This document shows, one piece after another, positions 1 through 64,000 of a stretch of DNA of 64,000 bases. Where the stretch lies: the IMG/VR virus record IMGVR_UViG_3300032931_000905, positions 25,021-89,020 of that record; one strand, 5' to 3'. The notes below the pieces were generated by a model. That model saw only the letters and a program-made list of their open reading frames with translations. It was not told the origin of the DNA and made no database searches. Origin of the DNA: a virus. Made by a program: the position numbers and the translations under genes. Every line of letters begins with the position of its first letter. Positions within the stretch are counted from its first letter, which is position 1.

Positions 1-57
1 GATCAATGTCCTGGAAAATTGGTGCCGTCTTAGTAGCCATAATACCTTGTATTTATG

Positions 58-885
58 TTAGAAGCCCAGAGTCTTACCGACACCGGCACCAAATTCTTGG
101 ATCTTAGGAAAGCCTGGTTTATTCAAGATATCCAGGATGCCTTTCCCCTGGGAGGTACGGTTTGACACGGTTTCGAACACAAATTTGGCACAAGGATCTT
201 GGCTCAAGGCATCGATCATCAGCGCCAGGGCAGCCTGCTTGATCTGGGCCACACATTGCTGCATAAAGGTGGAATCGGCCGAGAAGATTCCTTTGGCAAT
301 ATTGGTCATGTTGGAGAGGGATTGGGCCACTTCGGTGATCGACGCCACCCCATTGATAATCCGATTGCTCACATCCCCTATCGCATTCGTTTTGGAGCCG
401 ATGGCATCCTGACTGAAGATACCCGTCATGCCCCCAATGACTGACAAGCAACCTGAGGCGCCATCCAGTAAGGTCGTATAATCATTCATCTTTTTTCCAA
501 TAGACAAGACCGTTTCGATTCCAGGGAGATGAATGCCCTGACCCTCAGCAATACCAGAGAGTCGATTGGTGTGACTCAGTAAGGTACTCAAGGAGGCGCG
601 AACGTCCGAGAAGGTGCCACTGTTCAACAATTGGGTCGCATCGGTCGTGGTAATCAGCGGATTGGTGACCCCGGCTTGAATGGCTTGTAACTGGGCCTGA
701 ATGTTATTGACCGCTTGATTGGCCCCACCAATGGACGCGGTCATGGGGTTCTGGAACATGGTCGAACGATCTGCGATACCAGAGATCATGGCTTGGGCGC
801 GTTCTCCCATTGGAGGAAGTGTGGCCGCTTTGATTTCAGCCAAACCAGGAATTGAGGGAATGCTAACGGGTATACCAAACGACAT
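58..885 (-). CDS. hypothetical protein, probably virion/baseplate associated
   Basis: 275-aa ORF directly downstream of the PAAR gene in the baseplate operon; no family recognised. Confidence 0.55.
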   Translation of the reverse strand: MSFGIPVSIPSIPGLAEIKAATLPPMGERAQAMISGIADRSTMFQNPMTASIGGANQAVNNIQAQLQAIQAGVTNPLITTTDATQLLNSGTFSDVRASLSTLLSHTNRLSGIAEGQGIHLPGIETVLSIGKKMNDYTTLLDGASGCLSVIGGMTGIFSQDAIGSKTNAIGDVSNRIINGVASITEVAQSLSNMTNIAKGIFSADSTFMQQCVAQIKQAALALMIDALSQDPCAKFVFETVSNRTSQGKGILDILNKPGFPKIQEFGAGVGKTLGF

Positions 886-887
886 GA

Positions 888-1184
888 TTATCCTCCACAG
901 ATGACATCGGGACTACTGGTGAGTACGCGAGACTCACAATCAAGAAAATCGCCTTCACGCATCAGACCCAGGCCATTACACAGCACGGTAGATGATCCGA
1001 TCAGACCACTGGCCCCATGAAAGTCAAACGGCAGCACCGTGCGTACATGGATCTGCCAGGGATCGCCGACTCGGACGACCGAGACCCCGTTGCACAGCAC
1101 ATCAGGGCTCCCGACTACGGGCGAACGAGGTGCGAAGAAATCGTGTCCCGTACATAAATCAGTAATGCGACAGAGACCAGGCAT
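888..1184 (-). CDS. PAAR-repeat spike tip protein (gp5.4-like)
   Basis: Repeated GSxxVxxNG...RxGD motifs with Cys/His; follows gp5. Confidence 0.9.
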   Translation of the reverse strand: MPGLCRITDLCTGHDFFAPRSPVVGSPDVLCNGVSVVRVGDPWQIHVRTVLPFDFHGASGLIGSSTVLCNGLGLMREGDFLDCESRVLTSSPDVICGG

Positions 1185-1196
1185 ACCGTCCTCGCG

Positions 1197-3062
1197 TTAG
1201 ACCAGGGTCGTGGAATAGATCGTGACCACTGGTTTCTCAAGTCCGATATGATAGCGTCGGTCTCGATCATCCAGTCCGTTTCGTTTACCATTCACATACT
1301 CGGTGACATTGATAATATTGCCATAGTCGCCTTTATAGCCTCCGTGATAGACACGGAAATACCAGATGACGAGTTTGGCCGCAATGGCCGCTTGTGACGC
1401 GGCATCAGGATTATTGACCAGATCCAGCCCCACGGCCTTCGAGGCCGCGACATAATTCGCCTTCCCGGTCAATTGGATGAATCCTCTCCCTCGATATTTA
1501 TACCCATCACCCACCGTTTCGTCTTTACTATTGCCCACTTTTCCGGCATAGACACGATTCAGAATGAGATCAGGTTGGCCAAGAAACTTACTGGTATCAT
1601 AGGGAGAATTCGGATCGTCTTTAAAGTAACTCGGCCAAGCACGTAACAGCCCCGTTTTGGAATAGTTGTCATTTTCGACCAGCTTGGTAAAGTTCTGAGA
1701 TTCATGGGCGCACTGTCCCCAAATCATCGCCCGTTGGGTGGCATCCTGGATGCCTGCGGCGTTCAAGGCCTTGACCATGATATCCGCACCTTCCAGAGTG
1801 GTCAGCACCTTCTGAGGTGTGGTATCAGGTGGCGGAGGGAGATTGGTGGGGGCCACCGCTTCGGGGCCTATGGCGGTGGGATCGGCATCGGTGAGCCGTG
1901 CCCCGACCCGTTCCTTGAGTGCCACATTGCCTGCTTCATTGGGGTCTGACGGAGGCGGTGTGGTCGTCTTGGCCGCCTCTTCAACCGCGGCCGCGCGTTC
2001 CCGTTCGCTCGGAGGTGTGAGTGTCGCGGCTGTGGACTTGATAATCGGCGCCTCAGGCGGCCCTAATGGAAACGGGATGCCAGGATTCAATGTCAACGGA
2101 GACCCCTGGATGGCCATGATTCCGGCTGACCACAGGGTCATTTCAGATCCACTCTGCATTCGGATTGGACCTGTGGATTTGAGGGAAGTCTGTCCGGCCA
2201 CCTGAAGATTATAGTTGCCCAGGACATGCACATTCAAATCTTTTTTCACGGTCAGTTGATAGTCTCCAAACACACAGATATTATGATTGACCAATGAAAT
2301 TTCGATGCGAGGACCATGGACCCGTGACACTTTTGTCCCATCGGGATGAATTTCGTCAGAGGTGCCGGATCTGTGGTAAATATGTACCCGTTCGGCCCCT
2401 GGGGTATCATCCAGTTCAATGACATGCCCCGACTCCGTTTCGGTCACATGATTATACGGATAGACCGCCGCATAGGGACTTGTGGGTTCCGAGAAGGTGC
2501 CACCTTTGACGGTGGGAATAGAGGCAATGGTGGTATCTTTCTTCTGTTGGATCAGGGTCTCGGTAATCTTGTCGTTCCGTCCCAGACGAGAGAGATTCGG
2601 TTCGCCTAGGGTCAAGGGATAGGGTGAGGCGGTATCGGCTTCGGTAATTGTGATCGGATCACCTGTGGTCTTTTGATCCAACGACTTTGGGGGACGCGGC
2701 GCGGCTTGAAGCTGTGCGGTGGTGCGCGGATCAGAAAATCCTGTACCAGCGGGAATGCGTGAGCCAGGGACACCCGGTATCAGACCCATGATGCACGGCT
2801 TCTGGCAATAGGGCCCATCCAGATAGAATCCGACCACAAAGTGACCTTCATGGACATTCAAGACATCAGGACCTGAGAGCGGCGACATGGTCAAGGCCCA
2901 GGGGAGTGCCTCTGTGGGAATCATGGTTTTATCGTCGGTATGATCGCCGATGACCCTGACCCGCACACGATTCCGTTTTTCTGGGTCCTGTCGATCTTCG
3001 ACCACACCAATAAACCACTTGAATCCTGACAGACCGAGTTGTCCTGCCTCAATGTCACGCAT
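1197..3062 (-). CDS. gp5: baseplate hub spike gp5 with C-terminal GH19 lysozyme/chitinase domain
   Basis: N-terminal WFIGVVEDRQDP..RVRVR OB-fold, YPYNHVTETESGH..DDTPGAERVH motif, C-terminal QCAHES...YRGRGFIQLTG...VNG GH19 motifs. Confidence 0.93.
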   Translation of the reverse strand: MRDIEAGQLGLSGFKWFIGVVEDRQDPEKRNRVRVRVIGDHTDDKTMIPTEALPWALTMSPLSGPDVLNVHEGHFVVGFYLDGPYCQKPCIMGLIPGVPGSRIPAGTGFSDPRTTAQLQAAPRPPKSLDQKTTGDPITITEADTASPYPLTLGEPNLSRLGRNDKITETLIQQKKDTTIASIPTVKGGTFSEPTSPYAAVYPYNHVTETESGHVIELDDTPGAERVHIYHRSGTSDEIHPDGTKVSRVHGPRIEISLVNHNICVFGDYQLTVKKDLNVHVLGNYNLQVAGQTSLKSTGPIRMQSGSEMTLWSAGIMAIQGSPLTLNPGIPFPLGPPEAPIIKSTAATLTPPSERERAAAVEEAAKTTTPPPSDPNEAGNVALKERVGARLTDADPTAIGPEAVAPTNLPPPPDTTPQKVLTTLEGADIMVKALNAAGIQDATQRAMIWGQCAHESQNFTKLVENDNYSKTGLLRAWPSYFKDDPNSPYDTSKFLGQPDLILNRVYAGKVGNSKDETVGDGYKYRGRGFIQLTGKANYVAASKAVGLDLVNNPDAASQAAIAAKLVIWYFRVYHGGYKGDYGNIINVTEYVNGKRNGLDDRDRRYHIGLEKPVVTIYSTTLV

Positions 3063-3064
3063 GA

Positions 3065-4360
3065 TTATTCTTTTCCTAATTGTTGGACTTGTTGATCCGG
3101 TGCCGGGAGGACGGTCATCCGTGATTCCTTCATGAGTTCGCAGAGACAGACATATTTTTCACGATCTATCTTATGTTGAATCGAGGTGAGCATATACTTA
3201 CCGGAATAGGTCTCATCCAGGATTTTCTCGGCATCGGTATTCAGTATGGCGGCCGGATAATGGAGGGTCACCACGGCACCCACGGTCAGGGTCAGATTCC
3301 CAGGAAGGACCACACGGACTCTATGATTATGTAGCCCCGCCAAATACATCCGGCGTTGAAGGAGGTTCCGATGGATTTCTGTTCCGGCCGGCATGATCCG
3401 ATAGAACGATCCCGGCATCTCTTGGGGCGCCAGATCAAAACGATTCTTGAGGCGTTGGAATGGGGTATAGGTGTTCCCTCTCCCGGTCGCAGGAAATTGT
3501 TGATCCACACTCAGACTCACATCCGATTGGGATTGGGTATCCAGGTCCACGACGGTCATGTGACTGGCATAGGCCCCCAGAGCAATGAGTTGGAATTCAT
3601 CACACCCATGAGGCTGTTCGTATTGCATCACATTGTCGAGTTGTTTCTTGGGATCATTGGAGGTCGTCGGTGTGCGCTGTCGACCAAGATTCCGAGGTCC
3701 CATATTGATATCCAGGATCGACTCGGCCCGGAATAGCGTTTCCACGGCCTTGAAGTGATACCCCAATCGGTTTTCATAGAAGAGAAACGAGGCCGAGAGG
3801 ACCGCGTTAGAAATGGCAATTTCAGCAAACCAATTCAAGGTTTGAAACGGTTTCCATGTGGCGACAATCAACGAGGTCGGAAAATCCGTCGGTTCCACAG
3901 AGAGACGCGCCTGAGGAATCAGGAGTTCCTTCAGACAGATATCCTCCACCATGCTCGATACCGGGCGAATGACATAGGCCTTGGACAGACGCAGTTGTTC
4001 ATTGAGCAGAGCTTCCTCTGAGGTAAAATAGAGGATATAGCTTTCATTGGTGCCCGTTTCATAGATACGATCTCCGAGTTTATAGACTCGAAATGTTTTC
4101 TTGAAGACCACATCCTGGGTGGACTTCTCGAAGGAGATCATCAGATATTCCGATCCCAGGATGGGCACTTCGTTGATGAGATTGTGGGAATCATTAATCA
4201 GAATCGAACCCGATAGGGTGTTGCCGAACAGGTCCTCATAGATGGAAATTTCTTTCCAGATACCTGTGATATCGACCACACGACCTGAGGACGAGATCAG
4301 ATAGAGTTGCGTGATTTGATAGGCCCCAGGGCGGCTGAGACCAATAGGATTGAGGGCCAT
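3065..4360 (-). CDS. baseplate hub protein (gp27-like)
   Basis: ISIYEDLF..LSGSI, FLFYEN..GYHF, SGKYMLTSIQH motifs; lies between gp53 and gp5. Confidence 0.75.
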   Translation of the reverse strand: MALNPIGLSRPGAYQITQLYLISSSGRVVDITGIWKEISIYEDLFGNTLSGSILINDSHNLINEVPILGSEYLMISFEKSTQDVVFKKTFRVYKLGDRIYETGTNESYILYFTSEEALLNEQLRLSKAYVIRPVSSMVEDICLKELLIPQARLSVEPTDFPTSLIVATWKPFQTLNWFAEIAISNAVLSASFLFYENRLGYHFKAVETLFRAESILDINMGPRNLGRQRTPTTSNDPKKQLDNVMQYEQPHGCDEFQLIALGAYASHMTVVDLDTQSQSDVSLSVDQQFPATGRGNTYTPFQRLKNRFDLAPQEMPGSFYRIMPAGTEIHRNLLQRRMYLAGLHNHRVRVVLPGNLTLTVGAVVTLHYPAAILNTDAEKILDETYSGKYMLTSIQHKIDREKYVCLCELMKESRMTVLPAPDQQVQQLGKE

Positions 4361-4366
4361 ACTCGT

Positions 4367-6286
4367 TTAGTTTCCTGTCAATCGTGCGAGTTGTGCTCGG
4401 GCTTGGAGGAGATAATCCTTCTTGAGTAATTTGATGTGTCGCTTTTTGTCGTTCTTGAGGACTTCGACATCATAGGCACTCAGGCTTCCGGTCGTCACCG
4501 TCGTGGTCACCGTGGTGTGATCGGGGAACGAATAGACTCGCCCATTCACTTCGGTGGCTTGTGGGACCAGCGCATTGCTCTGGGTGGGCTGTTGATAGAC
4601 ACTATTCGCCAGAATCCCTGCCATCGTGACATTCGTAAGATGATATTGCAGCGTGGTCGCGCCGCCGACCCCATGGCGCAGGCCAAACCCACAGGTGGTG
4701 CCACTCAGCGGGGTAGGATCAACATAGGACGCTTCCAGGATGCCGTTGCGATAATACGAAATCGCCGAGCCTTGTGCGACCACACCGAGTTGTGTACCGG
4801 GGGACAGCGAACCGAATGGGCTACTATTGCCTGAAAAGACATACACATTACCGCCGGCCGTCGTATTGGCATTGACCGAACGCTGTAGCGAAAATGAACC
4901 GTTTGAGGTGATCTGATAATCATAGCCGGTCCAGTGATTCCCGACATTATCGGCCGTGCCTCTCACGGCGACCTGGATATAGGCAGGATTGGCCGTAATC
5001 ATGGCACCCACGGTCACGGTGATGCTGTGATCGCCGGTACTCGGCTGTGGGACATTGGCGGTGACAAACCCATAGGAACCGCCGGAATGGATGGTGACCA
5101 ATGGCGTGCTACCAGATCCCGACACAAAGATTCCAGACGGGGCGGCATCGAGGATATGGGAGTTGTCATTCCAGTAGCGATAATCGGTCGAGGGTGATTG
5201 CGTCTTTTGATGGTCTTCGGGGTTCTGCCCGATCATGCCTCGCTGGAAATCTTCTTGTCTTCCCAGGCTGCCATCAGGTCCGACCGTCAGAGTCGTGATC
5301 GAGGTTTTCGTTTGGAGTCCGATCATCCCTTTGGTCCCGGTGATCATGCTAGAGCTATCGACGGCATGGATCATCAGATTGCCATTCAGATGGAGGGTCA
5401 CCAAGTTCCCATAGGCGGCGACTCGGTATTGCATGTTATTCGCTATCGCCACGGTGGCATTGGCCGCGAAATCGTATTTCGTCAGGACGGTCTTGCCTGT
5501 CTGGGCAATCCAATCAAATTCTTCATATTTGTAGAGGACCACATTGGCGCCGTTGCAGGAGATATCCGCGAAATATCCCGACAGTTTATCATGGGTAATG
5601 CCTGTTCGCACCCCCAAGGTAATGAGACCTGTGGCATTGGCCGTAGGACCGATTGTGGCATCAATATATTGATTCGCCGGCATGTCGTGTGTCAGTAAGG
5701 CCGCTCCAGATCCCGTGGTGGATAACGCATTATTCGCAATCACGAATCCCGCAATAGGATCAGTCAGATTGACATTATGACCTGGTAAGATTTGATAATC
5801 CGCACCCAGGGTCGTTCTGGTAAAGGTATCGATATAGGGCACGACCTGAAGGCCCCGTGACTCAAACGCCGTTTGATCGATCACGGTCAAGGCGGAGGCC
5901 ACTTCGGTGTTGGAATTGACGCTATTCAATTGCAGGAGATACAGGCCCGATTGTTGTTGAGCATTGGCCACGCTGCCGTATTTGTTGAGGATCATGGCTT
6001 TGAAATCTTGATAATTCAGTGGCCAATCCAGGACGGGATCGGTGATATTGTTTACCAAGGTGACCAGCCAAAAATACCGAGAATCGCCATAGTACTTATG
6101 GGCAATACTTTCTGGTGTGTCTGATTCCTTGATCTGATAGGGATAGAAGCTTGATGCATTCTGGAGCAACAGTTCCGTAAAGGCCACACGGCGAAAGATG
6201 TTGGTGACCACATCATCCGCACTGGTGGCCGTGGAATCGAGCGTATAGGTCATCAGAGGAAAGTCACCAAAATAAGTAGACGCCAT
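4367..6286 (-). CDS. gp53: baseplate wedge gp53 with a large internal insertion
   Basis: N-terminal YFxxFP...YQIKESDTPESIAHKYYGD..WLV..N and C-terminal E..ND.KRHIKLLK motifs separated by ~450 aa of beta-rich sequence. Confidence 0.85.
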   Translation of the reverse strand: MASTYFGDFPLMTYTLDSTATSADDVVTNIFRRVAFTELLLQNASSFYPYQIKESDTPESIAHKYYGDSRYFWLVTLVNNITDPVLDWPLNYQDFKAMILNKYGSVANAQQQSGLYLLQLNSVNSNTEVASALTVIDQTAFESRGLQVVPYIDTFTRTTLGADYQILPGHNVNLTDPIAGFVIANNALSTTGSGAALLTHDMPANQYIDATIGPTANATGLITLGVRTGITHDKLSGYFADISCNGANVVLYKYEEFDWIAQTGKTVLTKYDFAANATVAIANNMQYRVAAYGNLVTLHLNGNLMIHAVDSSSMITGTKGMIGLQTKTSITTLTVGPDGSLGRQEDFQRGMIGQNPEDHQKTQSPSTDYRYWNDNSHILDAAPSGIFVSGSGSTPLVTIHSGGSYGFVTANVPQPSTGDHSITVTVGAMITANPAYIQVAVRGTADNVGNHWTGYDYQITSNGSFSLQRSVNANTTAGGNVYVFSGNSSPFGSLSPGTQLGVVAQGSAISYYRNGILEASYVDPTPLSGTTCGFGLRHGVGGATTLQYHLTNVTMAGILANSVYQQPTQSNALVPQATEVNGRVYSFPDHTTVTTTVTTGSLSAYDVEVLKNDKKRHIKLLKKDYLLQARAQLARLTGN

Positions 6287-6289
6287 GAC

Positions 6290-7480
6290 TTAGTAGCCTT
6301 TCAACACCAAATCTTTGGTGATGTATTCTGTTTCGGTAAATTCGAGCCGCATCCGAATGTTGACGGGCATGCCTTCTCGGATATTGCCTGGTTCTTGATA
6401 GGCAGCAAATCCATTGGGGGCATAATCAAGATCGATGTTTCTGAGGACACAGGTCGAAATTTTTCCCAGTGTGCTAATGGAAAATTCAATGTCGATATCT
6501 CCTGGTGGGATCATCAGAAATCCCAGTCCACCTTGATCGGGTACTTCAGGGGCCGCGAAAAACTTGAAGGCCCGAATGATGCGCTGCACGGCGACCCCTT
6601 CGTCATAGGAGCGAGGCGCAAAATTGAATTCCAGTGTAAAGGTCCGTAAATCAGGAGAGGTATACAAGACTTCGATCATGGGATTGACGGCAAACCCTAA
6701 TTTTGAGAGGACCAGGCCGTCGGGCAGCCCTGTGGCCGCGTCCAGAAACTTCGCTCCTGCGGTTTTGGCGGCCGTAATGGCCCCCGCCAGTGCACCTGAT
6801 CCTGTGCCTGTGGCCACACCTTCGGCGAGTTGGACGCCTGGGGCCAGGGCCTGGACTCGACCGGAATCAGACAGATGGGGATCACGCCATTGTTGAGCAA
6901 AGTTCCATTGCAGGGTATCGGGCATATACAGTCGGATAGAATGTGAGGTCCGCACCGTTTCCCGCGACAAGTCGATGGACGCATATTGCCCTTTGACATC
7001 AGAGCTAATGGGTTGGGCCGATCCGGTCCCGCGACTATTGACTTCCCGCGCAGTCAGTCCTGCCACACCAGCGGAGACGGAGAAGCTCTTTTTTCCGGTC
7101 GTACTCAGGCTCTCATTGAGATTCACGCCTTTATAGGCTTTATTGAAGCGGGAGGCCGTGGTGGCCACATTGAAATAAAATGTCATGTAATGGGGATAGC
7201 GGCTTCCTAATCCCGCAGCGGGATATTGGATCTGATCGAAGTCGAAAAATGATTGTTCGAGCGCCGATAATGGCTCCTGTTTCTGACTCTCTTTGTAATA
7301 TTCGGCTGTGGTATTGACGGCCGTGATAGGTTTCTTTGAGATATCAAAGGCGCCGGTGATCGCCGGGGCGCCAAATGCACCAGGGGCAGGATTGGGCGAA
7401 CTGACGAGACCTGTGCTGATCGGCGCAAAGGACTGTCGGCCAGCGGAAAAGAGTCCTTCGGTACCGGTGAACTCAGCCAT
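6290..7480 (-). CDS. gp48: baseplate tail-tube cap gp48-like
   Basis: IRLYMP, NP..EVLY..PDLRTF.LEF.FAPRS..E...V..II..FK, L.FTE motifs. Confidence 0.85.
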   Translation of the reverse strand: MAEFTGTEGLFSAGRQSFAPISTGLVSSPNPAPGAFGAPAITGAFDISKKPITAVNTTAEYYKESQKQEPLSALEQSFFDFDQIQYPAAGLGSRYPHYMTFYFNVATTASRFNKAYKGVNLNESLSTTGKKSFSVSAGVAGLTAREVNSRGTGSAQPISSDVKGQYASIDLSRETVRTSHSIRLYMPDTLQWNFAQQWRDPHLSDSGRVQALAPGVQLAEGVATGTGSGALAGAITAAKTAGAKFLDAATGLPDGLVLSKLGFAVNPMIEVLYTSPDLRTFTLEFNFAPRSYDEGVAVQRIIRAFKFFAAPEVPDQGGLGFLMIPPGDIDIEFSISTLGKISTCVLRNIDLDYAPNGFAAYQEPGNIREGMPVNIRMRLEFTETEYITKDLVLKGY

Positions 7481-7518
7481 AAATACTCCTTGTGAAAGTC
7501 AGACTGTTGTTATTTATA
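7478..7518. promoter_or_regulatory. divergent T4-type late promoters (CATAAATA on +, TATAAATA on -)
   Basis: Match to the gp55 late consensus TATAAATA between divergent gp48 and gp4 operons. Confidence 0.7.
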
Positions 7519-7534
7519 TCGGAATCCCTGTGCC

Positions 7535-7981
7535 ATGAAATATTATCAAGGTCGCTATACCCCCATTCATCCCGAAAAGTATCAAGGCGAGATCGGGAAC
7601 ATCTGCTATCGCTCGTCCTGGGAAAAACGGGTGATGCTCTGGCTCGATCAACACCCTTCGGTGCTCTGGTGGGGATCGGAATCCTTCCCGATACCGTATA
7701 TGAGTCCCGTGGATAAACGGCCACATCGGTACTTCCCTGATTTTGTGGTGCATATGAGGAAAAAGGATACCAGCGAACAAACATTTATCTGGGAGATTAA
7801 GCCGCACCGAGAGACCATGCTGAGACCGGCCCCTCAACGGTCCTCACGACGATTTCTTCAAGAGGCGGCCACCTACAGCATAAATAGGGCGAAGTGGGAT
7901 GCCTGTGACGCATTTTGTCTGGCCAAGGGATGGACATTTATGGTCATCACCGAAAAGAATATTCCAGGACTGAAGACCTAA
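7535..7981 (+). CDS. gp4: head completion nuclease gp4
   Basis: Y.G.Y.P..PEKY.G, YRSSWE, WGSE..IPY.SPVD..HRYFPDF, EIKP, N.AKW, TE motifs. Confidence 0.93.
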   Translation: MKYYQGRYTPIHPEKYQGEIGNICYRSSWEKRVMLWLDQHPSVLWWGSESFPIPYMSPVDKRPHRYFPDFVVHMRKKDTSEQTFIWEIKPHRETMLRPAPQRSSRRFLQEAATYSINRAKWDACDAFCLAKGWTFMVITEKNIPGLKT

Positions 7982-7982
7982 T

Positions 7983-8579
7983 ATGCCTTCGATACTTCAA
8001 CGAATTCAACAACAATCAGTGGATGCCGGCATGGTCCAACGGACGGATGCCGCCCGGAAATGGCTCCTATCCTTGATTCCGTCCCTCAAGGTGACCTCTA
8101 TGACCTTGATGCAGGATCGTCAGTCCCAGAAGTCCCGCATTTTTGTGGGTCGCATGTATTTTTTCCGGTATGATGCCCTGGGCAAGGATGAATTGCCCTA
8201 TTTTGATCGGTTCCCGTTGGTGATTCCTATCGATCAGTATCACGATGGATTCCTGGCGCTGAATCTCCATTATTTGCCTGTCAAGACGAGAATGATCCTC
8301 ATGAATAAACTCAGTGTCTTGCTCACGACCCCTGGGCGCTATGACGAGCGGACCCGACTCCGCATTTCCTATCGGGTGCTTCAGAGTCATGGTCGGATCT
8401 ATGAGCATACCCCAGCCGTGAAACGCTATCTCTATTCTCAGATCAAATCTCGCTTTTTAGAAGTGCCTGCGCCCCAGTGGGATATCGCCGCCTTGCTCCC
8501 CACGGCGTCATTCCGCGGTGCCACGGTGTCAGAAGTCTATGCCGATTCACGGCAGATCATTCAGAAGAGGAAGACCTAA
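7983..8579 (+). CDS. gp2: DNA end protector protein gp2
   Basis: GRMYFFRYD..K..LPY.DRFPL, LNLHYLP, KRYL motifs. Confidence 0.92.
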   Translation: MPSILQRIQQQSVDAGMVQRTDAARKWLLSLIPSLKVTSMTLMQDRQSQKSRIFVGRMYFFRYDALGKDELPYFDRFPLVIPIDQYHDGFLALNLHYLPVKTRMILMNKLSVLLTTPGRYDERTRLRISYRVLQSHGRIYEHTPAVKRYLYSQIKSRFLEVPAPQWDIAALLPTASFRGATVSEVYADSRQIIQKRKT

Positions 8580-8580
8580 C

Positions 8581-9321
8581 ATGGCCGGACGTATCGATGA
8601 ATTTTGGTCCCAGATGAAAGATGACGGCATCGCTAAGAATTCCCATTCGGATGTGCGGATCGATCTGCCTCCCTCACTGAGCGGTCTGGGTTGGGGCGGG
8701 ATCGAACAGACCATGAAGTTGCGGTGTGAGTCTGGAGAATTACCGGGTCGTCAAATCGTCTCTAGTGATATCAAAATCTATGGACCCATCTATCGGACGC
8801 CCTATCAATCCGTCTATACCGAACTGAATCTGACCTTTATCGAAACGGCCGATCTTCAAATTCGTCGATTCATGGAAGCCTGGATGGATACCATCTTTGA
8901 TTCTAGCTCGAATGTCCTGGCCTATCAAAACACCTTCCAGGTGTCGATGACGATTACCCAATATCAGGTGGATGCTCGGCCGGGTCAACCCGTCGATGAA
9001 CGAAGTGAATTTTTCCCCGAATTCGGTCCCAATGTATTTGGAGGCAGGCAAGTGGCCACGCCGGCCGCCGCGGGATCATCCCTGGAACCGTCCTTGTTGA
9101 TGTTCATCAAGAATGCGTATCCTGTCAATATCAATCAGATGGCCACCTCATGGGCCGATGACTCCCCTCATCGGGTCCAGGTCGCCTTCTTCTATGAATG
9201 GTATACGATGTCGGCGCCGAATCCGCGTTCGACCAGTGGCGCCAATTCAGGGCTCAAGGAATCTCCGCGTACTATTACGATACCGGGCGGGACGAATGAT
9301 CCGATCCTGGCGAATTTCTAA
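8581..9321 (+). CDS. gp54: baseplate tail-tube initiator gp54-like
   Basis: LRCES.ELPG, YGP...PY, FMEAWMD, AYP..I motifs; start reassigned to ATG 8581 just after the gp2 stop. Confidence 0.75.
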   Translation: MAGRIDEFWSQMKDDGIAKNSHSDVRIDLPPSLSGLGWGGIEQTMKLRCESGELPGRQIVSSDIKIYGPIYRTPYQSVYTELNLTFIETADLQIRRFMEAWMDTIFDSSSNVLAYQNTFQVSMTITQYQVDARPGQPVDERSEFFPEFGPNVFGGRQVATPAAAGSSLEPSLLMFIKNAYPVNINQMATSWADDSPHRVQVAFFYEWYTMSAPNPRSTSGANSGLKESPRTITIPGGTNDPILANF

Positions 9322-9341
9322 TCTATCACATGATGAGGTGA

Positions 9342-10097
9342 ATGATGCTCCCGAAATTAGTGACTCCACAATATGACTATCTGTGTCCGTCAGGGATGCA
9401 AGTGACCTATCGGCCCTTCCTGGTCAGGGAAGAAAAGCTGTTACTCATGGCCCGAGAATCGAATGATGCCAATACGATCATGGACGCGGTCGAGCAAGTC
9501 GTGAAGAATTGTGTGCAGACCTCGGTGCCACTGGATACGTTACCGATGTTTGACATCGAAGCAATCTTCCTGCAACTTCGGGCCCGTTCTGTAGGGGAAT
9601 CGGCGAACCTCCGTTTTCAGTGCCATCAGGTGATCTCGGTCCCTGGGCTTGCTCAGGTCGGTGAGGTGCCCACGTCACGTTCCTGTGATGTGGTCTCGGA
9701 GTATACCGTCGATTTGTTGGGGATTGTCCCGACCTTTGGAGCAGGGCATTCCAAAACGATTCCACTCAACGAGACCGTGGGGTTGATTATGCGGTATCCC
9801 TCGTTCAAGTCGTTCAAGAAATTTATCAATGCGACCTTGAGTACCGAGGACGCCTTTCGGGTGATCGAATCGTGTATTGAGTCGGTCTATGATGCCCAGA
9901 AATTCTATCCCGCAAAGGATGCCTCACCGACGGAACTGCGTGAGTTTCTGGAATCATTGAATACCAAACAAGTGGAGAGTATTGATCACTTTTTTGAGAC
10001 CTTTCCGAAAATTCGGACCACGATCCCGTTCAAGTGTCCTGGGTGTGGCTATACCGAATCCTTGGAGGTCGAAGGGCTCGAATCTTTTTTCGCATAG
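9342..10097 (+). CDS. gp26: baseplate hub subunit gp26
   Basis: LPK..TP.Y, YRPFLVREEKLLLMA, FD.E.IFLQLRARSVGE, FFETFPK, CPGCG..EGL.SFF. Confidence 0.9.
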   Translation: MMLPKLVTPQYDYLCPSGMQVTYRPFLVREEKLLLMARESNDANTIMDAVEQVVKNCVQTSVPLDTLPMFDIEAIFLQLRARSVGESANLRFQCHQVISVPGLAQVGEVPTSRSCDVVSEYTVDLLGIVPTFGAGHSKTIPLNETVGLIMRYPSFKSFKKFINATLSTEDAFRVIESCIESVYDAQKFYPAKDASPTELREFLESLNTKQVESIDHFFETFPKIRTTIPFKCPGCGYTESLEVEGLESFFA

Positions 10098-10117
10098 GGA
10101 CCTCACACGATTCGTTG

Positions 10118-10312
10118 ATGAATTACTATAAAACGAATTTTGCGATGGTCCAGCATCATCACTGGGATCTTGACGCATTAGAATCCTTATTACCCTGGGA
10201 GCGGCATGTGTATATTCAGTTACTTCAAGCCTATTTGAAAGATGAAGCCGACGCCCGCGCCTTACAGGCACAGGCACAGAAACACCACACACCACGGAAG
10301 CGCACAGTCTAA
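10118..10312 (+). CDS. gp51: baseplate hub assembly protein gp51-like (possibly made by frameshift from gp26)
   Basis: NYYKTNFAMVQHHHW.L..LE.LLPWER.VY motif. Confidence 0.8.
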   Translation: MNYYKTNFAMVQHHHWDLDALESLLPWERHVYIQLLQAYLKDEADARALQAQAQKHHTPRKRTV

Positions 10313-12315
10313 TGGATGATTCAAAAGCCCCCATCGTCAATCTCGGTAAAGAAACTCGGCGCGATATTGCCGGCGCGATTCGTGAGTTGTCTCGTCAATT
10401 TCGAGAACAGCGGGACGAAAAGAAGACGCGCTCCTTTGCCGACAATATTGCTCATGGTATCGCTACCGGAGGTTCGATCAGCGGTTCAGTCAAAGATGCC
10501 GTCGGGGTCTCCGCTGAAAAAGCGAAAGATCGCTTCAAGAAGGCCATTGATCCCGTCCAGATCGTCAAGCGTCTGACAGGCTCCAAATTAGCGACCGTCC
10601 TGGCCGGGAAGGCCTTGGGGCGGAATCCGACCAAGGTTCGTTCCATTGCCGACATACCAGAACCATTCTCCCCAGAACAACAGCAGCAGGACACCTCACC
10701 GACGCCCTATACCACACCACAGGAATCTCCGAGCCAGGTCGGTTCTGAGAAGAATTCAGGTGTCTTTGCGGATATGCTCAAGTACATGGGACTCATCAAT
10801 CTCCAGGTCGCGTCAATTGCCAAGAAGCTCGGTGCCAATGTCGGTCGTAATGCCAAGGGACAATTCAATAAAATGAATGCCCCTCAAGAGAAGATTCTGG
10901 CAGATATTCAGAATCAATTGATCCTGAGCCACACAGAGGATAAAGCCTATCAACAACACGATGCGGATCTTGAAGAGGAACAAGCCAAGAGCCACACAGA
11001 GGATAAAGCCTATCAACAACACGATGCGGATCTTGAAGAGGAACAAGCCAAGCTGCTTCGGCAGTCTGACGCCTTGCAGAAACACGCCCTAGAAGAGGCA
11101 GAAAGGGCCCAGGACCGGGCAGGAAGACAAGGACATCCTGATGAGTCACCTTCTCAGATCGGAAGGCATGGTCTGATCGCCTCGATGCTGGGCAAAGGCG
11201 CCGGACATAAGGATGAAGGCTCTGGTATCTTCGGTGGACTCGCTCGCTTTGGGTCATCGGCCTTGGGGCTCGGTGGAGCGGCGGCGGCCGCGGGTGGTCT
11301 GGCATTGAAAGCCATCAGGCATCCTATTAAGGCCTTGAAATCCGTGGCAGGGGCCGCAGGAAAATTCCTGGCCCATCCCATCGAGACCACAAAGGCAGCG
11401 GTCTCTGCGATCAAGACGATGGCAGGCATCGCACCCAAAGCGGCCGCCGCAGTCGGGGGCATCGCACCCAAAGCCGCAGAGGCAATCACCAAGGCGCCAG
11501 GTGTGGTGTCGAACGTGGCCAAAGGCGGGAAGAAAGCGATTGGTTCCCTGGTCACCAAGCTGATGCCAGGCATGATGAAAAAATATGGTGGAAAGCTCGC
11601 CGGTTCTCTGGTACCAGGTATTGGTACCTTGATCGGTGCCGGGATGACCGTGGGCTCGTTGCTCAAAGGTGATTGGATCGGTGCCGGACTCAATGCGGTG
11701 GGTATGATACCCTATGCTGGTCTGGCGACGATTCCTGCCGCCATTGCGCGTGAAGTCTATTCTGATGTGTATGACGGGGCCGATCCCTTTACTGATCCCC
11801 TACGGGCAGAACGGATGCCTGAGTTATTGGCATCGGTGCGGGAGCAAGTCGGGAACTGGATCTCAGGAAAAGAACAATCACCAACCCAAGTTGCGGATGC
11901 CGACAAGAAGGAAGAGGCCATCGCTGGTACCTCTCCTACTCCTACTACTACTCCTACTACTCCTACTACTCCTACTCCTATGGTCGATGCGGCCGTCGCG
12001 GCCGCCAAGGAGCCCGCCGGTAAATTGGGTTCCGAGGGTCTGTGGGAGAAGTTTGAGAGAGAAGAACGCAGTTCACCGACCGTGTCGCCTGTCCCTCCAA
12101 AAATTGGCGGCGATCAACTCAATGCGCTATCCAGAGAACAGGTGTCCAGTCGTAGTATCAATGGTGATGGTTCGGTCTCGCAATCGCCCCCAGTGGTGAT
12201 GAACAGTAATCCGACCACGAATATTACCAATCAGATGTCACAAAAAATGGGTTCCACACGCAATACTGATTCGAGTTTTCTGCGACGACAAGATGCGTCT
12301 GCCTTTGCCACATAA
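10312..12315 (+). CDS. tape measure / gp29-like protein
   Basis: 667 aa, helical and Ala/Gly-rich with PGIG..GA..GD..GA motif; follows gp26/gp51. Confidence 0.7.
   Translation: MDDSKAPIVNLGKETRRDIAGAIRELSRQFREQRDEKKTRSFADNIAHGIATGGSISGSVKDAVGVSAEKAKDRFKKAIDPVQIVKRLTGSKLATVLAGKALGRNPTKVRSIADIPEPFSPEQQQQDTSPTPYTTPQESPSQVGSEKNSGVFADMLKYMGLINLQVASIAKKLGANVGRNAKGQFNKMNAPQEKILADIQNQLILSHTEDKAYQQHDADLEEEQAKSHTEDKAYQQHDADLEEEQAKLLRQSDALQKHALEEAERAQDRAGRQGHPDESPSQIGRHGLIASMLGKGAGHKDEGSGIFGGLARFGSSALGLGGAAAAAGGLALKAIRHPIKALKSVAGAAGKFLAHPIETTKAAVSAIKTMAGIAPKAAAAVGGIAPKAAEAITKAPGVVSNVAKGGKKAIGSLVTKLMPGMMKKYGGKLAGSLVPGIGTLIGAGMTVGSLLKGDWIGAGLNAVGMIPYAGLATIPAAIAREVYSDVYDGADPFTDPLRAERMPELLASVREQVGNWISGKEQSPTQVADADKKEEAIAGTSPTPTTTPTTPTTPTPMVDAAVAAAKEPAGKLGSEGLWEKFEREERSSPTVSPVPPKIGGDQLNALSREQVSSRSINGDGSVSQSPPVVMNSNPTTNITNQMSQKMGSTRNTDSSFLRRQDASAFAT
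10926..11052 (+). repeat. perfect 63-bp tandem duplication in tape measure
   Basis: SHTEDKAYQQHDADLEEEQAK encoded twice with identical DNA. Confidence 0.9.
11933..11980 (+). repeat. CCTACT/ACT microsatellite encoding a Pro/Thr linker
   Basis: cctactcctactactactcctactactcctactactcctactccta. Confidence 0.85.
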
Positions 12316-12351
12316 CACAGAAGCCGCTCCCTGTTACCAGAGAACGGCTTC
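12314..12351 (-). terminator. intrinsic terminator between convergent tape measure and gp32
   Basis: Minus strand GAAGCCGTTCTCTG-GTAA-CAGGGAGCGGCTTC then TGTGTT (14-bp stem with 2 G-U). Confidence 0.7.
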
Positions 12352-12382
12352 GATTGCTCGCTTCCTCACATGGAGGATGAGT

Positions 12383-13315
12383 CTACTTCACCAGGGACTT
12401 GAAATAATCCAGTTCTGAATTATCATCATCGACCGCAGGTGCCTCCTTCAACCCCACTTCCAATTCCTTCACCAAGACTGATGCCGGAGCCTGAGTCGGA
12501 CGGAACGGTTCAGGTGCTTTCACTTGGTCCGCCAGCGGGGCTTGCGCGACGGCCACTTGACCTGATCCCAGATAGCGATCCCAATTGGCTTTGATGGCCT
12601 CATAGGTCTTGAATTTGTCTGGGGAAATCAATTCCTTCAAGCAATGTTCCTTGGCGTGCAGGGCCACAAGTTCTTCTTCACTCTGCGAGATCGCCGAGGG
12701 TGCAGCAAACTCAGATTGTCCATAGTTTCTCTGCCCTTCCACTTTGGTGATACGAAGTTTGAAATTCGCACCTTCCCAAAAATCATAGGGCGTCATTGGG
12801 ACCTGATCGGGGAATATGGGCTTGATGGCGTTTTGAATCTTTTCGTAAATCTTGGCGCCAAAACGGAAAATTCTGACGGTGCCTTCGTTGGCGGGGGTCG
12901 CGGGATCTGAGATGACCAGGACATTCATGAAATACTCGACCTTTCGCTTTTGCTTGGAGGCGAGTTCACGATTGACCTTGAGATCGGTCGCCCAGAGGGC
13001 CTTATTGAATTCACAGACCGGACAGGTACCGCCATCCAATGTGGTCGGACAGTTCTCAATGAACCATCGTCCACCCGCATTCTGGAAGGCATGGGTAAAT
13101 TTTCTAATCCAAGGCAAGTCATCTCCGAGGGAGGCAGGAAGGAAACGAATGGTCGCAAAACCATTCCCAGGCTTATCGACGACAGGATACCACATCCGTT
13201 CGTCATCACGATCATATTGCACCTTGGGCTTGTTGCCGGATGCCAGTAATTTTGTGGCCTCTTCAAGAGAACCACGATTGCGTTTGAGTGCTGAAAAATC
13301 CATATAGACCTCCAA
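12383..13315 (-). CDS. gp32: single-stranded DNA-binding protein gp32
   Basis: D.R.W.P.VDK.GNG.ATIRFLP, HAFQ..GGRWFIENCPTT..CPVCE, FGAKIYEKI, acidic tail DYFKSL. Confidence 0.95.
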   Translation of the reverse strand: MEVYMDFSALKRNRGSLEEATKLLASGNKPKVQYDRDDERMWYPVVDKPGNGFATIRFLPASLGDDLPWIRKFTHAFQNAGGRWFIENCPTTLDGGTCPVCEFNKALWATDLKVNRELASKQKRKVEYFMNVLVISDPATPANEGTVRIFRFGAKIYEKIQNAIKPIFPDQVPMTPYDFWEGANFKLRITKVEGQRNYGQSEFAAPSAISQSEEELVALHAKEHCLKELISPDKFKTYEAIKANWDRYLGSGQVAVAQAPLADQVKAPEPFRPTQAPASVLVKELEVGLKEAPAVDDDNSELDYFKSLVK

Positions 13316-13363
13316 ATATAATGTGTAATTCAGATCGTGTTATGTGATCTGTCACTTGTATAT

Positions 13364-13392
13364 AGTATAACAGATTTTTGTGTGTCTGTCAA
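13364..13392 (-). promoter_or_regulatory. sigma70-type promoter for gp32
   Basis: TTGACA-N17-TATACT. Confidence 0.8.
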
Positions 13393-14012
13393 CTGTTTTC
13401 TTGTTGGTGTTGGGCGACCAGGGCCGCGACACGGGCCGAGATCATCGCGGCATCATAGGGGACAAAGAAGGCAAACTTAATGAGTTGCCGATAGAAGGTC
13501 GGCCAGATGATGGTATCCGTCACACGGGTTTTCCACATCGGCAAGAATTGCATGATGTTACCGAGGACACACACCGTCTCAATATCGATCTGCTTGTGTT
13601 GGACCTCTGTGGCCAAGGCGGGCCATCCCCCAGAGGTCACCGTGAGCATATCCATCGGTGTGGTATAGCGATCTAACAAATACCGCAGATCCTTTTCGAT
13701 GGTATACACCAGGGATTCTCGGACTTTGAGATGCGCCTGAAAATGATCCTTATGTTCAGATACATTAATGAGATCACGAATATAGGGTGAGTCATAGAGA
13801 TGATTACAGGCCAAAAAGAGCACCAAATGGTCCTGAGACTGAAACATCTTTGAGAGTTTGACAAAGGACCATTTATCAGGTCTCCGTTCAAAGGCCGCCG
13901 GTGTGAGTGAGCGAGGATGATCCCCATACTTGCCGATATCATAGGCATCCGAGGTCATGTGCAGCTTCACGGCCATATAGAGGCGATAGGCATCAAACGG
14001 TAGAACCGGCAT
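13389..14012 (-). CDS. gp59: helicase loader gp59
   Basis: YRLYMAVKLH.T...YD..KY, FERRPDK..F.KL, IETV..L motifs; upstream of gp32. Confidence 0.88.
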   Translation of the reverse strand: MPVLPFDAYRLYMAVKLHMTSDAYDIGKYGDHPRSLTPAAFERRPDKWSFVKLSKMFQSQDHLVLFLACNHLYDSPYIRDLINVSEHKDHFQAHLKVRESLVYTIEKDLRYLLDRYTTPMDMLTVTSGGWPALATEVQHKQIDIETVCVLGNIMQFLPMWKTRVTDTIIWPTFYRQLIKFAFFVPYDAAMISARVAALVAQHQQENS

Positions 14013-14273
14013 CGATCAGATCCTCCACATGGACCACCGAAGTCTCTTCCAGAATCATGGGTGCGATGATGTTGGTATAGAAGGCCACCATCATGGGGTC
14101 TTTAGCCTGGATCAACAGGGAATGGAAATAGGCGCGATCATCCATTGGCAATGCGTTTCTGCAAACGAAGGCGTTCGCGCAGGGACTTGCCAGGTCTGGC
14201 ATCAAGCCGCTGGATCTGTTGGGCCGGGGTCAACTGATTCCGTTCTGTCTGGCGGAGTTGGGCTTCTTCTCGT

Positions 14274-14642
14274 TTACGCTGGGTCGTTGGATTCATGGGA
14301 GACCTCCTTATGTTGTTGCTCTATGGTGACCGATAATAGGGTCGCATACTTGAATGTTCTCCAGGCACCCAGGTCCAGATCCCAGACCGTGAACAACAGA
14401 GGGTCCTTGGCAGGACCGGGATTGAAGGTTTCAATTGAACCTTCTTGGAGCGGTACCGGCACTTTGGGCCTTGACGCCTCAGGTATCATATTCCCCTGGG
14501 TCGTACAGTTCATCAGGCGTAGGACCCCGTTCTTTTTATGAAACGACACGGAGACTCGACCATGGGAGAGGTGTTCACGCAGGCTCTCAGGCGTCATCGG
14601 GACGAAGCGTGATTCATTGTGTAGATACATCTCGTTCAACAT
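14274..14642 (-). CDS. SH3/WYL-like beta-barrel protein (DUF2693-like)
   Basis: V.VSF.KKNG.LR.M.CT...VWDLD..AWRTF. Confidence 0.7.
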   Translation of the reverse strand: MLNEMYLHNESRFVPMTPESLREHLSHGRVSVSFHKKNGVLRLMNCTTQGNMIPEASRPKVPVPLQEGSIETFNPGPAKDPLLFTVWDLDLGAWRTFKYATLLSVTIEQQHKEVSHESNDPA

Positions 14643-14829
14643 GCTCGGTGATACTCCTTTCTAGGTGATCGGTGGATTTGGGTTCGCAGATATAGAATCC
14701 CGACTCCCCAAAAGACGGGCCCACATAATGGGCTCCAGGCATTCCACAGTGACGACACATAGGAACCTTCCCATGTAACTGAAGTCTTTCCATATTATCC
14801 TCGACTCAAGTGTTGTTCGACTCTTGAAT

Positions 14830-14858
14830 AGTATAACACACTGGGACCTAGATGTCAA
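14830..14858 (-). promoter_or_regulatory. sigma70-type promoter
   Basis: TTGACA-N17-TATACT. Confidence 0.75.
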
Positions 14859-14987
14859 GCAGTATTTTATGTCTACCGATTAGGTACCTTATGGTACCAC
14901 AATCTGGTAGGTACAGATGGCAAAGATGGTGGCCACTACCAAAGCGGCCACATACCAATAAAATGCGGTATCGAGGTTGTTCATAGA

Positions 14988-16286
14988 TCAATAATTCCAC
15001 TGTAATTGAAATCGCGCCACTTGTCCGTTGTGGATGTCATAGGGGGCATTGATGGTATCCGTCCGTTTCATCCAGGCATAGGCCACGGTCAATTCAAGCG
15101 ACTTGTTAATTTGGTATTCGACGCCGAGTTCGGTTTCATTCACACTATTGAATGGTGAGTTGGGACGATTCTTCTTGCCGCCATGGTATTCTTGCCAGCG
15201 CACATACGGCATGATATTGTCATACTTATACATGGCCTGGACATATCCACCTTGGAGATAGCCTTCCTGCACGGCCTTGGTCGTCGCATTGTATTCTGGT
15301 CCTCGGCCCCAGTTCCATTCGGCTTGGAGACCAAACGGTTGAGGATACAGGACAAAGTGGGTACCAATGCGTTCATCGTTGATATTCCCACCGTCAGGAA
15401 TCTTGGTCCCTGGTGTGACAGGAACATTGATCAGCCCACGGTAGGCATCGACGCCGACTTGCACGATTTGACCATACGGCAATTCAAAGGGATAGGTACT
15501 ATGCAAGACCACATGCTTATTGTCGTTGGCTTCTGAGACATTCAAGGATTGACCGTTGTAGACTCCGATACCGAAGATGCCATAGTCGCCGGACCCTTTG
15601 AGGCCACTGTCGACCAGGTACTTGAAGACTTTTCTTTTCTCAACAGGGGTGTAATAGAAGAACAGACCTGTATCTCGCTCATTGGGTACGCCGGAATTCA
15701 ACGCATCACTTCGATCAAAGGCGACTCGGTTCTGGCTGGATTGTAGCACATCAAAACTATAGGGGACTTTTGTAATACCTGCTCGGATACGATATTCCTT
15801 GTCCTGTGTCAACCAGAAATCGACATAGGCATCTCGGATTTGAGCAAAGTTCTGATTATTCACGGTACCGGTCGTACCAGGAGGCGCGGCCGCGAGGTCT
15901 ATTTGGGTATACATAGACACCCGCTCATGAACGTCACCTGAGACGATCAGGCGGGCCCGGCGGATCAGAAAGCCTTTGTTGTCCCCGATAGAACTATCAT
16001 ATTCATCGTTGAGTTTTTTATCGTCTAATGTGGCATTGTAGCGGAACTGGGTATAACCACGGAGGCTGATTTTGTCATACCATTTGGGATTGGCGGCCTT
16101 TTCGCTTTTAATCAGGCCTTCTTGTCTCTCTTGATCGGATTTAGATTTGAGCCATTCTTCTTTGGTGATCGTCCCTTTATCATAGAGAATATCATCCAGC
16201 CCTGCATGGGCCATGGTGCACAGACTCAGCCCGAGGACCATGCTGATCGCGGTTAAAGTGCCTACAATTAACGAAGTCTTCAGCAT
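14988..16286 (-). CDS. outer-membrane porin, OprO/OprP (phosphate-selective) family-like
   Basis: Signal peptide, ISLRGYTQFRYN, IRRARL, DAYVD, G..KVP....LQSSQNR...DR, amphipathic beta strands ending in LQWNY. Confidence 0.85.
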   Translation of the reverse strand: MLKTSLIVGTLTAISMVLGLSLCTMAHAGLDDILYDKGTITKEEWLKSKSDQERQEGLIKSEKAANPKWYDKISLRGYTQFRYNATLDDKKLNDEYDSSIGDNKGFLIRRARLIVSGDVHERVSMYTQIDLAAAPPGTTGTVNNQNFAQIRDAYVDFWLTQDKEYRIRAGITKVPYSFDVLQSSQNRVAFDRSDALNSGVPNERDTGLFFYYTPVEKRKVFKYLVDSGLKGSGDYGIFGIGVYNGQSLNVSEANDNKHVVLHSTYPFELPYGQIVQVGVDAYRGLINVPVTPGTKIPDGGNINDERIGTHFVLYPQPFGLQAEWNWGRGPEYNATTKAVQEGYLQGGYVQAMYKYDNIMPYVRWQEYHGGKKNRPNSPFNSVNETELGVEYQINKSLELTVAYAWMKRTDTINAPYDIHNGQVARFQLQWNY

Positions 16287-16361
16287 CCGTCCCCCTGTGA
16301 ATAAGATGTTGTTTCGACATCTATTTAAGGGCGACAGCGTAAAAACTGAGTAAACGAAGTG

Positions 16362-16652
16362 TTATTTCTGTGTTACATTATTGGTGTCAAAAATCACTTG
16401 TTCTACCTTGGATCGGATCACCGTGAATCCCAGGCCCTGGAAATACTCTGCCATCATGCAGGTCAGGGCAATGGCCGTGTCTTTATGATGATAGAGTTGT
16501 GTGGCATAACAACGGGTTCCGATACCAAGGTCTGGGTCCCCATCGATTTTAGAATAGCGCCATTTGGCACTGGTCACGCATCCTTCTATAAAATCCATAT
16601 CACGATTCAGAGGTTCTATGGTAATATGGCACTCATAATCCAGTTCAGTCAC
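16362..16652 (-). CDS. hypothetical protein
   Basis: 96-aa ORF in gene-dense minus-strand run. Confidence 0.5.
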   Translation of the reverse strand: MTELDYECHITIEPLNRDMDFIEGCVTSAKWRYSKIDGDPDLGIGTRCYATQLYHHKDTAIALTCMMAEYFQGLGFTVIRSKVEQVIFDTNNVTQK

Positions 16653-16736
16653 GATCTTTTCCCTTCCAGATCATATAACAGGTGGCACCCATCCAGAGAA
16701 TCACAATGAGCAAGGCAATCATGGCTGGGCGATCCA

Positions 16737-17195
16737 TCAGCGTGGCTCCGGTAATTGAAGGGAGGGATCTTTGCCGGTATAGGTCAGGATCTTTCCTTCT
16801 TCGGTGGTATAGACAAACCCAGTGGTCCCCATATACAATTTCATGTACAATTTCATGAGCATCAGGACGGTGGAGGCCATATAGCCTGCGGCATAATCAG
16901 AGGCTTTAATCATGACACCGGAGAACCCTGAGCGAGCCACACCTTCAGCATAGACAAACGCATCCATGAAAGTGGACACGAATGGTGCATCAATATGGGG
17001 GATTTTGTTCTTGACCGACGTTAAAAGTACGTGATACCGTTCACGCCCTTCGGGAACATCATCGGGCGTCACGATCACACCATAGTCTTTGGAGAGATCA
17101 TCCAGATACAGGAAGATCATCTTCTTGTTGATCGTATCATACCGAAAGGTAAAGCCATCATAGTTCGCGGGCTTCACGGTGAGGATATCAGTCAT
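16737..17195 (-). CDS. hypothetical protein
   Basis: 152-aa ORF overlapping the stop of the upstream ORF. Confidence 0.55.
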   Translation of the reverse strand: MTDILTVKPANYDGFTFRYDTINKKMIFLYLDDLSKDYGVIVTPDDVPEGRERYHVLLTSVKNKIPHIDAPFVSTFMDAFVYAEGVARSGFSGVMIKASDYAAGYMASTVLMLMKLYMKLYMGTTGFVYTTEEGKILTYTGKDPSLQLPEPR

Positions 17196-17415
17196 GGAGT
17201 AACCTATAGATGGCTTTGAAGGGCCATGAAATAAAGTACCAGAGCCCCAGGAACAGAAAGACCCCCGAGGCCAGAGTCAGGAGGATGCACACGATCACCA
17301 TGGCCAACAGAATAGGGGCCAGGAATATCACAGGGATCGCGGCGACCAGTATGGCTAGGGCGAGTAGAAGAATTGATAACGGTTCCATAACATCTCCTTG
17401 GGGGTTGAACGACAT
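17188..17415 (-). CDS. small membrane protein
   Basis: Two hydrophobic helices; preceded by TTGACA-N17-TATACT (17424-17452). Confidence 0.6.
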   Translation of the reverse strand: MSFNPQGDVMEPLSILLLALAILVAAIPVIFLAPILLAMVIVCILLTLASGVFLFLGLWYFISWPFKAIYRLLHD

Positions 17416-17456
17416 CTAGATAGAGTATAGCATGATAGGGCGGGTTTGTCAAGAGG

Positions 17457-17491
17457 AAAACAAAGGGGCAGAGTTGATCCCTGCCCCTCTG
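17457..17491 (-). terminator. intrinsic terminator downstream of gp33
   Basis: AGAGGGGCAGGG-ATCAA-CTCTGCCCCTTTGTTTT on minus strand. Confidence 0.75.
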
Positions 17492-17540
17492 AACATAGAA
17501 ACCTCCTGGGTTGATGACATGAAACGGGAATTGAGACTAT

Positions 17541-17768
17541 TTATATTGGTAATTTCGGAAAATGCTTGGATTTCATCAGATTCATATCCTCAGCATTGGC
17601 CGCCAATTTCTCCTTGAGACTCACACTGACCAAACGGGCGGCCACCTCGATCTCCAAGCCTGTTTGCTCACAGAGATAGAGGATCGCCTCCAAATGCGTC
17701 ATCCCATGATCGACGACCGTTTGTTCGACCTTGATAGAAAAATCGAATATCTCTTTGTTGGTAGGCAT
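17541..17768 (-). CDS. gp33: late transcription coactivator gp33
   Basis: FS..VE..V......LEAI..LCE..G.E.E..A.L.S..LKEKL...A..MNL. Confidence 0.88.
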   Translation of the reverse strand: MPTNKEIFDFSIKVEQTVVDHGMTHLEAILYLCEQTGLEIEVAARLVSVSLKEKLAANAEDMNLMKSKHFPKLPI

Positions 17769-18058
17769 TATGCTTTCGTTGATCCTGTGGTGACCTTGAT
17801 ATACAAACGCTCAAACAGTTCATGATCGGCCACTTCCGCCTCAAAATCCTGCTTGAAGAAGGTTTTGACCAGCTTCGTGAAGATTTTCTTGGGGATTTCC
17901 GTTTCTGCCACGATCTTCTTGACCGTTTCTGTGACATATTCCCGTTCACCGCGAGCCCGCGTCATGGCGCCTGCACATTCCTTGACGCCGTGATAAATCT
18001 TGGCGCGTTTCTCGTCGGAGAGATTGTTGATACTAAAATCGCCCTTGGGGGTCTTCAT
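17768..18058 (-). CDS. dsDNA-binding protein DsbA-like (T4-type)
   Basis: KE....MTR..GERE...E..K......IPKK.F.KL.K.FFKQDF..E; adjacent to gp33 as in T4. Confidence 0.75.
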   Translation of the reverse strand: MKTPKGDFSINNLSDEKRAKIYHGVKECAGAMTRARGEREYVTETVKKIVAETEIPKKIFTKLVKTFFKQDFEAEVADHELFERLYIKVTTGSTKA

Positions 18059-18603
18059 AATGACGGCTCCTTGTAAAAGAGATGATGATCTATCGCAGTC
18101 ACAAACACCTTTTGTTTGGACCACTGAGGATGCACATACACGGCATGAAAGTAGGTTGCATTCCCTATTCTGAGTAGTATAGCACGACTGAAGGTGTTTG
18201 TCAAGACTCTTTTTGCAAGATCGTGTGATTCATGCCAGATCTTAAAATTGACCTTTCGGGATGGCTCACAATGAAACGAAAACTGGCAGATGCGTTTCTC
18301 ATTGACCACAAAGGATTGCGCGATCACACCACAGACGGTATTGGGGTATCGCCGACTGACGACCCGATTCACGATCACCAGCGCCACGGCCTCTTTTCCG
18401 GCTACGCTTTCGTGTCCGGCTTCATAATAAATGGCGCGGGTCAGACAGTCGAGATCGTGTGTTTTGGTGGTCTGGGAGACAAAGACTGGATGGGGTTCAA
18501 ATGGTGGCGGAGCGATGGCCTGATGGGTCTCCCCATAGAGGAGACTGACAGAACCCACGAACAGCGTGATGCCTAACAGGATTTTACGAAGAGAGTGCCC
18601 CAT
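18055..18603 (-). CDS. cell wall hydrolase (SleB/Hydrolase_2 family)
   Basis: CL..AIYYEAG.ES..GK.AVA.V..NRV....PNTVCGV, CQFS, AT.FHA.YV.P.W, I..H.FY. Confidence 0.9.
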   Translation of the reverse strand: MGHSLRKILLGITLFVGSVSLLYGETHQAIAPPPFEPHPVFVSQTTKTHDLDCLTRAIYYEAGHESVAGKEAVALVIVNRVVSRRYPNTVCGVIAQSFVVNEKRICQFSFHCEPSRKVNFKIWHESHDLAKRVLTNTFSRAILLRIGNATYFHAVYVHPQWSKQKVFVTAIDHHLFYKEPSL

Positions 18604-19267
18604 AGGTGGTGAGTACCTCATATAATTCGTCAAGATGCGGTCGAGTCTTTTCGCAAATGATAGTCGGCTGGGTCTGACCTTCGACGGCAATGAGGATCGC
18701 CACGTGAGGCACCCGGAGACCTGTGCGCTCATGGATCATCAACGCATAGGCCGCGCATTGTAACACATAATGCTGGCACCAGTCACGGCGTTTCGGTTTA
18801 CCAGAGGTCTTATAATCTACGACCGTCATGATACCATCAATCGTCACAATCAGATCACAGGTACCAGCAAGCTTGAGGGTATCGGAATAGAGGGGTACTT
18901 CGGTACCATGAACGGTCTGGACATGCTGATCGAGCCAGGGACGAAGTTGTTGGAATAACTGATTGGTGCGGTCGCCTAACTCTTCATCAGGCTTGAGATC
19001 GTTATTCAGATAGGATTCACAGACTTTATGGAGGGTGGTCCCGCGGCCTGCCGCATCAGTAGAGACCCGGTTGGCTTCCACGGTACCGACTCGTTTTCTC
19101 CAGGCGATGATCGCCCCTTGGTTGATCTTGCCCATGACACTTGAGACGGACGGATAGCGAGCACCAGACGGGGTCAAGTAGGTGCGCCCCTGCCCTGAGT
19201 TTTCTTGGATCAAGTCATAGGATAATCCACCCAGAGGCGCGTGTTGGAAATACTTCAAAATGGACAC
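18584..19267 (-). CDS. PD-(D/E)XK exonuclease
   Basis: R.Y.TP.G..YPSV, GT.LH, LAGTCDL, DYKT, Q..AYA. Confidence 0.85.
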   Translation of the reverse strand: MSILKYFQHAPLGGLSYDLIQENSGQGRTYLTPSGARYPSVSSVMGKINQGAIIAWRKRVGTVEANRVSTDAAGRGTTLHKVCESYLNNDLKPDEELGDRTNQLFQQLRPWLDQHVQTVHGTEVPLYSDTLKLAGTCDLIVTIDGIMTVVDYKTSGKPKRRDWCQHYVLQCAAYALMIHERTGLRVPHVAILIAVEGQTQPTIICEKTRPHLDELYEVLTTYGALSS

Positions 19268-19968
19268 CGTTCCCGATAGGCATTTTCGGCAATCAGAAAA
19301 TCTTTGACCAGATCATCACGTACAATGTCCTGAGTCCCGAATTCAATACAGCAAAATTTTCCCATATCCCGAAGAATTTCCATAAAATGTCCGAGTCCTG
19401 TGCGTTCATCATGGCGCTGAAGATCCGATTGGCGATAATCACCACAGAAAATCAGCCGGCAGTTCTTGCCTATGCGGGTAATAATCGTATGCAATTCATG
19501 ATAGGACATATTCTGCATTTCATCGACCACAATCACCGCATCAGAGAAGGTCACCCCGCGAAGGTACGAGGTGGTCGTAAACTTCAAACTTCCTCGACCT
19601 TTGAGGTGTTCATAGGCATCAGCGCGTTCCAGGAGATCATTACAAATATCCCGATAGGGGTCTTCATAGACTGCAATCTTTTCTTTCAAGGTGCCTGGCA
19701 TGAACCCAATTTCGCGTGAGGGTACAACCGAGCGCACAATAATCACTTTATCGTAGAGCGGAATCACCTGGCTTGGCGTCGGGAGCGTCATCATCAAGGC
19801 CAGATTCAAGGAAATAAAGGTCTTGCCTGTGCCTGCCACACCATGGAGTAAGAGATGATCGCCTCTGTGAAAGGCCTTGAAGGTGTCGGATTGATTGATC
19901 GTGAGGGGCTTGACTCGTCGGAGGATGAGGGGTGACGCTACGATATCGAGGGTTTTGCGTTTGGCCAT
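19255..19968 (-). CDS. phoH: PhoH family ATPase
   Basis: GVAGTGKT, GFMPG...EK, LRG.TF, VDEMQN, TRIG, GD..QSD, IVR. Confidence 0.95.
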   Translation of the reverse strand: MAKRKTLDIVASPLILRRVKPLTINQSDTFKAFHRGDHLLLHGVAGTGKTFISLNLALMMTLPTPSQVIPLYDKVIIVRSVVPSREIGFMPGTLKEKIAVYEDPYRDICNDLLERADAYEHLKGRGSLKFTTTSYLRGVTFSDAVIVVDEMQNMSYHELHTIITRIGKNCRLIFCGDYRQSDLQRHDERTGLGHFMEILRDMGKFCCIEFGTQDIVRDDLVKDFLIAENAYRERCPF

Positions 19969-20016
19969 GCGCGTTCCACCTTTCGATGTTAGAAATAAAA
20001 TGCCTCACGGATTTCA

Positions 20017-20313
20017 TTATATTTCTCGGCGACCTTTGTATGAGCGGGATTCGATGTTCCCAACTTTGGTATGACCATCGTGGGAGGTGGCTTTCTTCCA
20101 AAAGCGTTTCATGGGTTCAAGGATGCCATGACGAAAATCATCAGGAACCTTCTGCACACCCAGATGGAAGGGATCACCAATTCTGGTTGCGGCAAGGAAG
20201 ACCACGCTGTATTGGGGATTGGCGGATTGCCACTCCGTTTGCGCCTGAATACTGGCAAAGGTGTATTCAACAATCTCGCGGGTCTCGGTATGCTGGAAGG
20301 AGTTTGTGACCAT
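20017..20313 (-). CDS. hypothetical protein (T4-like small protein upstream of phoH)
   Basis: 98-aa ORF preceded by CTAAATA late-like promoter. Confidence 0.5.
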   Translation of the reverse strand: MVTNSFQHTETREIVEYTFASIQAQTEWQSANPQYSVVFLAATRIGDPFHLGVQKVPDDFRHGILEPMKRFWKKATSHDGHTKVGNIESRSYKGRREI

Positions 20314-20333
20314 ACAGTGTATTTAGCCCTATT

Positions 20334-20359
20334 GACGGATACGGATGGCCGTATCCGTC
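20334..20359. terminator. perfect hairpin, possible terminator
   Basis: GACGGATACGG-ATGG-CCGTATCCGTC, intergenic. Confidence 0.55.
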
Positions 20360-20374
20360 TTGGTATGTTTGTGA

Positions 20375-20740
20375 TTAGACTGCGGCGAGTTCGGCTTCTG
20401 TCACCAGCGGTGCCGCAACGACCGGCGTGACGGCCGCGGTCAGCCCCGTCACATCAGGCACAATGGCGCCCGCGTTTCGACGATCCTGTAGATAGGACAA
20501 CATCGTTTCACGATTCATCAGGGTATAGGACACATTCTGTTTGGCGCCAGTCCTGACAATGAGGGCACCGCGCTTTTTGAGTTCCCACATATAGGTCGGA
20601 ATGCGCCCAGGGACGAGAATCCCTTGCAGCGTAATCAACAATTCGGCATGGGTCACCACACGCGGTGCCGGGCTACCAGACATGAGGACCACCAAAATTT
20701 GTTCTGCCACCGACAACTTCTTATGCAATGTACCGGACAT
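20375..20740 (-). CDS. hypothetical protein, possible winged-helix DNA-binding
   Basis: GGAGG SD; own sigma70 promoter at ~20797-20825. Confidence 0.55.
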   Translation of the reverse strand: MSGTLHKKLSVAEQILVVLMSGSPAPRVVTHAELLITLQGILVPGRIPTYMWELKKRGALIVRTGAKQNVSYTLMNRETMLSYLQDRRNAGAIVPDVTGLTAAVTPVVAAPLVTEAELAAV

Positions 20741-21007
20741 AATCCCACAACCTCCATTAAATGAATAACACAGATAAAACGACTACCATAAGTTAAGTAT
20801 AGCACATTCCTGCCGACTTGTCAAGTCTTTTTTACGGTTACGGTATCACGATCCTCGTCCATGAGGCGGACCAGTTCCTTGGGTGTCATGGCATACCGAA
20901 TACCATGACTCGCCGAACGGATCACACCACTATACATCAGCATTCGAATGGCCTGGCGCCGTCGCTTTCGACGGTCCAACGCATTTTTAATGTAGTGTAT
21001 CACGCGA

Positions 21008-21286
21008 TCACTTTGCTTTCTTTGTGGCCTTGATCTTGGCCGTTTTCTTTGGTGGCCCGTTTGTAATCCAGGTCTTGATCGACTTCCTGGCACTGAGGTT
21101 TCCCGGCTTCCAGGGTAACCCTTTCGAGGACATGGAAGGCTGGGCCGAGGGCGGCGCAAACGAGTAGGCATCATGGGGCTTAATCTGTTTGATTTTGCCT
21201 CCGTTGAGGACCCATTCGTCTACCAGCGCCTTCAGTTCTTCGCGGGTTATTTCTTTGTTGGCTAACAGTTCATCACGTACTTGCAT
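21008..21286 (-). CDS. hypothetical protein
   Basis: W.LNGGKI motif shared with ORF 47465-47671 (FLNRGGKV); SD present. Confidence 0.55.
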   Translation of the reverse strand: MQVRDELLANKEITREELKALVDEWVLNGGKIKQIKPHDAYSFAPPSAQPSMSSKGLPWKPGNLSARKSIKTWITNGPPKKTAKIKATKKAK

Positions 21287-21318
21287 TATCTCGTTCTCCT
21301 TGAGTAATATGATTGATC

Positions 21319-21723
21319 CTACTGAGTCTTCTTCTTTGTGACGGCTTTCTTGGGTGCTGTGCGCTTCATTGCCTTGGCATGTTGCAGACCTGTCAGGGCT
21401 TCTGCTTCATCGGCTCGTGCGGCCTCCAGTCGGGCATCAGATAGGGCCGAGTCCAGTGCTATCTGCACCAAGGCACGGTGGTTCTTTTCTGACTGCCAAA
21501 GATGTTCCGCCTGGGCCAACTCGGACCGTAGATCCTCAATCACCCTTTCGCGGCTGTCGATCCATGTACTGAGGCTCTCGACCTGGTGCGTGAGATAACC
21601 GATCTCTGTGAAGGGCCAGAATCTCCGGTACCATTCCGTGGTAAACGCGAGGCGGGCCACCATGGCGAGTACCATACACCCGATCAAGGCCAGACCGATG
21701 ACAAATTCCATTCCGATTTCCAT
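21319..21723 (-). CDS. membrane-anchored coiled-coil protein
   Basis: N-terminal TM helix then heptads; start reassigned to ATG 21723. Confidence 0.55.
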   Translation of the reverse strand: MEIGMEFVIGLALIGCMVLAMVARLAFTTEWYRRFWPFTEIGYLTHQVESLSTWIDSRERVIEDLRSELAQAEHLWQSEKNHRALVQIALDSALSDARLEAARADEAEALTGLQHAKAMKRTAPKKAVTKKKTQ

Positions 21724-21865
21724 TATGTTTTTCCTTCCATCGTACACATGACCAAGGCGGAGACACCATAGCACAACCAGACCACCGCCCACTTCACATG
21801 ACCTTGATACAGGGAGAACCCTGCGGCGGCGACATACAAGATCCCGTTGATAATCACAAAATAAT

Positions 21866-22210
21866 TCATGCGCCGTCTTCCTGGGCTTCATCCTCAAACA
21901 AGTCATCTTGAGGAAGTAGAGACTCCTCTGGGTCCCAATCATCACGGTTTGTGGTATCTTCCGATTGTTTTGGATCATTCATCCAGCGTAAGAATTCCTG
22001 GTATTTGTCGTGCGACAACCACAAGGCCGTCATATGCGATTCCAAGAATCCCACGGTCAGGTCTCGTTCCTCTGTGGTGGCGTCCGCCTTTCGCAGGCGC
22101 TCCAAGCACTTGAGAATTTCTAAGGTATGTTCGTGCATCCACCAGAGACTATCAGCAGGAGGCGTGGGTCTCGGTACTCTCGGATCTATCGGTTCATCCA
22201 GTAAATTCAT
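21866..22210 (-). CDS. hypothetical protein
   Basis: 114-aa ORF with acidic tail. Confidence 0.5.
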   Translation of the reverse strand: MNLLDEPIDPRVPRPTPPADSLWWMHEHTLEILKCLERLRKADATTEERDLTVGFLESHMTALWLSHDKYQEFLRWMNDPKQSEDTTNRDDWDPEESLLPQDDLFEDEAQEDGA

Positions 22211-22402
22211 TCTTGGCTTCCTTTCGGCTTTTCGTCGCCCTCAAAGGCCTGTGGTTCGCTCATCTTCTACTCCGTTATGGATTCAGTATCCTTGTGAGGT
22301 CTGCGGCCAAGGCCTTGAAGGCCCGTATGATAGCCGATTCCGCACAGGCCCATTCATAATACAACACCACACACAACAAAATCCATCCTAGCCAGGCAAA
22401 CA

Positions 22403-22891
22403 TTAGAACACCCAACCCGTCTGAATCGTGACCATGTTCATGCCGATATTCGGACCATCAGCGGTATTCAGACCCAGGGCTTTTCCATTCGACATATGCC
22501 ACAACTCTACACCCAAGCGAAAATCTTTGTATCCTACGCTCACTTGCCCGCCCAGACCAAACTGGGTCCGCTGGGGCAATTCGATCTGTGAATGATCGAC
22601 ATACGAGACACCGAATCTCGGCGTCAAGGTCACACTATAATCTGGCTTCGGCTCAAACTTGAAGCCGTATTGTAACTCGGTGCCATAGAAACCGTTTGTG
22701 GTCGCTTTGGCATTGATTCCCCAACCCTTGTCACAAGTCTGCACTGAGACAATCGCGGCATTTCCCGCGGTATTCTGGTGCTTGGATTGTTTGAAATCTG
22801 TGGAGGCCATGTATCCTGCCATCAGGACGGGGGCTAAACATAATGTGGCCACTTCTCTAATCACTCTGAGTCTCCTTGTTATTCTCGTCAA
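22403..22891 (-). CDS. PagL-like lipid A 3-O-deacylase / small beta-barrel OMP
   Basis: Signal-like N-terminus, amphipathic strands, H-x-S-N motif (WHMSNG) then PN.G.N, terminal Phe. Confidence 0.7.
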   Translation of the reverse strand: MTRITRRLRVIREVATLCLAPVLMAGYMASTDFKQSKHQNTAGNAAIVSVQTCDKGWGINAKATTNGFYGTELQYGFKFEPKPDYSVTLTPRFGVSYVDHSQIELPQRTQFGLGGQVSVGYKDFRLGVELWHMSNGKALGLNTADGPNIGMNMVTIQTGWVF

Positions 22892-22994
22892 TCTCTATAG
22901 TGTTATAGTAACACAGGGGCACAGAGAATGCAAGCAAAAAGTGAGAGATTAGAGGATTATAATGTTCCAGAAGTGCAATAAAATCAACTACTTA

Positions 22995-23276
22995 TTATAA
23001 GTCATTGATATCATTGATATGTTCGTGATTCGTGGGAATAGGTTCTATCAGAAGAAAGGAATACGCCGTATATCCCTCATTTTTCATCTTTCCGGTACAG
23101 GATAGACTGGCTAGCCGACAAAAACGCTCTAGATCGCCCTCAAACGAGAGATCATCACAGAAGGCGATCAATTCATCACCTGGCGAGAGTTCGTTGATCC
23201 TGAGCCGAATGTGGAGGATTGGGAAGGGACAAACCATGCCCCGGCAATCTACAATAGGGATACCGGAATGTTCCAT
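22995..23276 (-). CDS. TusA/SirA-like sulfur carrier
   Basis: VDCRGMVCPFP...L.PGD.L....DD. Confidence 0.85.
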   Translation of the reverse strand: MEHSGIPIVDCRGMVCPFPILHIRLRINELSPGDELIAFCDDLSFEGDLERFCRLASLSCTGKMKNEGYTAYSFLLIEPIPTNHEHINDINDL

Positions 23277-23277
23277 C

Positions 23278-23466
23278 TTATTCCTGTAATAACTCGGCTT
23301 TACTCTCGTTGGTCGACTCTTTTGCCAGGGACGAGAGATTTTGGCGCATCAGGGCGACCAACTTACTCTGGAGGACGGCAATATTGCCTTCGTTCTTTTC
23401 GATTTGGGCGACCAGGTCTCTGATCTGTTCATCGACGGTTTTCATGTTCATAGCTCCGATCATCAT
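23278..23466 (-). CDS. small coiled-coil protein
   Basis: Short ORF abutting TusA, ends ELLQE. Confidence 0.45.
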   Translation of the reverse strand: MMIGAMNMKTVDEQIRDLVAQIEKNEGNIAVLQSKLVALMRQNLSSLAKESTNESKAELLQE

Positions 23467-23623
23467 CGTGAAACTCCGATGGGGTATCCTGGTATCGAGG
23501 TTCCCGATTGGGTTTAGGTTTTTTACTGCCCTGCGTCTGTTCCTTGTTGTCCCGAAACTTCTGTGGTTTCTTATTCTTTTCGATCAACCGAGTGCCAAAC
23601 ATGCCTTGTTCTCCTTGTATGAG

Positions 23624-23890
23624 TTATTCTGCGCTTGCACGACCATCATCGATATGATGATGTTGAAAATCTAACCAGGCATGTCCTAATTCGTGCAAGA
23701 GGATATACCGTTTTCTATTGAGGGGAAGACTTTTCCGAATGTAGATGGTGCGTCCATCCACATACCAGAGACCGTCGGAACCATGGTCCTTTCGATTGAA
23801 TTCGCCATTGCTGAGTTGCTTGACCGTAATGACATACCCAAACGGCAGGACCACCTTTCGAGGAATCCTGGCTTGTCCTATGTGTGCCAT
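23624..23890 (-). CDS. ImmA/IrrE-like Zn metallopeptidase domain protein
   Basis: DGLW....RTIYI..SL..RKRYILLHELGH. Confidence 0.7.
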   Translation of the reverse strand: MAHIGQARIPRKVVLPFGYVITVKQLSNGEFNRKDHGSDGLWYVDGRTIYIRKSLPLNRKRYILLHELGHAWLDFQHHHIDDGRASAE

Positions 23891-24609
23891 GGTAGGGAGT
23901 CTCCGTGTTGTGACGCCATATACTGATTGCCGTTGACAAAGAATTGTAAGGCCGGCGAAGTTGAGGAGGCTCCGAGACGATAATTGACTGTGTGTTGTTT
24001 GGTGCTTCGGCAATTCGGAAAGTAGTGAAGCAGATTCCCGAAAAATTGTCGATCTGCCGCATACTTCCCATACCAGGTATGTCCAACTTTGGTCGCAATG
24101 TCCCGCGGTATTGCAAAACAGGAGGTATCAATATGATGGGTATCGACCGTACCCGCAATCGGATACTTGGGACCCAGGCTTTCGCAATTATCAGGGCACA
24201 AGAACTCACCTTTGAGGGTGACGATGTTCCGCAGGGTAAACGCCCAGGAACCTGGACTGAGGACCTTCCGATAGGCCTCAATGAAATTCGGTTCGGCATA
24301 GTTATCTTCATCCAGATAACACAAGACCTCTTCGTTGACTAAAAACGAGGCCGCCGCATAGGCCCGATGCCCATACCAGCCACCGGCACCGATGTTTTCC
24401 GTGAGCCAGATAAACTTCATTTTATCGGTCAGGCCGACACGCATCACGATCTTATTCACGGCCGCATTGTACTGACTCCCATCGACAATGATATAATGCA
24501 CACAATCCTGTGCCTTGACGGACTCAAGACACTCCTCAAGTTCTGGCTTCCCAATCGTAGGGGTAATGACGGCCATCGTTCCGGTAAACATTATGCCTTG
24601 ACCTCCCAC
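23878..24609 (-). CDS. glycosyltransferase family 2
   Basis: VITPT, ESV..Q, IVDG, YLDEDN, IDTSC. Confidence 0.85.
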   Translation of the reverse strand: MGGQGIMFTGTMAVITPTIGKPELEECLESVKAQDCVHYIIVDGSQYNAAVNKIVMRVGLTDKMKFIWLTENIGAGGWYGHRAYAAASFLVNEEVLCYLDEDNYAEPNFIEAYRKVLSPGSWAFTLRNIVTLKGEFLCPDNCESLGPKYPIAGTVDTHHIDTSCFAIPRDIATKVGHTWYGKYAADRQFFGNLLHYFPNCRSTKQHTVNYRLGASSTSPALQFFVNGNQYMASQHGDSLPWHT

Positions 24610-25049
24610 GGCATATCAGGATAGGCTTGCTTGACCAGGGTGGCCGTCAAATGAGGTACCGCGAGTGTTTTGTTGATGACCCCGGCCAACAAGGAGGCTT
24701 CGTCCTTATGGAGACAGGCCAATAAGGTATGGAGATTCTGCTCCGCTTTGCGAGGGGACATGGTCCCTTTTCGGGCAGGATGATCCTTGACAAAGATATA
24801 TAATTTTTTCACTTCTTGTTCCAGATAGGCCAGATTCAATCCCGCCGGATCGACGGAGGGCTTATACTTCGGTACCGTGACCTCAAACACCGTGGAGGGA
24901 TTGAAGGCATAATTCAAAAATTCCTTGAGTCCAGGGCTCGTATATTCACGGAGTATCCGCACTCGTTCCGCATCGTTGGGGGCGAGTGTGAGCTTATCGA
25001 AAATTTCTGAGAATAAGAAAATCATGGTATCCCTTCTAAAATTCATCAA
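24591..25049 (-). CDS. conserved T4-like hypothetical protein
   Basis: E.KKLYIF...K.E......L..LH.DEA.LL motif; follows RNase H. Confidence 0.65.
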   Translation of the reverse strand: MMNFRRDTMIFLFSEIFDKLTLAPNDAERVRILREYTSPGLKEFLNYAFNPSTVFEVTVPKYKPSVDPAGLNLAYLEQEVKKLYIFVKDHPARKGTMSPRKAEQNLHTLLACLHKDEASLLAGVINKTLAVPHLTATLVKQAYPDMPWEVKA

Positions 25050-25902
25050 TCACGGAGATTAACTGAGTGAGTTGCTTCTTGACGAGGTATTGGAGAAACT
25101 CGCCTTTGGTATTCCGAGGTGCCTGGGTATGCGCCTGGACGATCTCGTTTTTCAGTGTCGCAGGGATCTGCTTCAGATCAATGAGGACCTGATTCCGATG
25201 ATAATTCCGCAACATCGTCGCATCACAGAAGGCCTCTGGCGGTTGCATCAACCATTGCACCAATTTCTTTTCTGTAATAGGTCGTTGCCGTCCACCGGTC
25301 ACAAACACATCATCAGGAGAGAGGATATTCGGAATGCCGTCATCCTTATCCCCACGAATGATCAATTGCTTGAGTTGCATCGCGGGCATGGATTCGATAA
25401 TAAACTTTTTGAGCACCGGGGCATACTGTCGGACATTCTCATCGATTTGTAACTGAGGAAAGTCTTTATCACCAGAGATAATCAACACAGGCTCCGATGC
25501 GGCGACATACGGCACCAAGGTCCCAATCACATCATCCGCTTCGGCCCCGTTGACCTTCACAGAGGTATAGGGTGTGTGCGTGAAGACTTCATCCAGGATC
25601 GTATTCATATGATAATGGATCGAGATCCAATCAAAGGTCGAGGTCATACGGTTGGCGGCACGCCGGGCTTTATAGTGGGGGAAGAGGTTCCTTCGCCAGT
25701 AGGTCGACGAATCGAATGCCAGGACGACCCCAGCAGACTGGGACGTATTGGCAAAGGTGCGTTTGAATTTGTTGACATTGCTCCGAAGAGAATTCAAGAC
25801 AATCGCTCTGAGCAAGTCTTCATTGATGGGGGAATTTTTTTGCATCGCAATGTGTTGAAACATTGATGCGTAGGCGATATTCGAGATGTCAATGATAATC
25901 AT
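25036..25902 (-). CDS. rnh: T4-type RNase H / 5'-3' exonuclease
   Basis: IIID, YWRR..FP.YK..R, EADDVIG, ISGDKDF.QL, GD.DDGIPN. Confidence 0.95.
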   Translation of the reverse strand: MIIIDISNIAYASMFQHIAMQKNSPINEDLLRAIVLNSLRSNVNKFKRTFANTSQSAGVVLAFDSSTYWRRNLFPHYKARRAANRMTSTFDWISIHYHMNTILDEVFTHTPYTSVKVNGAEADDVIGTLVPYVAASEPVLIISGDKDFPQLQIDENVRQYAPVLKKFIIESMPAMQLKQLIIRGDKDDGIPNILSPDDVFVTGGRQRPITEKKLVQWLMQPPEAFCDATMLRNYHRNQVLIDLKQIPATLKNEIVQAHTQAPRNTKGEFLQYLVKKQLTQLISVIDEF

Positions 25903-25918
25903 GATGTATAGGTATCGT

Positions 25919-27043
25919 TTACAGAACTTTGAGTAACAGACAATCCTTATTTATGCGCCCAGCAAGCAGCTTCTCTTTGGTGGATATCTCCCCCAGGAAA
26001 TGTTTGGTCTGGACCTTTCCTGCCTTGATGAATTGGGGGATTTGTTGTAGGGGCTTACGGAGCGTTTTCCCCACAGAACGAGATGCGGTATAATTCAGAA
26101 TCGAGGAACCCTTGATGGATAATCCTTCGTCAGTATCGGCGACATAGACACCCAATTGTCGGGTCCTGATATTATACACATACAAGGCCGACGCCCCGAT
26201 GATCTTTTTGGCATCGATGGAGGAGGCGGCATACTCACCAAATTGCTCTGTGGTGTCGTGATATTTGAGGTGTTTGGTCAGTTGTTCGGGGGTCTTGACT
26301 TTTTTCTTTCGGGGTGCCTTCTGTTGATGCACCTCGCCGATGGTCAATAACGCATCCGACATGATTTGATCGGCATAGGATTCCAGCTTGATGATTTCTG
26401 GTATCGTAAAATTTGAGTACCCTTCGACCAACTGCGCGTCGGTCCCTGCCAGGACGATTCGGTATTCATCCCGCATCTGCTTAAACTTATTGATGATCGC
26501 GGGAATCTGGTCCTGGGTCAGTTCATGCTTTTGGATAATCGTCAGAGGCGACTGGCTCCGCTTACAGTCCGACAGAATCAATTCATCGACCGCCTGATCC
26601 AACGCACCCAGACAAGCAGACAGTTGAGCCTGTGAGGAGGTATTCGCAGGTTTGACTTTGACGGTCTTGGGTCGATCTGAGGTCTCCCCTTTGATGATGA
26701 CTGGGGGCAAGGCAATCTCCTTGTCCATTTTCTGTATGGCGTTCTGGAGCCACACGGATGCCTTGGGAGACAGCACGGCGCCGCGCATCAGCATTCGGCA
26801 CACATAGCCTAGCGTATTGGGGCGACTCTTGATTTTCGTTTCAGTATAGTCAATCTGATGCTTGGTACAAAAGCTTTGGAGATATTTGTGGGCATGGGAG
26901 GTGTCCCGATGCTGATTATACCAGTTGAGGTGTCGGCACAATTCCATCTCTTCCAGGGGCACCAAACCATCAAAGGTCGGTTCTTCGCCACCACTAATGG
27001 CATGGAGTCTGGATTCGTTGGATTCTTTTTTTGAAGAAGGCAT
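25919..27043 (-). CDS. conserved T4-like hypothetical protein
   Basis: LNWYN, QL.EGYS, IIGA..L.VYN..TR.L, KTLRKP, GRIN motifs. Confidence 0.7.
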   Translation of the reverse strand: MPSSKKESNESRLHAISGGEEPTFDGLVPLEEMELCRHLNWYNQHRDTSHAHKYLQSFCTKHQIDYTETKIKSRPNTLGYVCRMLMRGAVLSPKASVWLQNAIQKMDKEIALPPVIIKGETSDRPKTVKVKPANTSSQAQLSACLGALDQAVDELILSDCKRSQSPLTIIQKHELTQDQIPAIINKFKQMRDEYRIVLAGTDAQLVEGYSNFTIPEIIKLESYADQIMSDALLTIGEVHQQKAPRKKKVKTPEQLTKHLKYHDTTEQFGEYAASSIDAKKIIGASALYVYNIRTRQLGVYVADTDEGLSIKGSSILNYTASRSVGKTLRKPLQQIPQFIKAGKVQTKHFLGEISTKEKLLAGRINKDCLLLKVL

Positions 27044-27054
27044 AAGTCCTCGCG

Positions 27055-27306
27055 TTAAGTAATAATATTTTTGGGATCAGGAAGATTGTTGTCTGGTTGA
27101 GCGACGATGATCGGGTCATATACCGTAAAGACAAATGAAGGGGTACAGGGGCATCGAAGGACCAACGGACTATTAATTGCTTTACAATTCGGGCACCTCC
27201 AACCTTCAGGTACGGTGGCTGACTTCCCTTCACAAAACGCAGAAGGCGAATCAGTCAAGGGCCATGGTCTAGACTCGGCAAACCCTATGGTGGCGTGGTG
27301 TGTCAT
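27055..27306 (-). CDS. small Zn-finger protein
   Basis: GWRCPNC...NSP....CPC. Confidence 0.55.
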   Translation of the reverse strand: MTHHATIGFAESRPWPLTDSPSAFCEGKSATVPEGWRCPNCKAINSPLVLRCPCTPSFVFTVYDPIIVAQPDNNLPDPKNIIT

Positions 27307-28142
27307 TGTATCCCTATTTAGAATCGCACATTACCTTCATCGCCATCTTTATCGGCCCCTCGATTATAAATGGCCGACGTGGCAATCACCGTGACCTTCA
27401 CAAAGGTGGGAGTCCCACACTTGGGGCAGTCATAGGGTGAGTGTCGATTGAGGTCTCCCAGGACGGCCATGGGTACCGTATCGAGGGTAAAGACTTCCAA
27501 GAGACATTCGCCGGATTTGGATTGAAACTCAATATCCGTGTGACACTTGGGGCATGGTACCATAACCGAATCAAACATACCCATATGATTATTCCTTTGG
27601 TATTTTAGCAGCCAACAATCTGATACGCTTACCTGGTGCGTAACAGGAGTACCCATCGTCTTCTGGAATGCCATTTCGGACTAATTCCATTTCCACTTCC
27701 CTGAGATCCGCCACATGCTCCTTGCAGGAAAACTCAAACAGCTGTCGGTTATGGTAGGCTTTGGTCGTCAAGTCTTGAATCATATCCATCAATTCACACT
27801 TAGACAATTGAAAAAGAGTTTCCCGATCAATTTTTGGCGCATCTTTCAATGGCATATCAATGTCTCCCCCAAAAGAACCCCATCAACATGACAATAAACA
27901 CAACGGTCATGCAAATGTCTGTAACCATATTTATCCTTCCAGTGGTTCGTTGGATGCCCCGGCTTGGTAAACTTTCTCAAGTATCTTGCGGTTCCTCTCA
28001 ATTGTCTCTTCCAATCCGCAGTTACAGATACCCGGAGGCACTTCCTCGTTCGCACAGCCCTCGGCTGCCAAAGGGCAGGAGTACCAGGAGTCATCATTCC
28101 AATAATGACCCCTGGAAACTTCTTCTGCAAGTATTCGCAGGT

Positions 28143-29315
28143 TCATCCTTTCACACACAGCACCTGGCGCAATGTCGCCACGATTTTCACCAAGTCTTTT
28201 TGATTTTCCATGACCTGGTCAATGTTCTTGTACGCCCCAGGCAATTCATCGATGATGCCAGCGTCCTTCCGACACATGATACCATCAGTCTGTATAAGTA
28301 CATCCTTCAGATCAAACGCTTGCTTTGCCTTGCTTCGTGACATGACACGGCCTGCGCCGTGAGAGCATGAACAGAACGATTCGCTGTTTCCCAGGCCTTC
28401 AACGATATATGATCGGGTGCCCATCGATCCAGGAATAATGCCCATATCACCAACCCTAGCACGTACAGCCCCTTTGCGTGTAACAATAACATTTTCCCCA
28501 TAGTGATCCTCCCGTTCTGCGTAGTTATGATGGCAGTTCACGGTCAATTGAGGGGCAATCACCGTGTCCTTGTCTCCAAAAATCACTTCAGCAATCGAGC
28601 GCATCACCAACTGCATCATGACTTCGCGGTTCTTCATGGCATACCGCTGGGCCCACTGAAGGTCCCGCCAGTACTCATTGAACAGTTCGGTGCCATCGTG
28701 CAAGTATGCAAGGTTCGGGTCTTCCAAGGAAATCATATAGGTCTTCATGACTTCCTTAGCCCGATCAATATAATAGTTCCCAATCCTGTTCCCAATACCG
28801 CGGGAACCTGAATGCAGCATGACCCAGACATTTTCTTCTAAGTCAATACACACCTCGATGAAATGGTTTCCACCACCGAGGGTGCCCATCTGCTTGACCA
28901 CGCGCATAGGATCATCCAAAATCTTTTCAGGAAGCAATTCATAGCCTTCCATGCTGAATGGTGCTGCCGCAGAGTTGTGCATGTCCTGCCCAACAGGTAC
29001 CGCCTTGCTAATCGAGTCAAACAATCCCTGCAAGTTGTCAGGCAACCGCTTGGACTTGAATGGCATCTTGGCCGCCATCATGCCACAGCCGATATCGACC
29101 CCGACACACGCAGGCACCACCGCACCCTTGGTGGCGACGACAGAACCGACAGTCGCCCCAATGCCATAATGCACATCAGGCATGACTGCGACATGCTTAT
29201 AGATAAACGGCAACGTCGCCGTGTTCTTGAGTTGATCCAGGGCCTGGGATTCCACCGTCTCAATAGGAGACCAAATCTTGATTGGCTTAGGGGTTGAATT
29301 TATCACATTAAACAT
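28143..29315 (-). CDS. rtcB: RtcB RNA ligase (tRNA/RNA repair)
   Basis: MPDVH.G.G..VG, VGVDIGCG, GTLGGGNHFIE, HSGSRG.G, HHNY, RKGA, IPGSMG, SHGAGR, DE.P.AYK, KG end. Confidence 0.96.
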   Translation of the reverse strand: MFNVINSTPKPIKIWSPIETVESQALDQLKNTATLPFIYKHVAVMPDVHYGIGATVGSVVATKGAVVPACVGVDIGCGMMAAKMPFKSKRLPDNLQGLFDSISKAVPVGQDMHNSAAAPFSMEGYELLPEKILDDPMRVVKQMGTLGGGNHFIEVCIDLEENVWVMLHSGSRGIGNRIGNYYIDRAKEVMKTYMISLEDPNLAYLHDGTELFNEYWRDLQWAQRYAMKNREVMMQLVMRSIAEVIFGDKDTVIAPQLTVNCHHNYAEREDHYGENVIVTRKGAVRARVGDMGIIPGSMGTRSYIVEGLGNSESFCSCSHGAGRVMSRSKAKQAFDLKDVLIQTDGIMCRKDAGIIDELPGAYKNIDQVMENQKDLVKIVATLRQVLCVKG

Positions 29316-29733
29316 ACATCACCTTTTCTTTGATCCAACGGGTTACTTCTCTGGCCACGATCCGGCACAAGACCACTCTGGGTACACTCTCTAACCAGGA
29401 TACGGTATAGGGGTCGGGGGCATCCTGTAACAAATCTGCTTGGTCGAGGATCGCATCGATCCGTTTGTGTTCTTCTACGAGGATCGCCTTTTTGGCATTC
29501 ATGATTTCGTCGGTCTGGATCTTCCTCAAGTCTTTTTCAATGTTCTCAGATTCCTTGAGGAATGCCGCAAGGAGAGTATCGATTTTCTCTGTCAGTTCTT
29601 GAGCGGTCATGGGGGTCCACCCGTCCTGGGGTTGTCTACGATACGACAACACCCCATTGATGATTTTCTCTTGATAAAAGAGTACACCCATGAGTGATCT
29701 ACCAGGAATTCCACAACACAATCGAAAATCCAA
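29308..29733 (-). CDS. hypothetical protein
   Basis: ORF coupled to the rtcB start. Confidence 0.45.
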   Translation of the reverse strand: MDFRLCCGIPGRSLMGVLFYQEKIINGVLSYRRQPQDGWTPMTAQELTEKIDTLLAAFLKESENIEKDLRKIQTDEIMNAKKAILVEEHKRIDAILDQADLLQDAPDPYTVSWLESVPRVVLCRIVAREVTRWIKEKVMYV

Positions 29734-30230
29734 TCCAAAATACGACGACCATCAACACACCAAAGATTCCGACACCCAGGATCGCCAGCGTAATCGCCAG
29801 TTCAAACATTACACACGGACTCCGCCACATACCTGGCATACTTTTTCTTATCGTGATTCACGGCGTCCTCGTATTCGGAGGTCATGAAGTCCTTAGGTTC
29901 CAATTCGTCAAATTCCTCAAACGCCCGTTTCAGGTCCTCGCGGTTTTCGAGAATCCACAGATGATATGGTATAGGGTCTTTATGCGAAAACATACACGGC
30001 CCTCTTTCGTTCAAAATCCTCAAGAATCCATTTGACCTGACGGTCAGAGAGAATCGGATGAATAAACCCAGTCACCGAATTGAAAAGCAGGTTCGCCTGG
30101 CGATCATAGACCTTCAGGTGTTCCTTGGTCCTGGACCACTTCAATTCCAAATCGAGATCGGATAGTTCTTTACTCATAACATCCTCCATTCAAGTATTTT
30201 GTGGCACCACTTATACGATTCACTCTTTCC

Positions 30231-31412
30231 CTATTCATAGTCACGAATAGCAACCCCAACCGGGAATATCGGTATACCAGAATCAGACAGGGCCTGATAT
30301 CTAACTGTAAGGGGCAAATTCATATACTGCTCACGATTCTTCCATTGTTCCTGGCGGACTTCATCCGCCCCTTTGCATCGGACGCTGAAGGTCTTGCCAT
30401 TCTTGATCGTGCAGACGAATATCGCCTTGCCTTCATCTTTACCTGTTCCTTCATCACACCCGACAATCTTAAATTCCGCATCCAAAAAGTCTTTATGTTT
30501 TTGGAGTTGATTGTCACGATATTGAAAGTTATACGCTTCATTGCCACCGCTGCGTATAATGGAACCTTCGTAACCCGCGGCCATATACTCGGCATGGATC
30601 TTGTCGATATTCTTGGGAGACAGGATCTTGATCGTCTCGACCAATCGGAGATAGTTCAGGCCAGTAGGAATGTTCTGGCGATACTTGATATACCGATCTG
30701 CGAATCCCAACTTGTCGGTCGTCGGGCGATCATAGCACCAGAATTTCACATACTTCTTCAGTCTATCAAGTTCCGGCGTCTTCTCGTCTTTTATCAAGGA
30801 CATGAGTTCTTGGAAGGTCAGGTCCCCGTGGTTATACATTTCCCCATCGAGGATATCCCCATTTTTCATGAAACTCAAAAACTCCTGCTCCATGTAGAGA
30901 TTGAAATTTTTGTACTGCTTGGACTTACGCGACCAAAAGATGATCTTGTTGTCTTTTCGTTCGACCAAACAACGGACCCCGTTCAGCTTCGGCTGGATAT
31001 ACGCGGGCCATACAAGATGTTGAGACCTCTCTTTATACTTCTGCGCCAGCATCGGTAGAAGCTTGAGTTGGATTTTCCCCATCCCTTTGTCAATCGTAGG
31101 CAGGTGGATAGAGTAATTGCTATCATGTTTTTTCTTCCATTTCGATTCGGCCTCTAAGAGGGCCTGCTCATACGGGGTCGTTTCATTAGACTTGCCGATG
31201 TTCATACCAGCGCGAATCGTTTCAGGTGAATGCTGAATCTTTCCATTAAGTTGGCCATGTGAGACCGTAATCACGGCGTCTTTGGCATATTCAGACACCT
31301 GAATGTCCCAGACCTTGGTCACCCCTTTGGAGGAAGTGCCGTACAGCGTAGGGAATTTTTTAGTGGCTTTGGGAAGGGTCATGTCGGAGGCTCCTGTTTG
31401 TTTGTTGTTCAT
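30231..31412 (-). CDS. ATP-dependent DNA ligase
   Basis: PMLA, QPKLNGVR (KxNG variant), LDGE, GYEG, K.K.F.DAEF, V.Y..L...G.P.FP. Confidence 0.92.
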   Translation of the reverse strand: MNNKQTGASDMTLPKATKKFPTLYGTSSKGVTKVWDIQVSEYAKDAVITVSHGQLNGKIQHSPETIRAGMNIGKSNETTPYEQALLEAESKWKKKHDSNYSIHLPTIDKGMGKIQLKLLPMLAQKYKERSQHLVWPAYIQPKLNGVRCLVERKDNKIIFWSRKSKQYKNFNLYMEQEFLSFMKNGDILDGEMYNHGDLTFQELMSLIKDEKTPELDRLKKYVKFWCYDRPTTDKLGFADRYIKYRQNIPTGLNYLRLVETIKILSPKNIDKIHAEYMAAGYEGSIIRSGGNEAYNFQYRDNQLQKHKDFLDAEFKIVGCDEGTGKDEGKAIFVCTIKNGKTFSVRCKGADEVRQEQWKNREQYMNLPLTVRYQALSDSGIPIFPVGVAIRDYE

Positions 31413-31418
31413 ATTAAG

Positions 31419-31476
31419 AGTATAACATAACAGGATCGGGGTGTCAAGAACTATTTTGAGGGGTAAGTCTTTGATT
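31419..31476 (-). promoter_or_regulatory. sigma70 promoter with upstream IHF-consensus site
   Basis: TTGACA-N17-TATACT plus AATCAAAGACTTA (WATCAANNNNTTR) at 31464-31476. Confidence 0.75.
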
Positions 31477-31619
31477 TAGAAGGGTTTGTCGGTTTTCGTC
31501 TCTTGGGCTTGATAAATTCCCGCTCAATCCTGAGATAATTCTGGCGCATGATCGCCTCCGCGTGATTCACGCCGGAATTCACGATCTCGTTCCAATCATC
31601 AGAGCATTGTTGTCGGTCT

Positions 31620-32477
31620 TTAGACATGAGCATACCTTCTGAATCCCATGACCATGCCGACGGCGAGGAACAGATAGATCCATGTGGACGGTTCGGGCAC
31701 ATTCGTCTGTGGCACATTAGGAGCAACAGGAGGCGCGGTCGTCGTAAACGAGATCGGCGCATCATAGGAACAGGGCCGGGCAATGCTCTGACAGACTCGG
31801 AGATTATCAAAGCCCACCGTGAATCCAGGGGTCGTCGTCGCATGCCCAAAATTAAACACCAGGGCGCCTATGGGGGCATTATGAGCAAACACGGTAGGGA
31901 CATTCGTATTGATCGGAATGTTCATGGTATCCAGGTCATAGTGGAACCATCCAGTTCCAGGCGGGATGCCGATACCCAAGGCAAACACATTCGGGCCCGC
32001 ATCAGGGCCTTCGTTCCCTAAAATATTGATCTGCAAGAAGGCAGCATTATCATGGTAGATATCCACGCCTTGGAAGGTAAACTCGGCGTCATGCTTGCCA
32101 GGCTCGGCGTCATGCTTGCCATGAAGACCTAGGGCCGGAATGTAGGTCATCATATTCGTGGATAAATTTTGAAAGATATTAGTCGTGGCCATGTGATTAA
32201 AAATGGCATTCGTCGCATTCCCACCGATACCAGATTCCAAGTTCCAATCGACCAATGAGGCCACTTGACTCATGCGAAACGGGCCCGCATTGACGGTAGG
32301 CGGTTCGATGCCTGGAAAACCATTCAATTGATTGGTGGCAGACACTATCGGCACCAGCGCATCAAAATTGATCGTCGTGGCCTGTACCCGCCCAGTCATG
32401 ACCAGACACGCCAGGATTACCATGGACGCCCCCAGGGCCCAGACACCGACTCGTTGTAACATCGTTCTATTCTTCAT
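31620..32477 (-). CDS. PEP-CTERM exosortase-target surface protein
   Basis: Signal peptide; C-terminal VPEPST + TM helix + RR. Confidence 0.9.
   Translation of the reverse strand: MKNRTMLQRVGVWALGASMVILACLVMTGRVQATTINFDALVPIVSATNQLNGFPGIEPPTVNAGPFRMSQVASLVDWNLESGIGGNATNAIFNHMATTNIFQNLSTNMMTYIPALGLHGKHDAEPGKHDAEFTFQGVDIYHDNAAFLQINILGNEGPDAGPNVFALGIGIPPGTGWFHYDLDTMNIPINTNVPTVFAHNAPIGALVFNFGHATTTPGFTVGFDNLRVCQSIARPCSYDAPISFTTTAPPVAPNVPQTNVPEPSTWIYLFLAVGMVMGFRRYAHV
32082..32121 (-). repeat. 21-bp-period tandem duplication in PEP-CTERM gene
   Basis: ctcggcgtcatgcttgcca twice (GKHDAE x2). Confidence 0.85.
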
Positions 32478-33640
32478 CTTATTGCTCCTTGATTGTAGAG
32501 TCATACCTATTTCTATGCGAGAATCCAGTACACCAGGACAGCCAGGGCCCATAAGGTGATCGAGACCACGAGGCCCCACAGGATACCGACGGCCGGCGCT
32601 AAGTTATCGTGTTGTTTCATAGGTTCACACCTTTGAGTAGATAGGAGGTCGTCGTCAACTGCATGACAAACTCTTCCACGACACATCCCACATAGGGATT
32701 GTACGCCGGATCGCTTTGAGATAACTTCAAATGGGCACGCAAGTGATTCAGGGCCACCCATGTCTTACCCTGCTTGGTCCACGTAATCCGATGAGGTGAA
32801 CCTCCGGTACTATACAGACCGTGGGGATTGCGTATCTTATAGATCATTCTCTCCTCAATTCAGATCCATGCCACACACCCTTTCAGGTATGCTGACTTCA
32901 AAATTTGGATCGTTCTTCGGATCGACCCAACGGAAATCCTTGCCATCTTGGCTACGAATAAACAGGCGACCATCTGAAGGCGTCACCCCGGCCATCGTGG
33001 CCCTGTCAAGGTCCCACAAGAACCCACGGTTCAAGCACACCGTCTTGCCTTTGCGGGTCTTGGGTATCAATTGGACTCGTTCGTTCTTCATATCCCACCA
33101 TCTAACTCCATCACCTGCCTGGTGAGGTCATCGTTCTCAGCGGTCAATAGATCGATTTGGTGTGCATGGGCCTCGATCATGTTCAGAAGGAATAGGATAT
33201 CCTTCTGACCTTGGCGGATAAACTTCGTGGTATCCATGAGGTCCTTCAAGGGGTCCAAGGATTCCCAACGGCCAAGCAGTGTTTCAATCTCAATCATCGT
33301 CTTGTTCATCACAGTCTCCATTCATCGGCACAACGGACAAGTTCGGCCGCATTGCGGTCCGGTCGCTTATAGGTAAATAGAAAGTTCAGCCGTTGGTATT
33401 CCTGGGCCTCGGCCATCAATTCCTCATACCGATCCTCAAGGCCCTGTCGTTCTTGGGGTGTCAAGATCGTCTCCCTGCGGTCTCTTCGTCTTTTTCCCAC
33501 AGGCACAGGTCACAGAGGTATTCGGCGTCACTTTGGTTCAGGTACTCATCCACGCAGCGGCATCGGTCACAATCGGTCTGTCTCAATTCGGTGCTCATCA
33601 TAATAAGAGTATAGCATAAGTGGCACAAGGAAGTCAAGAA

Positions 33641-34099
33641 CTATTTTGTGTAGTAAGTCTTTGAATTATAAGGGGTTTTGCTATCGGGTAACCAATGTCT
33701 TCGATCTTCGACCTCTTTTCGCTTGGACATCAGCAATCGATAGGCCTTATCCATCGACATGGCACGATATTTCATGAGATACCAGAGAATGGTCAAAGGC
33801 GAGCGTTCGACCCCATAGGCACAATGCACCAGGACTTGGTGACCTTGTGTCAGATGTTGATGAATCCAGTCAGCGGCTTCATCCATCTTGACGGGATCAG
33901 CGACGATTTGATCCTGGGCGTTCCAGGTGGTGGTAGGAATAGAATGGGCTCGGCGCATTCTGCCAGGTTCCCCTGGCCACATCACACAGAGAATGTGCAT
34001 GTCCTTGGGGGCTGTGGCCGCGCCAGTTCGGCTGCCTAGAAAGAGATTCTCACTGATTTCATCATAACCAAACATACAGTTATTTTGTGATCGGTTCAA
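33641..34099 (-). CDS. dual-specificity / tyrosine phosphatase
   Basis: VLVHCAYGVERS (HCX5R). Confidence 0.9.
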   Translation of the reverse strand: MNRSQNNCMFGYDEISENLFLGSRTGAATAPKDMHILCVMWPGEPGRMRRAHSIPTTTWNAQDQIVADPVKMDEAADWIHQHLTQGHQVLVHCAYGVERSPLTILWYLMKYRAMSMDKAYRLLMSKRKEVEDRRHWLPDSKTPYNSKTYYTK

Positions 34100-34688
34100 A
34101 TTTTCTGGTGATGGGGTTCAATTTCCTTCCCAATTGTGCAAGTCTCAGTTTCTCTTTTGTTGCATCGGAGTGTTGGTGTGAATGCCCCTGCTTTCCGGTC
34201 TTTGTTGTGCTTATTTTCATGCGTGTCTCTTCACTGACACTATGACCCATTTTCGACTCACTAATGTTTTGTTTTCGTTCCTCAGAAAAGATTCTACCAA
34301 TGTTCCATTGATTACCCAACTTTTGCTTACTCATAAGTTCTTTTGCCTCATCAGTATGCCTATAACCTAATCCATATTGTTTCCCGATATGGGTCTGTGA
34401 TATCCGAGCCTTTGCCTCATCGGTATGCCGATAACCTAACCCATGCTTGTTTCCACGATTTGCTACAATTTGCCGCTGGTGGACAATCTCTTCTTTACCC
34501 AGTGTGTTAGTCAAACCTTGATAAGCAATTCGATCTTGCCATGCTCCGTATTGTTCAAATAACCATCTATGACATTCAGCATGTTGATCTACAGAAAGAT
34601 ACACTACATTACCAGAATCATCAACACCATCCAACGAACCAAAGCGCCGTTTCCATTCATGTTTTGGAATGATATGATGACGGTGCAA
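34080..34688 (-). mobile_element. HNH-NUMOD3 free-standing homing endonuclease
   Basis: HHIIPKHEW..N...L...QHA..H plus repeated G.RHTDEAK..IS NUMOD3 motifs. Confidence 0.8.
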
Positions 34689-34691
34689 GAT

Positions 34692-35603
34692 TCAGGCTCC
34701 TACCGCAACTGTTACCCGCGAGGCCAATGCTTTTGCCTTCGCTTTTTCGTCTGCTTTCTTTGCAGCTAAATCAGCGAGAAACGACTTTGCAAGATCAGAA
34801 ATATATTCAACTGGTTGAAACCTCTCACCAGGCTTTTCCGAATCCCTCATTTCTTGCAGCCCCTCCATGCTATTCTTTCCGATTTCCAGAATGCACGGTG
34901 TGTAAATTTGACAATACGAAGGACCCAGTTCCCTAGCAACCATGATCGAGTTTTTGATATGCCTTTCAACTAAACTGGGCTTGCTGCAAGTGAACTTGGC
35001 GATATATTGACAGCCAGATTCACGAGCGATCTCAGGCAGACGAACTTTATCAAACAACTTTCCTACAGGCGCCATCTTCGCCACAAAGCCTTTTTGCATC
35101 AGACCAGATTCCTGGCCACCGGTGTTCGCATACAATTCATTGTCGAAGCAAATCGTCGTGAACTTCTCTTGACGGAACCAGGCTTGCAAGGTCATATCGA
35201 GGCCGATATCCACGGTAGCCCCATCGCCTGCGAGGACGACCACATCTTTTGTCTTGTTGGGGAATCGAACAGAGAGGGCGCGCTTGAGGCCTGAGGCAAT
35301 GGCGTTTTGATTACCGAAGAGTGAGTGGATGTTATGGACGGCGACCATTGGAAATACCAGACTGGTACACCCTGTGGAACCGACCATGACCGTATCTTCT
35401 GGGTTAGGGAGCGAGGCGAGGATATACCTGAAGGCCATGGACTCTGGGCACCCGGCGCAGAGGGAATGGGATTCGATCAATTCCTTCTTGTTGCCAATGT
35501 CCTTCCAACCGCGGTCTTCCTTGCCATAGGTGGCATTGGAGACCAGTTCTTTGTATTCTGGGGGCATGATGTCGAAGAGATCGGGGGAAATGGTAGGAAT
35601 CAT
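34692..35603 (-). CDS. 2-oxoacid (pyruvate/2-oxoglutarate):ferredoxin oxidoreductase beta subunit
   Basis: CAGC, STGC, TPP motif GDG...DN.LYANTGGQ.S, YTPC; resembles (from memory) five-subunit Por/For beta subunits of Nitrospirota/Aquificota. Confidence 0.9.
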   Translation of the reverse strand: MIPTISPDLFDIMPPEYKELVSNATYGKEDRGWKDIGNKKELIESHSLCAGCPESMAFRYILASLPNPEDTVMVGSTGCTSLVFPMVAVHNIHSLFGNQNAIASGLKRALSVRFPNKTKDVVVLAGDGATVDIGLDMTLQAWFRQEKFTTICFDNELYANTGGQESGLMQKGFVAKMAPVGKLFDKVRLPEIARESGCQYIAKFTCSKPSLVERHIKNSIMVARELGPSYCQIYTPCILEIGKNSMEGLQEMRDSEKPGERFQPVEYISDLAKSFLADLAAKKADEKAKAKALASRVTVAVGA

Positions 35604-35650
35604 TGGTCAAATCTCCTGGTGACGGGAGTTGCATGGTGTATTTAGGGGTA

Positions 35651-35724
35651 TGGTCGACCCTACAGGTTACGCTCCTGTCTCACCGCAATGTCAATGCGGT
35701 ATTCTGCTAATGAACTAAGGGTCG
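35651..35724 (-). tRNA. tRNA-Val(GAC)
   Basis: CCGCA-TTGACAT-TGCGG, CCA encoded. Confidence 0.85.
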
Positions 35725-35727
35725 TTG

Positions 35728-35803
35728 TGGTCTGCCTGGAGGGATTTGAGCCCCCATCCTCCCGGTTCGAAGCCGAGTAGTCTTCCAGTTGACGTACAGG
35801 CAG
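35728..35803 (-). tRNA. tRNA-Arg(TCG)
   Basis: CTCGG-CTTCGAA-CCGGG, CCA. Confidence 0.85.
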
Positions 35804-35862
35804 TCTAGATCAAAAAATCTTTCCATGCGTAGATTACACGGTCTATTCTACGCAAACCTTAT

Positions 35863-35937
35863 TGGTGCCACGGGTGGGATTCTAACCCACGTTGTCCCGC
35901 TTAGGAGGCAGGTGCCTGTACACTAGGCTACCGCGGC
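35863..35937 (-). tRNA. tRNA-Arg(CCT)
   Basis: CCTGC-CTCCTAA-GCGGG, CCA. Confidence 0.85.
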
Positions 35938-35941
35938 GTTA

Positions 35942-36017
35942 TGGACTCGCTGGTGGGATTCTCACCCACAACCTTCCAGGTAGAAACTGGAAATGCAAAT
36001 AATTACACCTCAGCGAG
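35942..36017 (-). tRNA. tRNA-Arg(TCT)
   Basis: TCCAG-TTTCTAC-CTGGA, CCA; atypical D/T loops. Confidence 0.75.
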
Positions 36018-36022
36018 ATATT

Positions 36023-36097
36023 TGGTGCTCCCAGAGAGTATCGATCTCTCTTTTCCTGGTTGAGAACCAGGCGAACTAGCCAGTATTCGATGGGAGC
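36023..36097 (-). tRNA. tRNA-Glu(CTC)
   Basis: CCTGG-TTCTCAA-CCAGG, CCA. Confidence 0.85.
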
Positions 36098-36507
36098 GTA
36101 TTATGCGTCGGCCAATAATATGGCAGGTCCGTTGGCTCGACCCAATGAAACTGCCCGTAATACTTTGGGTCTTTTCTCAATAAGTTACTTCGGTGTGCGC
36201 TATGAAATTGCTCAGAGTTGTGCCAAGGTGGATAGACAACAGGGCACTCAACGACATATAAGGGCATGTTATTGTTATACCCTCGACTTATCCATTCCTC
36301 GATGCAGGTATTCACATACAATTTCAGCGCATGTTCATACCCCTTCCACATCAACACCGCAGGATGATTTTTCCATCCTTGCTTTGCAGACGGATTCAAC
36401 AACACATTCAAAATCTGCATTCCTTCGACTCGTTGTTTTCCTAACCGACGATAATCTAAGGCTTGCACAGATTTCTTAAAAGAGGGGTAGGGCAAAAATG
36501 TTTGCAT
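36076..36507 (-). CDS. pyrimidine-dimer DNA glycosylase-like (MSMEG_6728 family)
   Basis: MQTFLPY..F..S...LD.RRLGKQRVE, HPAV.MW.G, HRSNLLRKDP. Confidence 0.85.
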   Translation of the reverse strand: MQTFLPYPSFKKSVQALDYRRLGKQRVEGMQILNVLLNPSAKQGWKNHPAVLMWKGYEHALKLYVNTCIEEWISRGYNNNMPLYVVECPVVYPPWHNSEQFHSAHRSNLLRKDPKYYGQFHWVEPTDLPYYWPTHNTLPSNTG

Positions 36508-36555
36508 GAGAGATTATAGCACAGTATTCATGCCCTGTCAAGTGCTATTATAAAT

Positions 36556-36860
36556 TGGTGGAGATGCCGGGAATTGAACCCGGGTCCAAAAGCAACGTCA
36601 AAGTCAGATTTTCATGCTAGTCAATCTTACAACGCCCGCCAAAGGGATTGACACCTTCTACGGTCTTCTTGAGCGCACAACTTGCCTCCAAGAATGACGC
36701 TTCACCACCTACAGGAGCCTATCAGTGGGTCAACGGGCCGCGATTAAGCGGCCATTGCCAGTTCGTGTTCGACAATTCGGTTTTTCCAAGTATTAACGAG
36801 GTCCTGGTCCTCGGCATGTCCGTTCTTCTCTATACGCCTCTGTCGATACCTGTCATCCCC
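36556..36860 (-). ncRNA. ssrA: tmRNA
   Basis: 5' GGGGATGACAGGTATCGAC, 3' GGACCCGGGTTCAATTCCCGGCATCTCCACCA with G3-U; internal tag frame ...VEHELAMAA*. Confidence 0.92.
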
Positions 36861-36868
36861 TTTCATTG

Positions 36869-37069
36869 TTACCATGAGTCATAGTCTGTCAAATTACACA
36901 TGATACCGGTAGCCATATTTTCGACTTCAATGACCGTACCGATACCTGTCGGAGAAACATGAAACTCAAATGCCATGGGGCGTCCACCTGAGAGTTTCTT
37001 CTGTTTGCTCTGTTTGCGAATAAAGACTTCCAGGTTCTTCACTTCTTTTGCATTCAATTGAAACTTCAT
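36869..37069 (-). CDS. small hypothetical protein
   Basis: MKFQLN...PTGIG..V...T...LTDYDSW. Confidence 0.55.
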   Translation of the reverse strand: MKFQLNAKEVKNLEVFIRKQSKQKKLSGGRPMAFEFHVSPTGIGTVIEVENMATGIMCNLTDYDSW

Positions 37070-37083
37070 ACTATACTCCAAAA

Positions 37084-37168
37084 TGGCGGAGAGGTGAGTA
37101 GTCGAAACCCAACCTTTCGGTCCCACCCGCTTCAAACGGGGTTCAGTGCCCTGACTGATTACCTCTCC
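37084..37168 (-). tRNA. tRNA-Ser(TGA)
   Basis: Long variable arm, GCCA end. Confidence 0.8.
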
Positions 37169-37269
37169 TCAATATCCTAGAAGCCAGGTGGCCACGACAC
37201 CAATAGTCGCCGTAATCACAAAGGCTAAACCTAATGCTTTCCAATTGATCTGCATAGTATACCTCCAAA

Positions 37270-37357
37270 TGGCGGAAGAGACAGGATTTGAACCTGCGTG
37301 GCTTTGACACCGCATCCCTTTCCAAGGGAGCCCGATTGGCCTCTCTGGCACTCTTCC
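37270..37357 (-). tRNA. tRNA-Ser(GGA)
   Basis: Long variable arm, TTGGAAA loop, GCCA. Confidence 0.88.
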
Positions 37358-37367
37358 AAAAAACTTA

Positions 37368-37457
37368 TGGCGGAAGTGTGAGGACATGCTCCCCAGGGTA
37401 TCTAAGGCCCCAATCCGCTTTCGAGACGGTTCCGACACCTTGATCGGTTACACTTCC
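37368..37457 (-). tRNA. tRNA-Ser(CGA)
   Basis: CTCGAAA loop, long V arm, aberrant T loop. Confidence 0.78.
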
Positions 37458-37460
37458 ATA

Positions 37461-37547
37461 TGGCGGAAGAGGGAGGACTCGAACCCCACGGTGTGACCCG
37501 CAATCCGGTTAGCACCCGGTTCAGCTACCCTGCACTGGTCCTCTTCC
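37461..37547 (-). tRNA. tRNA-Ser(GCT)
   Basis: GTGCTAA loop, long V arm, GCCA. Confidence 0.82.
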
Positions 37548-37556
37548 ATCTAAAAT

Positions 37557-37841
37557 TGAGGAGCGCCCAACCATTGTCACATACACCCCATCCCTACCAT
37601 GCACCGCCTCATCCAATCAGTGTGCTGCGTAGGTGTGAAGGATTGTGTATTTCCCTTCACCCGTCAGAATCGGCGTTCGCTATGGATTAACAACGCCACG
37701 ATTCTGTAAAACATTTTACCCCAGTATCCAGATTAGACCGTCGATCAAACGGCCGCTGTTGTCCTTCGTCCGCTGTGGTAAATGCCTTAGGTTCGTATGT
37801 CGGTCTCGCCTGAGAGAAAGCCTTGCGGCCTACGCTCCTCA
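37557..37841 (-). ncRNA. unassigned ~285-nt structured RNA
   Basis: Ends pair (TGAGGAGCG/CGCTCCTCA); several internal hairpins; fills the gap between two tRNAs. Confidence 0.6.
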
Positions 37842-37844
37842 TTA

Positions 37845-37921
37845 TGGTGTCCCTGGGTGGACTTGAACCACCGATTTCAGACTTCGCAGGTCTGCGTCTT
37901 TTCCATCTGGACCACAGGGAC
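37845..37921 (-). tRNA. tRNA-Arg(GCG)
   Basis: CAGAC-CTGCGAA-GTCTG, CCA. Confidence 0.85.
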
Positions 37922-37935
37922 ATATTTCTGGCACA

Positions 37936-38010
37936 TGGTGAACGGTGCTGGTACTGCCCCAGCTTAGTCTTCCTTGTAAGGGAAGTGCATATCTTTCCTG
38001 CCCACCGTCC
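37936..38010 (-). tRNA. tRNA-Val(TAC)
   Basis: CTTCC-CTTACAA-GGAAG, CCA. Confidence 0.8.
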
Positions 38011-38018
38011 GTAACGTA

Positions 38019-38093
38019 TGGAGCCCTCAACCGGACTTGCGCCGGTCTATCCACCTTACCAAGGTGGCGAATCGCTATCTATTCTTTGAGGGC
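38019..38093 (-). tRNA. tRNA-Thr(GGT)
   Basis: CCACC-TTGGTAA-GGTGG, CCA. Confidence 0.85.
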
Positions 38094-38115
38094 ATATTTA
38101 TTCGTATGGGAGCAT

Positions 38116-38192
38116 TGGTGCCGAAGGAGGGATTCGAACCCTCACTGTGCTGCTTTTGAGACAGCCGCCTCCTGCCGTTGGGCTACTTCGGC
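38116..38192 (-). tRNA. tRNA-Leu(CAA), short variable loop
   Basis: GCTGT-CTCAAAA-GCAGC, CCA. Confidence 0.88.
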
Positions 38193-38197
38193 ATAAT

Positions 38198-38274
38198 TGG
38201 TGCTGGCGAGAGGAATCGAACCTCCACTTGTCCAGATTTTAAGTTTGGTGACTCTGCCTTTGGTCTACGCCAGC
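38198..38274 (-). tRNA. tRNA-Leu(TAA), short variable loop
   Basis: CTTAAAA loop, CCA. Confidence 0.85.
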
Positions 38275-38279
38275 ATACA

Positions 38280-38354
38280 TGGAGCCCCGTACCGGATGTG
38301 CGCCGGTTTCTGCGGTGTACGAAACCGCTGAATCACTATCAATTCTTACAGGGC
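38280..38354 (-). tRNA. tRNA-Thr(CGT)
   Basis: GCGGT-TTCGTAC-ACCGC, CCA. Confidence 0.82.
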
Positions 38355-38356
38355 AT

Positions 38357-38385
38357 AGTATAACACGACCCCCGATTATTGTCAA
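38357..38385 (-). promoter_or_regulatory. sigma70 promoter inside the tRNA island
   Basis: TTGACA-N17-TATACT immediately upstream of tRNA-Thr(CGT). Confidence 0.75.
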
Positions 38386-38488
38386 GTACAAAAGTGTTCC
38401 TGCTCCTTCTAGCCTTCTAGGGTCCCCTCATACCAGGATTGGGGTAGCGGATCGTTGCCGCCTCGGGTCGTGATAAGTTATACCAGAA

Positions 38489-38711
38489 TTAGACTCGGGC
38501 GTCCAGCGCGGCGGTCACTTCCTGCACCCCTGCCAATGTGGCGTCCAAGGCGGCTGGTGCCACTAATCCTGCTTGACCCGCGGTCAAGGCATCAACTTGG
38601 GTCTGCAAGGTCTGCAAGGCGGCCAACTTCACGGCGTCACGGGCGGCTTCTGCCACCTGTGCGGCCTTCAAATCTGCAACGGCACTTTCTAATTCTGCAA
38701 CTGTAGCCATG
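38489..38711 (-). CDS. small Ala-rich coiled-coil protein
   Basis: GAGGAG SD before MATVAELE; late promoter TATAAATA at ~38858. Confidence 0.55.
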
Positions 38712-38870
38712 TGTGTGTCTCCTCGTTGAATAAGTTGTTTCACTAACCGATATAACTCCTCGATGGAATGCTCGTCACCACCCATACAAAAATCGTGTAC
38801 CGACTTCAACCCCTCAAACGTTTCATCATGTTGCATAACGCACCCTCCTTCTAGGAGTATTTATACGCAT

Positions 38871-38945
38871 TGGTCAGGCTGGTTGGACTCGCACCAACAT
38901 GGTCTCCGTTCCGAACGGAGTAGTCAACTTTTGACCCACAGCCTG
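38871..38945 (-). tRNA. tRNA-Pro(CGG)
   Basis: CTCCG-TTCGGAA-CGGAG, CCA. Confidence 0.85.
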
Positions 38946-38950
38946 AATCA

Positions 38951-39024
38951 TGGAGCGGGATGCGGGTTCTGCCCCCGCGACACCGGTTTGGAAGACCAGC
39001 ATGTTGCTGCTACACCAATCCCGC
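38951..39024 (-). tRNA. tRNA-Gly(TCC)
   Basis: CTGGT-CTTCCAA-ACCGG, TCCA. Confidence 0.87.
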
Positions 39025-39247
39025 ATTATTCTTTATCAATACACCGATCTTTCGTAACAGGGCACTACCGAATTCTTTGGCGATATCATTCTCCATGTCA
39101 GGAGGATTGTACTCCAAAAAATCTTCAACCAATACCTCAGACATTGTAAGGGTGACCGTAATCTGTTTACGGAATTCATCGTCGATATCCATTCTCACCG
39201 ATTCGACAATCACCAGGTCTTGGTCTTTGGGTCTCATACTATCCTCA

Positions 39248-39322
39248 TGGAGCGGGTGGTGGGAATCGAACCCACATGATCCTTCTTGGCAGAAAGGTGA
39301 ACTACCAATGTTCCACACCCGC
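39248..39322 (-). tRNA. tRNA-Gly(GCC)
   Basis: CCTTT-CTGCCAA-GAAGG, TCCA. Confidence 0.87.
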
Positions 39323-39326
39323 GTTA

Positions 39327-39400
39327 TGGTGCTCCCTCGGAGAATCGAACTCCGGTGTGCCGGTCTTCAGGCGGTCGCTCTACTTTTGAGCTATTGAGGC
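39327..39400 (-). tRNA. tRNA-Phe(GAA)-like, apparently chimeric or defective
   Basis: D and T arms intact but acceptor (GCCTCAA/AGGGAGC) and anticodon stems mispair. Confidence 0.55.
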
Positions 39401-39404
39401 ATAA

Positions 39405-39480
39405 TGGCTCCAGGGGCAGGGATCGAACCTGCGACATCCTCATTAACAGTGAGGCGCAACTACCGCTGTGCTACCCTGGA
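39405..39480 (-). tRNA. tRNA-Asn(GTT)
   Basis: CCTCA-CTGTTAA-TGAGG, GCCA. Confidence 0.92.
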
Positions 39481-39496
39481 ATACATTCTATACTTA

Positions 39497-39570
39497 TGGT
39501 AGGGGTTCATGGTACCGCCCCATGGTTCACGGCTTCAGAAACCGTTGTCTTGCTATTAGACGAAACCCCT
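39497..39570 (-). tRNA. tRNA-Gln(CTG)
   Basis: ACGGT-TTCTGAA-GCCGT, CCA. Confidence 0.82.
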
Positions 39571-39575
39571 ATAAA

Positions 39576-39650
39576 TGGAAGCCCCCGTTGGAGTTGCACC
39601 AACCTAATCCGGGTCAAAGCCGGATGCCTAAGCTGCTCGGCCAGGAGGCA
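39576..39650 (-). tRNA. tRNA-Gln(TTG)
   Basis: TCCGG-CTTTGAC-CCGGA, CCA. Confidence 0.85.
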
Positions 39651-39667
39651 ATAATTTCTTTTTTCTT

Positions 39668-39742
39668 TGGTGGTCCGCCAGGGAATTGCACCCTGTTCCC
39701 CGGTTTAAGAGACCGGTGCTCATCTACTAAAGCTTGCAGACC
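39668..39742 (-). tRNA. tRNA-Lys(CTT)
   Basis: CCGGT-CTCTTAA-ACCGG, CCA. Confidence 0.87.
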
Positions 39743-39750
39743 GTCTATCT

Positions 39751-39825
39751 TGGAGTACCGGATAGGAATTGCACCTACATAGAGCGGCTTTGCAGGCCGC
39801 TGCCTCGCTATTCAGCCACCGGTAC
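39751..39825 (-). tRNA. tRNA-Cys(GCA)
   Basis: GCGGC-CTGCAAA-GCCGC, TCCA. Confidence 0.88.
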
Positions 39826-39942
39826 AAAATTCTCGTTACCAGGTAAACAGAACCCATCCTACTGAGAGGGAAAAGGACCTATAGTTATCTCGGTCCACTG
39901 TGGCATCGTATAGTAAATGACCCCACATGATACCCTCCATTA

Positions 39943-40018
39943 TGGCGCGCCGGACGGGAATCGAACCCGCTTGGTTCTCCTCGACAGGGAGATGTCCTTA
40001 CCAAATGACTCCCAGCGC
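39943..40018 (-). tRNA. tRNA-Asp(GTC)
   Basis: TCTCC-CTGTCGA-GGAGA, GCCA. Confidence 0.87.
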
Positions 40019-40174
40019 ATTTATTCTTTATCTCTTGCTTCCTTTTCCATGCGCTTGATCTTGTCCAGGTCCTTTGCGGTCCAACAGGGAGCCGCCCCAA
40101 CCTTATGTGGTTTGCACATCGGACAACTTCTCTTCTTGGACTTGTAAACTTTCATCAAGTCTCCTGTCAACTTA

Positions 40175-40258
40175 TGGTGGAGGTAGTAGGAATCGAACCT
40201 ACTGGGTATTAGCAAGGCTTTTACAGAGCCCCCTCGCGCCGTACGAGACTATACCTCC
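40175..40258 (-). tRNA. tRNA-Tyr(GTA)
   Basis: GGGCT-CTGTAAA-AGCCT, extended variable region, CCA. Confidence 0.85.
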
Positions 40259-40264
40259 GTTCAC

Positions 40265-40429
40265 TGGTCGGCAGGCGCCTTTCCGTCTTGCATCAGAAGA
40301 ACAATGCCGCTCGGCGAAACGCCGCGGAACTGATCTTTCCTAAGCCGTCATGGTGGCTATCCTGCCTCAATCGAAAACTTTGGGCACGTAAGCACTTCGT
40401 AGTGGTACGCATCAAGCAACCCGCCGACC
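40265..40429 (-). ncRNA. unassigned ~165-nt structured RNA with acceptor-like stem and ACCA end
   Basis: 5' GGTCGGCGGG pairs with 3' CCTGCCGACC(A); internal hairpins. Confidence 0.5.
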
Positions 40430-40460
40430 TCTATCTTTGGGGCGCTTGACTGCCCCGCCG

Positions 40461-40535
40461 TGGTGCCCCCACTGGGTATCGATCCCAGTTTTTCTGCTTG
40501 AAAGGCAGATGAACTAGCCAGTATTCGATGGGGGC
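40461..40535 (-). tRNA. tRNA-Glu(TTC)
   Basis: TCTGC-CTTTCAA-GCAGA, CCA. Confidence 0.87.
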
Positions 40536-40549
40536 GTAGTTCAAAAATG

Positions 40550-40833
40550 TAGGGTAACTTAATCAGCCTTTAGGCCTTGCTGAAGGAAACGCGCATTTCC
40601 CGTCTGGACTTACTTTGGTGGCCAGACTCTCGTTACCACTTGCTCGTCAAAAATTTGGGGTGCCTTGGTCCTCAGTTATTCCCCGGCAGGGAGGACTCCG
40701 CGAATTGCCAGGCCAGATGTTCCCAGATTCAGCACCCCTTGGGAACCCACGAAATATGCCGGGGGAAGATTTCACGTTCGTACCAACTTCTTCGGATTTT
40801 GAATAACGCACCATATCTATGCACGTTACCCCA
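40550..40833 (-). ncRNA. unassigned ~280-nt structured, probably pseudoknotted RNA
   Basis: Terminal GGGTAAC/GTTACCC; internal CCCCGGCA/TGCCGGGG, GTTCCCA/TGGGAAC, GGGGTGC/GCACCCC, GTCCTC/GAGGAC, GTCTGG/CCAGAC. Confidence 0.6.
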
Positions 40834-40926
40834 GTCCGTTGGTGTTCCGACCCGACTCTCTGCCTCTGATCTTCTGAGAGGACTTAAAATGACCGGCGCT
40901 TCTGATCGTGGTACCGGGCTTCCACT

Positions 40927-41184
40927 TTAGACCATACTTAACTGGACACTAAAACCACACCATGTTCCTGCAAGCCCAACAGCCGGATCTTTTTCTCGGA
41001 TTCGTTCCAGTTCAGTGATGGCGGCTCTCACGGCATCATTGACCTTCGTAAAATCTCCTACCCCGTTCACTATCGCGGCCCTAGACGTAAAAAACGAAAT
41101 CCCATTGATTATGACCCTGAACCGCTGAAACGTCTCAAACTCTTTCACAGCTTGTTTCCTCTGTTGTGTTTTCTCAATCATCAT
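40927..41184 (-). CDS. hypothetical early protein
   Basis: ATG just downstream of a TTGACT-N17-TATACT promoter (41190-41218). Confidence 0.6.
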   Translation of the reverse strand: MMIEKTQQRKQAVKEFETFQRFRVIINGISFFTSRAAIVNGVGDFTKVNDAVRAAITELERIREKDPAVGLAGTWCGFSVQLSMV

Positions 41185-41272
41185 ATTAAGAGTATAACAG
41201 AGCCCCTACACAGAGTCAAGCATTATTTGCCACATTAGAGAAATATAATGTACTGCAAAATCAACAACTTAG

Positions 41273-41361
41273 TGGTACACCGGTTGGGAATCGGACCCAA
41301 TCGAGGTGGTAATCTGCCACAAAGAGGTTATAAATCTCTCTTGCCTCCAAGGCGCCGGTGC
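41273..41361 (-). tRNA. tRNA with TAT anticodon (Ile) and long variable arm
   Basis: AGAGA-TTTATAA-CCTCT; V arm GTGG-CAGATTA-CCAC; very short D loop; CCA. Confidence 0.75.
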
Positions 41362-41448
41362 AAAACTTTTATGAGCGGAAGACTGGTAACTACGTCTTCC
41401 CTTTCCCCTCTGCGCTGTCTCACCAATTACAGAGGACTCAAAAACTTA

Positions 41449-41522
41449 TGGTGGGACGCAAGGGACTTGCACCCTCATCTTTCGGCTTAAAAGGCCGATA
41501 TTCTGCGTTGAACTAACGTCCC
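41449..41522 (-). tRNA. tRNA-Lys(TTT)
   Basis: TCGGC-CTTTTAA-GCCGA, CCA. Confidence 0.87.
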
Positions 41523-41529
41523 GTCTCTA

Positions 41530-41606
41530 TGGTGCGCCTGAGAGGATTTGAACCTCCACTGTACGGTTTCTAAAACCGTCGCCTCCTGCCGTTGGGCTAC
41601 AGGCGC
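41530..41606 (-). tRNA. tRNA-Leu(TAG), short variable loop
   Basis: ACGGT-TTTAGAA-ACCGT, CCA. Confidence 0.88.
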
Positions 41607-41613
41607 GTAATGT

Positions 41614-41687
41614 TGGTCGCGGTAGAGGAACTTGCATCCTCTCGATACGACTTATGAAATCGTTCGGCTTCGCTGGTGCCTACCGCG
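41614..41687 (-). tRNA. tRNA-Met/Ile2(CAT)
   Basis: ACGAT-TTCATAA-GTCGT, CCA; atypical D arm. Confidence 0.72.
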
Positions 41688-42309
41688 TCTGCTTCATTTT
41701 TCTACCCTTGATCCATCCAACCGGAATAGGATCGGTCTTTTTTATTTGACCATTCTCGTATGTCTGAGGATTCGTAATCCATATTTTACCAAAATTAGGA
41801 TTTCGTTCTCCAAGATTAGCAATGGCGTTGGCTGCGCCTATTTTCTTTTTGCTTTCATCAGAATGGTGCTTGCCGGCGAATCCATTCACCATCAAACCAT
41901 TAGCCCAGGCATCCTTTGCTGTCTGCCTACATATCTCTATAGTTTGGGGTGTATGTCTTTTACCAAGGAAAGGACGGGCTGATTTCCCTCCCAGGCTATG
42001 TAAACGGCGCCAATCTTCGGGTGTTCTATTCCTATTGATGAAATCAAATCCCCCTTCACCACCAGATTTCAAATTATAACTTTGTGGTCCAAGGACGACC
42101 AATTCTTTTTCTTTGGTAAACATTTCCTCCGCTGAGGAGGCTTCAAATAAAATCTCTTTCTTGAAATTATCCAGTCCGTATTTCGTGACGGCTTGCTTCA
42201 GGACTGTACCGGAACCCATGTACCCATCATCTTTATCTAAGGTCTTATGGCATCCGATATAGGTTTTTCCATTCAGGACATTCATAATTTGGTATACAAG
42301 ATAGTGCAT
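41680..42309 (-). mobile_element. GIY-YIG/NUMOD3 homing endonuclease (Seg-like)
   Basis: VYQI.N..NGK.YIG.H..DDGYMGSG, YNL..GG.GG, GK.H..E motifs; late promoter at ~42331. Confidence 0.88.
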
Positions 42310-42385
42310 AGTTAGTCTCCTTCTATGCACTATTTATAATAGTTCAATACCTAGGTATCAAACTCCCCCTGTTTCTCAAGAGGGC

Positions 42386-42462
42386 GGGTTGCGGGTACTG
42401 GAAATCGAATCCAGTGAACTCCAGGTTATGAGCCTGGTGAGATGCCACTTCTCCAACCCGCA
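42386..42462 (-). tRNA. tRNA-Met(CAT), initiator-like; 3' end ACCC rather than ACCA
   Basis: GCGGG.TGGAG 5' part, CCAGG-CTCATAA-CCTGG. Confidence 0.8.
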
Positions 42463-42708
42463 GATTCTTTATAATGGCAATAACTCTTCTTCTAAAACTT
42501 CTGGCCAATAGATTCCACCAGCGTGAACGGGCTCCCTCACTTCATAGACCCAGGACTTCTCTAACACAGACCAAAAAACATCCTCCACCTTCAAGACGGT
42601 ATCTCCTATACGCCTGACCTTCTGCCCAATATTAAACTTGGAGTCATTCATCGGGATATCTGACTCGGTACGATAATCTTTCACCTTCATGGTCTCTCCC
42701 ATAATAAA

Positions 42709-42948
42709 TTAGACTGCTTTCTTGATCCGCACCAGGTGGTACGAATCCACCACTTCATGAGTCAAGATCGTATGCCCATCCTGTTCGACACTTCTAGGCA
42801 CATTCTTAATCGGGGCCCCATCATCGAGCAGGACCGCAAGGATCTGCCCTTCTTCCAGGTCATCCAATTGTAACTTTGTTTTCACAAAATTAAACGGACA
42901 CATCACCCCGCGCAAATCTAAAAATTCTTCCTCACCAATTTTGCTCAT
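42709..42948 (-). CDS. TusA family sulfurtransferase
   Basis: LDLRGVMCPFNFVKTKL.LD.L..GQ.L.V.LDDG.P..NVP.S...GH. Confidence 0.92.
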   Translation of the reverse strand: MSKIGEEEFLDLRGVMCPFNFVKTKLQLDDLEEGQILAVLLDDGAPIKNVPRSVEQDGHTILTHEVVDSYHLVRIKKAV

Positions 42949-42951
42949 ATG

Positions 42952-43107
42952 TTACTTTCGATGCGCCTGGATCGCGGCACTTAACTTTCGATACACTTCT
43001 TTGGCGGCCATGGTCCATTCCTCTTGCGCCGGGTACCCGAGAAACGCGGCCTCTGAGGCTTTCTGTTCATCATAGGACAAGGATCGAACGGGTACTTTCG
43101 TTTCCAT
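42952..43107 (-). CDS. 51-aa hypothetical protein (METKVPVRSLSYDEQKASEAAF...)
   Basis: GGAGG SD; below the ORF-track size cutoff; resembles (from memory) a small Nitrospira protein family. Confidence 0.6.
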   Translation of the reverse strand: METKVPVRSLSYDEQKASEAAFLGYPAQEEWTMAAKEVYRKLSAAIQAHRK

Positions 43108-43135
43108 GTGACCTCCATAGATGGAAGAATCCTAC

Positions 43136-43207
43136 TGAGGCGTCCTGACCGCTAGACGAACCCGCGTCGAATGCCGCCGGTGCAGGATTCGAACCTGCGT
43201 TTCCTCA
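43136..43207 (-). ncRNA. circularly permuted tRNA-like module (YrlA/Y-RNA-like)
   Basis: Order TGAGG - T arm (GCAGG TTCGAAT CCTGC) - acceptor-like stem closed by a loop - D arm (GTCT AGCGGTC AGGAC) - CCTCA. Confidence 0.75.
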
Positions 43208-43218
43208 TGCTCTACAAA

Positions 43219-43293
43219 TGGTCTAGGTGACAGGATTCGAACCTGCATGATCTCGGCCCCAAACCGAGTGCCTGGCCATTAGGCTACACCTAG
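43219..43293 (-). tRNA. tRNA-Pro(TGG)
   Basis: CTCGG-TTTGGGG-CCGAG, CCA. Confidence 0.88.
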
Positions 43294-43311
43294 ATACGCT
43301 CTACAAACTTA

Positions 43312-43385
43312 TGGTGGACCGCCAGGGAGTCTCACCCTGTCTTCTCCGGTGCAAGCGGAGTGTGCTCATGTAACACCTGCGGCCC
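43312..43385 (-). tRNA. tRNA-Ala(TGC)
   Basis: CTCCG-CTTGCAC-CGGAG, G3-U70, CCA. Confidence 0.85.
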
Positions 43386-43468
43386 GTATGTTTATCGTCT
43401 AAGGGTTATATCGTGAATCAATCTGGCCATTTAGCGGCCACGGAGCAACTCACAACCCTTAGACTACA

Positions 43469-43541
43469 TGGGTGACGGACGGGTACTGCCCCCGCGTATC
43501 CTGTGCCACAAACAGGCGCTCTACTATTGAGCTACAGTCAC
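43469..43541 (-). tRNA. tRNA-His(GTG)
   Basis: CCTGT-TTGTGGC-ACAGG, CCA. Confidence 0.82.
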
Positions 43542-43570
43542 AATCGATCCTCAGTGTCTCTCTGAGGAAA

Positions 43571-43644
43571 TGGAGCCGAAACCGGGAATCGAACCCGAAT
43601 CCACGCATTACAAGTGCGTTATGTTTCCATTACACCATTCCGGC
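43571..43644 (-). tRNA. tRNA-Thr(TGT)
   Basis: ACGCA-CTTGTAA-TGCGT, CCA. Confidence 0.9.
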
Positions 43645-44161
43645 ATCTCTCAAAATGATAACGCTTCATTGCATTTCTACCTCCGACCTTTTGGCAGCGA
43701 GGACAGGTGACCTTTGAGTAGGTGACCCCAGTTTTACTTAAAATCATTTTCCTAACCTGTGACTCAGGTATCTTTTTTCCTCTCCAAATAGCACCAGCAG
43801 CATCCTTTTGTTTTTGAGAATTTTTCATGCCAAGCCGTGCTTGGTTTCCTTTCATGAATTCAACTCTGGCGGCATTCTGTTCTGCGGTACGCTTGACTCC
43901 CAGGGCTCTCTTCTTTCCTGTATTAGCAAACGATGCTGCCAATCTATGTGCTTCCTCTTTTCCTATCTGCTTTGAAATACTCAATGCCGCAATGTTGTCG
44001 TACTGACTCCCATTCAATTCTACGAGTAACCGGTGAACCTGAGCATGTTGTTCTGTTGTCAGGTTCACCAAATTCTCTTGAGCGTTCAAACCTCTGACAT
44101 TTCCAAACCGACTCTTCCACTCATGTCGGGGTATTACATGATGCCACGGCATACGATCCAC
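43619..44161 (-). mobile_element. HNH-NUMOD homing endonuclease
   Basis: HHVIPRHEW..NLV.LT.EQHA..H; C-terminal CPRC..MKRYHF..C. Confidence 0.75.
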
Positions 44162-44689
44162 CTATTCAAGAGAAGTATGCCAATAAAGGTATGAAACCCA
44201 GTTCTCCGGGGTCTTACGGATACCCACGGTCACGGTCAACACCTGGCTCCATACGGGTTGCTTCGGTGTCTTGAGCAAACGCATTCCTGCTTGCCCTGGT
44301 GTGCGCCCCGCCTTACGAGAATTGCACGGTACGCAAGCCGTGATAATGTTTTCCCAGGACTTCTTGCCACCCAAGGCCACTGGGTTCACATGGTCGAAAG
44401 TCAGTTCTTCCGTGGGGAACTTCACACCACAGTATCCGCACTTGCAACCGTCACGGGCAAAAATGTTCGCCCTGGTAAACTTGACTGGGATCTTGCGCTT
44501 GAGTCTGACCATGGTCAACATTCGCAAGACCGAAGGGATCTTCATGGAAAACGAAATCGAATGGATCTCTTCATCGTGTTCCTCAATGACTTCCGCCTTC
44601 CCCTGGCACCAGAGGGTCACGGCTCGTTGCCACGACACAATCTGCAAGGGCTCGTAACTGTGATTCAGCACTAATGTAAAGGCGCTCAT
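44162..44689 (-). CDS. HNH endonuclease (McrA-like)
   Basis: LVLN.SYEPL..VSW.RA, R.NIF.RD...C.YCG, TFDHV.P..GG..WEN....C..CN..K. Confidence 0.9.
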   Translation of the reverse strand: MSAFTLVLNHSYEPLQIVSWQRAVTLWCQGKAEVIEEHDEEIHSISFSMKIPSVLRMLTMVRLKRKIPVKFTRANIFARDGCKCGYCGVKFPTEELTFDHVNPVALGGKKSWENIITACVPCNSRKAGRTPGQAGMRLLKTPKQPVWSQVLTVTVGIRKTPENWVSYLYWHTSLE

Positions 44690-44713
44690 AATAACTTCCT
44701 TCTTGAAGGCACA

Positions 44714-44787
44714 TGGCATACCTACGAGGAATTGCACCCCGATCATTCGTTTTGGAGACGAATATGTTGCTGTTACACCACAGGTAT
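44714..44787 (-). tRNA. tRNA-Trp(CCA)
   Basis: TTCGT-CTCCAAA-ACGAA, GCCA. Confidence 0.86.
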
Positions 44788-45015
44788 ATGTCTCTTGTGG
44801 TATGGACCGCGTTTCTTTCCGATCATTCGTTCAGACTTCTTGCAATTCCTCAAGAATGAATGGGCCAATGCTGCCAACCACCACAAGTCAATCGTTCATA
44901 ATCCGATACGGCTTGTTACCGTCGAAGCAGCACCTTATGATTGCCCTTCCGCATGTCAGTAGTTGCACTTCCCTTCATGCGTCTAGGACCCTGTCTTGGC
45001 CAGAACAGGAGGTAT

Positions 45016-45089
45016 TGGTACGCATTCACAGAATTGCACTGTGATCATCCGCTAATCGGGCGGAGGTACTGCTGTTGTACGAAATGCGT
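45016..45089 (-). tRNA. tRNA-Ile(GAT)
   Basis: TCCGC-CCGATTA-GCGGA (C33), CCA. Confidence 0.78.
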
Positions 45090-45097
45090 ATACTATT

Positions 45098-45175
45098 TGG
45101 TGGAGTGCCTGGGGTTCCAACCCAGCTATATCCTACATGCCATGCAGGTGACCACCGCCAGCAGTCTCGCACCCC
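45098..45175 (-). tRNA. tRNA-Ala(GGC)
   Basis: CCTGC-ATGGCAT-GTAGG, G3-U70, CCA. Confidence 0.82.
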
Positions 45176-45192
45176 AAATTCTTCCCACATTC

Positions 45193-45301
45193 TGAGAGTG
45201 TCTTCTGGTTGTTGGTCGCCGATACCCTAGGGCATATGACCTCCCCACTCTACGGTCGCGCTCACCAGATCGTTCACTATATCCCGTGGAGGGCACTCTC
45301 A
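45193..45301 (-). ncRNA. unassigned ~110-nt structured RNA at the head of the tRNA island
   Basis: TGAGAGTG/CACTCTCA closing stem; internal TCTGGT/ACCAGA, GACC/GGTC. Confidence 0.5.
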
Positions 45302-45321
45302 TGATTCAAAAATTCTTCCCC

Positions 45322-45360
45322 AAAAACAAAAAAGAGCGGGGATTTCTCCCTCGCTCTTTT
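45322..45360 (-). terminator. intrinsic terminator (attenuator candidate) upstream of the tRNA island
   Basis: AAAAGAGCGAGGGA-GAAA-TCCCCGCTCTTTTTTGTTTTT. Confidence 0.85.
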
Positions 45361-45392
45361 GGTAACCTATGACTGGGAGAAGTCGATAGGTC

Positions 45393-45497
45393 TTACATAT
45401 CGGTACCGAACATTGGAATCCCAAAGGACGCCTGCCAGGCATTCATGCCTTCAGGTGATTGGGTATTCAGTTTGCTATAAGTACAATGGCTCTGCAT
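45393..45497 (-). CDS. putative leader peptide MQSHCTYSKLNTQSPEGMNAWQASFGIPMFGTDM
   Basis: 34 sense codons between promoter and terminator; 18 amino acids, 27 distinct codons. Confidence 0.6.
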   Translation of the reverse strand: MQSHCTYSKLNTQSPEGMNAWQASFGIPMFGTDM

Positions 45498-45521
45498 AAT
45501 CGTTCTCACACCGTTAAAGAG

Positions 45522-45550
45522 AGTATAACACAATCAGGATCGCTTGTCAA
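45522..45550 (-). promoter_or_regulatory. sigma70 promoter at the head of the tRNA island
   Basis: TTGACA-N17-TATACT with TG just upstream of -10 and AAAATAG upstream of -35. Confidence 0.85.
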
Positions 45551-47928
45551 GCACTATTTTCAGTTCTATTTAGGGAAGTTCGTGGTTTGCTCTAAAACCC
45601 AACAAAATCATCCGTTTCGTCGTCGTCGCCCTTCTCATGCCACGGATAGTCACCGTCCGTATTGGCTACCCCAAATCCCTGCTTAGTTGAGGGTAGCAGC
45701 ATCAGATCATGCCCCCGTAAAATTTCCAGAACTGATAAATTCATCACCAGGGTGGCATCCATATTCCACAAGAAGGCCTCGGCCTTCTCTTTGGTGGAAA
45801 ACCTGAGGGCCTTATGGGTCTCCATATTGGCCACGACTTTGTTGTTCTGTCCGGTCACGACCAGAATATATTCGTATTCGTTTAACATACCCACCTATTT
45901 ATTCAATGTCCATACCAGAACGGATGACCTTCATGAGTTTCCAAGAATCCTTGAGCACCTCAGCCGTATACAGCTTGCGTTCAACCACGGCATTCTGTTC
46001 CAGGGCTTTGAGGCGCTGGATCTGGATATCCAGACGGTGTTGTAATGAGTCTTTGGCGGCCTGTCCAGATCCAAGCGATTTCATCTTAGGCTCCAAAGAT
46101 CGGACCCAGGGCACTGGTCAGGAGATACATAGCCAGGCGATACCCGAACCACACAGGCCAGAAGCATCCATAGAGGAGTCCCCACCAAAATCCATAGACA
46201 CCCCAGACCGCCCAGAACACCCCCAGACCAACACCTGAGATACCCAGGGCTGGATACGGGACATAATGGTTTTTCGTCTTGATCGTCTTGATCGTGTCCA
46301 TGTTACTCGCTCCCCAGGATTGCGGCTGCACCTAACAAGGTCGCTGTCGGGGCACTCATCGGTACGCCGGTGTCAATGGTCAACTCAGTCGGTGCCACCG
46401 GATGATGTTCCAGATAGGTCCCATGATGCGGCCGCGCGGGATTCGGTGTCTGGTATTGGACCTCTCTCCAGGCCTGCCGGCGGGCTTTTTCCTGAGGTGC
46501 AAGGTTCCGAGATTCTGCGCGAAGCACACGGGCCTCCGCACAACGAACAAGCCGAGTCATTGATGGTGTCATGATCCGAGATACCTCCATGGTGTAGAAT
46601 ATACAGAATACCTAAAATGCTTATGAAACGCTGACTTGGAAATCTGCGACACACTCTCGACCTTCAAGGGCTCGTCGATGTACCGATTACCAGAGGCCAC
46701 ATGGATCAAGAGGACCTGGCCGGCCTTGATCTGGGCCAGGAGGTAGACCTGTTCCGCCTCAGGTTCAGGTTCAAGACAGCCCTTCGTGGTGATACCAAAT
46801 TGCATCCCTGTGGCAAAATACTTCGGTTCTTTGATCGTCACTCTCTTCTTCATGCTAATCTCCATTCATCCGCCAAGTGCACCAATTCCTGGGCCGTCGG
46901 CTCATTAGGTTCTGTGTCTTCTTCGTCGTCCAACTCAGGCCAAGACTGGGCTATGAGGCGCCTGTTGGTCTCGTCGATCTGTCTCCGTTCTAACTTGGTC
47001 ATGCGGTCACCTTTCTCAGCAATTCCGCAGCCCCCAAGGGATCATATAGGGTCGATCCTCTGTGGACCCTGGTGCCATAATTCATGGTCTTCAAGACAAT
47101 ATAGACTTGATCCATCACCCCTGCCTCATTGTAGAACAAGGTCACGACATGGCCCAAGGCTCGGGCTCGGTCTCGTAGGGTCTTGATTTCTGCCAGGTGG
47201 GTCATGATTACTTCAACTTTCCTGTCTTGGAATCCGCAGCCAACGCATAATACCCAGCCGTCTGAATTTGATCGAACATGGCACTGATATTAGCCTGAAG
47301 GCAGTGCCGCCACTTCGCTAAAAACTCTTTGTTCTCTGCACCAGGTGTTAGGGACTCCATGGTAAGGAACAATGAACTCAGGTTATTATGGACCGACACC
47401 TCTGCACCACCTATCTCCTGTAACAATGCTCGCTTGGTCTTCAACATCTTCTGTGGTTTCATGATTACCGCACCACCTTGCGGCCCATGCGAGCCGGGAT
47501 CTTCGTGGTCTGTTTCTTCTGGGCGCCGTACGCTTTCGCATCTTTGCACATCGTCACTTTTCCGCCTCGATTCAAAAATTCTTGTACTGTCTCGTTCATC
47601 GCATCCCCCTTGTTAAAAGTCACATTCATCATAGTAAGAGTATAACATACGGGTATCTCAGAGTCAAGCATTATTTTCGTATGTAACTCGTTGATTTTAC
47701 TTGGTACCTGAAGAAATTGTTCATGATTTCTTCCTCACTTCGACAAAGGCCTCTGCTCTCAGGCAGGCCCCGTTGGATAATTGATACAGGCGCAGATCCT
47801 TGTTCGATGGATCGACCTCGATGGCCTGGGGTGACGTACCGACGATCCCCATGACCACGGCGATGGTGAAACTCCCTGGGCCCCAGGTATACTTGACCCA
47901 GTCTCCGACTTCTATGGTTTTCATCATC

Positions 47929-48777
47929 TTACCTCATACAGGTGACAACGGCCAGCTTCTGCCATCCGTTGGGGTTCATCTTGAGGAGACCCGCAAGCTT
48001 GAGGACCATACGGAGAGACAATTCACGCAATTTCTCCTGGTGCTTCACAATAAACGCCAGGATCTCAGATTCCTGGGTTGCGGTATATCCGGTATCCTTC
48101 AGCATCCCTTGTGCCAGGACCTGCTTGATCCTCACAATATAATCGAGCTTGGTGTGCATTGCCAGATCCAGATAGTGGCTTCTGGAAATCATCGCTTCAA
48201 AATGGGGCGCCAACTTGGTGCCCTGCTGAATCATGGCATCGAAGTCATAATTCGTAATGAAAATGATCGAACCTTCAAACTCAAAGGACCTGGGGAGGCG
48301 TTCGCCTTCCTCGTCTTCCATCTTGGACTCGGTGAGCCATGACAGGGTCCGCGTCTTGGTCATGTCGCAGGCGGTCTTGAGGATATTCAGCGACACATCA
48401 TCGCCAAACACCGAATCCGCATCGTCAAACACGATCACGCAGTTTTTGTGGCGGAAATCAAACAAGGTCTTATACAGACCGGTCGGGCGCACAAAGCCGC
48501 GGACCATCTTGGTCTGATAGCCCTTTTTCTCTAGCCCCTCGGTCACTTGCATGACGCCGTGGGACTTACCAAGACCCGCAGGTCCTGAGATAATCAGACT
48601 CCGATTCTTTCCGGTTGCGGTCGCTTGGGCCATCAGATTCATGGCTGCAAAACGGTCGGTCAACTTTATCAGGACTTCAGCTTCGGTTTCCACTGGGCGC
48701 ACGATCTGCGGCACGTTCAGCCCCTTGCGGAAGGCGATCATCTGAGCTTTTGTCCGTCTATGTCGTTTGGTCTTCAC
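47929..48777 (-). CDS. P-loop ATPase (AAA-like)
   Basis: GPAGLGKS Walker A, IVFDDAD Walker B, F.F.G.IIFITN, A..SR. Confidence 0.85.
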   Translation of the reverse strand: MKTKRHRRTKAQMIAFRKGLNVPQIVRPVETEAEVLIKLTDRFAAMNLMAQATATGKNRSLIISGPAGLGKSHGVMQVTEGLEKKGYQTKMVRGFVRPTGLYKTLFDFRHKNCVIVFDDADSVFGDDVSLNILKTACDMTKTRTLSWLTESKMEDEEGERLPRSFEFEGSIIFITNYDFDAMIQQGTKLAPHFEAMISRSHYLDLAMHTKLDYIVRIKQVLAQGMLKDTGYTATQESEILAFIVKHQEKLRELSLRMVLKLAGLLKMNPNGWQKLAVVTCMR

Positions 48778-50435
48778 TTCGTTCTTCTCCGTGTTAATCT
48801 GTTATTCGTCAATCTCTATAGTGTTATAGTAACATAGTGATACCATAAATGCAAGAGAAATCGTCTAGTTCTTTGGTAGGGGGTCTGTTCATGGATTGAA
48901 CAGCGTGATTCCCCATAGTAGGAGTCGAATCGCCGAATATCGTTGATCCTGGGCCTTCCTGAGCGGTTGTAGAGCATAGTCTGAGGTGAACGGCATAACA
49001 CTGTGCAAAATTGTGCAGTTAGATACAGTACGCAAAGAGGATAAGCACGGCGACAATCACGGCAATAGTCCAGGCGGTTTGCTGCATTTCTTTCATATTT
49101 GCGTCTGATCGGTTCATGGGATCTTTCTGTTAGAGGCAAGGGTCGTGCCTCGGGTTGGAGCGAGCGAGTCTATTATTTTGGTCGCACACCCTGGAACCAG
49201 TCGCAATTCCGCCCGAGGCTACCCTGACTCAAAACCATACTAATCGTTGGCATCTGGATTCTTGTTTTTCTCGTCTTCGATCTCGTGGTCCTCGGCGATT
49301 ACCGTTGAAGTAAGGCATGATCTTATCCTTTGAAATACAGGTAGTAGCCTAGCACTAAGAGGCCAATGGCCAACACTTTCAACATCTTCTGATACATGAG
49401 GCGATTCAAGGCCTTGAGTTCCTCGCGGCTCATCATTTCCTCATGTTCATCATTGGCGCCAAACATTATGCGTACCTCTTGCGGGTATCCTCATACACGG
49501 CAAACGTGGTCGCAAATCGCTTCAGGCAGCCTGATCGCTTGGAATACTTCGAACGAGTATCGCCAATCGCGGTGTTACGGGGGCCACGATACATGACCCG
49601 GATTTTCTTTGTGGTATAGCCCTTCATGAACCGCATGGTCATGTCAAATTCACTCATCGGGATATTTTTCAGAATGCTTCGTTCTTTCATCGTCTTCTCC
49701 ATTATGTTTCGTTCAATCATCATGGTATAAGTGTAACATAGTGGCAGAGAGAATGCAAGAGAAATCTGCCAGATTAGACAATTATAATGTATCACAAGTC
49801 ATTGATTTTGCTGTTCTTTTCAGAAAGCTATGGGTAGACTCGCTCGCAGGAATAAGCCGGGCATCCCAAAATGCTGTTTTTCGAACTTCTTTGGTCTTTG
49901 GGTCCATCCAGGCAACCCAGACATAGTGCCGACCGTATTTCATGCCAGCATCTTCCACGACCAAGCCAGAAACTCGTTTCATGCCATACTTATCCGCATG
50001 TCGGACGATAGCACCAAGGGAGATGTTTTTTTGTGAAATCTTCATGCTGTATTCTCCCATATTGGGCAGAATAAGTCAAGTAGTTCTTTGGTAGGGGGTA
50101 TTTCGTGTTGTCAGTGGGCGGCCGCTCGCTAATTCCCTCGATAATTGATGGGCCAGGGATTTTAAGATCACCTCATACATGTATTCCTCGCTCTGGTTGA
50201 GCCGGTACAACTCAGTGTCATCTAGCATGGATTTCTCTTGAGTGGCGGTTTAAGGAATGGGAGGCCGTTATCCGTGAGTCCTGCACGATAAATGACTCTT
50301 CATCTGGGAGCGCAGCCATCCAGTTCTGGGGGAGGCCGCGCCGGGCATCATTATGGTCCCTCAACGGGTCCCTCAATGGGTACCCGCGCCGGGCATCAGT
50401 ATGGTTTCTCACATGTTGGGTGAATGCCGACCAGT

Positions 50436-50732
50436 TCATGGTTGTATCACGGGCTCGATCACCGAAGGAGTGGCCGGGGTCCTCTCGGTCCGTAATTCCT
50501 TGACCAAGGAGACCGTATCACAACCTGCTCGCACATACTGACTATCCATTAAACAGCGAACCGCCGCAAGATCGGCCTTCTGATCGATGGCATGACGAAT
50601 CAAGGAGGCATTGAGTTTGTTGCTGGTCACATTGTTGACGGTGATGCCCAGAATAAACACCATCGCCAGGATGCCCAGCACCACGATCAAATAGCGAAGG
50701 TCTTTTGAGTTATCATGTGGATTAAAGGACAT
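50436..50732 (-). CDS. membrane-anchored hypothetical protein
   Basis: N-terminal TM helix. Confidence 0.5.
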   Translation of the reverse strand: MSFNPHDNSKDLRYLIVVLGILAMVFILGITVNNVTSNKLNASLIRHAIDQKADLAAVRCLMDSQYVRAGCDTVSLVKELRTERTPATPSVIEPVIQP

Positions 50733-51371
50733 GAGAATTCTCTACTTTCTTGGCGGTCACGATCACCGTGGAGCGCGAGGTTTGTTGTTTCTTGGTGTAT
50801 TCCTCCATGATCTCGGCCTTCTGGGGAATGGGTAACGTGGAATACTTGGTATAGGTCATACCCTTCATGGAGGTGAGCCATGTTCTCAGGGCGCCTCTGG
50901 TGCCTATGGTCTTGTTCCCCTTGTAATCCTTCTTCTGTTCTGCATCGCTGCTATAATTCGACATGATGATCCTTTGGTTAATGTAAGGGAATTATATCTT
51001 CTTGATCGTATTGGCATTCGCCGTAATCACAATATTCGGGGATTCCTCAAGCCGAATCCGGGCGGATTCTTGTTTGAAATCCAAGGACTCAAGCTTCCCT
51101 GTGACGCCCACATGATACCCAGAAATGAATTTTACTCGATCTCCTGGTTTCATTCATCACCATCCTTATCACGACTGTTGAAAAAATCAGTCAATGCGTC
51201 TTGCGCCGTTCCCAAGGCCTTTTGTGTTTGGACCGTTCGATTGTCGCGGCAATAGGAACATTGATTATGGTTCCGGCAATGGGGATCGAATGCCTTGGAC
51301 TTCCGATACGGCTTCCGTTGTTCCTTGCCTGAGGCAATCGCTTTATCCAGTGACATAGGCGTTATTATACA

Positions 51372-51803
51372 CTATTGGGTGCTGGTTGTCAAGTGAATTT
51401 TTTTGAGATGGGCTTTTCGAATACGGCATGATACCCATTCATTAAAATACCGATCTGAGAGGAGCGCATGTCTGGTAAATATCTCGAATGCCTCGAAATA
51501 GGAACATTCGGCCCTTGAATGGCAGAGATGGAGAATGGTTCTGGTATACCGATCGGTACCGTTCTGTGCAATTTCCGCCTTCAGGACTTCGTTTGATCCC
51601 CAGTATCCGACCCAATCGGAGGTCTTGCGGATCTTCTTCTTTTTCCCTTTGATCTGCTTGGTGCCGGCTTTGGTAAAGAATTTTTTCCCACAATATTTCA
51701 TGCCCGTGGTCGTATCCTCGATCAGATACACGAAGCCCCACAGCTTCGTGAGATCGGTGGTGGTATCGGGAAACAGGCCTCCTTGATAGGTCCAGTCACT
51801 CAT
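51372..51803 (-). CDS. GIY-YIG nuclease (Seg-like)
   Basis: GFVYLI.D..TG.KY.GKK, SDW..YWGS, R.IL.LC, Y.E. Confidence 0.82.
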   Translation of the reverse strand: MSDWTYQGGLFPDTTTDLTKLWGFVYLIEDTTTGMKYCGKKFFTKAGTKQIKGKKKKIRKTSDWVGYWGSNEVLKAEIAQNGTDRYTRTILHLCHSRAECSYFEAFEIFTRHALLSDRYFNEWVSCRIRKAHLKKIHLTTSTQ

Positions 51804-52239
51804 CGGTTATCCTTCATCATCGTCATCGTGTTGCCAGGCCCAATCAGGCCTAGGGGTTTCGTCTTTGAGATTCAATTTTTCACCACAAAACGGACAATAA
51901 ATCAACTCACCTTCGGTACTCACCTCATCGAAGATCACTACAAATGTTGCTTCACATTCTGAGCAATGAATCTGCGGAGAAGACATTATAGAATTTTTCC
52001 GGCATTGGATGCCAACAGGACAATGATATCGAGGCTCTGTTGCAGAATCAATTTGGTTTCAAGCGCATTGGTATAATTGATCACGCGCACCAGCCGCTCA
52101 AGATCCTGGATGAGTTCTTGATATTCTGAGGGGGTGAGTTCTCCGTTCTTCAGGGCATCATGGACCTGTGCCAGGCGCAGCGCACAATCTGCAATGTCTT
52201 TATTGGGATGAAAAAATAAGGTCTTTAGTTGTTCAATCA

Positions 52240-52620
52240 TTAGGGCCTCGGTTTCCTTCCCACCACATCAAGGAGGGTGTGGGTCATCAGTTCAATGTTC
52301 GAATATTTCATACGACAATATGTAGGACTGACATTGGGATCAGCTTTCACTCGGACCATCAGGGCCTCGACGGATTCGTTGATCTCCCGCAAGGACTGGA
52401 AGGTGTTCTCGTTATCGGGAAGATGTCGGGCATAGTTTCGTGTAAATCGGCTTTGTGTATACAGCCGTTCAACATGGGCGACTTCGCAATTGGGAATTTC
52501 TGCCAGGGTCACCAGGCCCACGATTTCCGTGTATTCTGTGGCATCAAACTTAGGTGGAAGGAGGCCACAACCCACAAACAACAGCGTACACACAAATAAG
52601 AGAATCGGAACAATTTTCAT
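52240..52620 (-). CDS. putative lipoprotein
   Basis: Lipobox-like LLFVGC after a hydrophobic signal. Confidence 0.65.
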   Translation of the reverse strand: MKIVPILLFVCTLLFVGCGLLPPKFDATEYTEIVGLVTLAEIPNCEVAHVERLYTQSRFTRNYARHLPDNENTFQSLREINESVEALMVRVKADPNVSPTYCRMKYSNIELMTHTLLDVVGRKPRP

Positions 52621-52629
52621 AGGGCTCCT

Positions 52630-53049
52630 TTAGGGTGTCGTGATGATCGTCGTTTCCTTACCGCGCGTGGCCGCAGACTTGGCAAACCATCGCACGGCAT
52701 AATAGGTATACTTCGCACGAATAGGCCACATACCATCTTCAATACACAGGTCTTTGAGGAGACGGTCTGCCAGAGGACGATAGATATTCTTCTCGACCAG
52801 ACCCAATCGGCATAACTGATAGAGCGCATCATGCACCAACGATCCACGCATAAAACTTGGTGTGTCCCAGGTCGGACCTGATGGACCGTCCCAGGCATAG
52901 CCTTTCCTGACGACCAGAATACGATCAGGACAGAACCGCAGATAATCGGTCATAATTTCCTTGGGGACTCGCGGAAAGTAATCAGGCACCGTACACTCAT
53001 ACTCATAACACACCTGATACTTATATCCGCCTTTATAGATCAGTTGCAT
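52630..53049 (-). CDS. DUF1353-like protein
   Basis: GYAWDGPS...SLVHDALY...AD...Y.AVR.F. Confidence 0.75.
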   Translation of the reverse strand: MQLIYKGGYKYQVCYEYECTVPDYFPRVPKEIMTDYLRFCPDRILVVRKGYAWDGPSGPTWDTPSFMRGSLVHDALYQLCRLGLVEKNIYRPLADRLLKDLCIEDGMWPIRAKYTYYAVRWFAKSAATRGKETTIITTP

Positions 53050-53362
53050 CGTCCCCTCCACGCAATCCAGGCACCAAGATCGACAATCCAGCCACCCACT
53101 CTCGCAAGGCCACACCCTAGCTGCCATCTCCAATCAGTCATACCGTCACCGGTGCGTCATTCCGCTTGGCCCGCCAGGTGTCACAGTTTGCGTTGACATA
53201 GGGTCGAAACGCATTCTTATCAATGATCCAATCAGGGCACTCGCAGGACATGCGGGCCTTGGTCACGGTCGGATGATCGCATCGAACTTCGGTGACTTCA
53301 CCCTGGGACATCTCTGACACACTGGACCAAACACAGGTACCGCAGTTTTGCATCGTCGCCTC

Positions 53363-55153
53363 CTAAATTTGACACACTCCGCTCGGGCATTCCATGACCG
53401 CTTCGGTCCCTGTGGTATGCGTGTCCTTGAATCGTTTCTTCGCATCCTTGAGTGGGATCGCTGACAATGGTGGCAATTCCACATCACCCGCGGCATTGAT
53501 ATAGCCTCGCGTCTTTTCACGATAGAAGGTCGTACCCTTGAGATGGGGGAGATATTCCAGCCAGAGTTTTTCCATATCTTCCATCGGATAATCATGGGGT
53601 AGATTGATCGTTTTCGATACCGCATTGTCCACATGCTTTTGAATGATCCGCTGGACCTCCAGATGATCGCGCACCGTGAGGTCATGCGTCCCCACAAAAT
53701 GCTCCACGCCTTTCTGTTCGAGCATAAACTTTTCAAACAACGGATGAAAGACCAATTCTGTCTTACGGGCATCCCCTTCCCAATAGCGGCGTTCATAGGC
53801 CGGCGCAAACATCGGTTCGATACCAGAGGAGCAATTCTCGCTGAGGATGCTGACGGTCCCTGTGGGTGCTTGGGTCAAGATTGCACAATTGCGAATACCA
53901 TGTTCCAAGACCAATGATTTTGTTTTGGAAGGCATCCGTTTCATGAATCCTGATTCCACATGCTTGAGAGGATTGCACAGCGGGAAGGCACCTTTCTCAA
54001 CAGCCAATAAGACACTAGCTTCATAGGCGGCCTTGGAGATAAACCGATAGAGTTTATCCACAAACTTATTACCTTCTTCTGAACCATAGCGATACCCCAA
54101 CAAGGCTAAGGTATCGGCTAATGCTGTGGTACCCAGACCAATGCGGCGAAGGTTTTTCGCATTATCTTGCATTTTTATGAGAGGAAAATGGTTCACTGAG
54201 AGGGCATTGTCCAAAAATCGCACTCCCAAACGAATCGTATCTCCCAATTTTGCATAATTTATTTCACCTTCCTCAACAAATCGTGAAAGGACGATGTGAC
54301 CCAGGCAACAATTCCCGAAGGCTTCTAATGCAATCTCACCACAGGGATTGGTCGTGACCAGTTCTTCAATATAATAGATGTTGGATTCATGCTCAATCAG
54401 TTCCCAATTCAAGAACCCAGGTTCGGCTGAGTTGTAGGCATTTTTTACTATAACATCCCAAAGTGATCGCGCCTTGATCTGTCGCTTATACTGCCCCTTC
54501 CAATGTAGTTCGATTTCCCCATCATCTTTCACGGCTTTGATAAAGGCTTTGGTATGGCGGGATCGCACAGACACATTGGCATGGGTGAGTTCACCTTTGA
54601 CCAATTTAGCAGAGAGAAATTCTTCTATGTCGGGATGGCTAAGATCCAGGGAGAACATGAGTGCTACTCGGCGTTGACCTCCCGCTCGTATGGGCCCCGC
54701 ACAACCGTCCAATAAACGCATCAATTCTACCGCTCCCGGTGCGGCACCCCGCTGGCCAGCAATAGTTGCGCCACGCGGCCTCACATCCGAGAAATCATCA
54801 CCACAACCCCCACCAGTCATGCTGGTCACGATAAGATTATATGCTGACTCACCCCACCCTTCCTTGGAGTCCTTGTTGGGATTCAGCACGAAACAATTGA
54901 GGAGTTGAGGGTTAGGACGACCTGAGTTATACCAGATTCTCCCACCAGGTACAAAAAGATTAGAAGACAGGATATCATAAAATTTATTACGGTAACAGGC
55001 CTGTTTTGCTGGTGTCTCAGCCAAAGCCATCTGTGAGGCGACCCGTATACAAGCCTCTTGCCAGGTCTCTGTGTCGGTGAATGAATACCTATCTCGAAAA
55101 ATCTTCTCCGAGAATCCTGTTGGTGTGAATGTCGGTAAGTTATATTGATCCAT
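53363..55153 (-). CDS. nrdJ: class II (B12-dependent) ribonucleotide reductase
   Basis: PGGRI, NCFV, GGG.G.DFS..RP, TNPCGE, RRIGLG, APTGT.S, SSGIEP, AVSKTIN, C-terminal CPSGVC; no ATP cone and no nrdB nearby. Confidence 0.9.
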   Translation of the reverse strand: MDQYNLPTFTPTGFSEKIFRDRYSFTDTETWQEACIRVASQMALAETPAKQACYRNKFYDILSSNLFVPGGRIWYNSGRPNPQLLNCFVLNPNKDSKEGWGESAYNLIVTSMTGGGCGDDFSDVRPRGATIAGQRGAAPGAVELMRLLDGCAGPIRAGGQRRVALMFSLDLSHPDIEEFLSAKLVKGELTHANVSVRSRHTKAFIKAVKDDGEIELHWKGQYKRQIKARSLWDVIVKNAYNSAEPGFLNWELIEHESNIYYIEELVTTNPCGEIALEAFGNCCLGHIVLSRFVEEGEINYAKLGDTIRLGVRFLDNALSVNHFPLIKMQDNAKNLRRIGLGTTALADTLALLGYRYGSEEGNKFVDKLYRFISKAAYEASVLLAVEKGAFPLCNPLKHVESGFMKRMPSKTKSLVLEHGIRNCAILTQAPTGTVSILSENCSSGIEPMFAPAYERRYWEGDARKTELVFHPLFEKFMLEQKGVEHFVGTHDLTVRDHLEVQRIIQKHVDNAVSKTINLPHDYPMEDMEKLWLEYLPHLKGTTFYREKTRGYINAAGDVELPPLSAIPLKDAKKRFKDTHTTGTEAVMECPSGVCQI

Positions 55154-55197
55154 ACTTCTCCTGTTTAGTTTTACAGTTATCACATGATGCTTGTAGG

Positions 55198-55881
55198 TCA
55201 TTTCTTTGAAAGATTCAATTCTTCCCAGGCCGTCACGGCAACAGGGCACACCGGACGAATCAATTCAAGCATTGCCAGAGCATAAACACGTATTTCGTAC
55301 TGGGCATGAGAATGCGTCCTGAGCCCAAGAAAATGAAACAGATTATGAAGGTTGACCGTACCGAACATTTGCGAATAGGTAGCCACAGGCAACACCGCGC
55401 GAGCCAGTTCGCGTGGGCAACCTTCAGCCAACAGATCATGATACATCTTGAATGAGACTTGGTTGGTGACCCTCATCCATTCACGCATCTCTTCTGCCTT
55501 GGGATGCAGTTCATCCGTTCGCATTTGTTTATTGGAGGCAGACTGTGTGGTGATCTGCGCGGCGTCTGGTACATAAAATTCTTCGGGGAGTTCAGTGTAT
55601 CGCGCAGACATTTCATTATAGGCCCAGGTCCGATGACGATGCCATTGACGGAACACAAAGATCGGGGCTTTCACATCAAAAGTAAAGGTCACGGATTCCA
55701 GTGGTGTGGTATGACGATTCTTGATGAGGTATTGAATCAGTTTCGCATCCTTCCCTGCATCCTCACCGGTGCGCCACACGGCATCATAACTCACCCGGGC
55801 CGAACGGACAATCGACAAATCCGAACCCATGTGATCCACCAAACGCACATGCCCATGATCTAAGACCTTCACTTCACTCAT
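55198..55881 (-). CDS. thyX: FAD-dependent thymidylate synthase
   Basis: ARVSY, H.TP.E, QW.RHR...NE.SARY, E.AR..LP, HAQ.EIR. Confidence 0.95.
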   Translation of the reverse strand: MSEVKVLDHGHVRLVDHMGSDLSIVRSARVSYDAVWRTGEDAGKDAKLIQYLIKNRHTTPLESVTFTFDVKAPIFVFRQWHRHRTWAYNEMSARYTELPEEFYVPDAAQITTQSASNKQMRTDELHPKAEEMREWMRVTNQVSFKMYHDLLAEGCPRELARAVLPVATYSQMFGTVNLHNLFHFLGLRTHSHAQYEIRVYALAMLELIRPVCPVAVTAWEELNLSKK

Positions 55882-56921
55882 GCCAAGACTCCCTTGTTCA
55901 TCATACATTTTTTCCAAAACACTAATTTCGTCAATCCGACGATGCCTGAGGTCACTGTACTATCTATAACAGATTTAATTTCCGATTGTGTCGCGCCGTG
56001 CTGGATCATCTCATTGATATCTTTGCCCTTTATGGTACTCGGCCAGATCACGACCTGATGACCCGCTTTCAAGGCACGCCCCATTTGTCCGACGATATCC
56101 ACATTCCGCGGTTCATTGTCATAAATCAACACAATTTGGCTCGCACTCAAGCGTTGAGCTGCACCGATCAAATTGGCGTCTCCTGACGCAACTGCGTTCG
56201 TTATAAAGAGGGAATCGAGCGGTCCCTCGGTCAGATAGACACACTGAGATTGATTGATCTGTTCGATGCCAAAGACCAGCTTTGTGGTATCCTGAAGGGA
56301 CTTATCGCGCACGGTGATATACCGTAGGGTGGAACTGGATGCCGACAGGGACCGTCCTGAGACCGCTTGCAGCGCGCCTTGGATATCCCGATAGGGGATA
56401 ATCAGACGGGCATCGTCCTGGACCGCTTTACCATGATCAGGAAAGACTTCATCCAGGAATTGTTTATAATGCTCGGTATAGTAGAGGCGAGACCAGGTGG
56501 TGTTGGGTAGGCATCGACGCTGAAGATACTTCACACAGTCATGAGTCTCAGGCAAGCGATCACACCGTGTGGCCGTCACAAACCGTTCCGCGGTATTACC
56601 AACTTTCGGTACGACCAGGGCCCGTGTGATCGGGGCATCGGAATACCCAGGACGAAACTTTTCCAGGCAGTATTCGCGGTAGAGGGTGGGATCGAACTGC
56701 TTCAGCACCTTCGCTATTGTTGTAGAGATTGTGCAATTATGACAATAATAAATCCACCGCTGACCTTTTGTATAAATATATCCACGACATTTGGTTTTAT
56801 TTTTCTGAGAGTCACCGCAATAGATGCACCGAAAAATAGCAGCATTATCCCCCTTCCAATGAAACTGTGGTAGGTGGTGGGAAAACATATTGATATATTT
56901 CTTTTCAATCCAATCCGACAT
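55878..56921 (-). CDS. gp61: DNA primase gp61
   Basis: FRC.YCGDS..K.K.RGY, CHNC, RLIIP, TEGPLDSLF, DNEPRN, KDINEM. Confidence 0.94.
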   Translation of the reverse strand: MSDWIEKKYINMFSHHLPQFHWKGDNAAIFRCIYCGDSQKNKTKCRGYIYTKGQRWIYYCHNCTISTTIAKVLKQFDPTLYREYCLEKFRPGYSDAPITRALVVPKVGNTAERFVTATRCDRLPETHDCVKYLQRRCLPNTTWSRLYYTEHYKQFLDEVFPDHGKAVQDDARLIIPYRDIQGALQAVSGRSLSASSSTLRYITVRDKSLQDTTKLVFGIEQINQSQCVYLTEGPLDSLFITNAVASGDANLIGAAQRLSASQIVLIYDNEPRNVDIVGQMGRALKAGHQVVIWPSTIKGKDINEMIQHGATQSEIKSVIDSTVTSGIVGLTKLVFWKKCMMNKGVLA

Positions 56922-57003
56922 AGGGGTACTCCATGACAGATCATCATTATAACTCAATTTCACGTAAAAGTCAAGACATTTCTCCAGGAAATGTATTTGG
57001 TAA

Positions 57004-57273
57004 ATGGACGGTGCTATACTCGCCTATGGATATACCAGGGGGGGTCCGTATAAGGTCATATTTGAACATCGCGCCATGATGGCGAAACAATTAGGTAGGG
57101 CCTTGAGAAAAAATGAGAATGTCCATCATAAGAATGGCATTCGGAATGATAATAGGCAGGAGAATTTGGAGTTATGGACCACCGCTCAGCCACCTGGGCA
57201 ACGTGTAACAGATAAATTGAAATGGTGTCGAGAATTTTTACAACACTATGAGGGCGTGTCAAGCTTATTTTAA
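57004..57273 (+). CDS. small HNH endonuclease (opposite strand)
   Basis: EHR.MM...LGR.L...[18 protein letters not shown]. Confidence 0.8.
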
Positions 57274-57711
57274 GAAGATATTCACGACCAGGGTGATTAA
57301 GGCCCCAGTGACCATGGCACCACCCGCGATCATCCACATCCAATGTTCTAGTTTTCTGAGACGATCTTCGGTCGTATCAAGATGTGCGGCATTGGGGTTC
57401 TTGGCCATGTACCAAGGATTTTCGGGGTCCATCAGGACTTTATCAATGCGATGATCGATATCCTTCAATTCCGTATCAAATGCCTCAAACATCTTTTCGA
57501 ACTGGGCATGTCTCTGCTCATGCAGCTTAATCATGGAACACAAGCCGGCATTCATCTCTTGGATTTTCACTAAGGTCTCGGTCAACTTATCAGTGACTTT
57601 GGTATGCGAGACCATGTCCTTCTCCAACATGCCCACGGCAATCTTCAGATCGTTCATCTCATTCCCTACTTGGATGGCATGTGCTCCGGTTTTCCCTGTT
57701 GGTTCCATCAT
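57265..57711 (-). CDS. coiled-coil protein with C-terminal TM helix
   Basis: RL..LE.W.W..AGG motif then TM helix. Confidence 0.6.
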
Positions 57712-57734
57712 GAAACTCCATTCACGTTCTTGTC

Positions 57735-58277
57735 TTAGTTGAGCTTATCTGCCAGATTAGAAATTTGCTTATCCTTATTCGATGATCCCAGACTTGATCC
57801 AAAGTAATACCCCAGGACCAATCCCACCGCGGCATCCAGGGTGCCCAAGGAACGCATGACGATATTCATCTGTGAGGCCTCTAAGGTATAGGCCAAGACC
57901 CAGAACTGCACTCCGATATACAGACCCATCACACAACCCGCAAGAATGCGAGGGGTGTAATCTCTGACGGCGATTTCCCGCTGACGAGCATTTGCGGTAT
58001 CCGCAGTTTGTAGGGTATAGAGATCAATGTCGAGTTTCTTGAGTTCGGTTTCCAAGGTGGCATCGATCTTCTTGAGTTCAACCAGTTGTTCAGGTGTGGC
58101 CGCTTGAAGGGCCGCACCAATTTCTGCCGGGGACGCTTTGGGGGCTAAGCCCAGGACCGTGACGAGTTTTTGTGTGGCTAATCCTGCGAGCGGCCCACCA
58201 AGAAGGGTGGCAGCGGTCGGCGCAATCGCACCAATGATACCCTCGGCTGCTGCTCCAATGTCGCTTAATATACTCAT
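57735..58277 (-). CDS. holin-like (3TM family) protein
   Basis: APT.AT.LGGPLAG, D.ANAR.RE, TM helices, YYFGSS.GS..K. Confidence 0.7.
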   Translation of the reverse strand: MSILSDIGAAAEGIIGAIAPTAATLLGGPLAGLATQKLVTVLGLAPKASPAEIGAALQAATPEQLVELKKIDATLETELKKLDIDLYTLQTADTANARQREIAVRDYTPRILAGCVMGLYIGVQFWVLAYTLEASQMNIVMRSLGTLDAAVGLVLGYYFGSSLGSSNKDKQISNLADKLN

Positions 58278-58278
58278 G

Positions 58279-58782
58279 TTATCGCCCTTTCTTACAATTA
58301 TCAAAATGATAACGCTTCATATTCGTTTTACTAGAAATTCCACATATGGGACATGTCACTTTCGGCTGTTTACTCCAAAATAATGTTCTGGCCATCCGTT
58401 GTTTCTCTTTCACTAATGGATCAGATTGGATTAACATACTTCTTTTCTTATGTACGGTACTTTTCGGAATTCCCTTTAAGGCCTGACTTATTTTTCGTCT
58501 GGTCTCTGCTGACTTTGGAATCCCTTTACTTTTCATCCCCTGTAGTCTGCTTATCTGGGAGATAATTTCCTCTTTTCCTATTTGCCCCAACAAAGCTAAC
58601 CAGGCAATTTTATCTTCGAGTTTACCGTAGGATTCCCACAACCACCGATGCGCCAACGCATGTTGTGTTGTTGACAAAAAGATAATGTTATCAGCTTCAT
58701 TAACTCCATTGAGATTACCGAATCGTTCTTTCCATTCGTGCTTTGGTATAATGTGATGTCGATGATTATCGACCACGACCAT
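58279..58782 (-). mobile_element. HNH-NUMOD3 homing endonuclease
   Basis: HHIIPKHEW..N...L...QHA.AH, G.PKS.ETRRKIS, CPIC..MKRYHFDNC. Confidence 0.8.
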
Positions 58783-59563
58783 ACCTCAAAAATTGCATAT
58801 GACCAGAGGATTGATCCTGTACAATAATCGGTTTGCCGTAATTCCGATTCCCAAAATCTCGTATGGACTGTCCGATGGTATCGGTGCCCACATAATGATG
58901 ATAATGCGCGTACTTTTTCTTGCCTAATCGCGCCTTATGAAAATACTCCGAGGGCACCTGAAAGACTTCCTGGCCAGCGAATTTTGTGCGAGAGACTGTG
59001 GGACCGTCCTCATCGACCCGGAGTTCGCCTGGACCTGATTCGATGGCTTCGCTCGTCACTTGTTTCAACAACTTTTTTGGCAGCAAACGAGTCAGCATCT
59101 TGGTGCGGGCTTTCTGTTGAATCCCTGGTTCACCTTTAGGTCCAACGCCGATCCCTGCCACACCACCTGATCCCGCGGCATTGACCGCGGCCTCTTCCTT
59201 GATTACACCATACATCTCAGGATGGAGTTGATTATAGTCACGCATCGCCAACCCAACGACTGCATTAGCATCGCGTTCCAGTTCCAATAGTGGGAGCGTA
59301 TCCAACTCACCGGATTCCCTCTGCTTATGATGCACCAGTTCATGTCCTAATGTCCTGAGCGTATCGGCAATATGTCGACCCTGGGTGGCCACGACTACCG
59401 ATCCATCGGAAGGTTGATAGTGACCAAAGGAGGCATTCCCGGTCTGTGCCACAAAGGACACCTCAGGGCAGTCGTCAATCCCCAAGGTCCCGCACATAAA
59501 CTCAATAAAGTCTGCCACATAATCTGTGAGGACTGGGGTCAGCGATTCAATCAAGAGACGCAT
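58766..59563 (-). CDS. hypothetical protein with HExxH zincin motif, probable head protein
   Basis: RTLGHELVH..Q, E..AN; IKEE..VN..G.GGVAG linker. Confidence 0.6.
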   Translation of the reverse strand: MRLLIESLTPVLTDYVADFIEFMCGTLGIDDCPEVSFVAQTGNASFGHYQPSDGSVVVATQGRHIADTLRTLGHELVHHKQRESGELDTLPLLELERDANAVVGLAMRDYNQLHPEMYGVIKEEAAVNAAGSGGVAGIGVGPKGEPGIQQKARTKMLTRLLPKKLLKQVTSEAIESGPGELRVDEDGPTVSRTKFAGQEVFQVPSEYFHKARLGKKKYAHYHHYVGTDTIGQSIRDFGNRNYGKPIIVQDQSSGHMQFLRYGRGR

Positions 59564-59925
59564 TATCGAGGTCTCCGCATAGAAATATCTTCCAGCCGAT
59601 TAATACGCTCAGACGAAGCTTTTATCCATGCTCTGAGGCGTTCATTCTCCGCATTCAGTTCTACGATGGCTTGGGTGTCCAGGGCTTGTTGGGTAATCAA
59701 TTCTTCGACTTTTGTGCGGGTATAACCTATCTGGACCTCATAGCCTTTGAGTTGCTGGTTTCGACCTTCTTTGGCGGTGGCCAAGCTACTGGAGGCATCA
59801 GAGTAGACACCAAAAATCATCGCCCCAATGACCAGATACTCACTGAGTTTATAGAGAGGGGATTTTTTCAATGACTCAGGCAAGACCTCTTTCAAGGCCC
59901 CAAACGCTTGTTCTAACCCTGACAT
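59563..59925 (-). CDS. membrane-anchored coiled-coil protein
   Basis: TM helix plus heptads. Confidence 0.5.
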   Translation of the reverse strand: MSGLEQAFGALKEVLPESLKKSPLYKLSEYLVIGAMIFGVYSDASSSLATAKEGRNQQLKGYEVQIGYTRTKVEELITQQALDTQAIVELNAENERLRAWIKASSERINRLEDISMRRPR

Positions 59926-60323
59926 GATCGTACCTTCCTCAAGATCGCGGCGGCCGCCTGATTAATCTGTATTTCAGAGGAACGAATCGTCCGACCCCTG
60001 ATCCCCTGGACCCGCTCTGGCATATAATTCAAAAACAACAAAAAGGTTTTGAGCACCGGATGATCAATGGGCCGTAAGTAATAAAACAACATACGAGTCG
60101 AGGATTCGACCCCAAACACGTTATAGATGATCGTCAGATGATTCAAGATCAGGCGTTCTCTGAGATCCCCATCTTTCAAAAATCTCCGCAACAGGCGCTT
60201 GACATAATTGAAATGTTTCAGATCCTCTTCAAATTCCGACCAAAGACAACCAGGTCGCTCATACGCTTTGGCGGCGAACATGAAGATATTTTCAGGGCTC
60301 AAATCATCGAAGGCCATAATCAC
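59913..60323 (-). CDS. conserved T4-like hypothetical protein
   Basis: A..Y..P.C...EF.EDL..F.Y.KRL...G.L.ERLILNH...YNVFG, LKTFL.FL.Y. Confidence 0.75.
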   Translation of the reverse strand: MIMAFDDLSPENIFMFAAKAYERPGCLWSEFEEDLKHFNYVKRLLRRFLKDGDLRERLILNHLTIIYNVFGVESSTRMLFYYLRPIDHPVLKTFLLFLNYMPERVQGIRGRTIRSSEIQINQAAAAILRKVRSCQG

Positions 60324-60350
60324 ATCATCCCATACATAATAAAAAATGCG

Positions 60351-60737
60351 TTATCCTTGTGGTCCTCTTGGGTTTGGGGCACTGTGCCCATAATCCGTGT
60401 GCCACGAATCCTTCTCTCGTCTAGATGATGCTGAATCGGCATCATACTGTGTATGTCGTGAATGCGCGTCAAGGTGCTTGGCCAATTCGCTCATACCTTT
60501 GGCATATTTGCCTTTTTGTTTATGTTCAGCACTAAAATTGACCTTATGTTCAAAGGCACCAGTCTTGGGGTGCATATGAATTTCATGACCTGTATGATCG
60601 GGGTGAGTGTATACGGTGGTATCATGGTTTGACCCGGTGCTAACAATACGGTGACTCTTCTTCCAGCCTGCTGCTCGCAGATCCTTATGGGGAGTCGAGG
60701 TCCCCGACTCAGTAAGATAGTCATTAAACGTTTTCAT
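60351..60737 (-). CDS. putative internal head protein with capsid-targeting sequence
   Basis: N-terminus MKTFNDYLTE resembles the T4 IP capsid-targeting sequence. Confidence 0.65.
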   Translation of the reverse strand: MKTFNDYLTESGTSTPHKDLRAAGWKKSHRIVSTGSNHDTTVYTHPDHTGHEIHMHPKTGAFEHKVNFSAEHKQKGKYAKGMSELAKHLDAHSRHTQYDADSASSRREKDSWHTDYGHSAPNPRGPQG

Positions 60738-61095
60738 CAGATTCGTCCCCTTCGTTGGCGTTGGCCATCAAGGTGTGGAGTTCGGCTTCGGTCAACACTT
60801 CGGCATAGCAATCATACCAGCCGGTCTCTTCCTGAAAAAACGCAAAGTAGAGAAAGGTGGTCTCGGTCAATCCATAGACATCTTCGCCATCGGCATCATG
60901 AATATCCATCAAGGCATAGGGCAGATGATATCCATTCTCAGTCAACACCGATTGGACCTTGGCCCAGGCGGATTCTGGACCGAGCAGAGGGCCCGCAAGG
61001 GCCTCGGCAAGATCGCCGTTGAGCGCATCGCGGGCCTCCACGCTATCGAGATCGGCCGATGCCATAGGCATCGTATCACCAAAAGATTCACTCAT
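60724..61095 (-). CDS. acidic hypothetical protein
   Basis: Start reassigned to ATG 61095, downstream of the previous stop. Confidence 0.55.
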   Translation of the reverse strand: MSESFGDTMPMASADLDSVEARDALNGDLAEALAGPLLGPESAWAKVQSVLTENGYHLPYALMDIHDADGEDVYGLTETTFLYFAFFQEETGWYDCYAEVLTEAELHTLMANANEGDESDENV

Positions 61096-61102
61096 GGTTC
61101 CC

Positions 61103-61717
61103 TTAGCTTGGGAAAAGGTTTGGATCAAGAGATCCGACCACGTTCGCAGCCTGAGATCCAGTCGCCACGAGCGTTTCATACATGACGCGATTGGCCCGGC
61201 CGCCCATGGTGATCGTCACCACAGCAGGGGTGCCGGAGGAACCAGGCACATTCAAGGTTGGTGTCGAGGCATAGCTACCTGACAGGTTGATTGACACGTT
61301 GGCCAGACTGCCGCCAGCATTGGCCTGGAAGAATAAGTTGGCACTGGTATTACCCAGACCGCCAGCAAGTCCACCGCCGCCAGTAATCGTGACATAACCA
61401 CCACCCGCGGCATAGCCCGTTCCACCGGAGGTCACGACCGCGGTAGCGACTGGACCGGTACCTGCCTTGCGGAGGTTCCATCCAGCATGCTGAGTCGATG
61501 ACGCTTCACCGCGTGTGGTATTACCGGTGTTGGCGCGTTGTGCGGCCGACACCCCAAATACTCCCATCGCAATGTTCGGCACAAACGCACTAATGCGTAC
61601 ATTTTGATAGGCGGTATTACCAGTCAAGAGGACTCCGCCGTTGGCTGATCCTCCCAATCCAGTCAATCCGAACTTTGGTGCGGATGCTTGTGTATTTGCT
61701 GATCCCCAGAGACTCAT
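61103..61717 (-). CDS. virion structural protein (MSLWG...HAGW...GR..YETLVA type)
   Basis: Motif pattern typical of T4-like structural proteins; Gly-rich insert; AAGGAG SD and late-like promoter. Confidence 0.65.
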   Translation of the reverse strand: MSLWGSANTQASAPKFGLTGLGGSANGGVLLTGNTAYQNVRISAFVPNIAMGVFGVSAAQRANTGNTTRGEASSTQHAGWNLRKAGTGPVATAVVTSGGTGYAAGGGYVTITGGGGLAGGLGNTSANLFFQANAGGSLANVSINLSGSYASTPTLNVPGSSGTPAVVTITMGGRANRVMYETLVATGSQAANVVGSLDPNLFPS

Positions 61718-61743
61718 AGTGCTACTCCTTTATTTAATGAACG

Positions 61744-62277
61744 TTAATGAAATCCTAATTCTTTCAGCTTCATAAGAGTCACTTTCGCATTCACATGATG
61801 AATTCCTATACCCCCGGCCGCTGTAAATTCGGCAATATTCTTGGGATGATCGTCAATTAAGATATTTTGTCGAATACCGGACCGGGCATATAACTGTTTC
61901 TCTTCGCGTTTCACCACATGAATACGGTTGTGGGGGACCTTCAGGTATTTATCCAACCATCGAATCTTACCAGGCCCACATGCGTCATCCCAGGAGGCTT
62001 TGGCGGTCAGGATTTCCGGATCATACCGTTCAATGAAATTCCAGAGTACACGATAGTCCGTCATCGGAGGCAACGAGGACCAAAATCCCGCATGACTCAT
62101 GACCAGTTTGCGGCGATCTTGTTTTTCCACTTTATCCAAATAGGGGGTATCAAATGGATGCCCCAGCACCGATTCCGCACCCCGTAAAAAATCGACCAGC
62201 ACCCCGTCCATATCGCAGAACAGGGTGCCGTAGTGTGTCGTGGATGGGTGCATCTCTCTGATTGTTCGCGTTCCCAT
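61744..62277 (-). CDS. HAD-family 5'(3')-deoxyribonucleotidase
   Basis: DMDGVLVDF, FW..LP, ILT, GK..W, ILIDD...NI..F..AGG.GI. Confidence 0.88.
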   Translation of the reverse strand: MGTRTIREMHPSTTHYGTLFCDMDGVLVDFLRGAESVLGHPFDTPYLDKVEKQDRRKLVMSHAGFWSSLPPMTDYRVLWNFIERYDPEILTAKASWDDACGPGKIRWLDKYLKVPHNRIHVVKREEKQLYARSGIRQNILIDDHPKNIAEFTAAGGIGIHHVNAKVTLMKLKELGFH

Positions 62278-62298
62278 AGTCGCCCATCATTCCATCGA

Positions 62299-62826
62299 TT
62301 ACGCCAGGGTTGGTACTCCGGCATTAATGACAATGGCGCCTGCTTCAGAGGCGATGACTGTGACATCCAAGGTGCCCACCAAGGCACGAACACCCTCACC
62401 GAGATCGGCATCGGCCGTCACGGAGACCTGTGCCGTACCCAAGGGCCCGACGGCGACCACATCAGCAGAGAGACCATCTGCGGCGGGGACGACCGACAAC
62501 ACCGTGGCGTCTGAGGTGCCCCAGACTGGAAGACCGTCTACGACCGCTGGATTTCCCTTGGCCGAGACAAATGCTACCGCTAAGGTCACTTTTTGTACGT
62601 CTGTCAGAATCAATGCCATGTCAGCACTCCTTTGTAGATGGACGATTTGGGCGGTCCCTATCGGAACAGGTAATGTCCCTCGGAGGTTCCTCACAGGTCC
62701 GAGTGTCCATATGACTCGATCCTGCTGTGTTGCTGGTACTGGTACTGGTACTGTATCCGTCTGACGGTTGATATAGACGTTGACCGTGACACCATCAGTG
62801 GTACAATATGCTTGTGTCTTAGGCAT
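62299..62826 (-). CDS. Ig-like (Big_2) domain protein
   Basis: W.TSD.TV.SV...G....V.AV..GTA.V.V. Confidence 0.65.
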   Translation of the reverse strand: MPKTQAYCTTDGVTVNVYINRQTDTVPVPVPATQQDRVIWTLGPVRNLRGTLPVPIGTAQIVHLQRSADMALILTDVQKVTLAVAFVSAKGNPAVVDGLPVWGTSDATVLSVVPAADGLSADVVAVGPLGTAQVSVTADADLGEGVRALVGTLDVTVIASEAGAIVINAGVPTLA

Positions 62827-62848
62827 AGCTATTTATGCTTTCGCCCTG

Positions 62849-63994
62849 TTATCGTACCGATCCGCCGGGCATATTGGCGACCGATAAGACTGGGGTCAGG
62901 ATTGGATCAGCTTCGAATTTATCTTTGGACTTGCCTATCACGACAGGATCAATGGCCTTTTCCTTCTTGACCTTAGGGGCCTCTCCTTGTTCCTCATCGT
63001 CCTGGGTATTATCAGGCTTCTCTGGCTTCTCGGTTGATTTAGGGGCCATGGGGAAGGCTTCTCTGAGAATGCGTCTGATGGTCTGTCGGTATGGATAGTC
63101 TTCTGTGACAGTCACAGGGATGCGTGTGGCCGATCCCTTCGCATCTTGCTTGACAATCCAGCGTTGACCTTCGGGATCAAATTGTGCGGTGGCATGTCTG
63201 GTATGATCGTCCCACTCCGCTTTGGTAATCGTCATTCTCGTCGGTCCCCCATCTTCGGTCATCGCCATCCCCTTTTCGGTACCATCACCAGAGATTCCGA
63301 TACCGGTCCCTGGACGATCAGGTTCATCATGCAATTCATGGAGGGACGCGGAGACCGTGGACTTTCTATTCTGTCTCTCTTCCTTGTCAGCCCGCTTCCA
63401 GGCTTTATTACCCAGACCTGGGGTCTTGGGGTTCAACTGTTGCTTGATCGTCCGACTAAGGTTCTTTCGGCGAGCATAGGCATCTTTCCTGTAATCATCA
63501 TTCCACTGGGCCTTCAGGTCGGCCTCTTCCAGGTTCGCTTTGGCCAGCTTTGTATAGTAATCAGGGCGTTCACCCAGATGATCTCGCGCAATCTCTTCGG
63601 CTGTCTGGTCAGAGGTGGCATGTTCATGCTCGACCTTGATACCCTTGGCAATTTGGTCCTTGATCGTATCCAGAGAGACCCCATGCTTCTGGGCAATCTC
63701 TTCGGCCGAAAGGGTCTTGACATTCAAGGAGGCTTCAGTCAAGGCCTGGCGACGATAGGTGTCCCAGGCAGATTCTTTCAGTTCCTTTGCTGTCTTCGTG
63801 GCTAACTTAGTGAGTTCGCGGTTTGCGAGACCCAACAGGTTCTTGGCGGCGCGGCCGCGACGGGCAAACTTATCGATATCACTCTGGGAACGAAGGTTCT
63901 TACGCAGGGCTTCGTGAATCACGGTCTTGACGGTGTTGAAGGTGTTGGGATGCTCGGCTTTGGTGATGGTATAATTGAGGTGCTCTGGGGACAT
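62849..63994 (-). CDS. probable internal head polyprotein (DUF5661-like domain); may extend beyond the window
   Basis: KG.KVE.EH.....A.EIARDHL.E.PDYY.KL; repeated L/M/V-x-E putative gp21 cleavage sites. Confidence 0.65.
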   Translation of the reverse strand: MSPEHLNYTITKAEHPNTFNTVKTVIHEALRKNLRSQSDIDKFARRGRAAKNLLGLANRELTKLATKTAKELKESAWDTYRRQALTEASLNVKTLSAEEIAQKHGVSLDTIKDQIAKGIKVEHEHATSDQTAEEIARDHLGERPDYYTKLAKANLEEADLKAQWNDDYRKDAYARRKNLSRTIKQQLNPKTPGLGNKAWKRADKEERQNRKSTVSASLHELHDEPDRPGTGIGISGDGTEKGMAMTEDGGPTRMTITKAEWDDHTRHATAQFDPEGQRWIVKQDAKGSATRIPVTVTEDYPYRQTIRRILREAFPMAPKSTEKPEKPDNTQDDEEQGEAPKVKKEKAIDPVVIGKSKDKFEADPILTPVLSVANMPGGSVR

Positions 63995-64000
63995 ATTCTC

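Follow-up and report, generated by a model that had tools for sequence, protein, structure and literature searches.

A lone porB gene behind a phage tRNA island

We analysed 64,000 nucleotides of viral DNA (hereafter the window), which correspond to bases 25,021–89,020 of the 89,020-bp IMG/VR record IMGVR_UViG_3300032931_000905 (G000), rated as 53% complete by CheckV. On its minus strand, at 34692..35603, the window carries porB. The gene encodes a beta subunit, which binds TPP and a [4Fe-4S] cluster, of the five-subunit pyruvate:ferredoxin oxidoreductase (POR) of Nitrospira type, an oxygen-tolerant enzyme that Nitrospira employs in the reductive TCA (rTCA) cycle. In the program-made list of open reading frames (ORFs), the gene starts with ATG, has an intact reading frame and specifies 303 amino acids. 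A preliminary description had placed it at 34692..35645; the start of that interval stands, whereas its end takes in a further 42 nt of upstream DNA that terminates at a CTAAATA motif. A Shine–Dalgarno-like AGGAG, read from the sequence, lies 9 nt ahead of the ATG (35613..35617, minus strand).

The gene sits between a tRNA island and a homing endonuclease gene, as first described. Directly upstream is tRNA-Val(gac) (35651..35724, minus strand; ARAGORN and Rfam), the final gene of an island of 25 tRNAs and a transfer messenger RNA on the same strand, so that porB is the first protein-coding gene after the island. Directly downstream, across a 3-nt gap, is an HNH/NUMOD3 homing endonuclease gene (34080..34688, minus strand; PF07460, E = 5.5e-14; phrog_655). 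The ORF layout shows this endonuclease to be missing at the matching site (locus L001) in the closest viral relative, G001, a 176,325-bp genome that CheckV rates as 100% complete and that encodes a PorB 81% identical to that of the window.

The contig is clearly that of a T4-like phage, and T4-like hallmark genes flank porB on both sides. PHROG matches on the record include a gp5-like baseplate hub/lysozyme and baseplate wedge, tube and hub proteins, as well as gp32, the gp59 helicase loader, primase, ribonucleotide reductase, thymidylate synthase, RtcB, an ATP-dependent DNA ligase, PhoH and several homing endonucleases. Pfam searches added gp6, gp8, gp25, PAAR and DenV-type genes.

The porB product has the features expected of an intact beta subunit that binds TPP and an Fe–S cluster, which confirms the first assignment. 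It contains the C-terminal TPP-binding domain PF02775 (TPP_enzyme_C; E = 4.4e-16, 59.5 bits against a cut-off of 21.9 bits). A search of the PDB returned nine distinct sequences, all of them beta subunits of 2-oxoacid:ferredoxin oxidoreductases (OFORs) or the equivalent domain, the closest being the PFOR beta chain 9bt4_C (E = 4.5e-23). All four cysteines of the proximal [4Fe-4S] cluster are kept (C49 and C52, which form a CxxC motif, C79 and C237) and align with cysteines of 9bt4_C; the TPP/Mg motif, GDG-X(~27)-N, lies inside the PF02775 domain as G126-D127-G128...N155. These cysteine ligands and the GDG...N motif are invariant across the alignment of phage and host Por and For subunits. The window protein and its 120 best database relatives form a wider set of 121 sequences; all of these have D127 and every one of the four cysteines, and 120 have N155.

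NCBIfam gave 14 weak family matches to the phage protein, the best of which were VorB/PorB models (107–108 bits). On NF008819 (pyruvate synthase subunit PorB), an equivalog of the four-subunit type with a curated cut-off of 405 bits, the phage protein scores 106.8 bits and the PorB of Nitrospira moscoviensis 108.1 bits, both far below the cut-off. Because the host protein scores alike, the low score reflects the five-subunit type of enzyme and does not mark the phage copy as defective; five-subunit enzymes lie outside the scope of the model, whose score says nothing specific on the phage protein.

The CTAAATA motif (35639..35645, minus strand), 36–42 nt upstream of the porB ATG, was initially described as a late-like promoter, and it is a candidate for a T4-type late-promoter core (TAAATA). 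As a 7-mer, CTAAATA occurs in the record at chance frequency (4 observed, 3.93 expected). The T4 late consensus TATAAATA was found 6 times against 1.02 expected, but the element ahead of porB is CTAAATA and not TATAAATA. The core is better supported: TAAATA occurs 32 times in the 89-kb record, and 15 of the copies precede a same-strand ORF start by no more than 80 nt, where 1.7 would be expected if copies were placed uniformly, an enrichment that is inflated by the AT-richness of intergenic DNA. Such sites occur ahead of baseplate genes, among others. At the matching position L001 has CATAAATAC, in which TAAATAC is conserved. The motif thus stands, together with the enrichment and conservation of its core, whereas the 7-mer as such does not stand out; a late-type TAAATA promoter for porB is plausible, and transcription that continues out of the tRNA island is just as possible.

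Orthology to Nitrospira porB

A search of 5.8 billion proteins gave 1,301 matches to the phage PorB among 3,452 candidates. The best 120 of the 1,301 are 79–98% identical to it, and the 10 of these that carry an organism name are all from Nitrospirota; the 98%-identical protein is encoded on another contig (P0001). Among contigs from one genome per species, 430 stretches encode a relative of PorB. The best 80 of these 430 show 81–85% identity, and 78 of the 80 are titled Nitrospira, Nitrospiraceae or Nitrospirota, the other two being labelled ‘bacterium’ and Nitrosospira. These results agree with the resemblance to five-subunit Por/For enzymes of Nitrospirota noted in the preliminary description.

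A second host-derived gene in the window, encoding a phosphate-selective porin (14988..16286), supports a Nitrospirota host, because its relatives are mostly from this phylum too: of 16 genome loci, 13 belong to Nitrospirota (38–75% identity, 12 of them at 61–75%) and the remaining 3 to Gemmatimonadota (39–44%). In soils, freshwater and wastewater plants, nitrite is oxidised mainly by Nitrospira, whose rTCA cycle for CO2 fixation relies on unusual ferredoxin oxidoreductases that tolerate oxygen. The closest relatives of the phage gene are thus from rTCA organisms.

All three complete Nitrospira genomes that we searched have a single locus at 82–84% identity to the phage PorB and one or two paralogs at 42–43%. 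In N. moscoviensis the ortholog (768226–769134, minus strand; 83% identity at 768235–769113, with like cofactor residues) is NITMOv2_0813, curated as porB and highly transcribed, at rank 116 (Mundinger et al. 2019, PMC6606698), and the 43% locus at 641–645 kb belongs to the forB/forA cluster (PMC6606698). The host gene lies in an operon in the order delta (CODH/ACS-epsilon-like, PF02552), alpha (POR_N and PFOR_II), beta, gamma (POR) and epsilon (Fer4, of the 2x[4Fe-4S] type), whereas the phage gene stands alone. In our tree, Por-type and For-type beta subunits form separate clades with 100/100 support, and the phage gene groups with porB. Identity and phylogeny together assign it as an ortholog of Nitrospira porB, not of forB.

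The Por-versus-For naming in Nitrospira rests on curated annotation. The order delta–alpha–beta–gamma–epsilon is that of the OGOR cluster of Aquifex and not of its PFOR cluster (PMC10052474), so gene order alone would suggest For. The five-subunit, oxygen-tolerant type of OFOR has been described in Hydrogenobacter and Aquifex and inferred for Nitrospira (PMC10052474 among the sources). By the published description, the POR and OGOR of Hydrogenobacter thermophilus and Aquifex aeolicus resemble the phage protein in having a beta subunit with GDG...ID and four cysteines, including a CxxC pair (PMC10052474).

Viral lineages and their substitutions

The viral por-type proteins fall into three lineages: the window protein with P0001 (support 100/100), L001 with P0002–P0006 (97/92) and a group of seven low-GC viral contigs (100/100). 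All three emerge from the unresolved base of the Nitrospira PorB clade. In AU tests, a tree that unites the lineages of the window and of L001 was not rejected (p = 0.43), nor was one that unites all viral copies (p = 0.25), so one to three captures are possible. Host branches are very short (median end branch 0.0085 in one tree, <0.02 overall). Long branches lead to the phage proteins (0.23 to that of the window in one tree, 0.15 to the lineage of the window and P0001 in another), which could reflect some relaxation or altered function.

We compared the window protein with the host consensus at the 266 alignment columns that are at least 95% conserved among 81 host rows, and found 29 departures. 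These are located at residues 16, 18, 19, 45, 117 and 199–233 and in the C-terminal tail (263–303), whereas residues 23–198 (bar 45 and 117) and 234–262, which contain every cofactor ligand, are identical to the host consensus.

Positions 19, 204, 214, 264, 271 and 274 are invariant in 80–81 of the 81 host rows and changed in 8–9 of the 9 viral copies. The idea of ‘phage signature’ substitutions was nevertheless dropped at most positions because wider Nitrospirota relatives vary there: positions 16, 204, 214, 271 and 274 vary widely among the 120 best database relatives. The sole position that is still notable is 264, where all 81 close host rows have Y, the 120 best database relatives have mostly Y or F, and the viral copies have six different residues.

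It is possible that a phage PorB which joins the host complex alters its direction, regulation, oxygen tolerance or choice of partner, for example by favouring pyruvate oxidation to give reduced ferredoxin and acetyl-CoA for phage synthesis. The concentration of substitutions in residues 199–233 and the tail, the replacement of Y264 in nine of nine viral copies, the long phage branches and the reversibility of the POR reaction are all compatible with this. However, the substituted regions are the most variable ones among hosts as well, the core and all cofactor ligands are unaltered, and the variation of most ‘signature’ positions across the 120 best relatives indicates that their apparent invariance reflected a narrow host sample. 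We consider a modified enzyme unlikely, and favour a phage PorB that would keep the host reaction running.

Partner subunits in phage genomes

Searches with HMMs for POR_N, POR, PFOR_II and CO_dh-like domains found none anywhere in the 89,020-bp record, the window included, and tblastn with the PorD, PorA, PorG, PorE, ForB, ForG, ForD and ForA proteins of N. moscoviensis matched the record at the porB locus only. The earlier observation that the window holds no alpha, gamma or delta partner is therefore upheld, and extends to the whole record. Because the record is about half a genome, this absence is weak evidence when taken alone, and the preliminary description had called for a search of the full genome. 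The relative G001 serves in its place. G001 is colinear with our record, with 67–74% nucleotide identity where the two can be aligned; its tRNA island likewise ends in tRNA-Val(gac) immediately before porB, and both HMMs and tblastn with the host subunits found no further OFOR subunit in it. An operon with alpha, gamma, delta and epsilon genes, as in the host, is thus lacking around porB in the 89-kb record and in G001, and the latter, rated complete, shows that the lone state of porB is real.

Genes for por- or for-type beta subunits are present on at least 20 distinct viral contigs in IMG/VR (two scans), whose gene content we judged from 6–10 kb on each side of the beta gene. The window, L001 and L003 carry porB only (L003 has no POR_N in its 108-kb record), and porB is the only such gene in view at L002, L132 and L133, all three of which are cut by a contig end. 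Two loci have porA and porB (L004, which is cut at the contig end, and L117, in which ~2.9 kb separates the genes), L007 has porB and forB, and L005, L006 and L008 have porA, porB and forB in either order. At L123–L131, several of which are cut at a contig end, forB alone is in view. In the DNA examined, no viral contig with a por- or for-type beta gene encodes a gamma, delta or epsilon subunit. The low-GC viral group (GC 0.31–0.41) also has genes for T4 RNase H, aldehyde dehydrogenase, proline dehydrogenase, a saccharopine-dehydrogenase-like protein, GAPDH and an HtrA-like protease. No close relative of porB was found in GenBank phages by tblastn against 50,697 records; 11 records matched, but identity stayed below 35% and the matches in each spanned less than 80% of the query.

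These contigs bear on whether an alpha gene, and perhaps genes for other subunits, could lie in the missing 47% of our phage genome. At 53% completeness there is space for them, porA shares a contig with porB in six other viral contigs (in five of which it directly adjoins porB or its neighbouring forB), and a for-type beta follows porB in four. However, the subunit genes of those phages are contiguous or separated by a few kilobases, whereas the neighbours of porB in our phage are a tRNA gene and a homing endonuclease gene, and the colinear G001, rated as complete, has porB only. Hidden partner genes are therefore improbable, and we proceed from a phage that carries the beta subunit by itself.

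Age and selection

Synonymous differences between the phage porB and each of five host copies and L001 are saturated (pS 0.79–0.83, by the method of Nei and Gojobori), whereas nonsynonymous differences are few (pN 0.125–0.154; pN/pS ~0.15); for the five host copies, pN is ~0.13 and pS ~0.82. For comparison, a pair of host genes gave pN 0.032 and pS 0.685. The GC content of the phage gene (0.499) is close to that of the surrounding phage DNA (0.476), and the host copies range from 0.54 to 0.63. Phage and host PorB are of equal length and have an equal C-terminal tail. The junction of tRNA-Val and porB is shared with L001, with a mean column identity of 82% over 145 columns.

Synonymous saturation, phage-like GC and a catalytic core identical to that of the host indicate that porB has long been a phage gene, kept by selection, rather than a chimera. 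A decaying passenger, or host DNA joined to the phage by assembly or binning error, could account for a phage branch longer than the host branches, but is very improbable in view of the intact frame with its ribosome-binding site, the low pN/pS at saturated pS, the shift of GC to the phage level, the junction conserved in a second phage and the 98%-identical protein on the separate contig P0001. The patterns of divergence instead argue that porB was captured from a Nitrospirota host long ago and has been maintained by purifying selection. Being host-derived, phage-flanked and maintained by selection, porB qualifies as an auxiliary metabolic gene.

Relation to known phage systems

Phages that carry genes of this class have been reported. 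Coutinho et al. (2020, Microbiome 8:163, PMC7678222) described T4-like phages of Nitrospirota from Lake Baikal, VP_1723 and VP_99, with a ferredoxin oxidoreductase homologous to PorB of N. defluvii, an OGOR subunit, an Fe–S assembly protein and a ferredoxin, and proposed that such phages modulate dark carbon fixation, in parallel with the photosynthesis genes of cyanophages. As described there, the Baikal phages resemble ours in being T4-like myoviruses of Nitrospirota with a GC content of ~47% and a PorB homologue as an rTCA auxiliary metabolic gene. Their Fe–S cluster assembly gene (PMC7678222) has a counterpart in our relative G001, which encodes an IscA/HesB-type Fe–S carrier; this carrier was not found in the 89 kb of G000 and, of four records searched, was present in G001 only. 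The OGOR ‘epsilon’ subunit, acyl-CoA desaturase and ferredoxin also described for the Baikal phages were not found in the window phage: the record has no CO_dh-like domain, FA_desaturase matched none of the four records, and the ferredoxin motif CxxCxxCxxxCP was absent from G000 and present in G001 only in two spurious short ORFs.

The account of the Baikal phages, in those sections that deal with these genes, presents no selection analysis, paralog assignment or complete genome (PMC7678222). A soil study from 2025 lists viral korB/por genes among auxiliary metabolic genes for carbon fixation (PMC12615777). In the literature searched, we found neither a report of a complete genome that carries the beta gene alone nor a study of selection on genes of this class. 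Because the principle was published in 2020, the value of the present case is incremental, as a clean and well-supported example: the gene class and the analogy to psbA are already in print, and beta-only carriage under selection refines what is known without adding a new kind of system.

A phage subunit for a host enzyme

In OFORs, the TPP site is formed by the pyrimidine-binding domain of the alpha subunit and the pyrophosphate-binding domain of the beta subunit. Since the site is split in this way, a beta subunit alone would be inactive and would require the PorA of the host. We hypothesize that infected cells produce the phage PorB, for which a late-type TAAATA promoter or transcription continuing out of the tRNA island might serve, that the protein then joins host PorA, PorG, PorD and PorE, and that it replaces or supplements host PorB in POR complexes. 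In this way, POR activity, and with it pyruvate, carbon supply and redox balance, may be sustained while host gene expression is shut down. POR is a reversible enzyme, and carriage of porB therefore does not reveal whether the direction of CO2 fixation is the one that matters; the sustained reaction could run towards pyruvate synthesis or towards pyruvate oxidation.

As the preliminary description proposed, the locus is best read as a phage contribution of one subunit to the enzyme of its host, a reading that draws on sequence conservation. Taken as a whole, we judge it probable that an old, Nitrospirota-derived porB serves as an auxiliary metabolic gene whose product would assemble with host subunits to maintain POR during infection; expression, assembly and benefit to the phage are the parts of this account that we infer. 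Nine DNA sequencing runs, with small shares (0.04–0.13), and no RNA run were found to contain the stretch, a result that speaks neither for nor against expression. POR is abundant and highly expressed in Nitrospira (PMC6606698 among the sources), and oxygen-tolerant isoforms have been reported to have low specific activity, which together make an argument from supply reasonable.

The likeness to cyanophage psbA is one of analogy: in both cases a phage carries a single, host-derived and highly conserved core subunit of the central energy and carbon machinery of its host. D1, the product of psbA, turns over fast, and expression of cyanophage psbA has been demonstrated; fast turnover and demonstrated phage expression are features of D1 and psbA and are not known for PorB. 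Beta-only carriage here and in G001, and carriage of PorA, PorB and ForB in other Nitrospira phages, nevertheless raise the speculative idea, which we hold only tentatively, that PorB is a damage-prone, fast-turnover subunit of the oxygen-tolerant POR, and that aerobic rTCA autotrophs have a D1-like repair cycle that phages exploit. If so, the gene content of these phages would be a natural experiment on which subunits limit CO2 fixation by the aerobic rTCA cycle.

The window represents a second, higher-GC phage lineage that retains porB alone, with long-term purifying selection evident in its sequence. Phages with core OFOR subunits can alter dark carbon fixation and nitrification during infection, and their choice of which subunits to carry hints at the limits of the enzyme in vivo.

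Related oxidoreductase genes in other genomes

A second group of T4-like IMG/VR contigs, with a low GC content, carries por- and for-type beta genes. Four of these contigs (L005, L006, L007 and L008; GC, 0.31–0.37) encode the two types in tandem, and PorA is also present on three of the four. Genes for an aldehyde dehydrogenase, a proline dehydrogenase, a saccharopine-dehydrogenase-like protein, GAPDH and an HtrA-like protease occur in the low-GC members L002, L003, L007 and L008. No gamma, delta or epsilon subunits were seen in the DNA examined of the low-GC viral contigs.

Nitrospira moscoviensis has a third OFOR copy (L101, G009:C1:1788000-1801000; locus positions 5903-7319), in which a 145-amino-acid remnant with only a PFOR_II domain is followed by an intact for-type beta gene (296 amino acids). 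This copy is apparently degenerate, and genes for gamma, delta and epsilon subunits are absent from the vicinity of the remnant and the for-type beta gene.

Sulfur carriers and possible Fe–S supply

The window encodes two TusA-like sulfur carriers, at 22995-23276 (minus strand; PF01206, E = 1.5e-11) and, inside the tRNA island, at 42709-42948 (minus strand; PF01206, E = 4.7e-20). A link to tRNA thiolation or Fe–S supply is possible. The phage's 176-kb relative, which is complete, has a gene for an IscA/HesB-type Fe–S cluster carrier (L150, G001:C1:93886-94185, plus strand; PF01521, 74 bits). This carrier could serve the [4Fe-4S] cluster of the relative's PorB; no such carrier was found in the 89-kb record to which the window belongs.

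The tRNA island

All genes of the tRNA island (35651-44787) are on the minus strand. ARAGORN and Rfam each identify 25 tRNAs, with four calls unique to each, so the number of tRNA-like genes may be as high as 29. Between them lie several homing endonuclease genes (41680-42330, 43619-44161 and 44162-44746). The island also contains a full-length tmRNA gene (36556-36860, minus strand) that covers positions 1–374 of the 374-position Rfam model RF00023 (120.9 bits) and for which ARAGORN gives the tag peptide GEASFLEASCALKKTVEGVNPFGGRCKID.

Host-like, phosphate-related and other genes

Host-like genes on the minus strand encode a PagL-like lipid A deacylase (22403-22891; E = 5e-6), a 319-amino-acid protein with a PEP-CTERM sorting signal (31620-32579; E = 3e-4) and a dual-specificity phosphatase (33641-34099; E = 7e-16). 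Elsewhere, baseplate genes surround a gene for a TnsA-like endonuclease N-terminal domain protein (7535-7981, plus strand; PF08722, E = 1.9e-19).

The phage phosphate-selective porin O/P (14988-16286, minus strand; PF07396, E = 7e-40) is of Nitrospira origin: 13 of the 16 genome loci that match it are from Nitrospirota, 12 of these at 61–75% identity. Together with PhoH (19255-19968), this porin may represent a phosphate-acquisition AMG.

What the first reader, a model, noticed from the sequence alone, without database searches (positions are those of the whole stretch)
37557..37841. ~285-nt multibranched RNA exactly filling a tRNA-tRNA spacer
Seen: ends pair via TGAGGAGCG/CGCTCCTCA. Internal elements include GGCC-GCAA-GGCT (GNRA loop), GGCCGT/ACGGTC, CAGAATCG-GGCGTT/AACGCC-GATTCTG and GTGAAGG/CCTTCAC. 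GCGTAGG/CCTACGC partly competes with the terminal helix. It starts ~3 nt after the CCA of tRNA-Arg(GCG) and ends ~9 nt before tRNA-Ser(GCT), so tRNA processing would release it. No family recognised.
Basis: partly seen in the sequence, partly recalled or inferred. Interest (0 to 1): 0.7.

Follow-up and report, generated by a model that had tools for sequence, protein, structure and literature searches.

The report
Folded non-coding RNA between phage tRNAs
A 285-base stretch between two tRNA genes of an uncultured large phage looks like a real folded non-coding RNA gene of unknown function, kept almost unchanged in two related phages, and it adds one more example to the little-understood RNAs that phages hide inside their tRNA operons.

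Summary
On the minus strand, 37557-37841 lies 3 nt after the CCA of tRNA-Arg(GCG) and 9 nt before tRNA-Ser(GCT). The fold is more stable than shuffles (z -3.1 to -3.7). None of 47 background windows fell below -2.44.

It matches no Rfam family, has stops in all six frames and occurs once in its own 89-kb viral record.

Two homologues turned up, both in metagenome contigs and both directly after tRNA-Arg(GCG). They are 93.7% and 96.1% identical with no indels. The nearby tmRNA is 78% identical and ordinary spacers 68-89%. Two base pairs changed on both sides and stayed paired, in the terminal helix and the GNRA hairpin.

The element is absent from the next-nearest complete relative and from every other collection scanned.

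Best reading: a lineage-restricted structured RNA, co-transcribed with the tRNAs and freed by tRNA processing; its function is unknown. With three near-identical copies, a cis-acting spacer or a recently shared filler cannot be excluded.

This scan has noted analogous, not homologous, RNAs in other phage tRNA arrays. No look-alike of this sequence was on record.

The parts
37557..37841 (-). The 285-nt RNA element (position 1 = 37841, position 285 = 37557).
   Evidence: Homologues are L105 3986-4270 and L106 307-591. Covariance model R1 scores the three copies at 344-355 bits.
37832..37840 (-). 5' strand of the terminal helix P1 (positions 2-10). It pairs with 37558-37566.
   Evidence: Pairing probability is 0.97-1.0. 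Pair 3:283 is A-U in the window and G-C in L105 and L106.
37558..37566 (-). 3' strand of the terminal helix P1 (positions 276-284).
   Evidence: Same evidence as the 5' strand.
37818..37831 (-). P2 hairpin with a GCAA (GNRA) tetraloop (positions 11-24).
   Evidence: Pairing probability is 0.93-0.98. Pair 11:24 changes from A-U to G-C, and pair 12:23 from G-U to A-U, in L105. The same changes weaken the competing GCGTAGG/CCTACGC helix.
37804..37817 (-). P3 small hairpin (positions 25-38).
   Evidence: It is in the MFE and RNAalifold folds. The stem is invariant and the loop carries one substitution.
37707..37791 (-). Central domain (positions 51-135) of uncertain fold. It contains the GGCCG/CGGTC hairpin, whose apical loop (positions 93-98, 37744-37749) is rewritten in the relatives.
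   Evidence: Five of six loop positions differ between the window and L105/L106 while the stem is kept. Substitutions at 61, 71, 93 and 94 break the window's MFE pairs. The relatives fold in a shifted register.
37665..37706 (-). P6 long hairpin (positions 136-177).
   Evidence: Pairing probability is mostly 0.95-1.0. It is invariant in the three copies, so there is no covariation evidence.
37635..37660 (-). P7 hairpin with a 12-nt loop (positions 182-207).
   Evidence: Pairing probability is 0.96-1.0. It is invariant.
37593..37633 (-). P8 irregular stem-loop (positions 209-249).
   Evidence: It is in the MFE and consensus folds. C236U turns an A-C mismatch of the window into A-U in both relatives.
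37845..37921 (-). Upstream tRNA-Arg(GCG). Its 3' maturation defines the 5' end of the released RNA.
   Evidence: Called by ARAGORN and by Rfam at 60.5 bits. It precedes the element by 3 nt in all three copies.
37461..37548 (-). Downstream tRNA-Ser(GCT). RNase P cleavage at its 5' end would define the 3' end of the released RNA.
   Evidence: It is 95% identical to the ARAGORN-called tRNA-Ser(gct) of L082. It gives a sub-threshold tRNA-Sec hit.
37549..37556 (-). U-rich single-stranded linker after P1.
   Evidence: A run of four U follows P1 in all three copies, while the rest of the linker differs. Its role as a nuclease entry site is inference.
38357..38385 (-). Predicted sigma-70-type promoter of the tRNA operon that contains the element.
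   Evidence: It matches 11 of 12 consensus positions and has an extended TG. The next minus-strand promoter is at 36892-36865, and no minus-strand terminator-like site lies between them. The promoter block is 89-95% conserved in L105 and L106.

Best explanation
The element is a discrete, lineage-restricted gene for a structured non-coding RNA of about 285 nt, embedded in a phage tRNA operon.

Proposed course of events:
1. It is transcribed from the promoter at 38385-38357 together with six upstream tRNAs and four downstream tRNA-Ser genes.
2. It is cut out as a by-product of tRNA maturation: 3'-end processing of tRNA-Arg(GCG) three bases upstream, and RNase P cleavage at the 5' end of the next tRNA.
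3. The U-rich tail is trimmed back to the terminal helix.
4. The 9-10-bp terminal helix, stacked on a GNRA hairpin, seals both ends and would make the RNA long-lived.
5. It then most likely acts in trans as a protein-binding or scaffold RNA during infection.

Shown: position, fold stability, conservation in three phage variants, two compensatory pairs, absence of coding potential, absence from known families. Inferred: transcription, processing, stability, action in trans. The molecular target is unknown.
For: Fold:
- z is -3.1 to -3.7 on the tRNA strand, against a minimum of -2.44 in 47 background windows and -1.95 in 9 other array spacers.
- The sense strand folds better than the antisense.
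- The consensus fold has 8 G-U pairs, which would be A-C mismatches on the other strand.

Conservation:
- Two homologues sit directly after tRNA-Arg(GCG).
- Identity is 93.7% (L105) and 96.1% (L106) with zero gaps over 285 nt.
- In the same contigs tRNA-Arg(GCG) of L106 is 84.4%, tmRNA 77.7%, ordinary spacers 67.6% and 89.1%, and an ORF 81%.

Substitution pattern:
- Compensatory changes occur at 3:283 and 11:24, and a G-U to A-U change at 12:23.
- Random placement of the same substitutions gives two or more compensatory pairs in 0.7% of trials for L105, and one or more in 7% for L106.
- Five of the 18 variable columns cluster in one apical loop whose stem is kept.
- No substitution touches the four most probable hairpin stems.

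Context:
- All six frames carry 2-5 stops, and the three overlapping ORFs have no Pfam hit below E 0.07.
- The operon has a promoter upstream and no terminator-like site before the element.
- The other gaps between Thr(CGT) and Arg(GCG) are filled by non-canonical tRNAs. This is my reading of alignments A2 and A3, with Rfam tRNA hits at the matching places of L105 and L106. The element is therefore the one long non-tRNA piece of the operon.
Against: - Only three copies exist and they are 94-97% alike, so covariation rests on two pairs. One of them is a single shared event.
- The column-shuffle control is weak: 53 of 500 shuffles reach the observed score.
- For L106, substitutions break as many predicted pairs as chance would (5 against 6.1 expected, p 0.32).
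- The adjacent promoter block (89-95%) and both tRNA-Leu genes (100%) are equally well conserved. The high identity could reflect a recently exchanged block in a mosaic array rather than selection on the element.
- The nearest complete relative (176 kb) lacks it altogether. There tRNA-Arg(GCG) is followed within 5 nt by tRNA-Lys.
- There is no expression data, no partner gene, and no complementarity to other window transcripts beyond 13 nt.
Confidence: 0.5

Rival explanations
1. It is a cis-acting processing spacer. The folded block has no function of its own after excision. It insulates the folding of the unusual flanking tRNAs, or brings the 3' end of tRNA-Arg and the 5' end of tRNA-Ser together for ordered cleavage. 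This resembles the leader-trailer stalks of rRNA operons. It is then degraded.
For: - It sits inside a tRNA operon with very short linkers on the 5' side (3 nt in all three copies).
- The terminal helix juxtaposes the two tRNA ends and is the best-supported helix.
- The tRNAs of this array are non-canonical, and ARAGORN misses several of them.
Against: - Other tRNA pairs in the same operon are only 5-8 nt apart and need no such spacer.
- The nearest relative joins tRNA-Arg(GCG) directly to another tRNA.
- In L106 about 100 nt of unrelated sequence separates the element from the next tRNA, so the juxtaposition is not conserved.
- A mere insulator would not need 285 nt kept at 94-97% without indels.
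Confidence: 0.2
2. It is a neutral filler or rearrangement scar. The sequence arrived when the array was rearranged, perhaps through the homing endonucleases in the array. It folds well by chance and looks conserved only because the three contigs share this block by recent descent or recombination.
For: - The element lies exactly where gene order differs from L082. There Arg(GCG) is followed by Lys(CTT), and Ser(GCT) is preceded by Cys.
- The array is a mosaic: identities in neighbouring segments range from 45% to 100%.
- The flanking promoter block is about as conserved as the element.
- GIY-YIG and HNH endonuclease genes lie in the array.
- No homologue was found anywhere else.
Against: - The fold z-score lies outside all 47 background windows and all 9 other spacers.
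- Two compensatory double changes have a probability of 0.007 under random placement.
- Substitutions avoid the strong stems and cluster in one loop.
- There are no indels in 285 nt, whereas true spacers nearby carry 16 gaps in 213 nt.
Confidence: 0.2
3. It is a remnant or an active copy of a mobile or self-processing RNA element: an intron-like element, a ribozyme, or a MITE-like element with terminal inverted repeats.
For: - It has a perfect 9-nt terminal inverted repeat.
- It is present or absent as a unit between relatives.
Against: - It occurs once in its own record.
- Three exact scans of 185,579 prokaryote species genomes gave nothing real. The single hit (L108) gave no match to covariance model R1, so it is taken as a chance match.
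- No group I intron, group II intron or small-ribozyme family matches at E up to 10.
- It is not inserted in a gene, and no target-site duplication is visible at the ends.
- The own record has no reverse transcriptase.
Confidence: 0.05
4. It is protein-coding: a small gene on either strand, such as the 73-codon antisense frame 37645-37866.
For: One antisense frame stays open for 67 codons in all three copies.
Against: - Every frame has at least 2 stops within the element.
- The three ORFs all run into the flanking tRNA genes.
- There is no Pfam match; the best E is 0.07.
- All neighbouring genes are on the other strand.
- By my count, substitutions show no clear third-position excess: 6 of 13 in that frame.
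Confidence: 0.02

Closest known systems
Phage T4 RNAC and RNAD (also called species 1 and 2 RNAs)
   Same: They are small stable RNAs of a large tailed phage, still of unknown function (PMC9697503, passages read). That they lie in the T4 tRNA region and are cut from the tRNA precursor is my recollection, not a call. Here too, an RNA sits between tRNA genes and would be freed by tRNA processing.
   Different: The present RNA is about twice as long. It shows no sequence similarity to any of 50,697 phage records, T4 included (blastn with a 601-nt query). It is known from three uncultured contigs only, and its expression is untested.
GOLLD and ROOL large ornate RNAs (in Rfam)
   Same: They are large multibranched RNAs of unknown function, often next to tRNA genes and in prophages (PMC5737381, passages). 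A GOLLD gene lies inside a 32-tRNA cluster (PMC6582537, passages).
   Different: ROOL averages 581 nt and GOLLD is larger; this element is 285 nt. Neither Rfam model matches it at E up to 10. Those families span phyla, whereas this one is confined to one phage lineage.
Leader-trailer processing stalks of bacterial rRNA operons
   Same: A long-range helix formed by sequences flanking a structured RNA inside a polycistronic stable-RNA transcript. This comparison is from general knowledge, not from a call.
   Different: The helix here has 9-10 bp, too short for a typical RNase III site. What it encloses is not a known RNA.
Structured RNAs noted by this scan in other phage tRNA arrays (notes e1-5318426, e1-5582326, e1-6123864)
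   Same: They are non-tRNA structured RNAs between phage tRNA genes, some closed by a terminal stem (and for the same window at 40550-40833).
   Different: There is no sequence look-alike of this element in the scan's index. Model R1 finds nothing else in the window. Those notes are unchecked AI notes and I did not test them.

Membership tests
Any Rfam 15 family (4227 models) | A covariance-model match at the gathering score, or at least a suggestive E-value. | tested here: not met
   There is no match inside 37557-37841 at gathering or at E up to 10 in a 781-nt search. None falls at the homologous places of L105 and L106 at E up to 0.01.
tRNA or tRNA pseudogenes (RF00005) | A cloverleaf with acceptor stem, anticodon arm, T arm and an encoded CCA, as in the other tRNAs of this array. 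| tested here: not met
   ARAGORN and Rfam tRNA give nothing in the element. By inspection, no internal CCA is preceded by an acceptor-like strand. blastn against the tRNA-rich loci found nothing.
Group I intron (RF00028) | Insertion within a gene, and a P1-P9 core that matches the model. | tested here: not met
   It lies between two complete tRNA genes. No Intron_gpI match appears at E up to 10.
Bacterial RNase P RNA | Conserved regions forming the P4 helix, colinear, and matching the Rfam type A or type B models. | tested here: not met
   No RNase P model matches at E up to 10. The short resemblances I noticed by eye to recalled consensus motifs are not colinear, and one of them is the strand of a local hairpin. 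The motifs come from memory.
Y RNA / YrlA (RF02553) | A match to the YrlA model and a Ro60/Rsr (TROVE) partner. | tested here: not met
   There is no YrlA hit in the element. No TROVE domain is in the 89-kb record, which is only 53% complete. A sub-threshold YrlA hit (37.1 bits against a threshold of 69) lies elsewhere in L106.
Retron or DRT non-coding RNA | An adjacent reverse transcriptase gene. | tested here: not met
   There is no RVT_1 match in the own record. The neighbours are tRNA genes.
MITE-like mobile element | Terminal inverted repeats, several copies, and a target-site duplication. | tested here: not met
   The inverted repeat is present, but there is a single copy. No copies exist elsewhere, and no duplication is visible at the ends.
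Stable RNAs processed out of phage tRNA operons (T4 RNAC/RNAD kind) | Location within a tRNA transcription unit. | tested here: met
   tRNAs lie on both sides on the same strand. A promoter lies upstream, and no terminator-like site lies between.
Stable RNAs processed out of phage tRNA operons (T4 RNAC/RNAD kind) | Accumulation as a discrete stable RNA during infection. | not testable with these tools
   There is no expression data for this uncultured phage.
Stable RNAs processed out of phage tRNA operons (T4 RNAC/RNAD kind) | Sequence or structural homology to the T4 RNAs. | tested here: not met
   blastn of 37400-38000 found no match in 50,697 phage records. A structural comparison with the T4 RNAs was not done.

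The most novel reading that the evidence does not exclude
The element founds a new class of mid-sized ornate phage RNA with a biochemical job of its own in tRNA or translation control. Examples would be a ribozyme, or a decoy that engages a host tRNA-cutting, tRNA-repair or tRNA-modifying enzyme. It would work alongside the phage's non-canonical tRNA set, its tmRNA and its RtcB ligase. That job would explain why it is conserved more tightly than the tmRNA next to it.
Probability: 0.1. Interest if true: 0.7.

Novelty: new variant of a known kind. Interest (0 to 1): 0.4.

Why it matters
Phage tRNA arrays are usually annotated as tRNAs plus junk spacers. Even the two extra RNAs of the T4 tRNA region still have no known function decades after their discovery. 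If this element is a stable RNA, it is another, larger and unrelated member of that neglected class. It sits in a phage whose tRNAs are themselves unusual and which carries its own tmRNA and RtcB ligase. It would give a defined 285-nt target for asking what such RNAs do. Its narrow distribution (three contigs) and the lack of a cultured host limit its immediate value.

Tried and rejected
Known families. Rfam at gathering and at E up to 10 gave nothing in the element. By eye I considered RNase P RNA, an 11-nt tetraloop receptor, a hammerhead core, CsrB-like GGA repeats and a T-box. None was colinear, enriched or conserved, and the motifs were recalled, so I dropped them.

Homologue search that failed:
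- blastn against 50,697 phage records.
- blastn and nhmmer against 88 loci fetched through the neighbouring denV-like and TPP-enzyme genes.
- Whole-record BLAST of 3 relatives.
- Whole-record BLAST of 49 of the 50 records asked for; one was not held. Three records had matches at E up to 1, all 15-23 nt long, which I read as chance.
- Covariance model R1 on 5 records, and with filters off on the L082 array, where the best score was 6 bits.
- Exact-pattern scans of viral contigs. One search gave one 19-mer chance hit, L090. One search gave six hits. Searches gave none.
- Exact-pattern scans of prokaryote genomes. One search gave one hit, L108, which gave no R1 match and which I take as a chance match. 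Searches gave none.
- The tRNA-Ser(GCT) anchor pattern found only the L082 record in viral contigs and nothing in metagenomes.

Rejected hits:
- L104 and L107 share only the 20-mer.
- L102 and L103 score 9.6 bits with R1. They were selected by an exact 17-mer, lie inside a 183-codon ORF and have no tRNAs nearby.

Other dead ends:
- A second marker protein (tail protein) found only two short related contigs.
- Cultured phages are no closer than 26% identity to that protein.
- A search for antisense targets in the window found nothing beyond 13 nt.
- No TROVE and no reverse transcriptase is in the own record.
- The scan's own index holds no look-alike.

Literature:
- The catalogue of about 10,000 candidate viral RNAs (PMC10690425, passages read) holds IMG/VR motifs of 29-151 nt, each seen in at least three IMG/VR regions. 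My scans found this element in IMG/VR only in its own record, so it is unlikely to be listed.
- No search of mine for an RNA of this description in phage tRNA clusters found one.

Full report
**Context.** The window is the last 64 kb of an 89-kb IMG/VR viral record estimated to be 53% complete.
- It encodes baseplate and tail proteins of the T4-like kind, a ribonucleotide reductase, an ATP-dependent DNA ligase and an RtcB RNA ligase.
- No cultured phage is closer than 26% identity in a conserved tail protein.
- Between about 35650 and 44790, all on the minus strand, lie 25 tRNA genes and a tmRNA called by ARAGORN, plus further tRNAs seen only by Rfam.
- The same stretch holds GIY-YIG and HNH homing-endonuclease genes and a denV-like gene.

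**The observation.**
- The finding's coordinates are exact. tRNA-Arg(GCG) ends with its encoded CCA at 37845, and the element runs from 37841 down to 37557.
- A tRNA-Ser(GCT) starts nine bases later. ARAGORN misses it in the window, but it is 95% identical to a called tRNA-Ser(gct) in a relative.
The alternative GCGTAGG/CCTACGC helix has probability zero.
- The fold (-100.1 kcal/mol) is 3.1 to 3.7 standard deviations better than dinucleotide shuffles in three runs.
- None of 47 background windows of the same length went below -2.44. None of nine other array spacers went below -1.95.
- The antisense strand folds less well, at -2.2 to -2.5. The consensus fold holds eight G-U pairs. Both point to the tRNA strand as the functional one.
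- A perfect 9-nt inverted repeat is common by chance: 18 pairs lie in 9.6 kb. The terminal helix needed other support.

**What it is not.**
- No Rfam family matches, even at E up to 10 in a 781-nt search. None matches at the homologous sites of the relatives.
- All six frames have two to five stops. The three ORFs that overlap the element run into the flanking tRNAs and have no Pfam match.
- It is a single copy in its record.
- The record has no reverse transcriptase and no Ro60/TROVE protein.

**Relatives without it.**
- The neighbouring TPP-enzyme gene led to eight related viral contigs, of which only L082 carries the tRNA array. L082 lies in a 176-kb record rated 100% complete.
- Most tRNAs and the tRNA-Ser block are recognisably conserved there.
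- In that record tRNA-Arg(GCG) is followed within 5 nt by tRNA-Lys(CTT), and tRNA-Ser(GCT) is preceded by tRNA-Cys.
- BLAST and covariance-model searches of the whole record, and of the array with filters off, find nothing.
- The element therefore lies exactly at a point where gene order differs between the two phages.

**Relatives with it.**
- After several failed anchors, an exact 20-mer from the long hairpin found four metagenome contigs. Two share only the 20-mer.
- The other two, L105 and L106 (5.5 kb each), carry the same tRNA array. The whole element sits three bases after tRNA-Arg(GCG) in each.

Identity to the window, by segment:

| Segment | vs L105 | vs L106 |
|---|---|---|
| Element (285 nt, no gaps) | 93.7% | 96.1% |
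| Two tRNA-Leu genes | 100% | 100% |
| Promoter block | 89.2% | 93.8% |
| tRNA-Arg(GCG) | 100% | 84.4% |
| tRNA-Ser(GCT) | 94.3% | 45.6% (a different allele) |
| Spacer 37169-37269 | 89.1% | not measured |
| tmRNA | 77.7% | not measured |
| Spacer 36861-37083 | 67.6%, 16 gaps | not measured |
| Small ORF at 40927-41184 | 81% | 81% |

- The element is thus among the best-kept pieces of a mosaic array.
- The well-kept promoter block next to it warns that a recently shared segment could give the same picture.

**Substitution pattern.** Eighteen columns vary.
- Pair 3:283 in the terminal helix is A-U in the window and G-C in both relatives.
- Pair 11:24 in the GNRA hairpin is A-U in the window and L106, and G-C in L105. 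Next to it, 12:23 goes from G-U to A-U.
- Five variable columns fall in the apical loop of the GGCCG/CGGTC hairpin, which is rewritten while its stem is kept.
- Other changes fall in a loop, a junction, the last base, or repair an A-C mismatch (C236U).
- Placing the same substitutions at random on the window's own predicted fold gives two or more compensatory pairs in 0.7% of 200,000 trials for L105. It gives one or more in 7% for L106.
- L105 breaks 5 pairs where 8.7 are expected (p 0.023). L106 breaks 5 where 6.1 are expected (p 0.32).
- The column-shuffle control on the consensus fold is weak: 53 of 500 shuffles reach the observed score.
- The breaks concentrate in positions 51-135, where the relatives fold in a shifted register. 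That interior is unresolved.
- The long hairpin, the 12-nt-loop hairpin and most of P8 never vary, so they are neither supported nor contradicted.

**Transcription and release.**
- A near-consensus promoter (11 of 12, with TG) lies at 38385-38357. The next one lies at 36892-36865, before the tmRNA.
- No terminator-like site on the minus strand lies between them.
- The gaps between that promoter and the element are filled by tRNAs, several of them non-canonical. ARAGORN does not call these in the window, but they are readable as cloverleaves in alignments A2 and A3. Rfam calls tRNAs at the matching sites of L105 and L106.
- The element is therefore the only long non-tRNA stretch of the operon.
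- Release by 3' maturation of tRNA-Arg and RNase P cleavage of the next tRNA follows from the established pathway of polycistronic tRNA processing. It is inference here.
- A run of four U directly after the terminal helix is kept in all three copies.
- The distance to the next tRNA is not kept: 9, 17 and about 100 nt.

**Comparison with known things.**
- The kind is known. T4 makes two small RNAs, RNAC and RNAD, of still unknown function (PMC9697503, passages). Their position in the tRNA region is recalled.
- GOLLD and ROOL are often next to tRNAs and in prophages (PMC5737381, passages; PMC6582537, passages).
- The present RNA shares neither sequence nor model with any of them.
- A published catalogue of candidate viral RNAs covers motifs of 29-151 nt seen in at least three IMG/VR regions (PMC10690425, passages). 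That makes it unlikely to contain this RNA. Its supplements were not seen.
- Earlier notes of this scan describe analogous RNAs in other phage tRNA arrays, and one at 40550-40833 of this window. None resembles this sequence.

**Verdict.**
- The feature is real, non-coding, strongly folded at its ends and in three hairpins, and conserved as a unit in three phage variants.
- The evidence for selection on two helices is limited but non-trivial.
- I rate a discrete processed RNA gene at about 0.5, a cis-acting spacer at 0.2, a recently shared neutral filler at 0.2, and a mobile or ribozyme remnant or a coding frame at 0.05 and 0.02.
- It is a new family within a known kind, of moderate interest. 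Its function cannot be inferred from what is available.

Noticed in passing
window 37925-38097, 38275-38344 and 37366-37458 (minus strand): Stretches that ARAGORN leaves as spacers read as non-canonical tRNAs with unusual T and D loops and an encoded CCA. By hand they are Thr(GGT) at about 38025-38097, a Val(TAC)-like one at about 37925-38024, Thr(CGT) at about 38275-38344 and Ser(CGA) at about 37366-37458. Several show compensatory stem changes against L082, L105 and L106. Rfam or ARAGORN calls tRNAs at some of the matching sites of the relatives.
   Followed up: partly
L106 3955-4066 (minus), roughly matching window 40830-40940: A sub-threshold match to the Y-RNA-like family YrlA (37.1 bits against a gathering score of 69, E 2.8e-5) lies in the relative's tRNA array. 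The own record has RtcB but no TROVE/Ro60 domain.
   Followed up: no
window 38489-38836 (minus): A 115-codon ORF between tRNA-Pro(CGG) and the operon promoter is absent from L105 and L106. There the promoter block follows tRNA-Pro within a few bases. It looks like an insertion specific to this phage.
   Followed up: no
window 35650-38480 against L082, L105 and L106: The tRNA array is a mosaic. Adjacent tRNA genes differ from 45% to 100% in identity between close relatives, as if single tRNA cassettes were exchanged. Gene order differs from L082 at several points. Homing-endonuclease genes sit in the array.
   Followed up: partly
L106 206-306 (minus): About 95-100 nt of unassigned sequence lies between the element and a different tRNA-Ser(GCT) allele. 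It has no counterpart in the window or L105.
   Followed up: no
window 34692-35603 (minus): A 303-residue protein with a thiamine-pyrophosphate-binding domain (PF02775, E 4.4e-16) lies directly downstream of the tRNA array. It is 72-81% identical in eight viral contigs, of which only one has the array next to it.
   Followed up: no

Follow-up and report, generated by a model that had tools for sequence, protein, structure and literature searches.

The window, that is, the whole stretch of 64,000 nucleotides (nt) analysed here, is part of an 89-kb phage contig. Between positions 35651 and 44787 it carries 25 tRNA genes and a tmRNA gene, all on the minus strand (ARAGORN, in agreement with Rfam). 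Since the tRNAs all lie on that strand, an RNA made together with them at 40550–40833 would be a minus-strand RNA. This interval had been presented in a preliminary description as a single, uncatalogued structured RNA of ~280 nt with a double pseudoknot, processed out of the tRNA transcript. The features at and around it are as follows:

40927–41184, minus strand: upstream ORF of 85 codons flanking 40550–40833, with no PHROG or Pfam family
40752–40890, minus strand: 5′ flank, a predicted structured module holding CCCCGGCA and one arm of the previously proposed closing helix
40751–40655, minus strand: core RNA, a one-piece, hammerhead-less double-pseudoknot member of the family described below, 97 nt, with an approximate 3′ end
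40549–40654, minus strand: lineage-specific insert of 106 nt, holding the three previously proposed 3′ hairpins and GUUACCC
40647–40654, minus strand: direct repeat AUUUUUGA, 8 nt, copy 1, at the insert boundary
40541–40548, minus strand: direct repeat AUUUUUGA, 8 nt, copy 2, at the insert boundary
40461–40535, minus strand: tRNA-Glu(UUC), the next gene downstream (ARAGORN)

The core is separated by 175 nt from the upstream ORF and by 119 nt from tRNA-Glu in the window, and by ~16 nt from tRNA-Glu in the relatives L150 and L151. Scanning returned one promoter-like site (41219–41191, minus strand) and one terminator-like site, both counts being those expected by chance. Nothing besides the flanking tRNAs was detected by ARAGORN and Rfam in 40536–41448, and the tmRNA of the window is located away from the core RNA, at 36556–36860 (ARAGORN, Rfam). 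The earlier remark that the element lacks RNase P and tmRNA signatures thus agreed with both programs, which gave no tRNA, tmRNA, or RNase P match. The absence of a credible ORF was likewise borne out: no Pfam family was found in the ORFs 40577–40930 (plus strand) and 40647–40814 (minus strand), and relatives differ by frame-breaking indels of 11, 3, 2, 2, and 106 nt, and a coding reading was rejected. One X3 contig links position 40641 to 40757 and skips the core, with just 24 letters on one side, and is given no weight here.

When 50,697 phage records were searched by sensitive blastn, only 40662–40751 was matched, at 82–89% identity in six records. The records included Arthrobacter phages Constance and Karkharias, Microcystis phage Mwe-JY26, and Mycobacterium phage Gaia, and the matches to these four unrelated named phages span 40662–40751 of the core. 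The 5′ flank was common to close relatives only, namely L151 (82.8% over 244 nt) and record 5 of the X1 contig, a short-read contig that covers 40658–40887 and departs from the window exactly after 40658, just beyond the final pair of helix b. Two compensatory pairs were present in one hairpin of this flank, and the remainder of its structure was predicted by energy alone. A cloverleaf-like fold is predicted for the 106-nt insert, which is no tRNA: at E ≤ 10, Rfam gave no tRNA match. The insert was missing in L150 and L151, two metagenome contigs of close relatives that align on both sides; no second copy was found in the genome and no match in the 50,697 phage records. In relatives without the insert, AUUUUUGA is present as a single copy. 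A more distant phage relative, L124 (65% protein identity in the neighbour ORF), has unrelated sequence at the syntenic place and no element.

The absence of the insert from L150 and L151, the flank swap, and the L124 locus together divide the 280 nt into three modules. As judged from the compared loci, 40550–40833 is a lineage-specific 5′ module followed by a widespread core and a lineage-specific insert, and the two flanks are, on the same comparison, unrelated, swappable modules. The conserved RNA is therefore 97 nt long (40751–40655) rather than a single unit of ~280 nt.

All 16 motifs named in the preliminary description were found on the plus strand, with the following start positions:

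GGGTAAC 40552, GTTACCC 40825, CCCCGGCA 40681, TGCCGGGG 40757, plus strand
GTTCCCA 40719, TGGGAAC 40740, GGGGTGC 40657, GCACCCC 40732, plus strand
GTCCTC 40668, GAGGAC 40691, GTCTGG 40602, CCAGAC 40622, plus strand
GGAAA 40585, TTTCC 40596, TCAGC 40563, GCTGA 40579, plus strand

The closing helix GGGTAAC/GTTACCC did not survive the comparison with relatives: one arm is in the insert that L150 and L151 do not have, and the other is in a local 5′-flank hairpin, at the place of which L151 has a different hairpin. The three 3′ hairpins (GTCTGG/CCAGAC, GGAAA/TTTCC, and TCAGC/GCTGA) do exist, but all of them are within the lineage-specific insert. For the helix CCCCGGCA/TGCCGGGG, previously drawn around the hairpin GTTCCCA/TGGGAAC, the upstream complement was present in 1 of 93 members, which is the window itself. 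TGCCGGGG pairs instead with TGCCAGG (40706–40712, helix c), and this pairing covaries; in the window, the upstream strand more plausibly closes the separate 5′-flank module, a prediction made from folding energy only.

The core forms a nested double pseudoknot, consisting of hairpin a, helix b between the loop of that hairpin and the 3′ end, an inner pseudoknot c/d, and a 2-bp tertiary helix. The paired strands occur in the order a b a′ c d c′ d′ b′:

40740–40746, minus strand: helix a, 5′ strand GUUCCCA, pairing with 40719–40725
40732–40738, minus strand: helix b, 5′ strand GGGGUGC, in the loop of hairpin a, pairing with 40657–40663
40719–40725, minus strand: helix a, 3′ strand UGGGAAC, with covariation in both alignments
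40713–40714, minus strand: GG preceding helix c, forming the 2-bp tertiary helix with CC 40689–40690
40706–40712, minus strand: helix c, 5′ strand CCUGGCA, pairing with 40682–40688
40691–40696, minus strand: helix d, 5′ strand GUCCUC, within helix c, pairing with 40668–40673
40689–40690, minus strand: CC between helix d and c′, partner of GG 40713–40714
40682–40688, minus strand: helix c, 3′ strand UGCCGGG, with covariation in both alignments
40674–40681, minus strand: joint GAAUAACU between c′ and d′, invariant in the alignment
40668–40673, minus strand: helix d, 3′ strand GAGGAC, with covariation in both alignments
40657–40663, minus strand: helix b, 3′ strand GCACCCC, 3′ boundary of the conserved RNA, with covariation

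The 27 pairs of this scheme are all formed in the window copy, one of them as U-G. All conserved joints are also present in it (5′ CGUGGG, CAUCUGG, CGYGGAGU, GGGGAAUAACUG, and ACC after helix d′), and it departs from the conserved joints and helices only in having U in place of C in helix c and CCAAG in place of CCUAG.

Covariation was assessed in two alignments, neither of which was fitted to the structure: ten hammerhead-less members (aligned with MAFFT alone) and 54 hammerhead-bearing members. In the former, 87.7% of the cells were paired vs 72.3% in shuffles (0 of 500 shuffles reached the observed value), and both-side changes were seen in 19 of the 27 pairs; slid controls gave 36–49%. In the latter, the paired fraction was 96.1% vs 68.6% in shuffles (0 of 500; slid controls ≤ 47%), with 355 doubly changed cells vs 99.5 in shuffles. 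Among the 54 sequences, both sides had changed in five of the six pairs of helix a (97.8% paired) and in seven of the seven pairs of helix b, whereas helices c (99.4% paired) and d (100% paired) had three variable pairs each, all compensatory. An unguided mutual information (MI) scan was run on 76 unique sequences from which the variable insert had been removed by a script. The top 16 pairs were all inside helices a–d, and the pairs of helix b topped the ranking. The scan also returned a tertiary pair between the G before helix c and the C after helix d (MI 60:80), found as G-C in 68, U-A in 7, and another combination in 1 of the 76 sequences; the same contact in the A3 alignment was G-C in 50, U-A in 3, and other in 1. 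The second pair of the 2-bp tertiary helix was weaker (59% paired). Differences in the nearest relatives preserve pairing: in helix c a U-G pair is replaced by C-G, and in helix b the X1 contig, in which 40738 and 40657 have both changed, has A-U in place of G-C.

The double-pseudoknot fold of the core was thus shown by comparative analysis. The hairpin GTTCCCA/TGGGAAC (helix a), the loop pairing GGGGTGC/GCACCCC (helix b), and GTCCTC/GAGGAC (helix d), all three noted beforehand, covary in homologues far beyond chance, and with helix c they do so in both the 10 and the 54 homologues. Folding energy gives the fold no support: 40536–40850 folded no better than chance relative to shuffles (minus strand, z = 0.56; plus strand, z = 1.99), and z-scores for the flanks were weak (−0.30, −0.68, and −1.08, of which −0.68 is the 5′ flank 40752–40890 and −1.08 the insert). 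A poor z-score for the core region is expected because of the pseudoknots.

Joining strands are near-invariant across very different phages. About 35 unpaired joint bases are invariant or nearly so in the alignment, one strand partly being forced by the search pattern; it is the invariance of GAAUAACU that is partly forced, since the pattern fixed that strand. We infer that the joint GAAUAACU crosses the groove of helix c.

No match for the knot was obtained with all 4227 models of Rfam 15 in 40200–41500 at E ≤ 10, in the whole window at the gathering score, or in 14 homologous loci at E ≤ 1. The result agrees with the earlier view that the RNA is not a catalogued family. GOLLD, ROOL, Drum, and other tRNA-associated Rfam motifs were likewise without a covariance-model match at E ≤ 10. 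A full-text literature search found no description of the knot, although supplementary motif lists could hold one. RNase P RNA, the group I intron core (with its P3/P7-like c/d), HDV-like ribozymes, twister, pistol, hatchet, glmS, and riboswitch pseudoknots were each considered and rejected, as no model matched and the helix order differs, these topologies being compared by eye. The non-circularly permuted hammerhead (PMC10085705) was rejected for the hammerhead-less form, in which the conserved joints do not join three common stems. A model built from the family (R1) gave 97.5 bits for the core as its sole match in the window, which itself belongs to the R1 seed. Overall, the preliminary observation was partly confirmed, an uncatalogued double-pseudoknot RNA on the tRNA strand being supported, and its interpretation was partly supported.

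Further members were gathered by a single 15-base motif derived from four blastn sequences, a search in which divergent members are missed. The motif returned at least 119 stretches among viral contigs, and a longer version returned 25 stretches when 185,579 species were searched, with a single genome per species. The latter were distributed as follows:

Record titles: Bacilli, Clostridia, Alpha- and Gammaproteobacteria, Burkholderiaceae, Mycobacterium, Bacteroidetes
Record titles: Thermomicrobiales, Gemmatimonadales, Phycisphaerales, Patescibacteria, one archaeon MAG
Isolates: Acinetobacter, Pseudomonas, Marinibaculum

The census of pattern hits gathered in this analysis comprised 149 hits, of which 132 were unique: 78 standard, 13 permuted, 16 hammerhead-less, 5 unclear, and 20 taken as chance hits as the neighbouring motif was missing. 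The sources of the 107 unique classifiable members were phage contigs, a T7-like phage, and prophages, among them the late leaders of lambdoid prophages in E. coli, and conservation starts at the same C-G-U-G-G-G in nearly all members.

Standard members have a long joint between helices c and d, whereas in hammerhead-less members, the window among them, this joint is short (25–41 nt). The long joint holds a type I hammerhead, with stem I, CUGAnGA, stem II, GAAA, stem III, and U-H before CGYGGAGU. The full hammerhead consensus was found in 69 of the 78 standard and 12 of the 13 permuted members (81 of 91 in total), and in none of the 16 short-joint members including the window, in which the type I core (CUGAnGA, GAAA, and UH around three stems) was absent according to both Rfam at E ≤ 10 and a regular-expression search. 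Some of the nine standard members off consensus have altered cores (e.g., phage Gaia), and at least three have a stem III longer than the search pattern allowed. The Rfam model Hammerhead_1 matched two relatives below its threshold (28.7 and 24.7 bits vs the cut-off of 34). Stem I of the hammerhead covaries; it is only ~4 bp long and runs straight into helix d and, via a linker, helix c. Permuted genes have the order hammerhead, 3′ half, connecting hairpin, and 5′ half, and are often closed by a long stem. Cleavage in them would leave the knot at the 5′ end of the product.

The hammerhead is not treated as defining, since none of the 16 short-joint members has it. The hammerhead-less copies retain every conserved joint in the alignment, and the keeping of these joints without a hammerhead argues that the knot has a role of its own. 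As judged by the loci compared, the window copy is the less common, hammerhead-less form of an apparently undescribed phage RNA family.

Within 3 kb of the unique members, 231 tRNAs were on the same strand and none on the opposite one. Arrays of at least four tRNAs surrounded 7 of the 16 hammerhead-less members vs 5 of the 91 hammerhead forms (Fisher p = 2.3e-4). At several loci, among them L089, L113, L117, L058, and L102, the element is 0–2 nt from tRNAs on one or both sides. The hammerhead-less Mwe-JY26 copy is inside a tRNA array and the Gaia copy directly follows an annotated tRNA-Ser, both on the tRNA strand. No recurrent protein neighbour was detected, with no family in more than 5 of 76 loci (1489 neighbouring ORFs compared all against all). 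The permuted members L096 and L143 are bounded on either side by a hairpin followed by a U-run, as judged by eye.

Some part of a 271-nt query was matched in 511 of 5426 complete E. coli genomes, 14 of which hold ≥ 80% of it. In the prophage of E. coli EC6622, a permuted cassette at 1447697–1447967 is located in the late-operon leader, between the Q antiterminator and holin genes, and phage lambda has only the closing stem, with a 37-nt loop, at the corresponding place. In the same prophage, the Rfam permuted-tmRNA model matched a tag-like reading frame at 26.3 bits (cut-off 47), and ARAGORN found no tmRNA. The cassette of the lambdoid E. coli prophage has a 94.7% identical counterpart in an Enterobacter phage that is T7-like, where it comes straight after a hairpin with a U-run and closely precedes the gene for tail tubular protein A. 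This near-identity in two such phages indicates that the element moves between unrelated phages as a unit.

In the reading that we consider probable, members of the family are stand-alone knotted RNAs that are set free as compact, discrete molecules and work through the folded knot. The knot is the likely functional unit, since none of its conserved joints is lacking in hammerhead-less copies or in permuted genes. In the window, the core would be co-transcribed with the tRNAs and processed out of their transcript as a discrete compact RNA, its expression, ends, and release all being predictions. Given the number of invariant unpaired bases and the occurrence in phages of many host phyla, the knot may be catalytic or may bind a universally conserved partner or ligand.

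The hammerhead would then serve maturation of the knot, which is clear for the permuted form, where a hammerhead at the very 5′ end would cut the knot free of the upstream transcript. In the standard form the cut would be internal, leaving a nicked RNA whose two pieces stay together through helices b and c. As such a cut nicks rather than frees the RNA, maturation fits the permuted forms better. For copies in tRNA arrays, cutting by RNase P and RNase Z at the flanking tRNAs may make the hammerhead dispensable, and this processing would explain the enrichment of hammerhead-less forms there. The distance of 119 nt between the window core and tRNA-Glu counts against this reading, since RNase P alone would leave a long 3′ tail.

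A broader reading, to which we would give perhaps a quarter of our belief, is a new class of RNA, either a ribozyme or a hammerhead-gating aptamer that acts alone where it has no hammerhead, spreading as a mobile, protein-free cassette. An aptamer acting alone could, for instance, bind a universal small molecule or a host factor. If a new class were the case, the E. coli lambdoid copies would be the first tractable bacterial or phage hammerhead with a definable partner domain.

It is also conceivable, if rather doubtful, that the knot is cis-acting punctuation: once the hammerhead or RNase P has cut, it would remain as a compact cap that protects only the transcript to which it belongs against decay, either on the 5′ side of a downstream RNA with a 5′-OH or on the 3′ side of an upstream RNA. 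Permuted cassettes directly after a terminator-like hairpin and ahead of late genes are arranged as this would predict, such as the EC6622 cassette between Q and holin and the T7-like cassette just before the start codon of tail tubular protein A. A co-oriented ORF starts ≤ 60 nt downstream of 24 of 72 standard forms vs an ORF stop ≤ 60 nt upstream in 10 of 70, by crude ORF calling, and the short spacing before tRNA-Glu in L150 and L151 (~16 nt) points the same way. However, copies with tRNAs 0–2 nt away on both sides leave nothing to protect after processing, nor do L096 and L143 with their terminator-like hairpins on both sides, and the ~35 invariant unpaired bases exceed the needs of a mere roadblock.

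That the knot is itself a new self-cleaving ribozyme, with a cleavage site at its 5′ end or close to it through which the 3′ trailer of the preceding tRNA would be trimmed, appears unlikely. Such a ribozyme would account for the nested double pseudoknot with its 2-bp helix and many invariant joint bases, and for the conserved C-G-U-G-G-G start lying 0–1 nt after a tRNA in several members. The family is physically tied to another self-cleaving ribozyme, and theta ribozymes offer a precedent (PMC10879173). The helix order, though, is unlike that of HDV-like ribozymes, the spacing to the upstream tRNA varies from 1 to > 100 nt, and most members have no tRNA nearby; in permuted genes the supposed 5′ end is internal, and a second ribozyme within a ribozyme would be redundant.

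We would not expect the knot to be a ligand-sensing aptamer that gates the hammerhead by forming the short stem I, with hammerhead-less copies as a sensor or sponge, and rate this as quite improbable. The ~4-bp stem I running into helices d and c does recall the layout of engineered aptazymes. The knot is about as conserved as a riboswitch aptamer, and its occurrence in phages whose hosts belong to many phyla suggests a universal ligand. Against this, there is no consistent downstream gene, no expression platform, and no indicated ligand, and we know of no precedent for an aptamer alone in a tRNA array.

Almost no weight can be given to a single ~280-nt RNA (40550–40833) closed by GGGTAAC/GTTACCC, for which all the named motifs exist, but which is contradicted by the 106 nt missing from L150 and L151, the hairpin swap in L151, the scarcity of an upstream partner for TGCCGGGG (1 of 93 members), and the folding z-scores of 0.56 and 1.99. 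No more credible than this is a functionless, decaying remnant of a hammerhead cassette: the hammerhead is missing and some relatives have degenerate cores (e.g., phage Gaia), but every family-wide joint and all helices are intact, changes in the nearest relatives keep pairing, and there are 16 independent-looking hammerhead-less members.

With the stand-alone knotted RNA as the preferred reading, the family ties the hammerhead to a specific, highly conserved partner domain that survives without the ribozyme. To our knowledge, conservation across phages of many bacterial phyla is shared by very few small RNA folds. The presence of the element in E. coli lambda-like prophages and in cultivable phages opens the question to experiment. 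The cultivable carriers are listed here:

Microcystis phage Mwe-JY26
Mycobacterium phage Gaia
Arthrobacter phage Constance
Enterobacter phage SDFMU_EhYP

For annotation, the core accounts for one gene-free gap of a kind that recurs in phage tRNA arrays, and it shows that a gap of this kind can consist of several RNA modules, independent of each other and exchangeable, instead of a single large RNA. RNAs that function through their three-dimensional shape typically occur, as this family does, in standard, permuted, and nicked gene forms.

Among known systems, the small stable RNAs of the T4 tRNA region (species 1 and 2, RNAC/RNAD) are co-transcribed with the tRNAs and cut by tRNA-processing enzymes. 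The likeness lies in the setting, both being non-tRNA small RNAs among phage tRNAs, and we know of no relationship in sequence or fold. GOLLD and ROOL are often found near tRNAs. They are conserved, complex, ornate RNAs that occur in phages, as described in bioRxiv 10.1101/2024.12.08.627333; they are 5–8 times larger than the core and gave no Rfam match here. Type I hammerheads (RF00163; Perreault et al. 2011, PMC3088659) occupy the same phage and prophage settings as the relatives, of which 81 of 91 hammerhead forms have the full consensus. Hammerhead models do not include the conserved knot; the window copy has no hammerhead core and its knot persists alone.

Theta ribozymes are HDV-like, lie next to phage tRNAs, and have been proposed to trim tRNA 3′ trailers (PMC10879173). 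Theta ribozymes and the core are alike as small nested double-pseudoknot RNAs on the phage tRNA strand with a proposed role in RNA-end formation. The helix order differs, being a b a′ c d c′ d′ b′ in the core vs P1 P2 P3 P3′ P1′ P4 P4′ P2′ with P1.1 in HDV-like ribozymes; no HDV-type Rfam model matched the core at E ≤ 10, and the host range of the family extends far beyond gut phages. Two-piece permuted tmRNA (PMC10085705) is a different RNA that resembles the knot family in that one fold is obtained from standard and permuted genes. The nicked forms of the knot would be assembled from two pieces, as in the two-piece tmRNA described there.

In the window, the following features were recorded besides the 97-nt double-pseudoknot RNA (the knot):

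36556-36860, minus strand: the phage's one-piece tmRNA (Rfam, 120.9 bits)
40259-40460, minus strand: a 200-nt gene-free gap between tRNA-Tyr and tRNA-Glu
40549-40654: a 106-nt insert beside the knot, bounded by the two copies of an 8-nt direct repeat (40647-40654, 40541-40548)
41680-42330, minus strand: within the tRNA array, an ORF matching homing endonuclease families (phrog_314, E = 2.7e-42)

The insert was absent from two close relatives of the phage, the metagenome contigs L150 and L151, with which the window was compared. Its predicted fold contains a cloverleaf-like four-way junction, and none of the tRNA models matched it. The gene-free gap was conserved in part in L150 (92% over 40377-40555). 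The ORF could drive the shuffling of cassettes that is observed in the tRNA array. For the tmRNA, ARAGORN gave a tag of 29 residues, which is unusually long.

When inspected by eye, the minus strand at approximately 41262-41365 resembled a tRNA with a long variable arm and the anticodon UAU; a tRNA was called there by neither ARAGORN nor Rfam. A 93-nt tRNA-Ile(tat) was called by ARAGORN in L124, a more distant related phage having no knot at the syntenic place. In the Microcystis phage Mwe-JY26 (L003), three mutually similar class-II tRNA-like units were seen by eye to flank the knot (1280-1915), and they carry no annotation in the phage record.

Outside the window, the regions considered were located in an E. 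coli EC6622 prophage (L153) and in phage lambda (L155):

L153 2885-2939: a short reading frame that precedes the hammerhead cassette (type I hammerhead plus knot) by approximately 100 nt
L155 44787-44862; L153 2773-2835 and 3019-3227: long stem and cassette region

The short reading frame was translated as ANDDVVLMAA-stop and scored 26.3 bits with the Rfam permuted-tmRNA model, below the cut-off of 47, and no tmRNA was found by ARAGORN at the prophage locus. The frame may be a captured fragment coding for a tmRNA tag, or another RNA module.

In lambda, a long stem with a loop of 37 nt is located directly 3' of the tR' site. In some E. coli prophages this stem encloses the hammerhead-plus-knot cassette, which is 170 nt long, while a further copy of it contains a different sequence. 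The post-tR' stem looks like a docking site for exchangeable RNA cassettes.

Follow-up and report, generated by a model that had tools for sequence, protein, structure and literature searches.

A candidate ribosome-dependent attenuator ahead of the first tRNA block in an uncultured T4-like phage lineage

Ahead of its first block of tRNA genes, an uncultured lineage of T4-like phages carries a small (~250 nt), self-contained module made of a strong promoter, a mini-ORF, a hairpin and an intrinsic terminator. We tentatively interpret this module, with a little less than even confidence, as a ribosome-dependent transcription attenuator for that block, which holds 9 of the ~31 tRNAs. It lies on the minus strand of the window, a stretch of 64,000 nucleotides taken from the 89-kb IMG/VR record IMGVR_UViG_3300032931_000905 (positions 25,021 to 89,020). 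As the layout is kept in diverged relatives ahead of their first tRNAs, it probably acts as a translation-coupled valve on tRNA transcription.

To our knowledge, the regulation of large-phage tRNA sets is essentially unknown, and tRNA genes are not usually considered targets of leader-peptide attenuation; a title-level literature search turned up no report of phage tRNA genes being controlled by a leader ORF. If our interpretation is right, phage tRNA supply would be coupled to how well the infected cell can decode at that moment, with a bearing on how phages respond to codon mismatch, host shut-off and tRNA-targeting defences. If the terminator is instead constitutive, the module still determines how a strong early promoter is held in check ahead of a tRNA block.

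Layout of the leader module

The sigma70 promoter proposed in the initial annotation is present on the minus strand and is near consensus, with TTGACA at 45550-45545, a 17-nt spacer and TGnTATACT (TG at 45530-45529, TATACT at 45527-45522). Together with an A/T-rich upstream stretch, this early promoter occupies 45522-45572. It scored 11/12, with an extended -10, in a promoter scan of the window region, where promoter-like sites are not enriched overall (19, against 16.0 +/- 3.8 in shuffles). The same promoter type also occurs at 47667, 41219, 38385 and 36541. By analogy with leaderless promoters, transcription is predicted to start at A45515, which would leave an 18-nt 5' UTR (45498-45515, minus strand). 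This UTR carries a weak Shine-Dalgarno-like GAGA (45507-45504) as a putative ribosome site, 6 nt before the ATG.

The mini-ORF (45393-45497, minus strand) runs from the ATG at 45497 to the TAA at 45395-45393 and encodes the peptide MQSHCTYSKLNTQSPEGMNAWQASFGIPMFGTDM. Its 34 codons, with 18 kinds of amino acid and 27 distinct codons, are as first described, and the two missing amino acids are R and V. An upstream in-frame GTG at 45509, also suggested as a start, is indeed found in the window, but two close relatives have GCG at that place. Immediately after the stop codon comes a hairpin, here called H1 (45364-45392), followed by an intrinsic terminator (45321-45360), both on the minus strand.

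Conservation in relatives

It had been proposed that related tRNA arrays should be compared, and this comparison identified the promoter, short ORF, hairpin and terminator as a conserved module at the array head. The module is present in two close metagenome relatives (L005 and L007) and in a diverged 178-kb phage contig (L009); the nucleotide comparison covers three lineages. All three relatives keep the promoter; the L005 homology picks up again at ~45572, past an inserted ORF. The order in L009 is that of the window: promoter, GAGA, a 32-codon ORF in the same frame, TAA, H1, terminator and tRNA-Ala. There the GAGA stands 5 nt before the ATG and its surrounding letters differ. The window and L007 show 2 differences over 159 nt in 45479-45321, against 32 over 409 nt in the flanking 45888-45480. 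A covariance model built from these two sequences found the L009 module as its best match in 68,196 bases (19.9 bits, E 0.003). Its matches in L002 (E 0.015) and L003 (E 0.69) were rejected: there is no module at the L003 site, and the L002 match lies at the corresponding place.

Contigs from all four of four sequencing runs carry the element followed by other DNA, which by eye resembles the 5' part of a tRNA. The contigs from RNA runs bridge the terminator, which is not evidence of transcription, and the variants in the X18 and X11 contigs are partly known. Among the differences listed for the contigs of sequencing runs, a 3-nt deletion falls within the ORF and two 1-nt deletions fall outside it. 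In five other assemblies the mini-ORF is annotated as a gene.

Database searches delimited this distribution. Phage GenBank records gave no close relative for 44700-46200, and for positions 380-900 of L009 only the tRNA-Ala part was matched. IMG/VR gave no match to the upstream 100-aa protein, to three window stretches or to one of two peptide alignments; the sole match of the other alignment (L008) was judged spurious, as it falls within a long ORF of high GC content, away from any tRNA. GTDB genome contigs contained no match with either alignment. L002, L003 and L004 share only a phrog_1250-type protein with the window (59-62% identity). In the more distant relative L004 there is a tRNA array, without a comparable leader; no tRNA was found in the stretches of L002 and L003 that were examined, nor near the homologous gene of the cultured T4-like relative DLP6.

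A profile search of 1.84 billion representatives retrieved only two true relatives of the peptide (P0005 and P0009). Further matches (P0010-P0022) were translated CRISPR-like repeat arrays containing NTQSPEG, which we judged to be a chance match amplified by repetition; a reading of the leader as an RNA anti-CRISPR was dropped because L009 lacks this motif. ESM Atlas gave no usable match to the mini-ORF peptide, the PHROGs profile route assigned it to no known family, and a protein search with the L009 ORF gave no candidate.

The post-stop hairpin and the terminator

H1 and the terminator stem (45360-45330, followed by a U tract) fold as initially annotated. H1 consists of 7 bp, a bulged C and 4 bp, closed by a C-rich loop (UCUCCC, 45380-45375), and the terminator reads AAAAGAGCG-A-GGGA, a GAAA loop and UCCC-CGCUCUUUU, then UUGUUUUUG. 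The last 83 nt of the leader fold at -31.1 kcal/mol (z -4.81; 0 of 200 shuffles match this), and no other strong intrinsic terminator was found, under the criteria used, on the minus strand of 33000-52000 (19 kb). A terminator stands between the ORF and the tRNA genes in the window, L007 and L009, as in known attenuators. L007 keeps it with a GCAA loop, and L009 has a 14-bp terminator instead. The lower stem of H1 shows compensatory change: four of its seven pairs differ on both sides in L009, and over the sequences compared 21 of 21 cells are paired, a result equalled by 5 of 500 shuffles.

The complementarity noted between UUCUCCC (45381-45375), the candidate 5' antiterminator strand, and GGGAGAA (45350-45344), the candidate 3' strand within the terminator, spans 7 bp in the window (random-loop P 0.0013). 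The match between H1 loop and terminator arm is kept in other letters in L009, with 6 bp (P 0.0058; 0.027 and 0.057 if it is allowed anywhere between stop and terminator), but an A-to-C change at 45345, found in L007 and one X1 contig, shortens it to 5 bp without a compensating change. When the transcript is cut before the 3' arm of the terminator, RNAfold pairs the two strands in the window (P 0.83), and it favours other partners within the ORF for the terminator arm in L007 and L009. The long hairpin that had been drawn within the leader appears partially in the minimum free energy structure (CCCAA/UUGGG), but such helices within the ORF are broken by the changes that the relatives' peptides imply (P0005, P0007 and P0009), and we rejected them. 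We also rejected, by eye, a reading of H1 plus ACCA as a tRNA-like minihelix, which has no T-loop signature.

The tRNA genes behind the terminator

The RNAs expected beyond the terminator were found there, as a 134-nt insert followed by tRNA-Ala(GGC) and tRNA-Ile(GAU), both called by ARAGORN at a relaxed threshold. The part of the insert without an L007 match (45187-45310, minus strand) contains a foldable RNA of ~110 nt and is flanked by direct repeats GGGAAGAATT (45320-45311 and 45186-45177, minus strand). In one X1 contig, which joins 45105 to 45311, the insert is missing. The tRNA-Ala (45098-45175, minus strand; -ps95) shows G3:U70 by eye, and homologs lie at 1988-2060 in L007 and 701-773 in L009 (Rfam), starting ~13 nt and 2 nt after the U tract, respectively. 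The tRNA-Ile (45016-45089, minus strand; -ps95) is 98.9% identical to that of L007 and shares a 24-nt identical stretch with L009.

On the same strand, no sigma70-like promoter was found between the leader and the next block, up to 5603 in L009, the end of L007 or 41219 in the window. These downstream tRNAs may depend on read-through of the terminator, or be served by phage-specific promoters, a possibility raised by the enrichment of TATAAATA motifs (6, against 1.0 expected), two of which lie inside the island at 42338 and 38865. Further into the island there are consensus promoters at 41219, 38385, 36892 and 36541. Because of these promoters and motifs the leader cannot control the whole tRNA island, as had been suggested: at most 9 of ~31 tRNAs stand behind the terminator.

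The main competing explanation, which we consider unlikely but worth serious weight, is a stand-alone early mini-gene, or a small stable RNA of ~200 nt, ending in a constitutive terminator, the tRNAs being reached by a fixed leaky read-through or by phage-specific middle or late promoters, invisible to a sigma70 scan, such as the TATAAATA motifs might represent. The terminator is very strong, and the combined fold of H1 and terminator reaches -30.8 kcal/mol, which makes it much more stable than the alternative at -14.4 kcal/mol, in which the window's pairing spans only the upper 4 bp and loop of the terminator. A folding test likewise gave no antiterminator propensity beyond that of shuffled sequences: pairing with the real upstream RNA brings the terminator's 5' arm 2.8, 2.8 and 3.9 kcal/mol, against a mean of 5.6-6.1 from shuffled RNA, and 85%-95% of shuffles equal or exceed the real sequence. 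The calling of the ORF as a gene elsewhere fits a mini-gene, as do the many small early genes that this phage carries behind the same promoter type. Such a gene would leave unexplained the compensatory changes in H1, the loop match kept in other letters and the tRNA-Ala that abuts the terminator in every relative. Against L007, moreover, the ORF shows 3 non-synonymous substitutions and 1 synonymous one, hence nothing to indicate that the peptide is under purifying selection, and its variants P0004 and P0009 matched no Pfam family at E <= 1.

Proposed mechanism

In the attenuator that we favour, the strong early promoter would produce a leader RNA of ~200 nt whose 32-34-codon mini-ORF is presumably translated. 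The C-rich loop of H1 could base-pair with the terminator's G-rich 5' arm; this pairing would exclude the terminator stem, with which it may compete in vivo. H1 begins 0 nt past the stop codon in the window and 4 nt past it in L009, so that a ribosome at the last codons would have to unwind it. The geometry of the leader would in this way let ribosome position alter the RNA fold, as in known attenuators, and whether transcription ends there or continues into the tRNAs would depend on where the leading ribosome is while the terminator is transcribed.

As to the sign of the switch, we lean only slightly toward a late ribosome favouring read-through. H1 and the loop pairing, CUCCC of the loop with GGGAG across a 13-nt linker, would then form a pseudoknot-type antiterminator, which a terminating ribosome would destroy, and the quantity sensed would be the total decoding time of an ORF of broad composition, as reported for the uORF of whiB7. 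It is conceivable, though we regard it as rather unlikely, that the mini-ORF serves as a gauge of decoding time, such that slow decoding lets the pseudoknot persist, transcription enters the tRNA genes and tRNA supply regulates itself. The delay could come from starvation, from tRNA cleavage by host anticodon nucleases or from host shut-off; with almost all amino acids present in the ORF, the leading ribosome would be held back whichever codon class is decoded slowly.

Composition of the mini-ORF

The initial annotation went further than this gauge, proposing that a ribosome stalled for lack of any host tRNA, whether depleted or cleaved, could gate the entire phage tRNA island, for instance to counter anticodon nucleases. 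We find this strict version improbable. Its premise, an unusual diversity of amino acids, stands in part. The 18 kinds of the window fall only in the 4-5% tail of chance, and at least 18 are found in 6 of the 119 short ATG ORFs (30-40 aa) of the window. Codon diversity, also put forward for comparison, is ordinary, 27 distinct codons having a P of 0.12-0.17.

Amino-acid diversity is also high in relatives. Across seven peptide variants the kinds number 18, 19, 19, 20, 19, 16 and 19, against a null mean of 14.4-14.9, and P0007 contains all 20. The diverged L009 replicates this pattern, with 19 of 20 kinds in 32 codons (P(>=19) = 0.003-0.005); given the shared residues, 9 of 10 missing kinds are filled in its 20 variable positions (P 0.018-0.027). 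Composition is therefore broad, as in a whiB7-type uORF, in all but one of the seven variants. The whiB7 attenuator is a published precedent in which uORF composition sets the starvations sensed (Poulton et al., 2023; PMC10274678).

The exceptional variant, P0009, has only 16 kinds and lacks C, D, F and V, which speaks against this strict version, as do the at least four consensus promoters inside the island. In this analysis the module has no link to anticodon nucleases or to any defence gene. The position of H1 is also restrictive: because it follows the stop codon, a ribosome stalled at codons 1 to ~28 cannot touch the switch, and only a timing mechanism would work.

Constraint on RNA and peptide

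Nearly as improbable as, and perhaps slightly more so than, the strict sensor is a non-coding early sRNA of ~200 nt in which the ORF is incidental, the C-rich loop of H1 is a seed for targets rich in G (Shine-Dalgarno-like), and the terminator has no role beyond ending the RNA. The 87 nt from codon 7 through the stop show 0 changes relative to L007, where ~3 synonymous changes would be expected from the flanking pS of 0.12-0.29; two blocks of the ORF are identical between the window and L009 even at third codon positions, and the 5' boundary of conservation falls within the ORF. All this suits an sRNA. Some ribosome sites of the phage match the loop (among them a 10-nt match ahead of a 211-aa ORF), but at chance level, and the 89-kb record holds no second copy or antisense target of the leader above chance. 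Rfam cmscan at E <= 1 found no family, leader families included, in 45318-45600. Frame and length are kept: all seven variants are open, six with 34 codons and that of L009 with 32, and the reading frame survives the divergence and three in-frame length changes. The loop letters differ by lineage and the terminator arm changes along with them, which argues for a partner within the RNA itself and against an external target common to the lineages.

Very improbable, finally, is an arrest peptide, as in the model case of tnaC, where stalling occurs at the stop codon: the residues common to the window type and L009 (K9 L10 N11 T12, one W, and F G T x M before the stop) would all sit in the exit tunnel with the stop codon in the A site, and could stall the ribosome on some ligand and hold H1 open, but this pure inference draws on two diverged lineages, the peptide bears no resemblance to known arrest peptides, and the conserved blocks, being identical at synonymous sites as well, also fit a constraint on the RNA.

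Comparison with known systems

The tRNA region of T4 is known for its species 1 and 2 RNAs, which are processed from the tRNA precursor and are not known to carry an ORF or to belong to a module with promoter and terminator. We liken the leader to them by description only, as small non-tRNA transcripts in a T4-type tRNA region.

The classical trpL, hisL, thrL and ilvL leaders have runs of cognate codons in segment 1, where a stalled ribosome physically frees the antiterminator strand. The phage leader resembles them in its promoter, short ORF, alternative hairpins, intrinsic terminator and downstream genes that lack their own promoter (in the phage, a sigma70-like one). It differs in that it contains no codon run or enrichment, every residue occurring at most four times, in that its ORF ends before the first hairpin, and in that its targets are tRNAs.

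The leader can also be compared with pyrBI and pyrE of E. coli and with vmlR, an antibiotic-resistance gene reportedly governed by a uORF attenuator. In all of these, as we propose for the phage, intrinsic termination is set by the spacing of the leading ribosome and RNA polymerase and does not hinge on any single amino acid. The ribosome of pyrBI covers the terminator itself; the phage stop codon stands 33 nt upstream of the terminator stem, and the phage leader, unlike pyrBI, would therefore need an intermediate RNA structure (H1 with its loop).

The closest published analogue is the whiB7 uORF attenuator of mycobacteria, where a short uORF is followed by a choice between antiterminator and terminator (Poulton et al., 2023; PMC10274678). 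Biosynthetic genes or tRNA/synthetase pairs for 18 of the 20 amino acids were hits in that work, uORF composition decides which starvation is sensed, and loss of the start codon raises read-through (PMC10274678). There is no sequence relation between the two leaders, the gene regulated is a bacterial transcription factor rather than phage tRNA genes, and the whiB7 uORF is enriched in alanine whereas the phage mini-ORF is enriched in nothing. The candidate antiterminator of the phage is also of only 5-7 bp and lies in a hairpin loop. The logic of whiB7, in which loss of the start codon raises read-through, is the one to which we lean for the phage leader.

Anatomy of the module

The window covers bases 25021-89020 of an IMG/VR virus record (89 kb, estimated completeness 53%) and carries the module on its minus strand. 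Read from the sequence, its promoter has a -35 element TTGACA (45550-45545), a 17-nt spacer between the -35 and -10 elements, and TGtTATACT (TATACT at 45527-45522). An 18-nt 5' UTR leads to a mini-ORF of 34 codons (ATG 45497, TAA 45395-45393). Hairpin H1 (45392-45364) begins with the base after the stop codon and is separated by 3 nt from the terminator AAAAGAGCG-A-GGGA / GAAA / UCCC-CGCUCUUUU, then UUGUUUUUG (45360-45321). Promoter, ORF, hairpin and terminator are all found where the initial annotation described them.

The promoter scan gave this promoter, with its extended -10, a score of 11 of 12; promoter-like sites are not enriched in the region (19 vs 16.0 +/- 3.8 in shuffles). When folded, the two hairpins (3' 83 nt) reach -31.1 kcal/mol (z -4.81; none of 200 shuffles equalled it), and the entire 199-nt RNA has a z of -3.29. 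In our own scan for hairpins of -9 kcal/mol or better ending at a T run, the module terminator is the sole minus-strand terminator in 33000-52000. When both strands of the entire window were scanned with looser criteria, 24 candidates emerged, only a handful of them canonical by eye, the best being the module terminator and one at 17464. That other strong terminator (17440-17510, minus) has a consensus promoter directly after it, in an order reversed relative to the module. Consensus early promoters at 47667, 41219 and 36541 (minus), with an ATG 5-7 nt after the -10 hexamer, imply leaderless mRNAs, a pattern to which the studied leader, with its 18-nt UTR, is an exception.

tRNA genes behind the terminator

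With default settings, ARAGORN and Rfam detected no tRNA in the window's island upstream of tRNA-Trp at 44787. At a relaxed threshold, ARAGORN called tRNA-Ala(GGC) at 45175-45098 and tRNA-Ile(GAU) at 45089-45016, both on the minus strand, which gives an identity to the RNAs placed beyond the terminator by the initial annotation. Homologous tRNA-Ala and tRNA-Ile genes in relatives are called by Rfam; a near-identical tRNA-Ile in the metagenome contig L007 scores 44.9 bits, whereas the window copy is missed. Between the terminator and tRNA-Ala lies a 134-nt insert (45310-45187, minus) with no match in L007. It contains a foldable RNA of about 110 nt. Exact direct repeats of 10 nt, GGGAAGAATT, border the insert at 45311-45320 and 45177-45186, and it resembles a small RNA gene inserted with duplication of its target.

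No sigma70-like promoter was found on the coding strand in window 45522-41219, in L007 after 1774, or in 498-5603 of the diverged phage contig L009, which holds about 15 tRNA genes. tRNA-Ala also starts close behind the U tract, 2 nt past it in L009 and about 13 nt past it in L007, so that expression of these genes would need read-through unless phage-specific promoters exist. One candidate motif, TATAAATA, occurs six times against 1.0 +/- 1.0 expected (1495, 7511, 17538, 38858 and 42331, minus; 56771, plus), twice inside the tRNA island. This may be a late-promoter motif of T4 type.

Consensus promoters also lie within the island at 41219, 38385 (directly before tRNA-Leu), 36892 (before tmRNA) and 36541, so the island is not one operon. 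Only 9 of its about 31 tRNA genes (25 called by ARAGORN, 4 more by Rfam above threshold, 2 by ARAGORN at the relaxed setting) are behind the module terminator, and the proposal that the module controls the entire island has to be abandoned.

Close relatives

The gene just upstream encodes a 100-aa protein, for which the protein collection contains three relatives (76-93% identity), and a metagenome scan retrieved three JGI contigs. L007 holds the complete module; L005 covers the promoter and the first 19 codons before the contig ends, and L006 ends within the upstream gene. In L005, homology to the window resumes at about 45572, after an inserted small ORF, which indicates that the promoter belongs to the module. 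This extra ORF (L005 915-1180) sits between the 100-aa gene and the module promoter and is membrane-like by eye. The more distant relative L004 has no counterpart of the module.

Differences between the window and L007 amount to 17 of 297 nt in the upstream gene, 9 of 76 in the intergenic region and promoter, 6 of 36 in the 5' UTR and codons 1-6, 0 of 87 in codons 7-34 and the stop, and 2 of 72 in H1, spacer and terminator. The last two both fall on unpaired bases, one in the H1 bulge (45385) and one in the terminator loop (GAAA to GCAA, 45345). With three non-synonymous changes and one synonymous change in the ORF, set against pS 0.12-0.29 and pN 0.02-0.10 in the flanking genes, no purifying selection on the peptide is seen among close relatives. 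From codon 7 on, about three synonymous changes would be expected and none was seen, weak evidence for a constraint at the nucleotide level.

Of the 24 public runs listed, 20 contained 9-17% of the words sampled from a 601-nt query. Four of the 24 were compared in detail (both RNA runs and the two best-ranked DNA runs), and all four gave contigs covering about 45318-45490 and continuing downstream into unlike DNA. By eye, their loose ends resemble 5' parts of tRNAs, and that of X3 resembles the L007 tRNA-Ala. The length changes seen in these contigs are the loss of 3 nt within the ORF (45408) and, outside the ORF, of single nucleotides at 45391 and 45356. Such contigs cannot show transcripts, and we draw no conclusion on expression from them.

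A diverged homologue

L009, from a 178.6-kb contig, was found by an IMG/VR scan with 24 nt of tRNA-Ile, and its elements follow the order of the window. Two tandem promoters (401-429, 470-498) precede GAGA, 5 nt upstream of the ATG at 520, and an ORF of 32 codons, MSLYQRDRKLNTNECQGTRSSWPAPIHFGTIM (TAA 616-618). A hairpin (623-654; 7 bp, bulges, 5 bp, loop ACCCCG) and a 14-bp terminator (661-692) follow, then tRNA-Ala (701-773), 2 nt past the last U, and the same tRNA-Ile as in the window. A covariance model of H1 and terminator built from the window and L007 placed this site best of 13 matches in 68,196 bases (19.9 bits, E 0.003).

In the lower stem of H1, four of seven pairs are changed on both sides between the window and L009, with 21/21 cells paired; five of 500 shuffles equalled this, and slid partners gave 21-47% pairing. 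By eye, L009 also has its upper stem rebuilt with other letters. The loop of H1 (UUCUCCC) matches GGGAGAA in the terminator 5' arm, and since the initial annotation had picked this match in the window, L009 offers a fair replication. Its loop also matches the arm, as CCCCGG:CCGGGG. The chance of so long a run from a random loop is 0.0058 in L009 and 0.0013 for the 7-bp run of the window, rising to 0.057 and 0.027 for a match anywhere between stop and terminator. In L007, the change at 45345 costs the proposed pairing one U-A pair without compensation.

The two peptides have about 12 residues in common (M1, KLNT, G, W, A, P, FGT and the last M), and the L009 frame joining two conserved blocks stays open despite a 6-nt length difference. 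These blocks, KLNT (45459-45476; L009 541-560) and FGTxM-stop (45393-45410; L009 601-619), are nearly identical in sequence, even at third codon positions. Possible causes are a short helix (UACC/GGUA), a peptide of arrest type or a pause signal.

Composition of the mini-ORF

The window peptide contains 18 kinds of amino acid (all except R and V) from 27 distinct codons, the counts in the initial annotation. Such a number of kinds is not rare: the null mean is 14.7-14.9 kinds, with P(>=18) of 0.036-0.050, 6 of 119 short ATG ORFs (30-40 aa) in the window also attain 18 kinds, and 27 distinct codons are ordinary (P 0.12-0.17). A GTG at 45509 reads GCG in both L005 and L007. L009 again has a short, diverse ORF ahead of its tRNAs, with 19 kinds in 32 codons (P 0.003-0.005). 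Ten kinds are fixed at shared positions; of the 10 others, 9 occur among its 20 variable positions (P 0.018-0.027).

The 34-aa ORF is annotated as a gene in several assemblies of the protein collection (P0005, P0006, P0007, P0008), and P0009 (68% identity) came from a profile search of 1.84 billion representatives. The window peptide and these five all have 34 residues, with 18, 19, 19, 20, 19 and 16 kinds. P0009, with 16, lacks C, D, F and V, which speaks against strict selection for a full set. The remaining 13 profile matches (P0010-P0022) are translated CRISPR-like repeat arrays (FNTQ[SP]PEGG[CW] repeated 4-8 times) that share NTQSPEG with the window peptide, a likeness we judged to be chance. 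Pfam has no family for the peptide and the Atlas no look-alike.

Is there a switch?

For the window transcript cut before the terminator 3' arm, GGGAG is predicted by RNAfold to pair with the loop of H1 (P 0.83); the cut transcripts of L007 and L009 prefer partners inside the ORF (P 0.5-0.6 and 0.98). The final state is far more stable (H1 plus terminator -30.8 vs -14.4 kcal/mol for the alternative), and the terminator arm gains less by pairing with the real upstream RNA than with shuffled RNA (85%-95% of shuffles equal or better). Thermodynamics alone gives a switch no support; the support is comparative.

H1 lies downstream of the stop codon, out of reach of any ribosome stalled between codon 1 and about codon 28. 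Given the size of a ribosome footprint, only a ribosome on the last codons or the stop would unwind its 5' arm. The intact H1 loop and the terminator arm might form an H-type pseudoknot, a structure outside RNAfold scoring, with a 5-bp core (CUCCC:GGGAG in the window and L007, CCCCG:CGGGG in L009). By our own count, one loop base is spare and the linker is 13 nt in the window and L009 lineages. A timely ribosome would destroy the pseudoknot, and late arrival after slow decoding of any codon would allow read-through. This would explain the tolerated L007 variant, the use of a broad-composition ORF and the irrelevance of the stall position. Alternatively, H1 may conceal the loop strand, which a ribosome at the end of the ORF would free, so that translation keeping pace would give read-through.

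A translation-coupled attenuator for the first tRNA block is a possibility to which we give slightly less than an even chance, and we consider it unlikely that the mini-ORF gauges the decoding of all amino acids. We found no evidence for a link to anticodon nucleases.

Relation to known systems

No Rfam family matches the leader, the 89-kb record has no second copy of the module, and sequence look-up in other DNA stretches found no look-alike. Outside the window, at G000:C1:5307-5319, 10 nt perfectly complementary to the stem and loop of H1 overlap a ribosome site and the beginning of its 211-aa ORF, a match at chance level. Broadly, the phage looks T4-like, judging from a 282-aa protein encoded 2.4 kb upstream. 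Its relatives in 1307 phage records (<=42.5% identity) come mostly from T4-type phages of enterobacteria, Vibrio and Acinetobacter, and in one cultured relative the homologue sits among T4 replication genes.

A limited literature search found no account of leader-ORF attenuation of phage tRNA genes. Its working layout is like that of leader-peptide attenuators, but their enrichment in cognate codons is absent. For the whiB7 uORF, composition is reported to determine the starvations that are sensed; in M. smegmatis the uORF contains all amino acids except cysteine, and expression rises when the start codon is lost (PMC10274678). Read-through after late ribosome arrival would match this behaviour, and the whiB7-type general uORF attenuator, without sequence relation, is the nearest published analogue of the module (PMC10274678).
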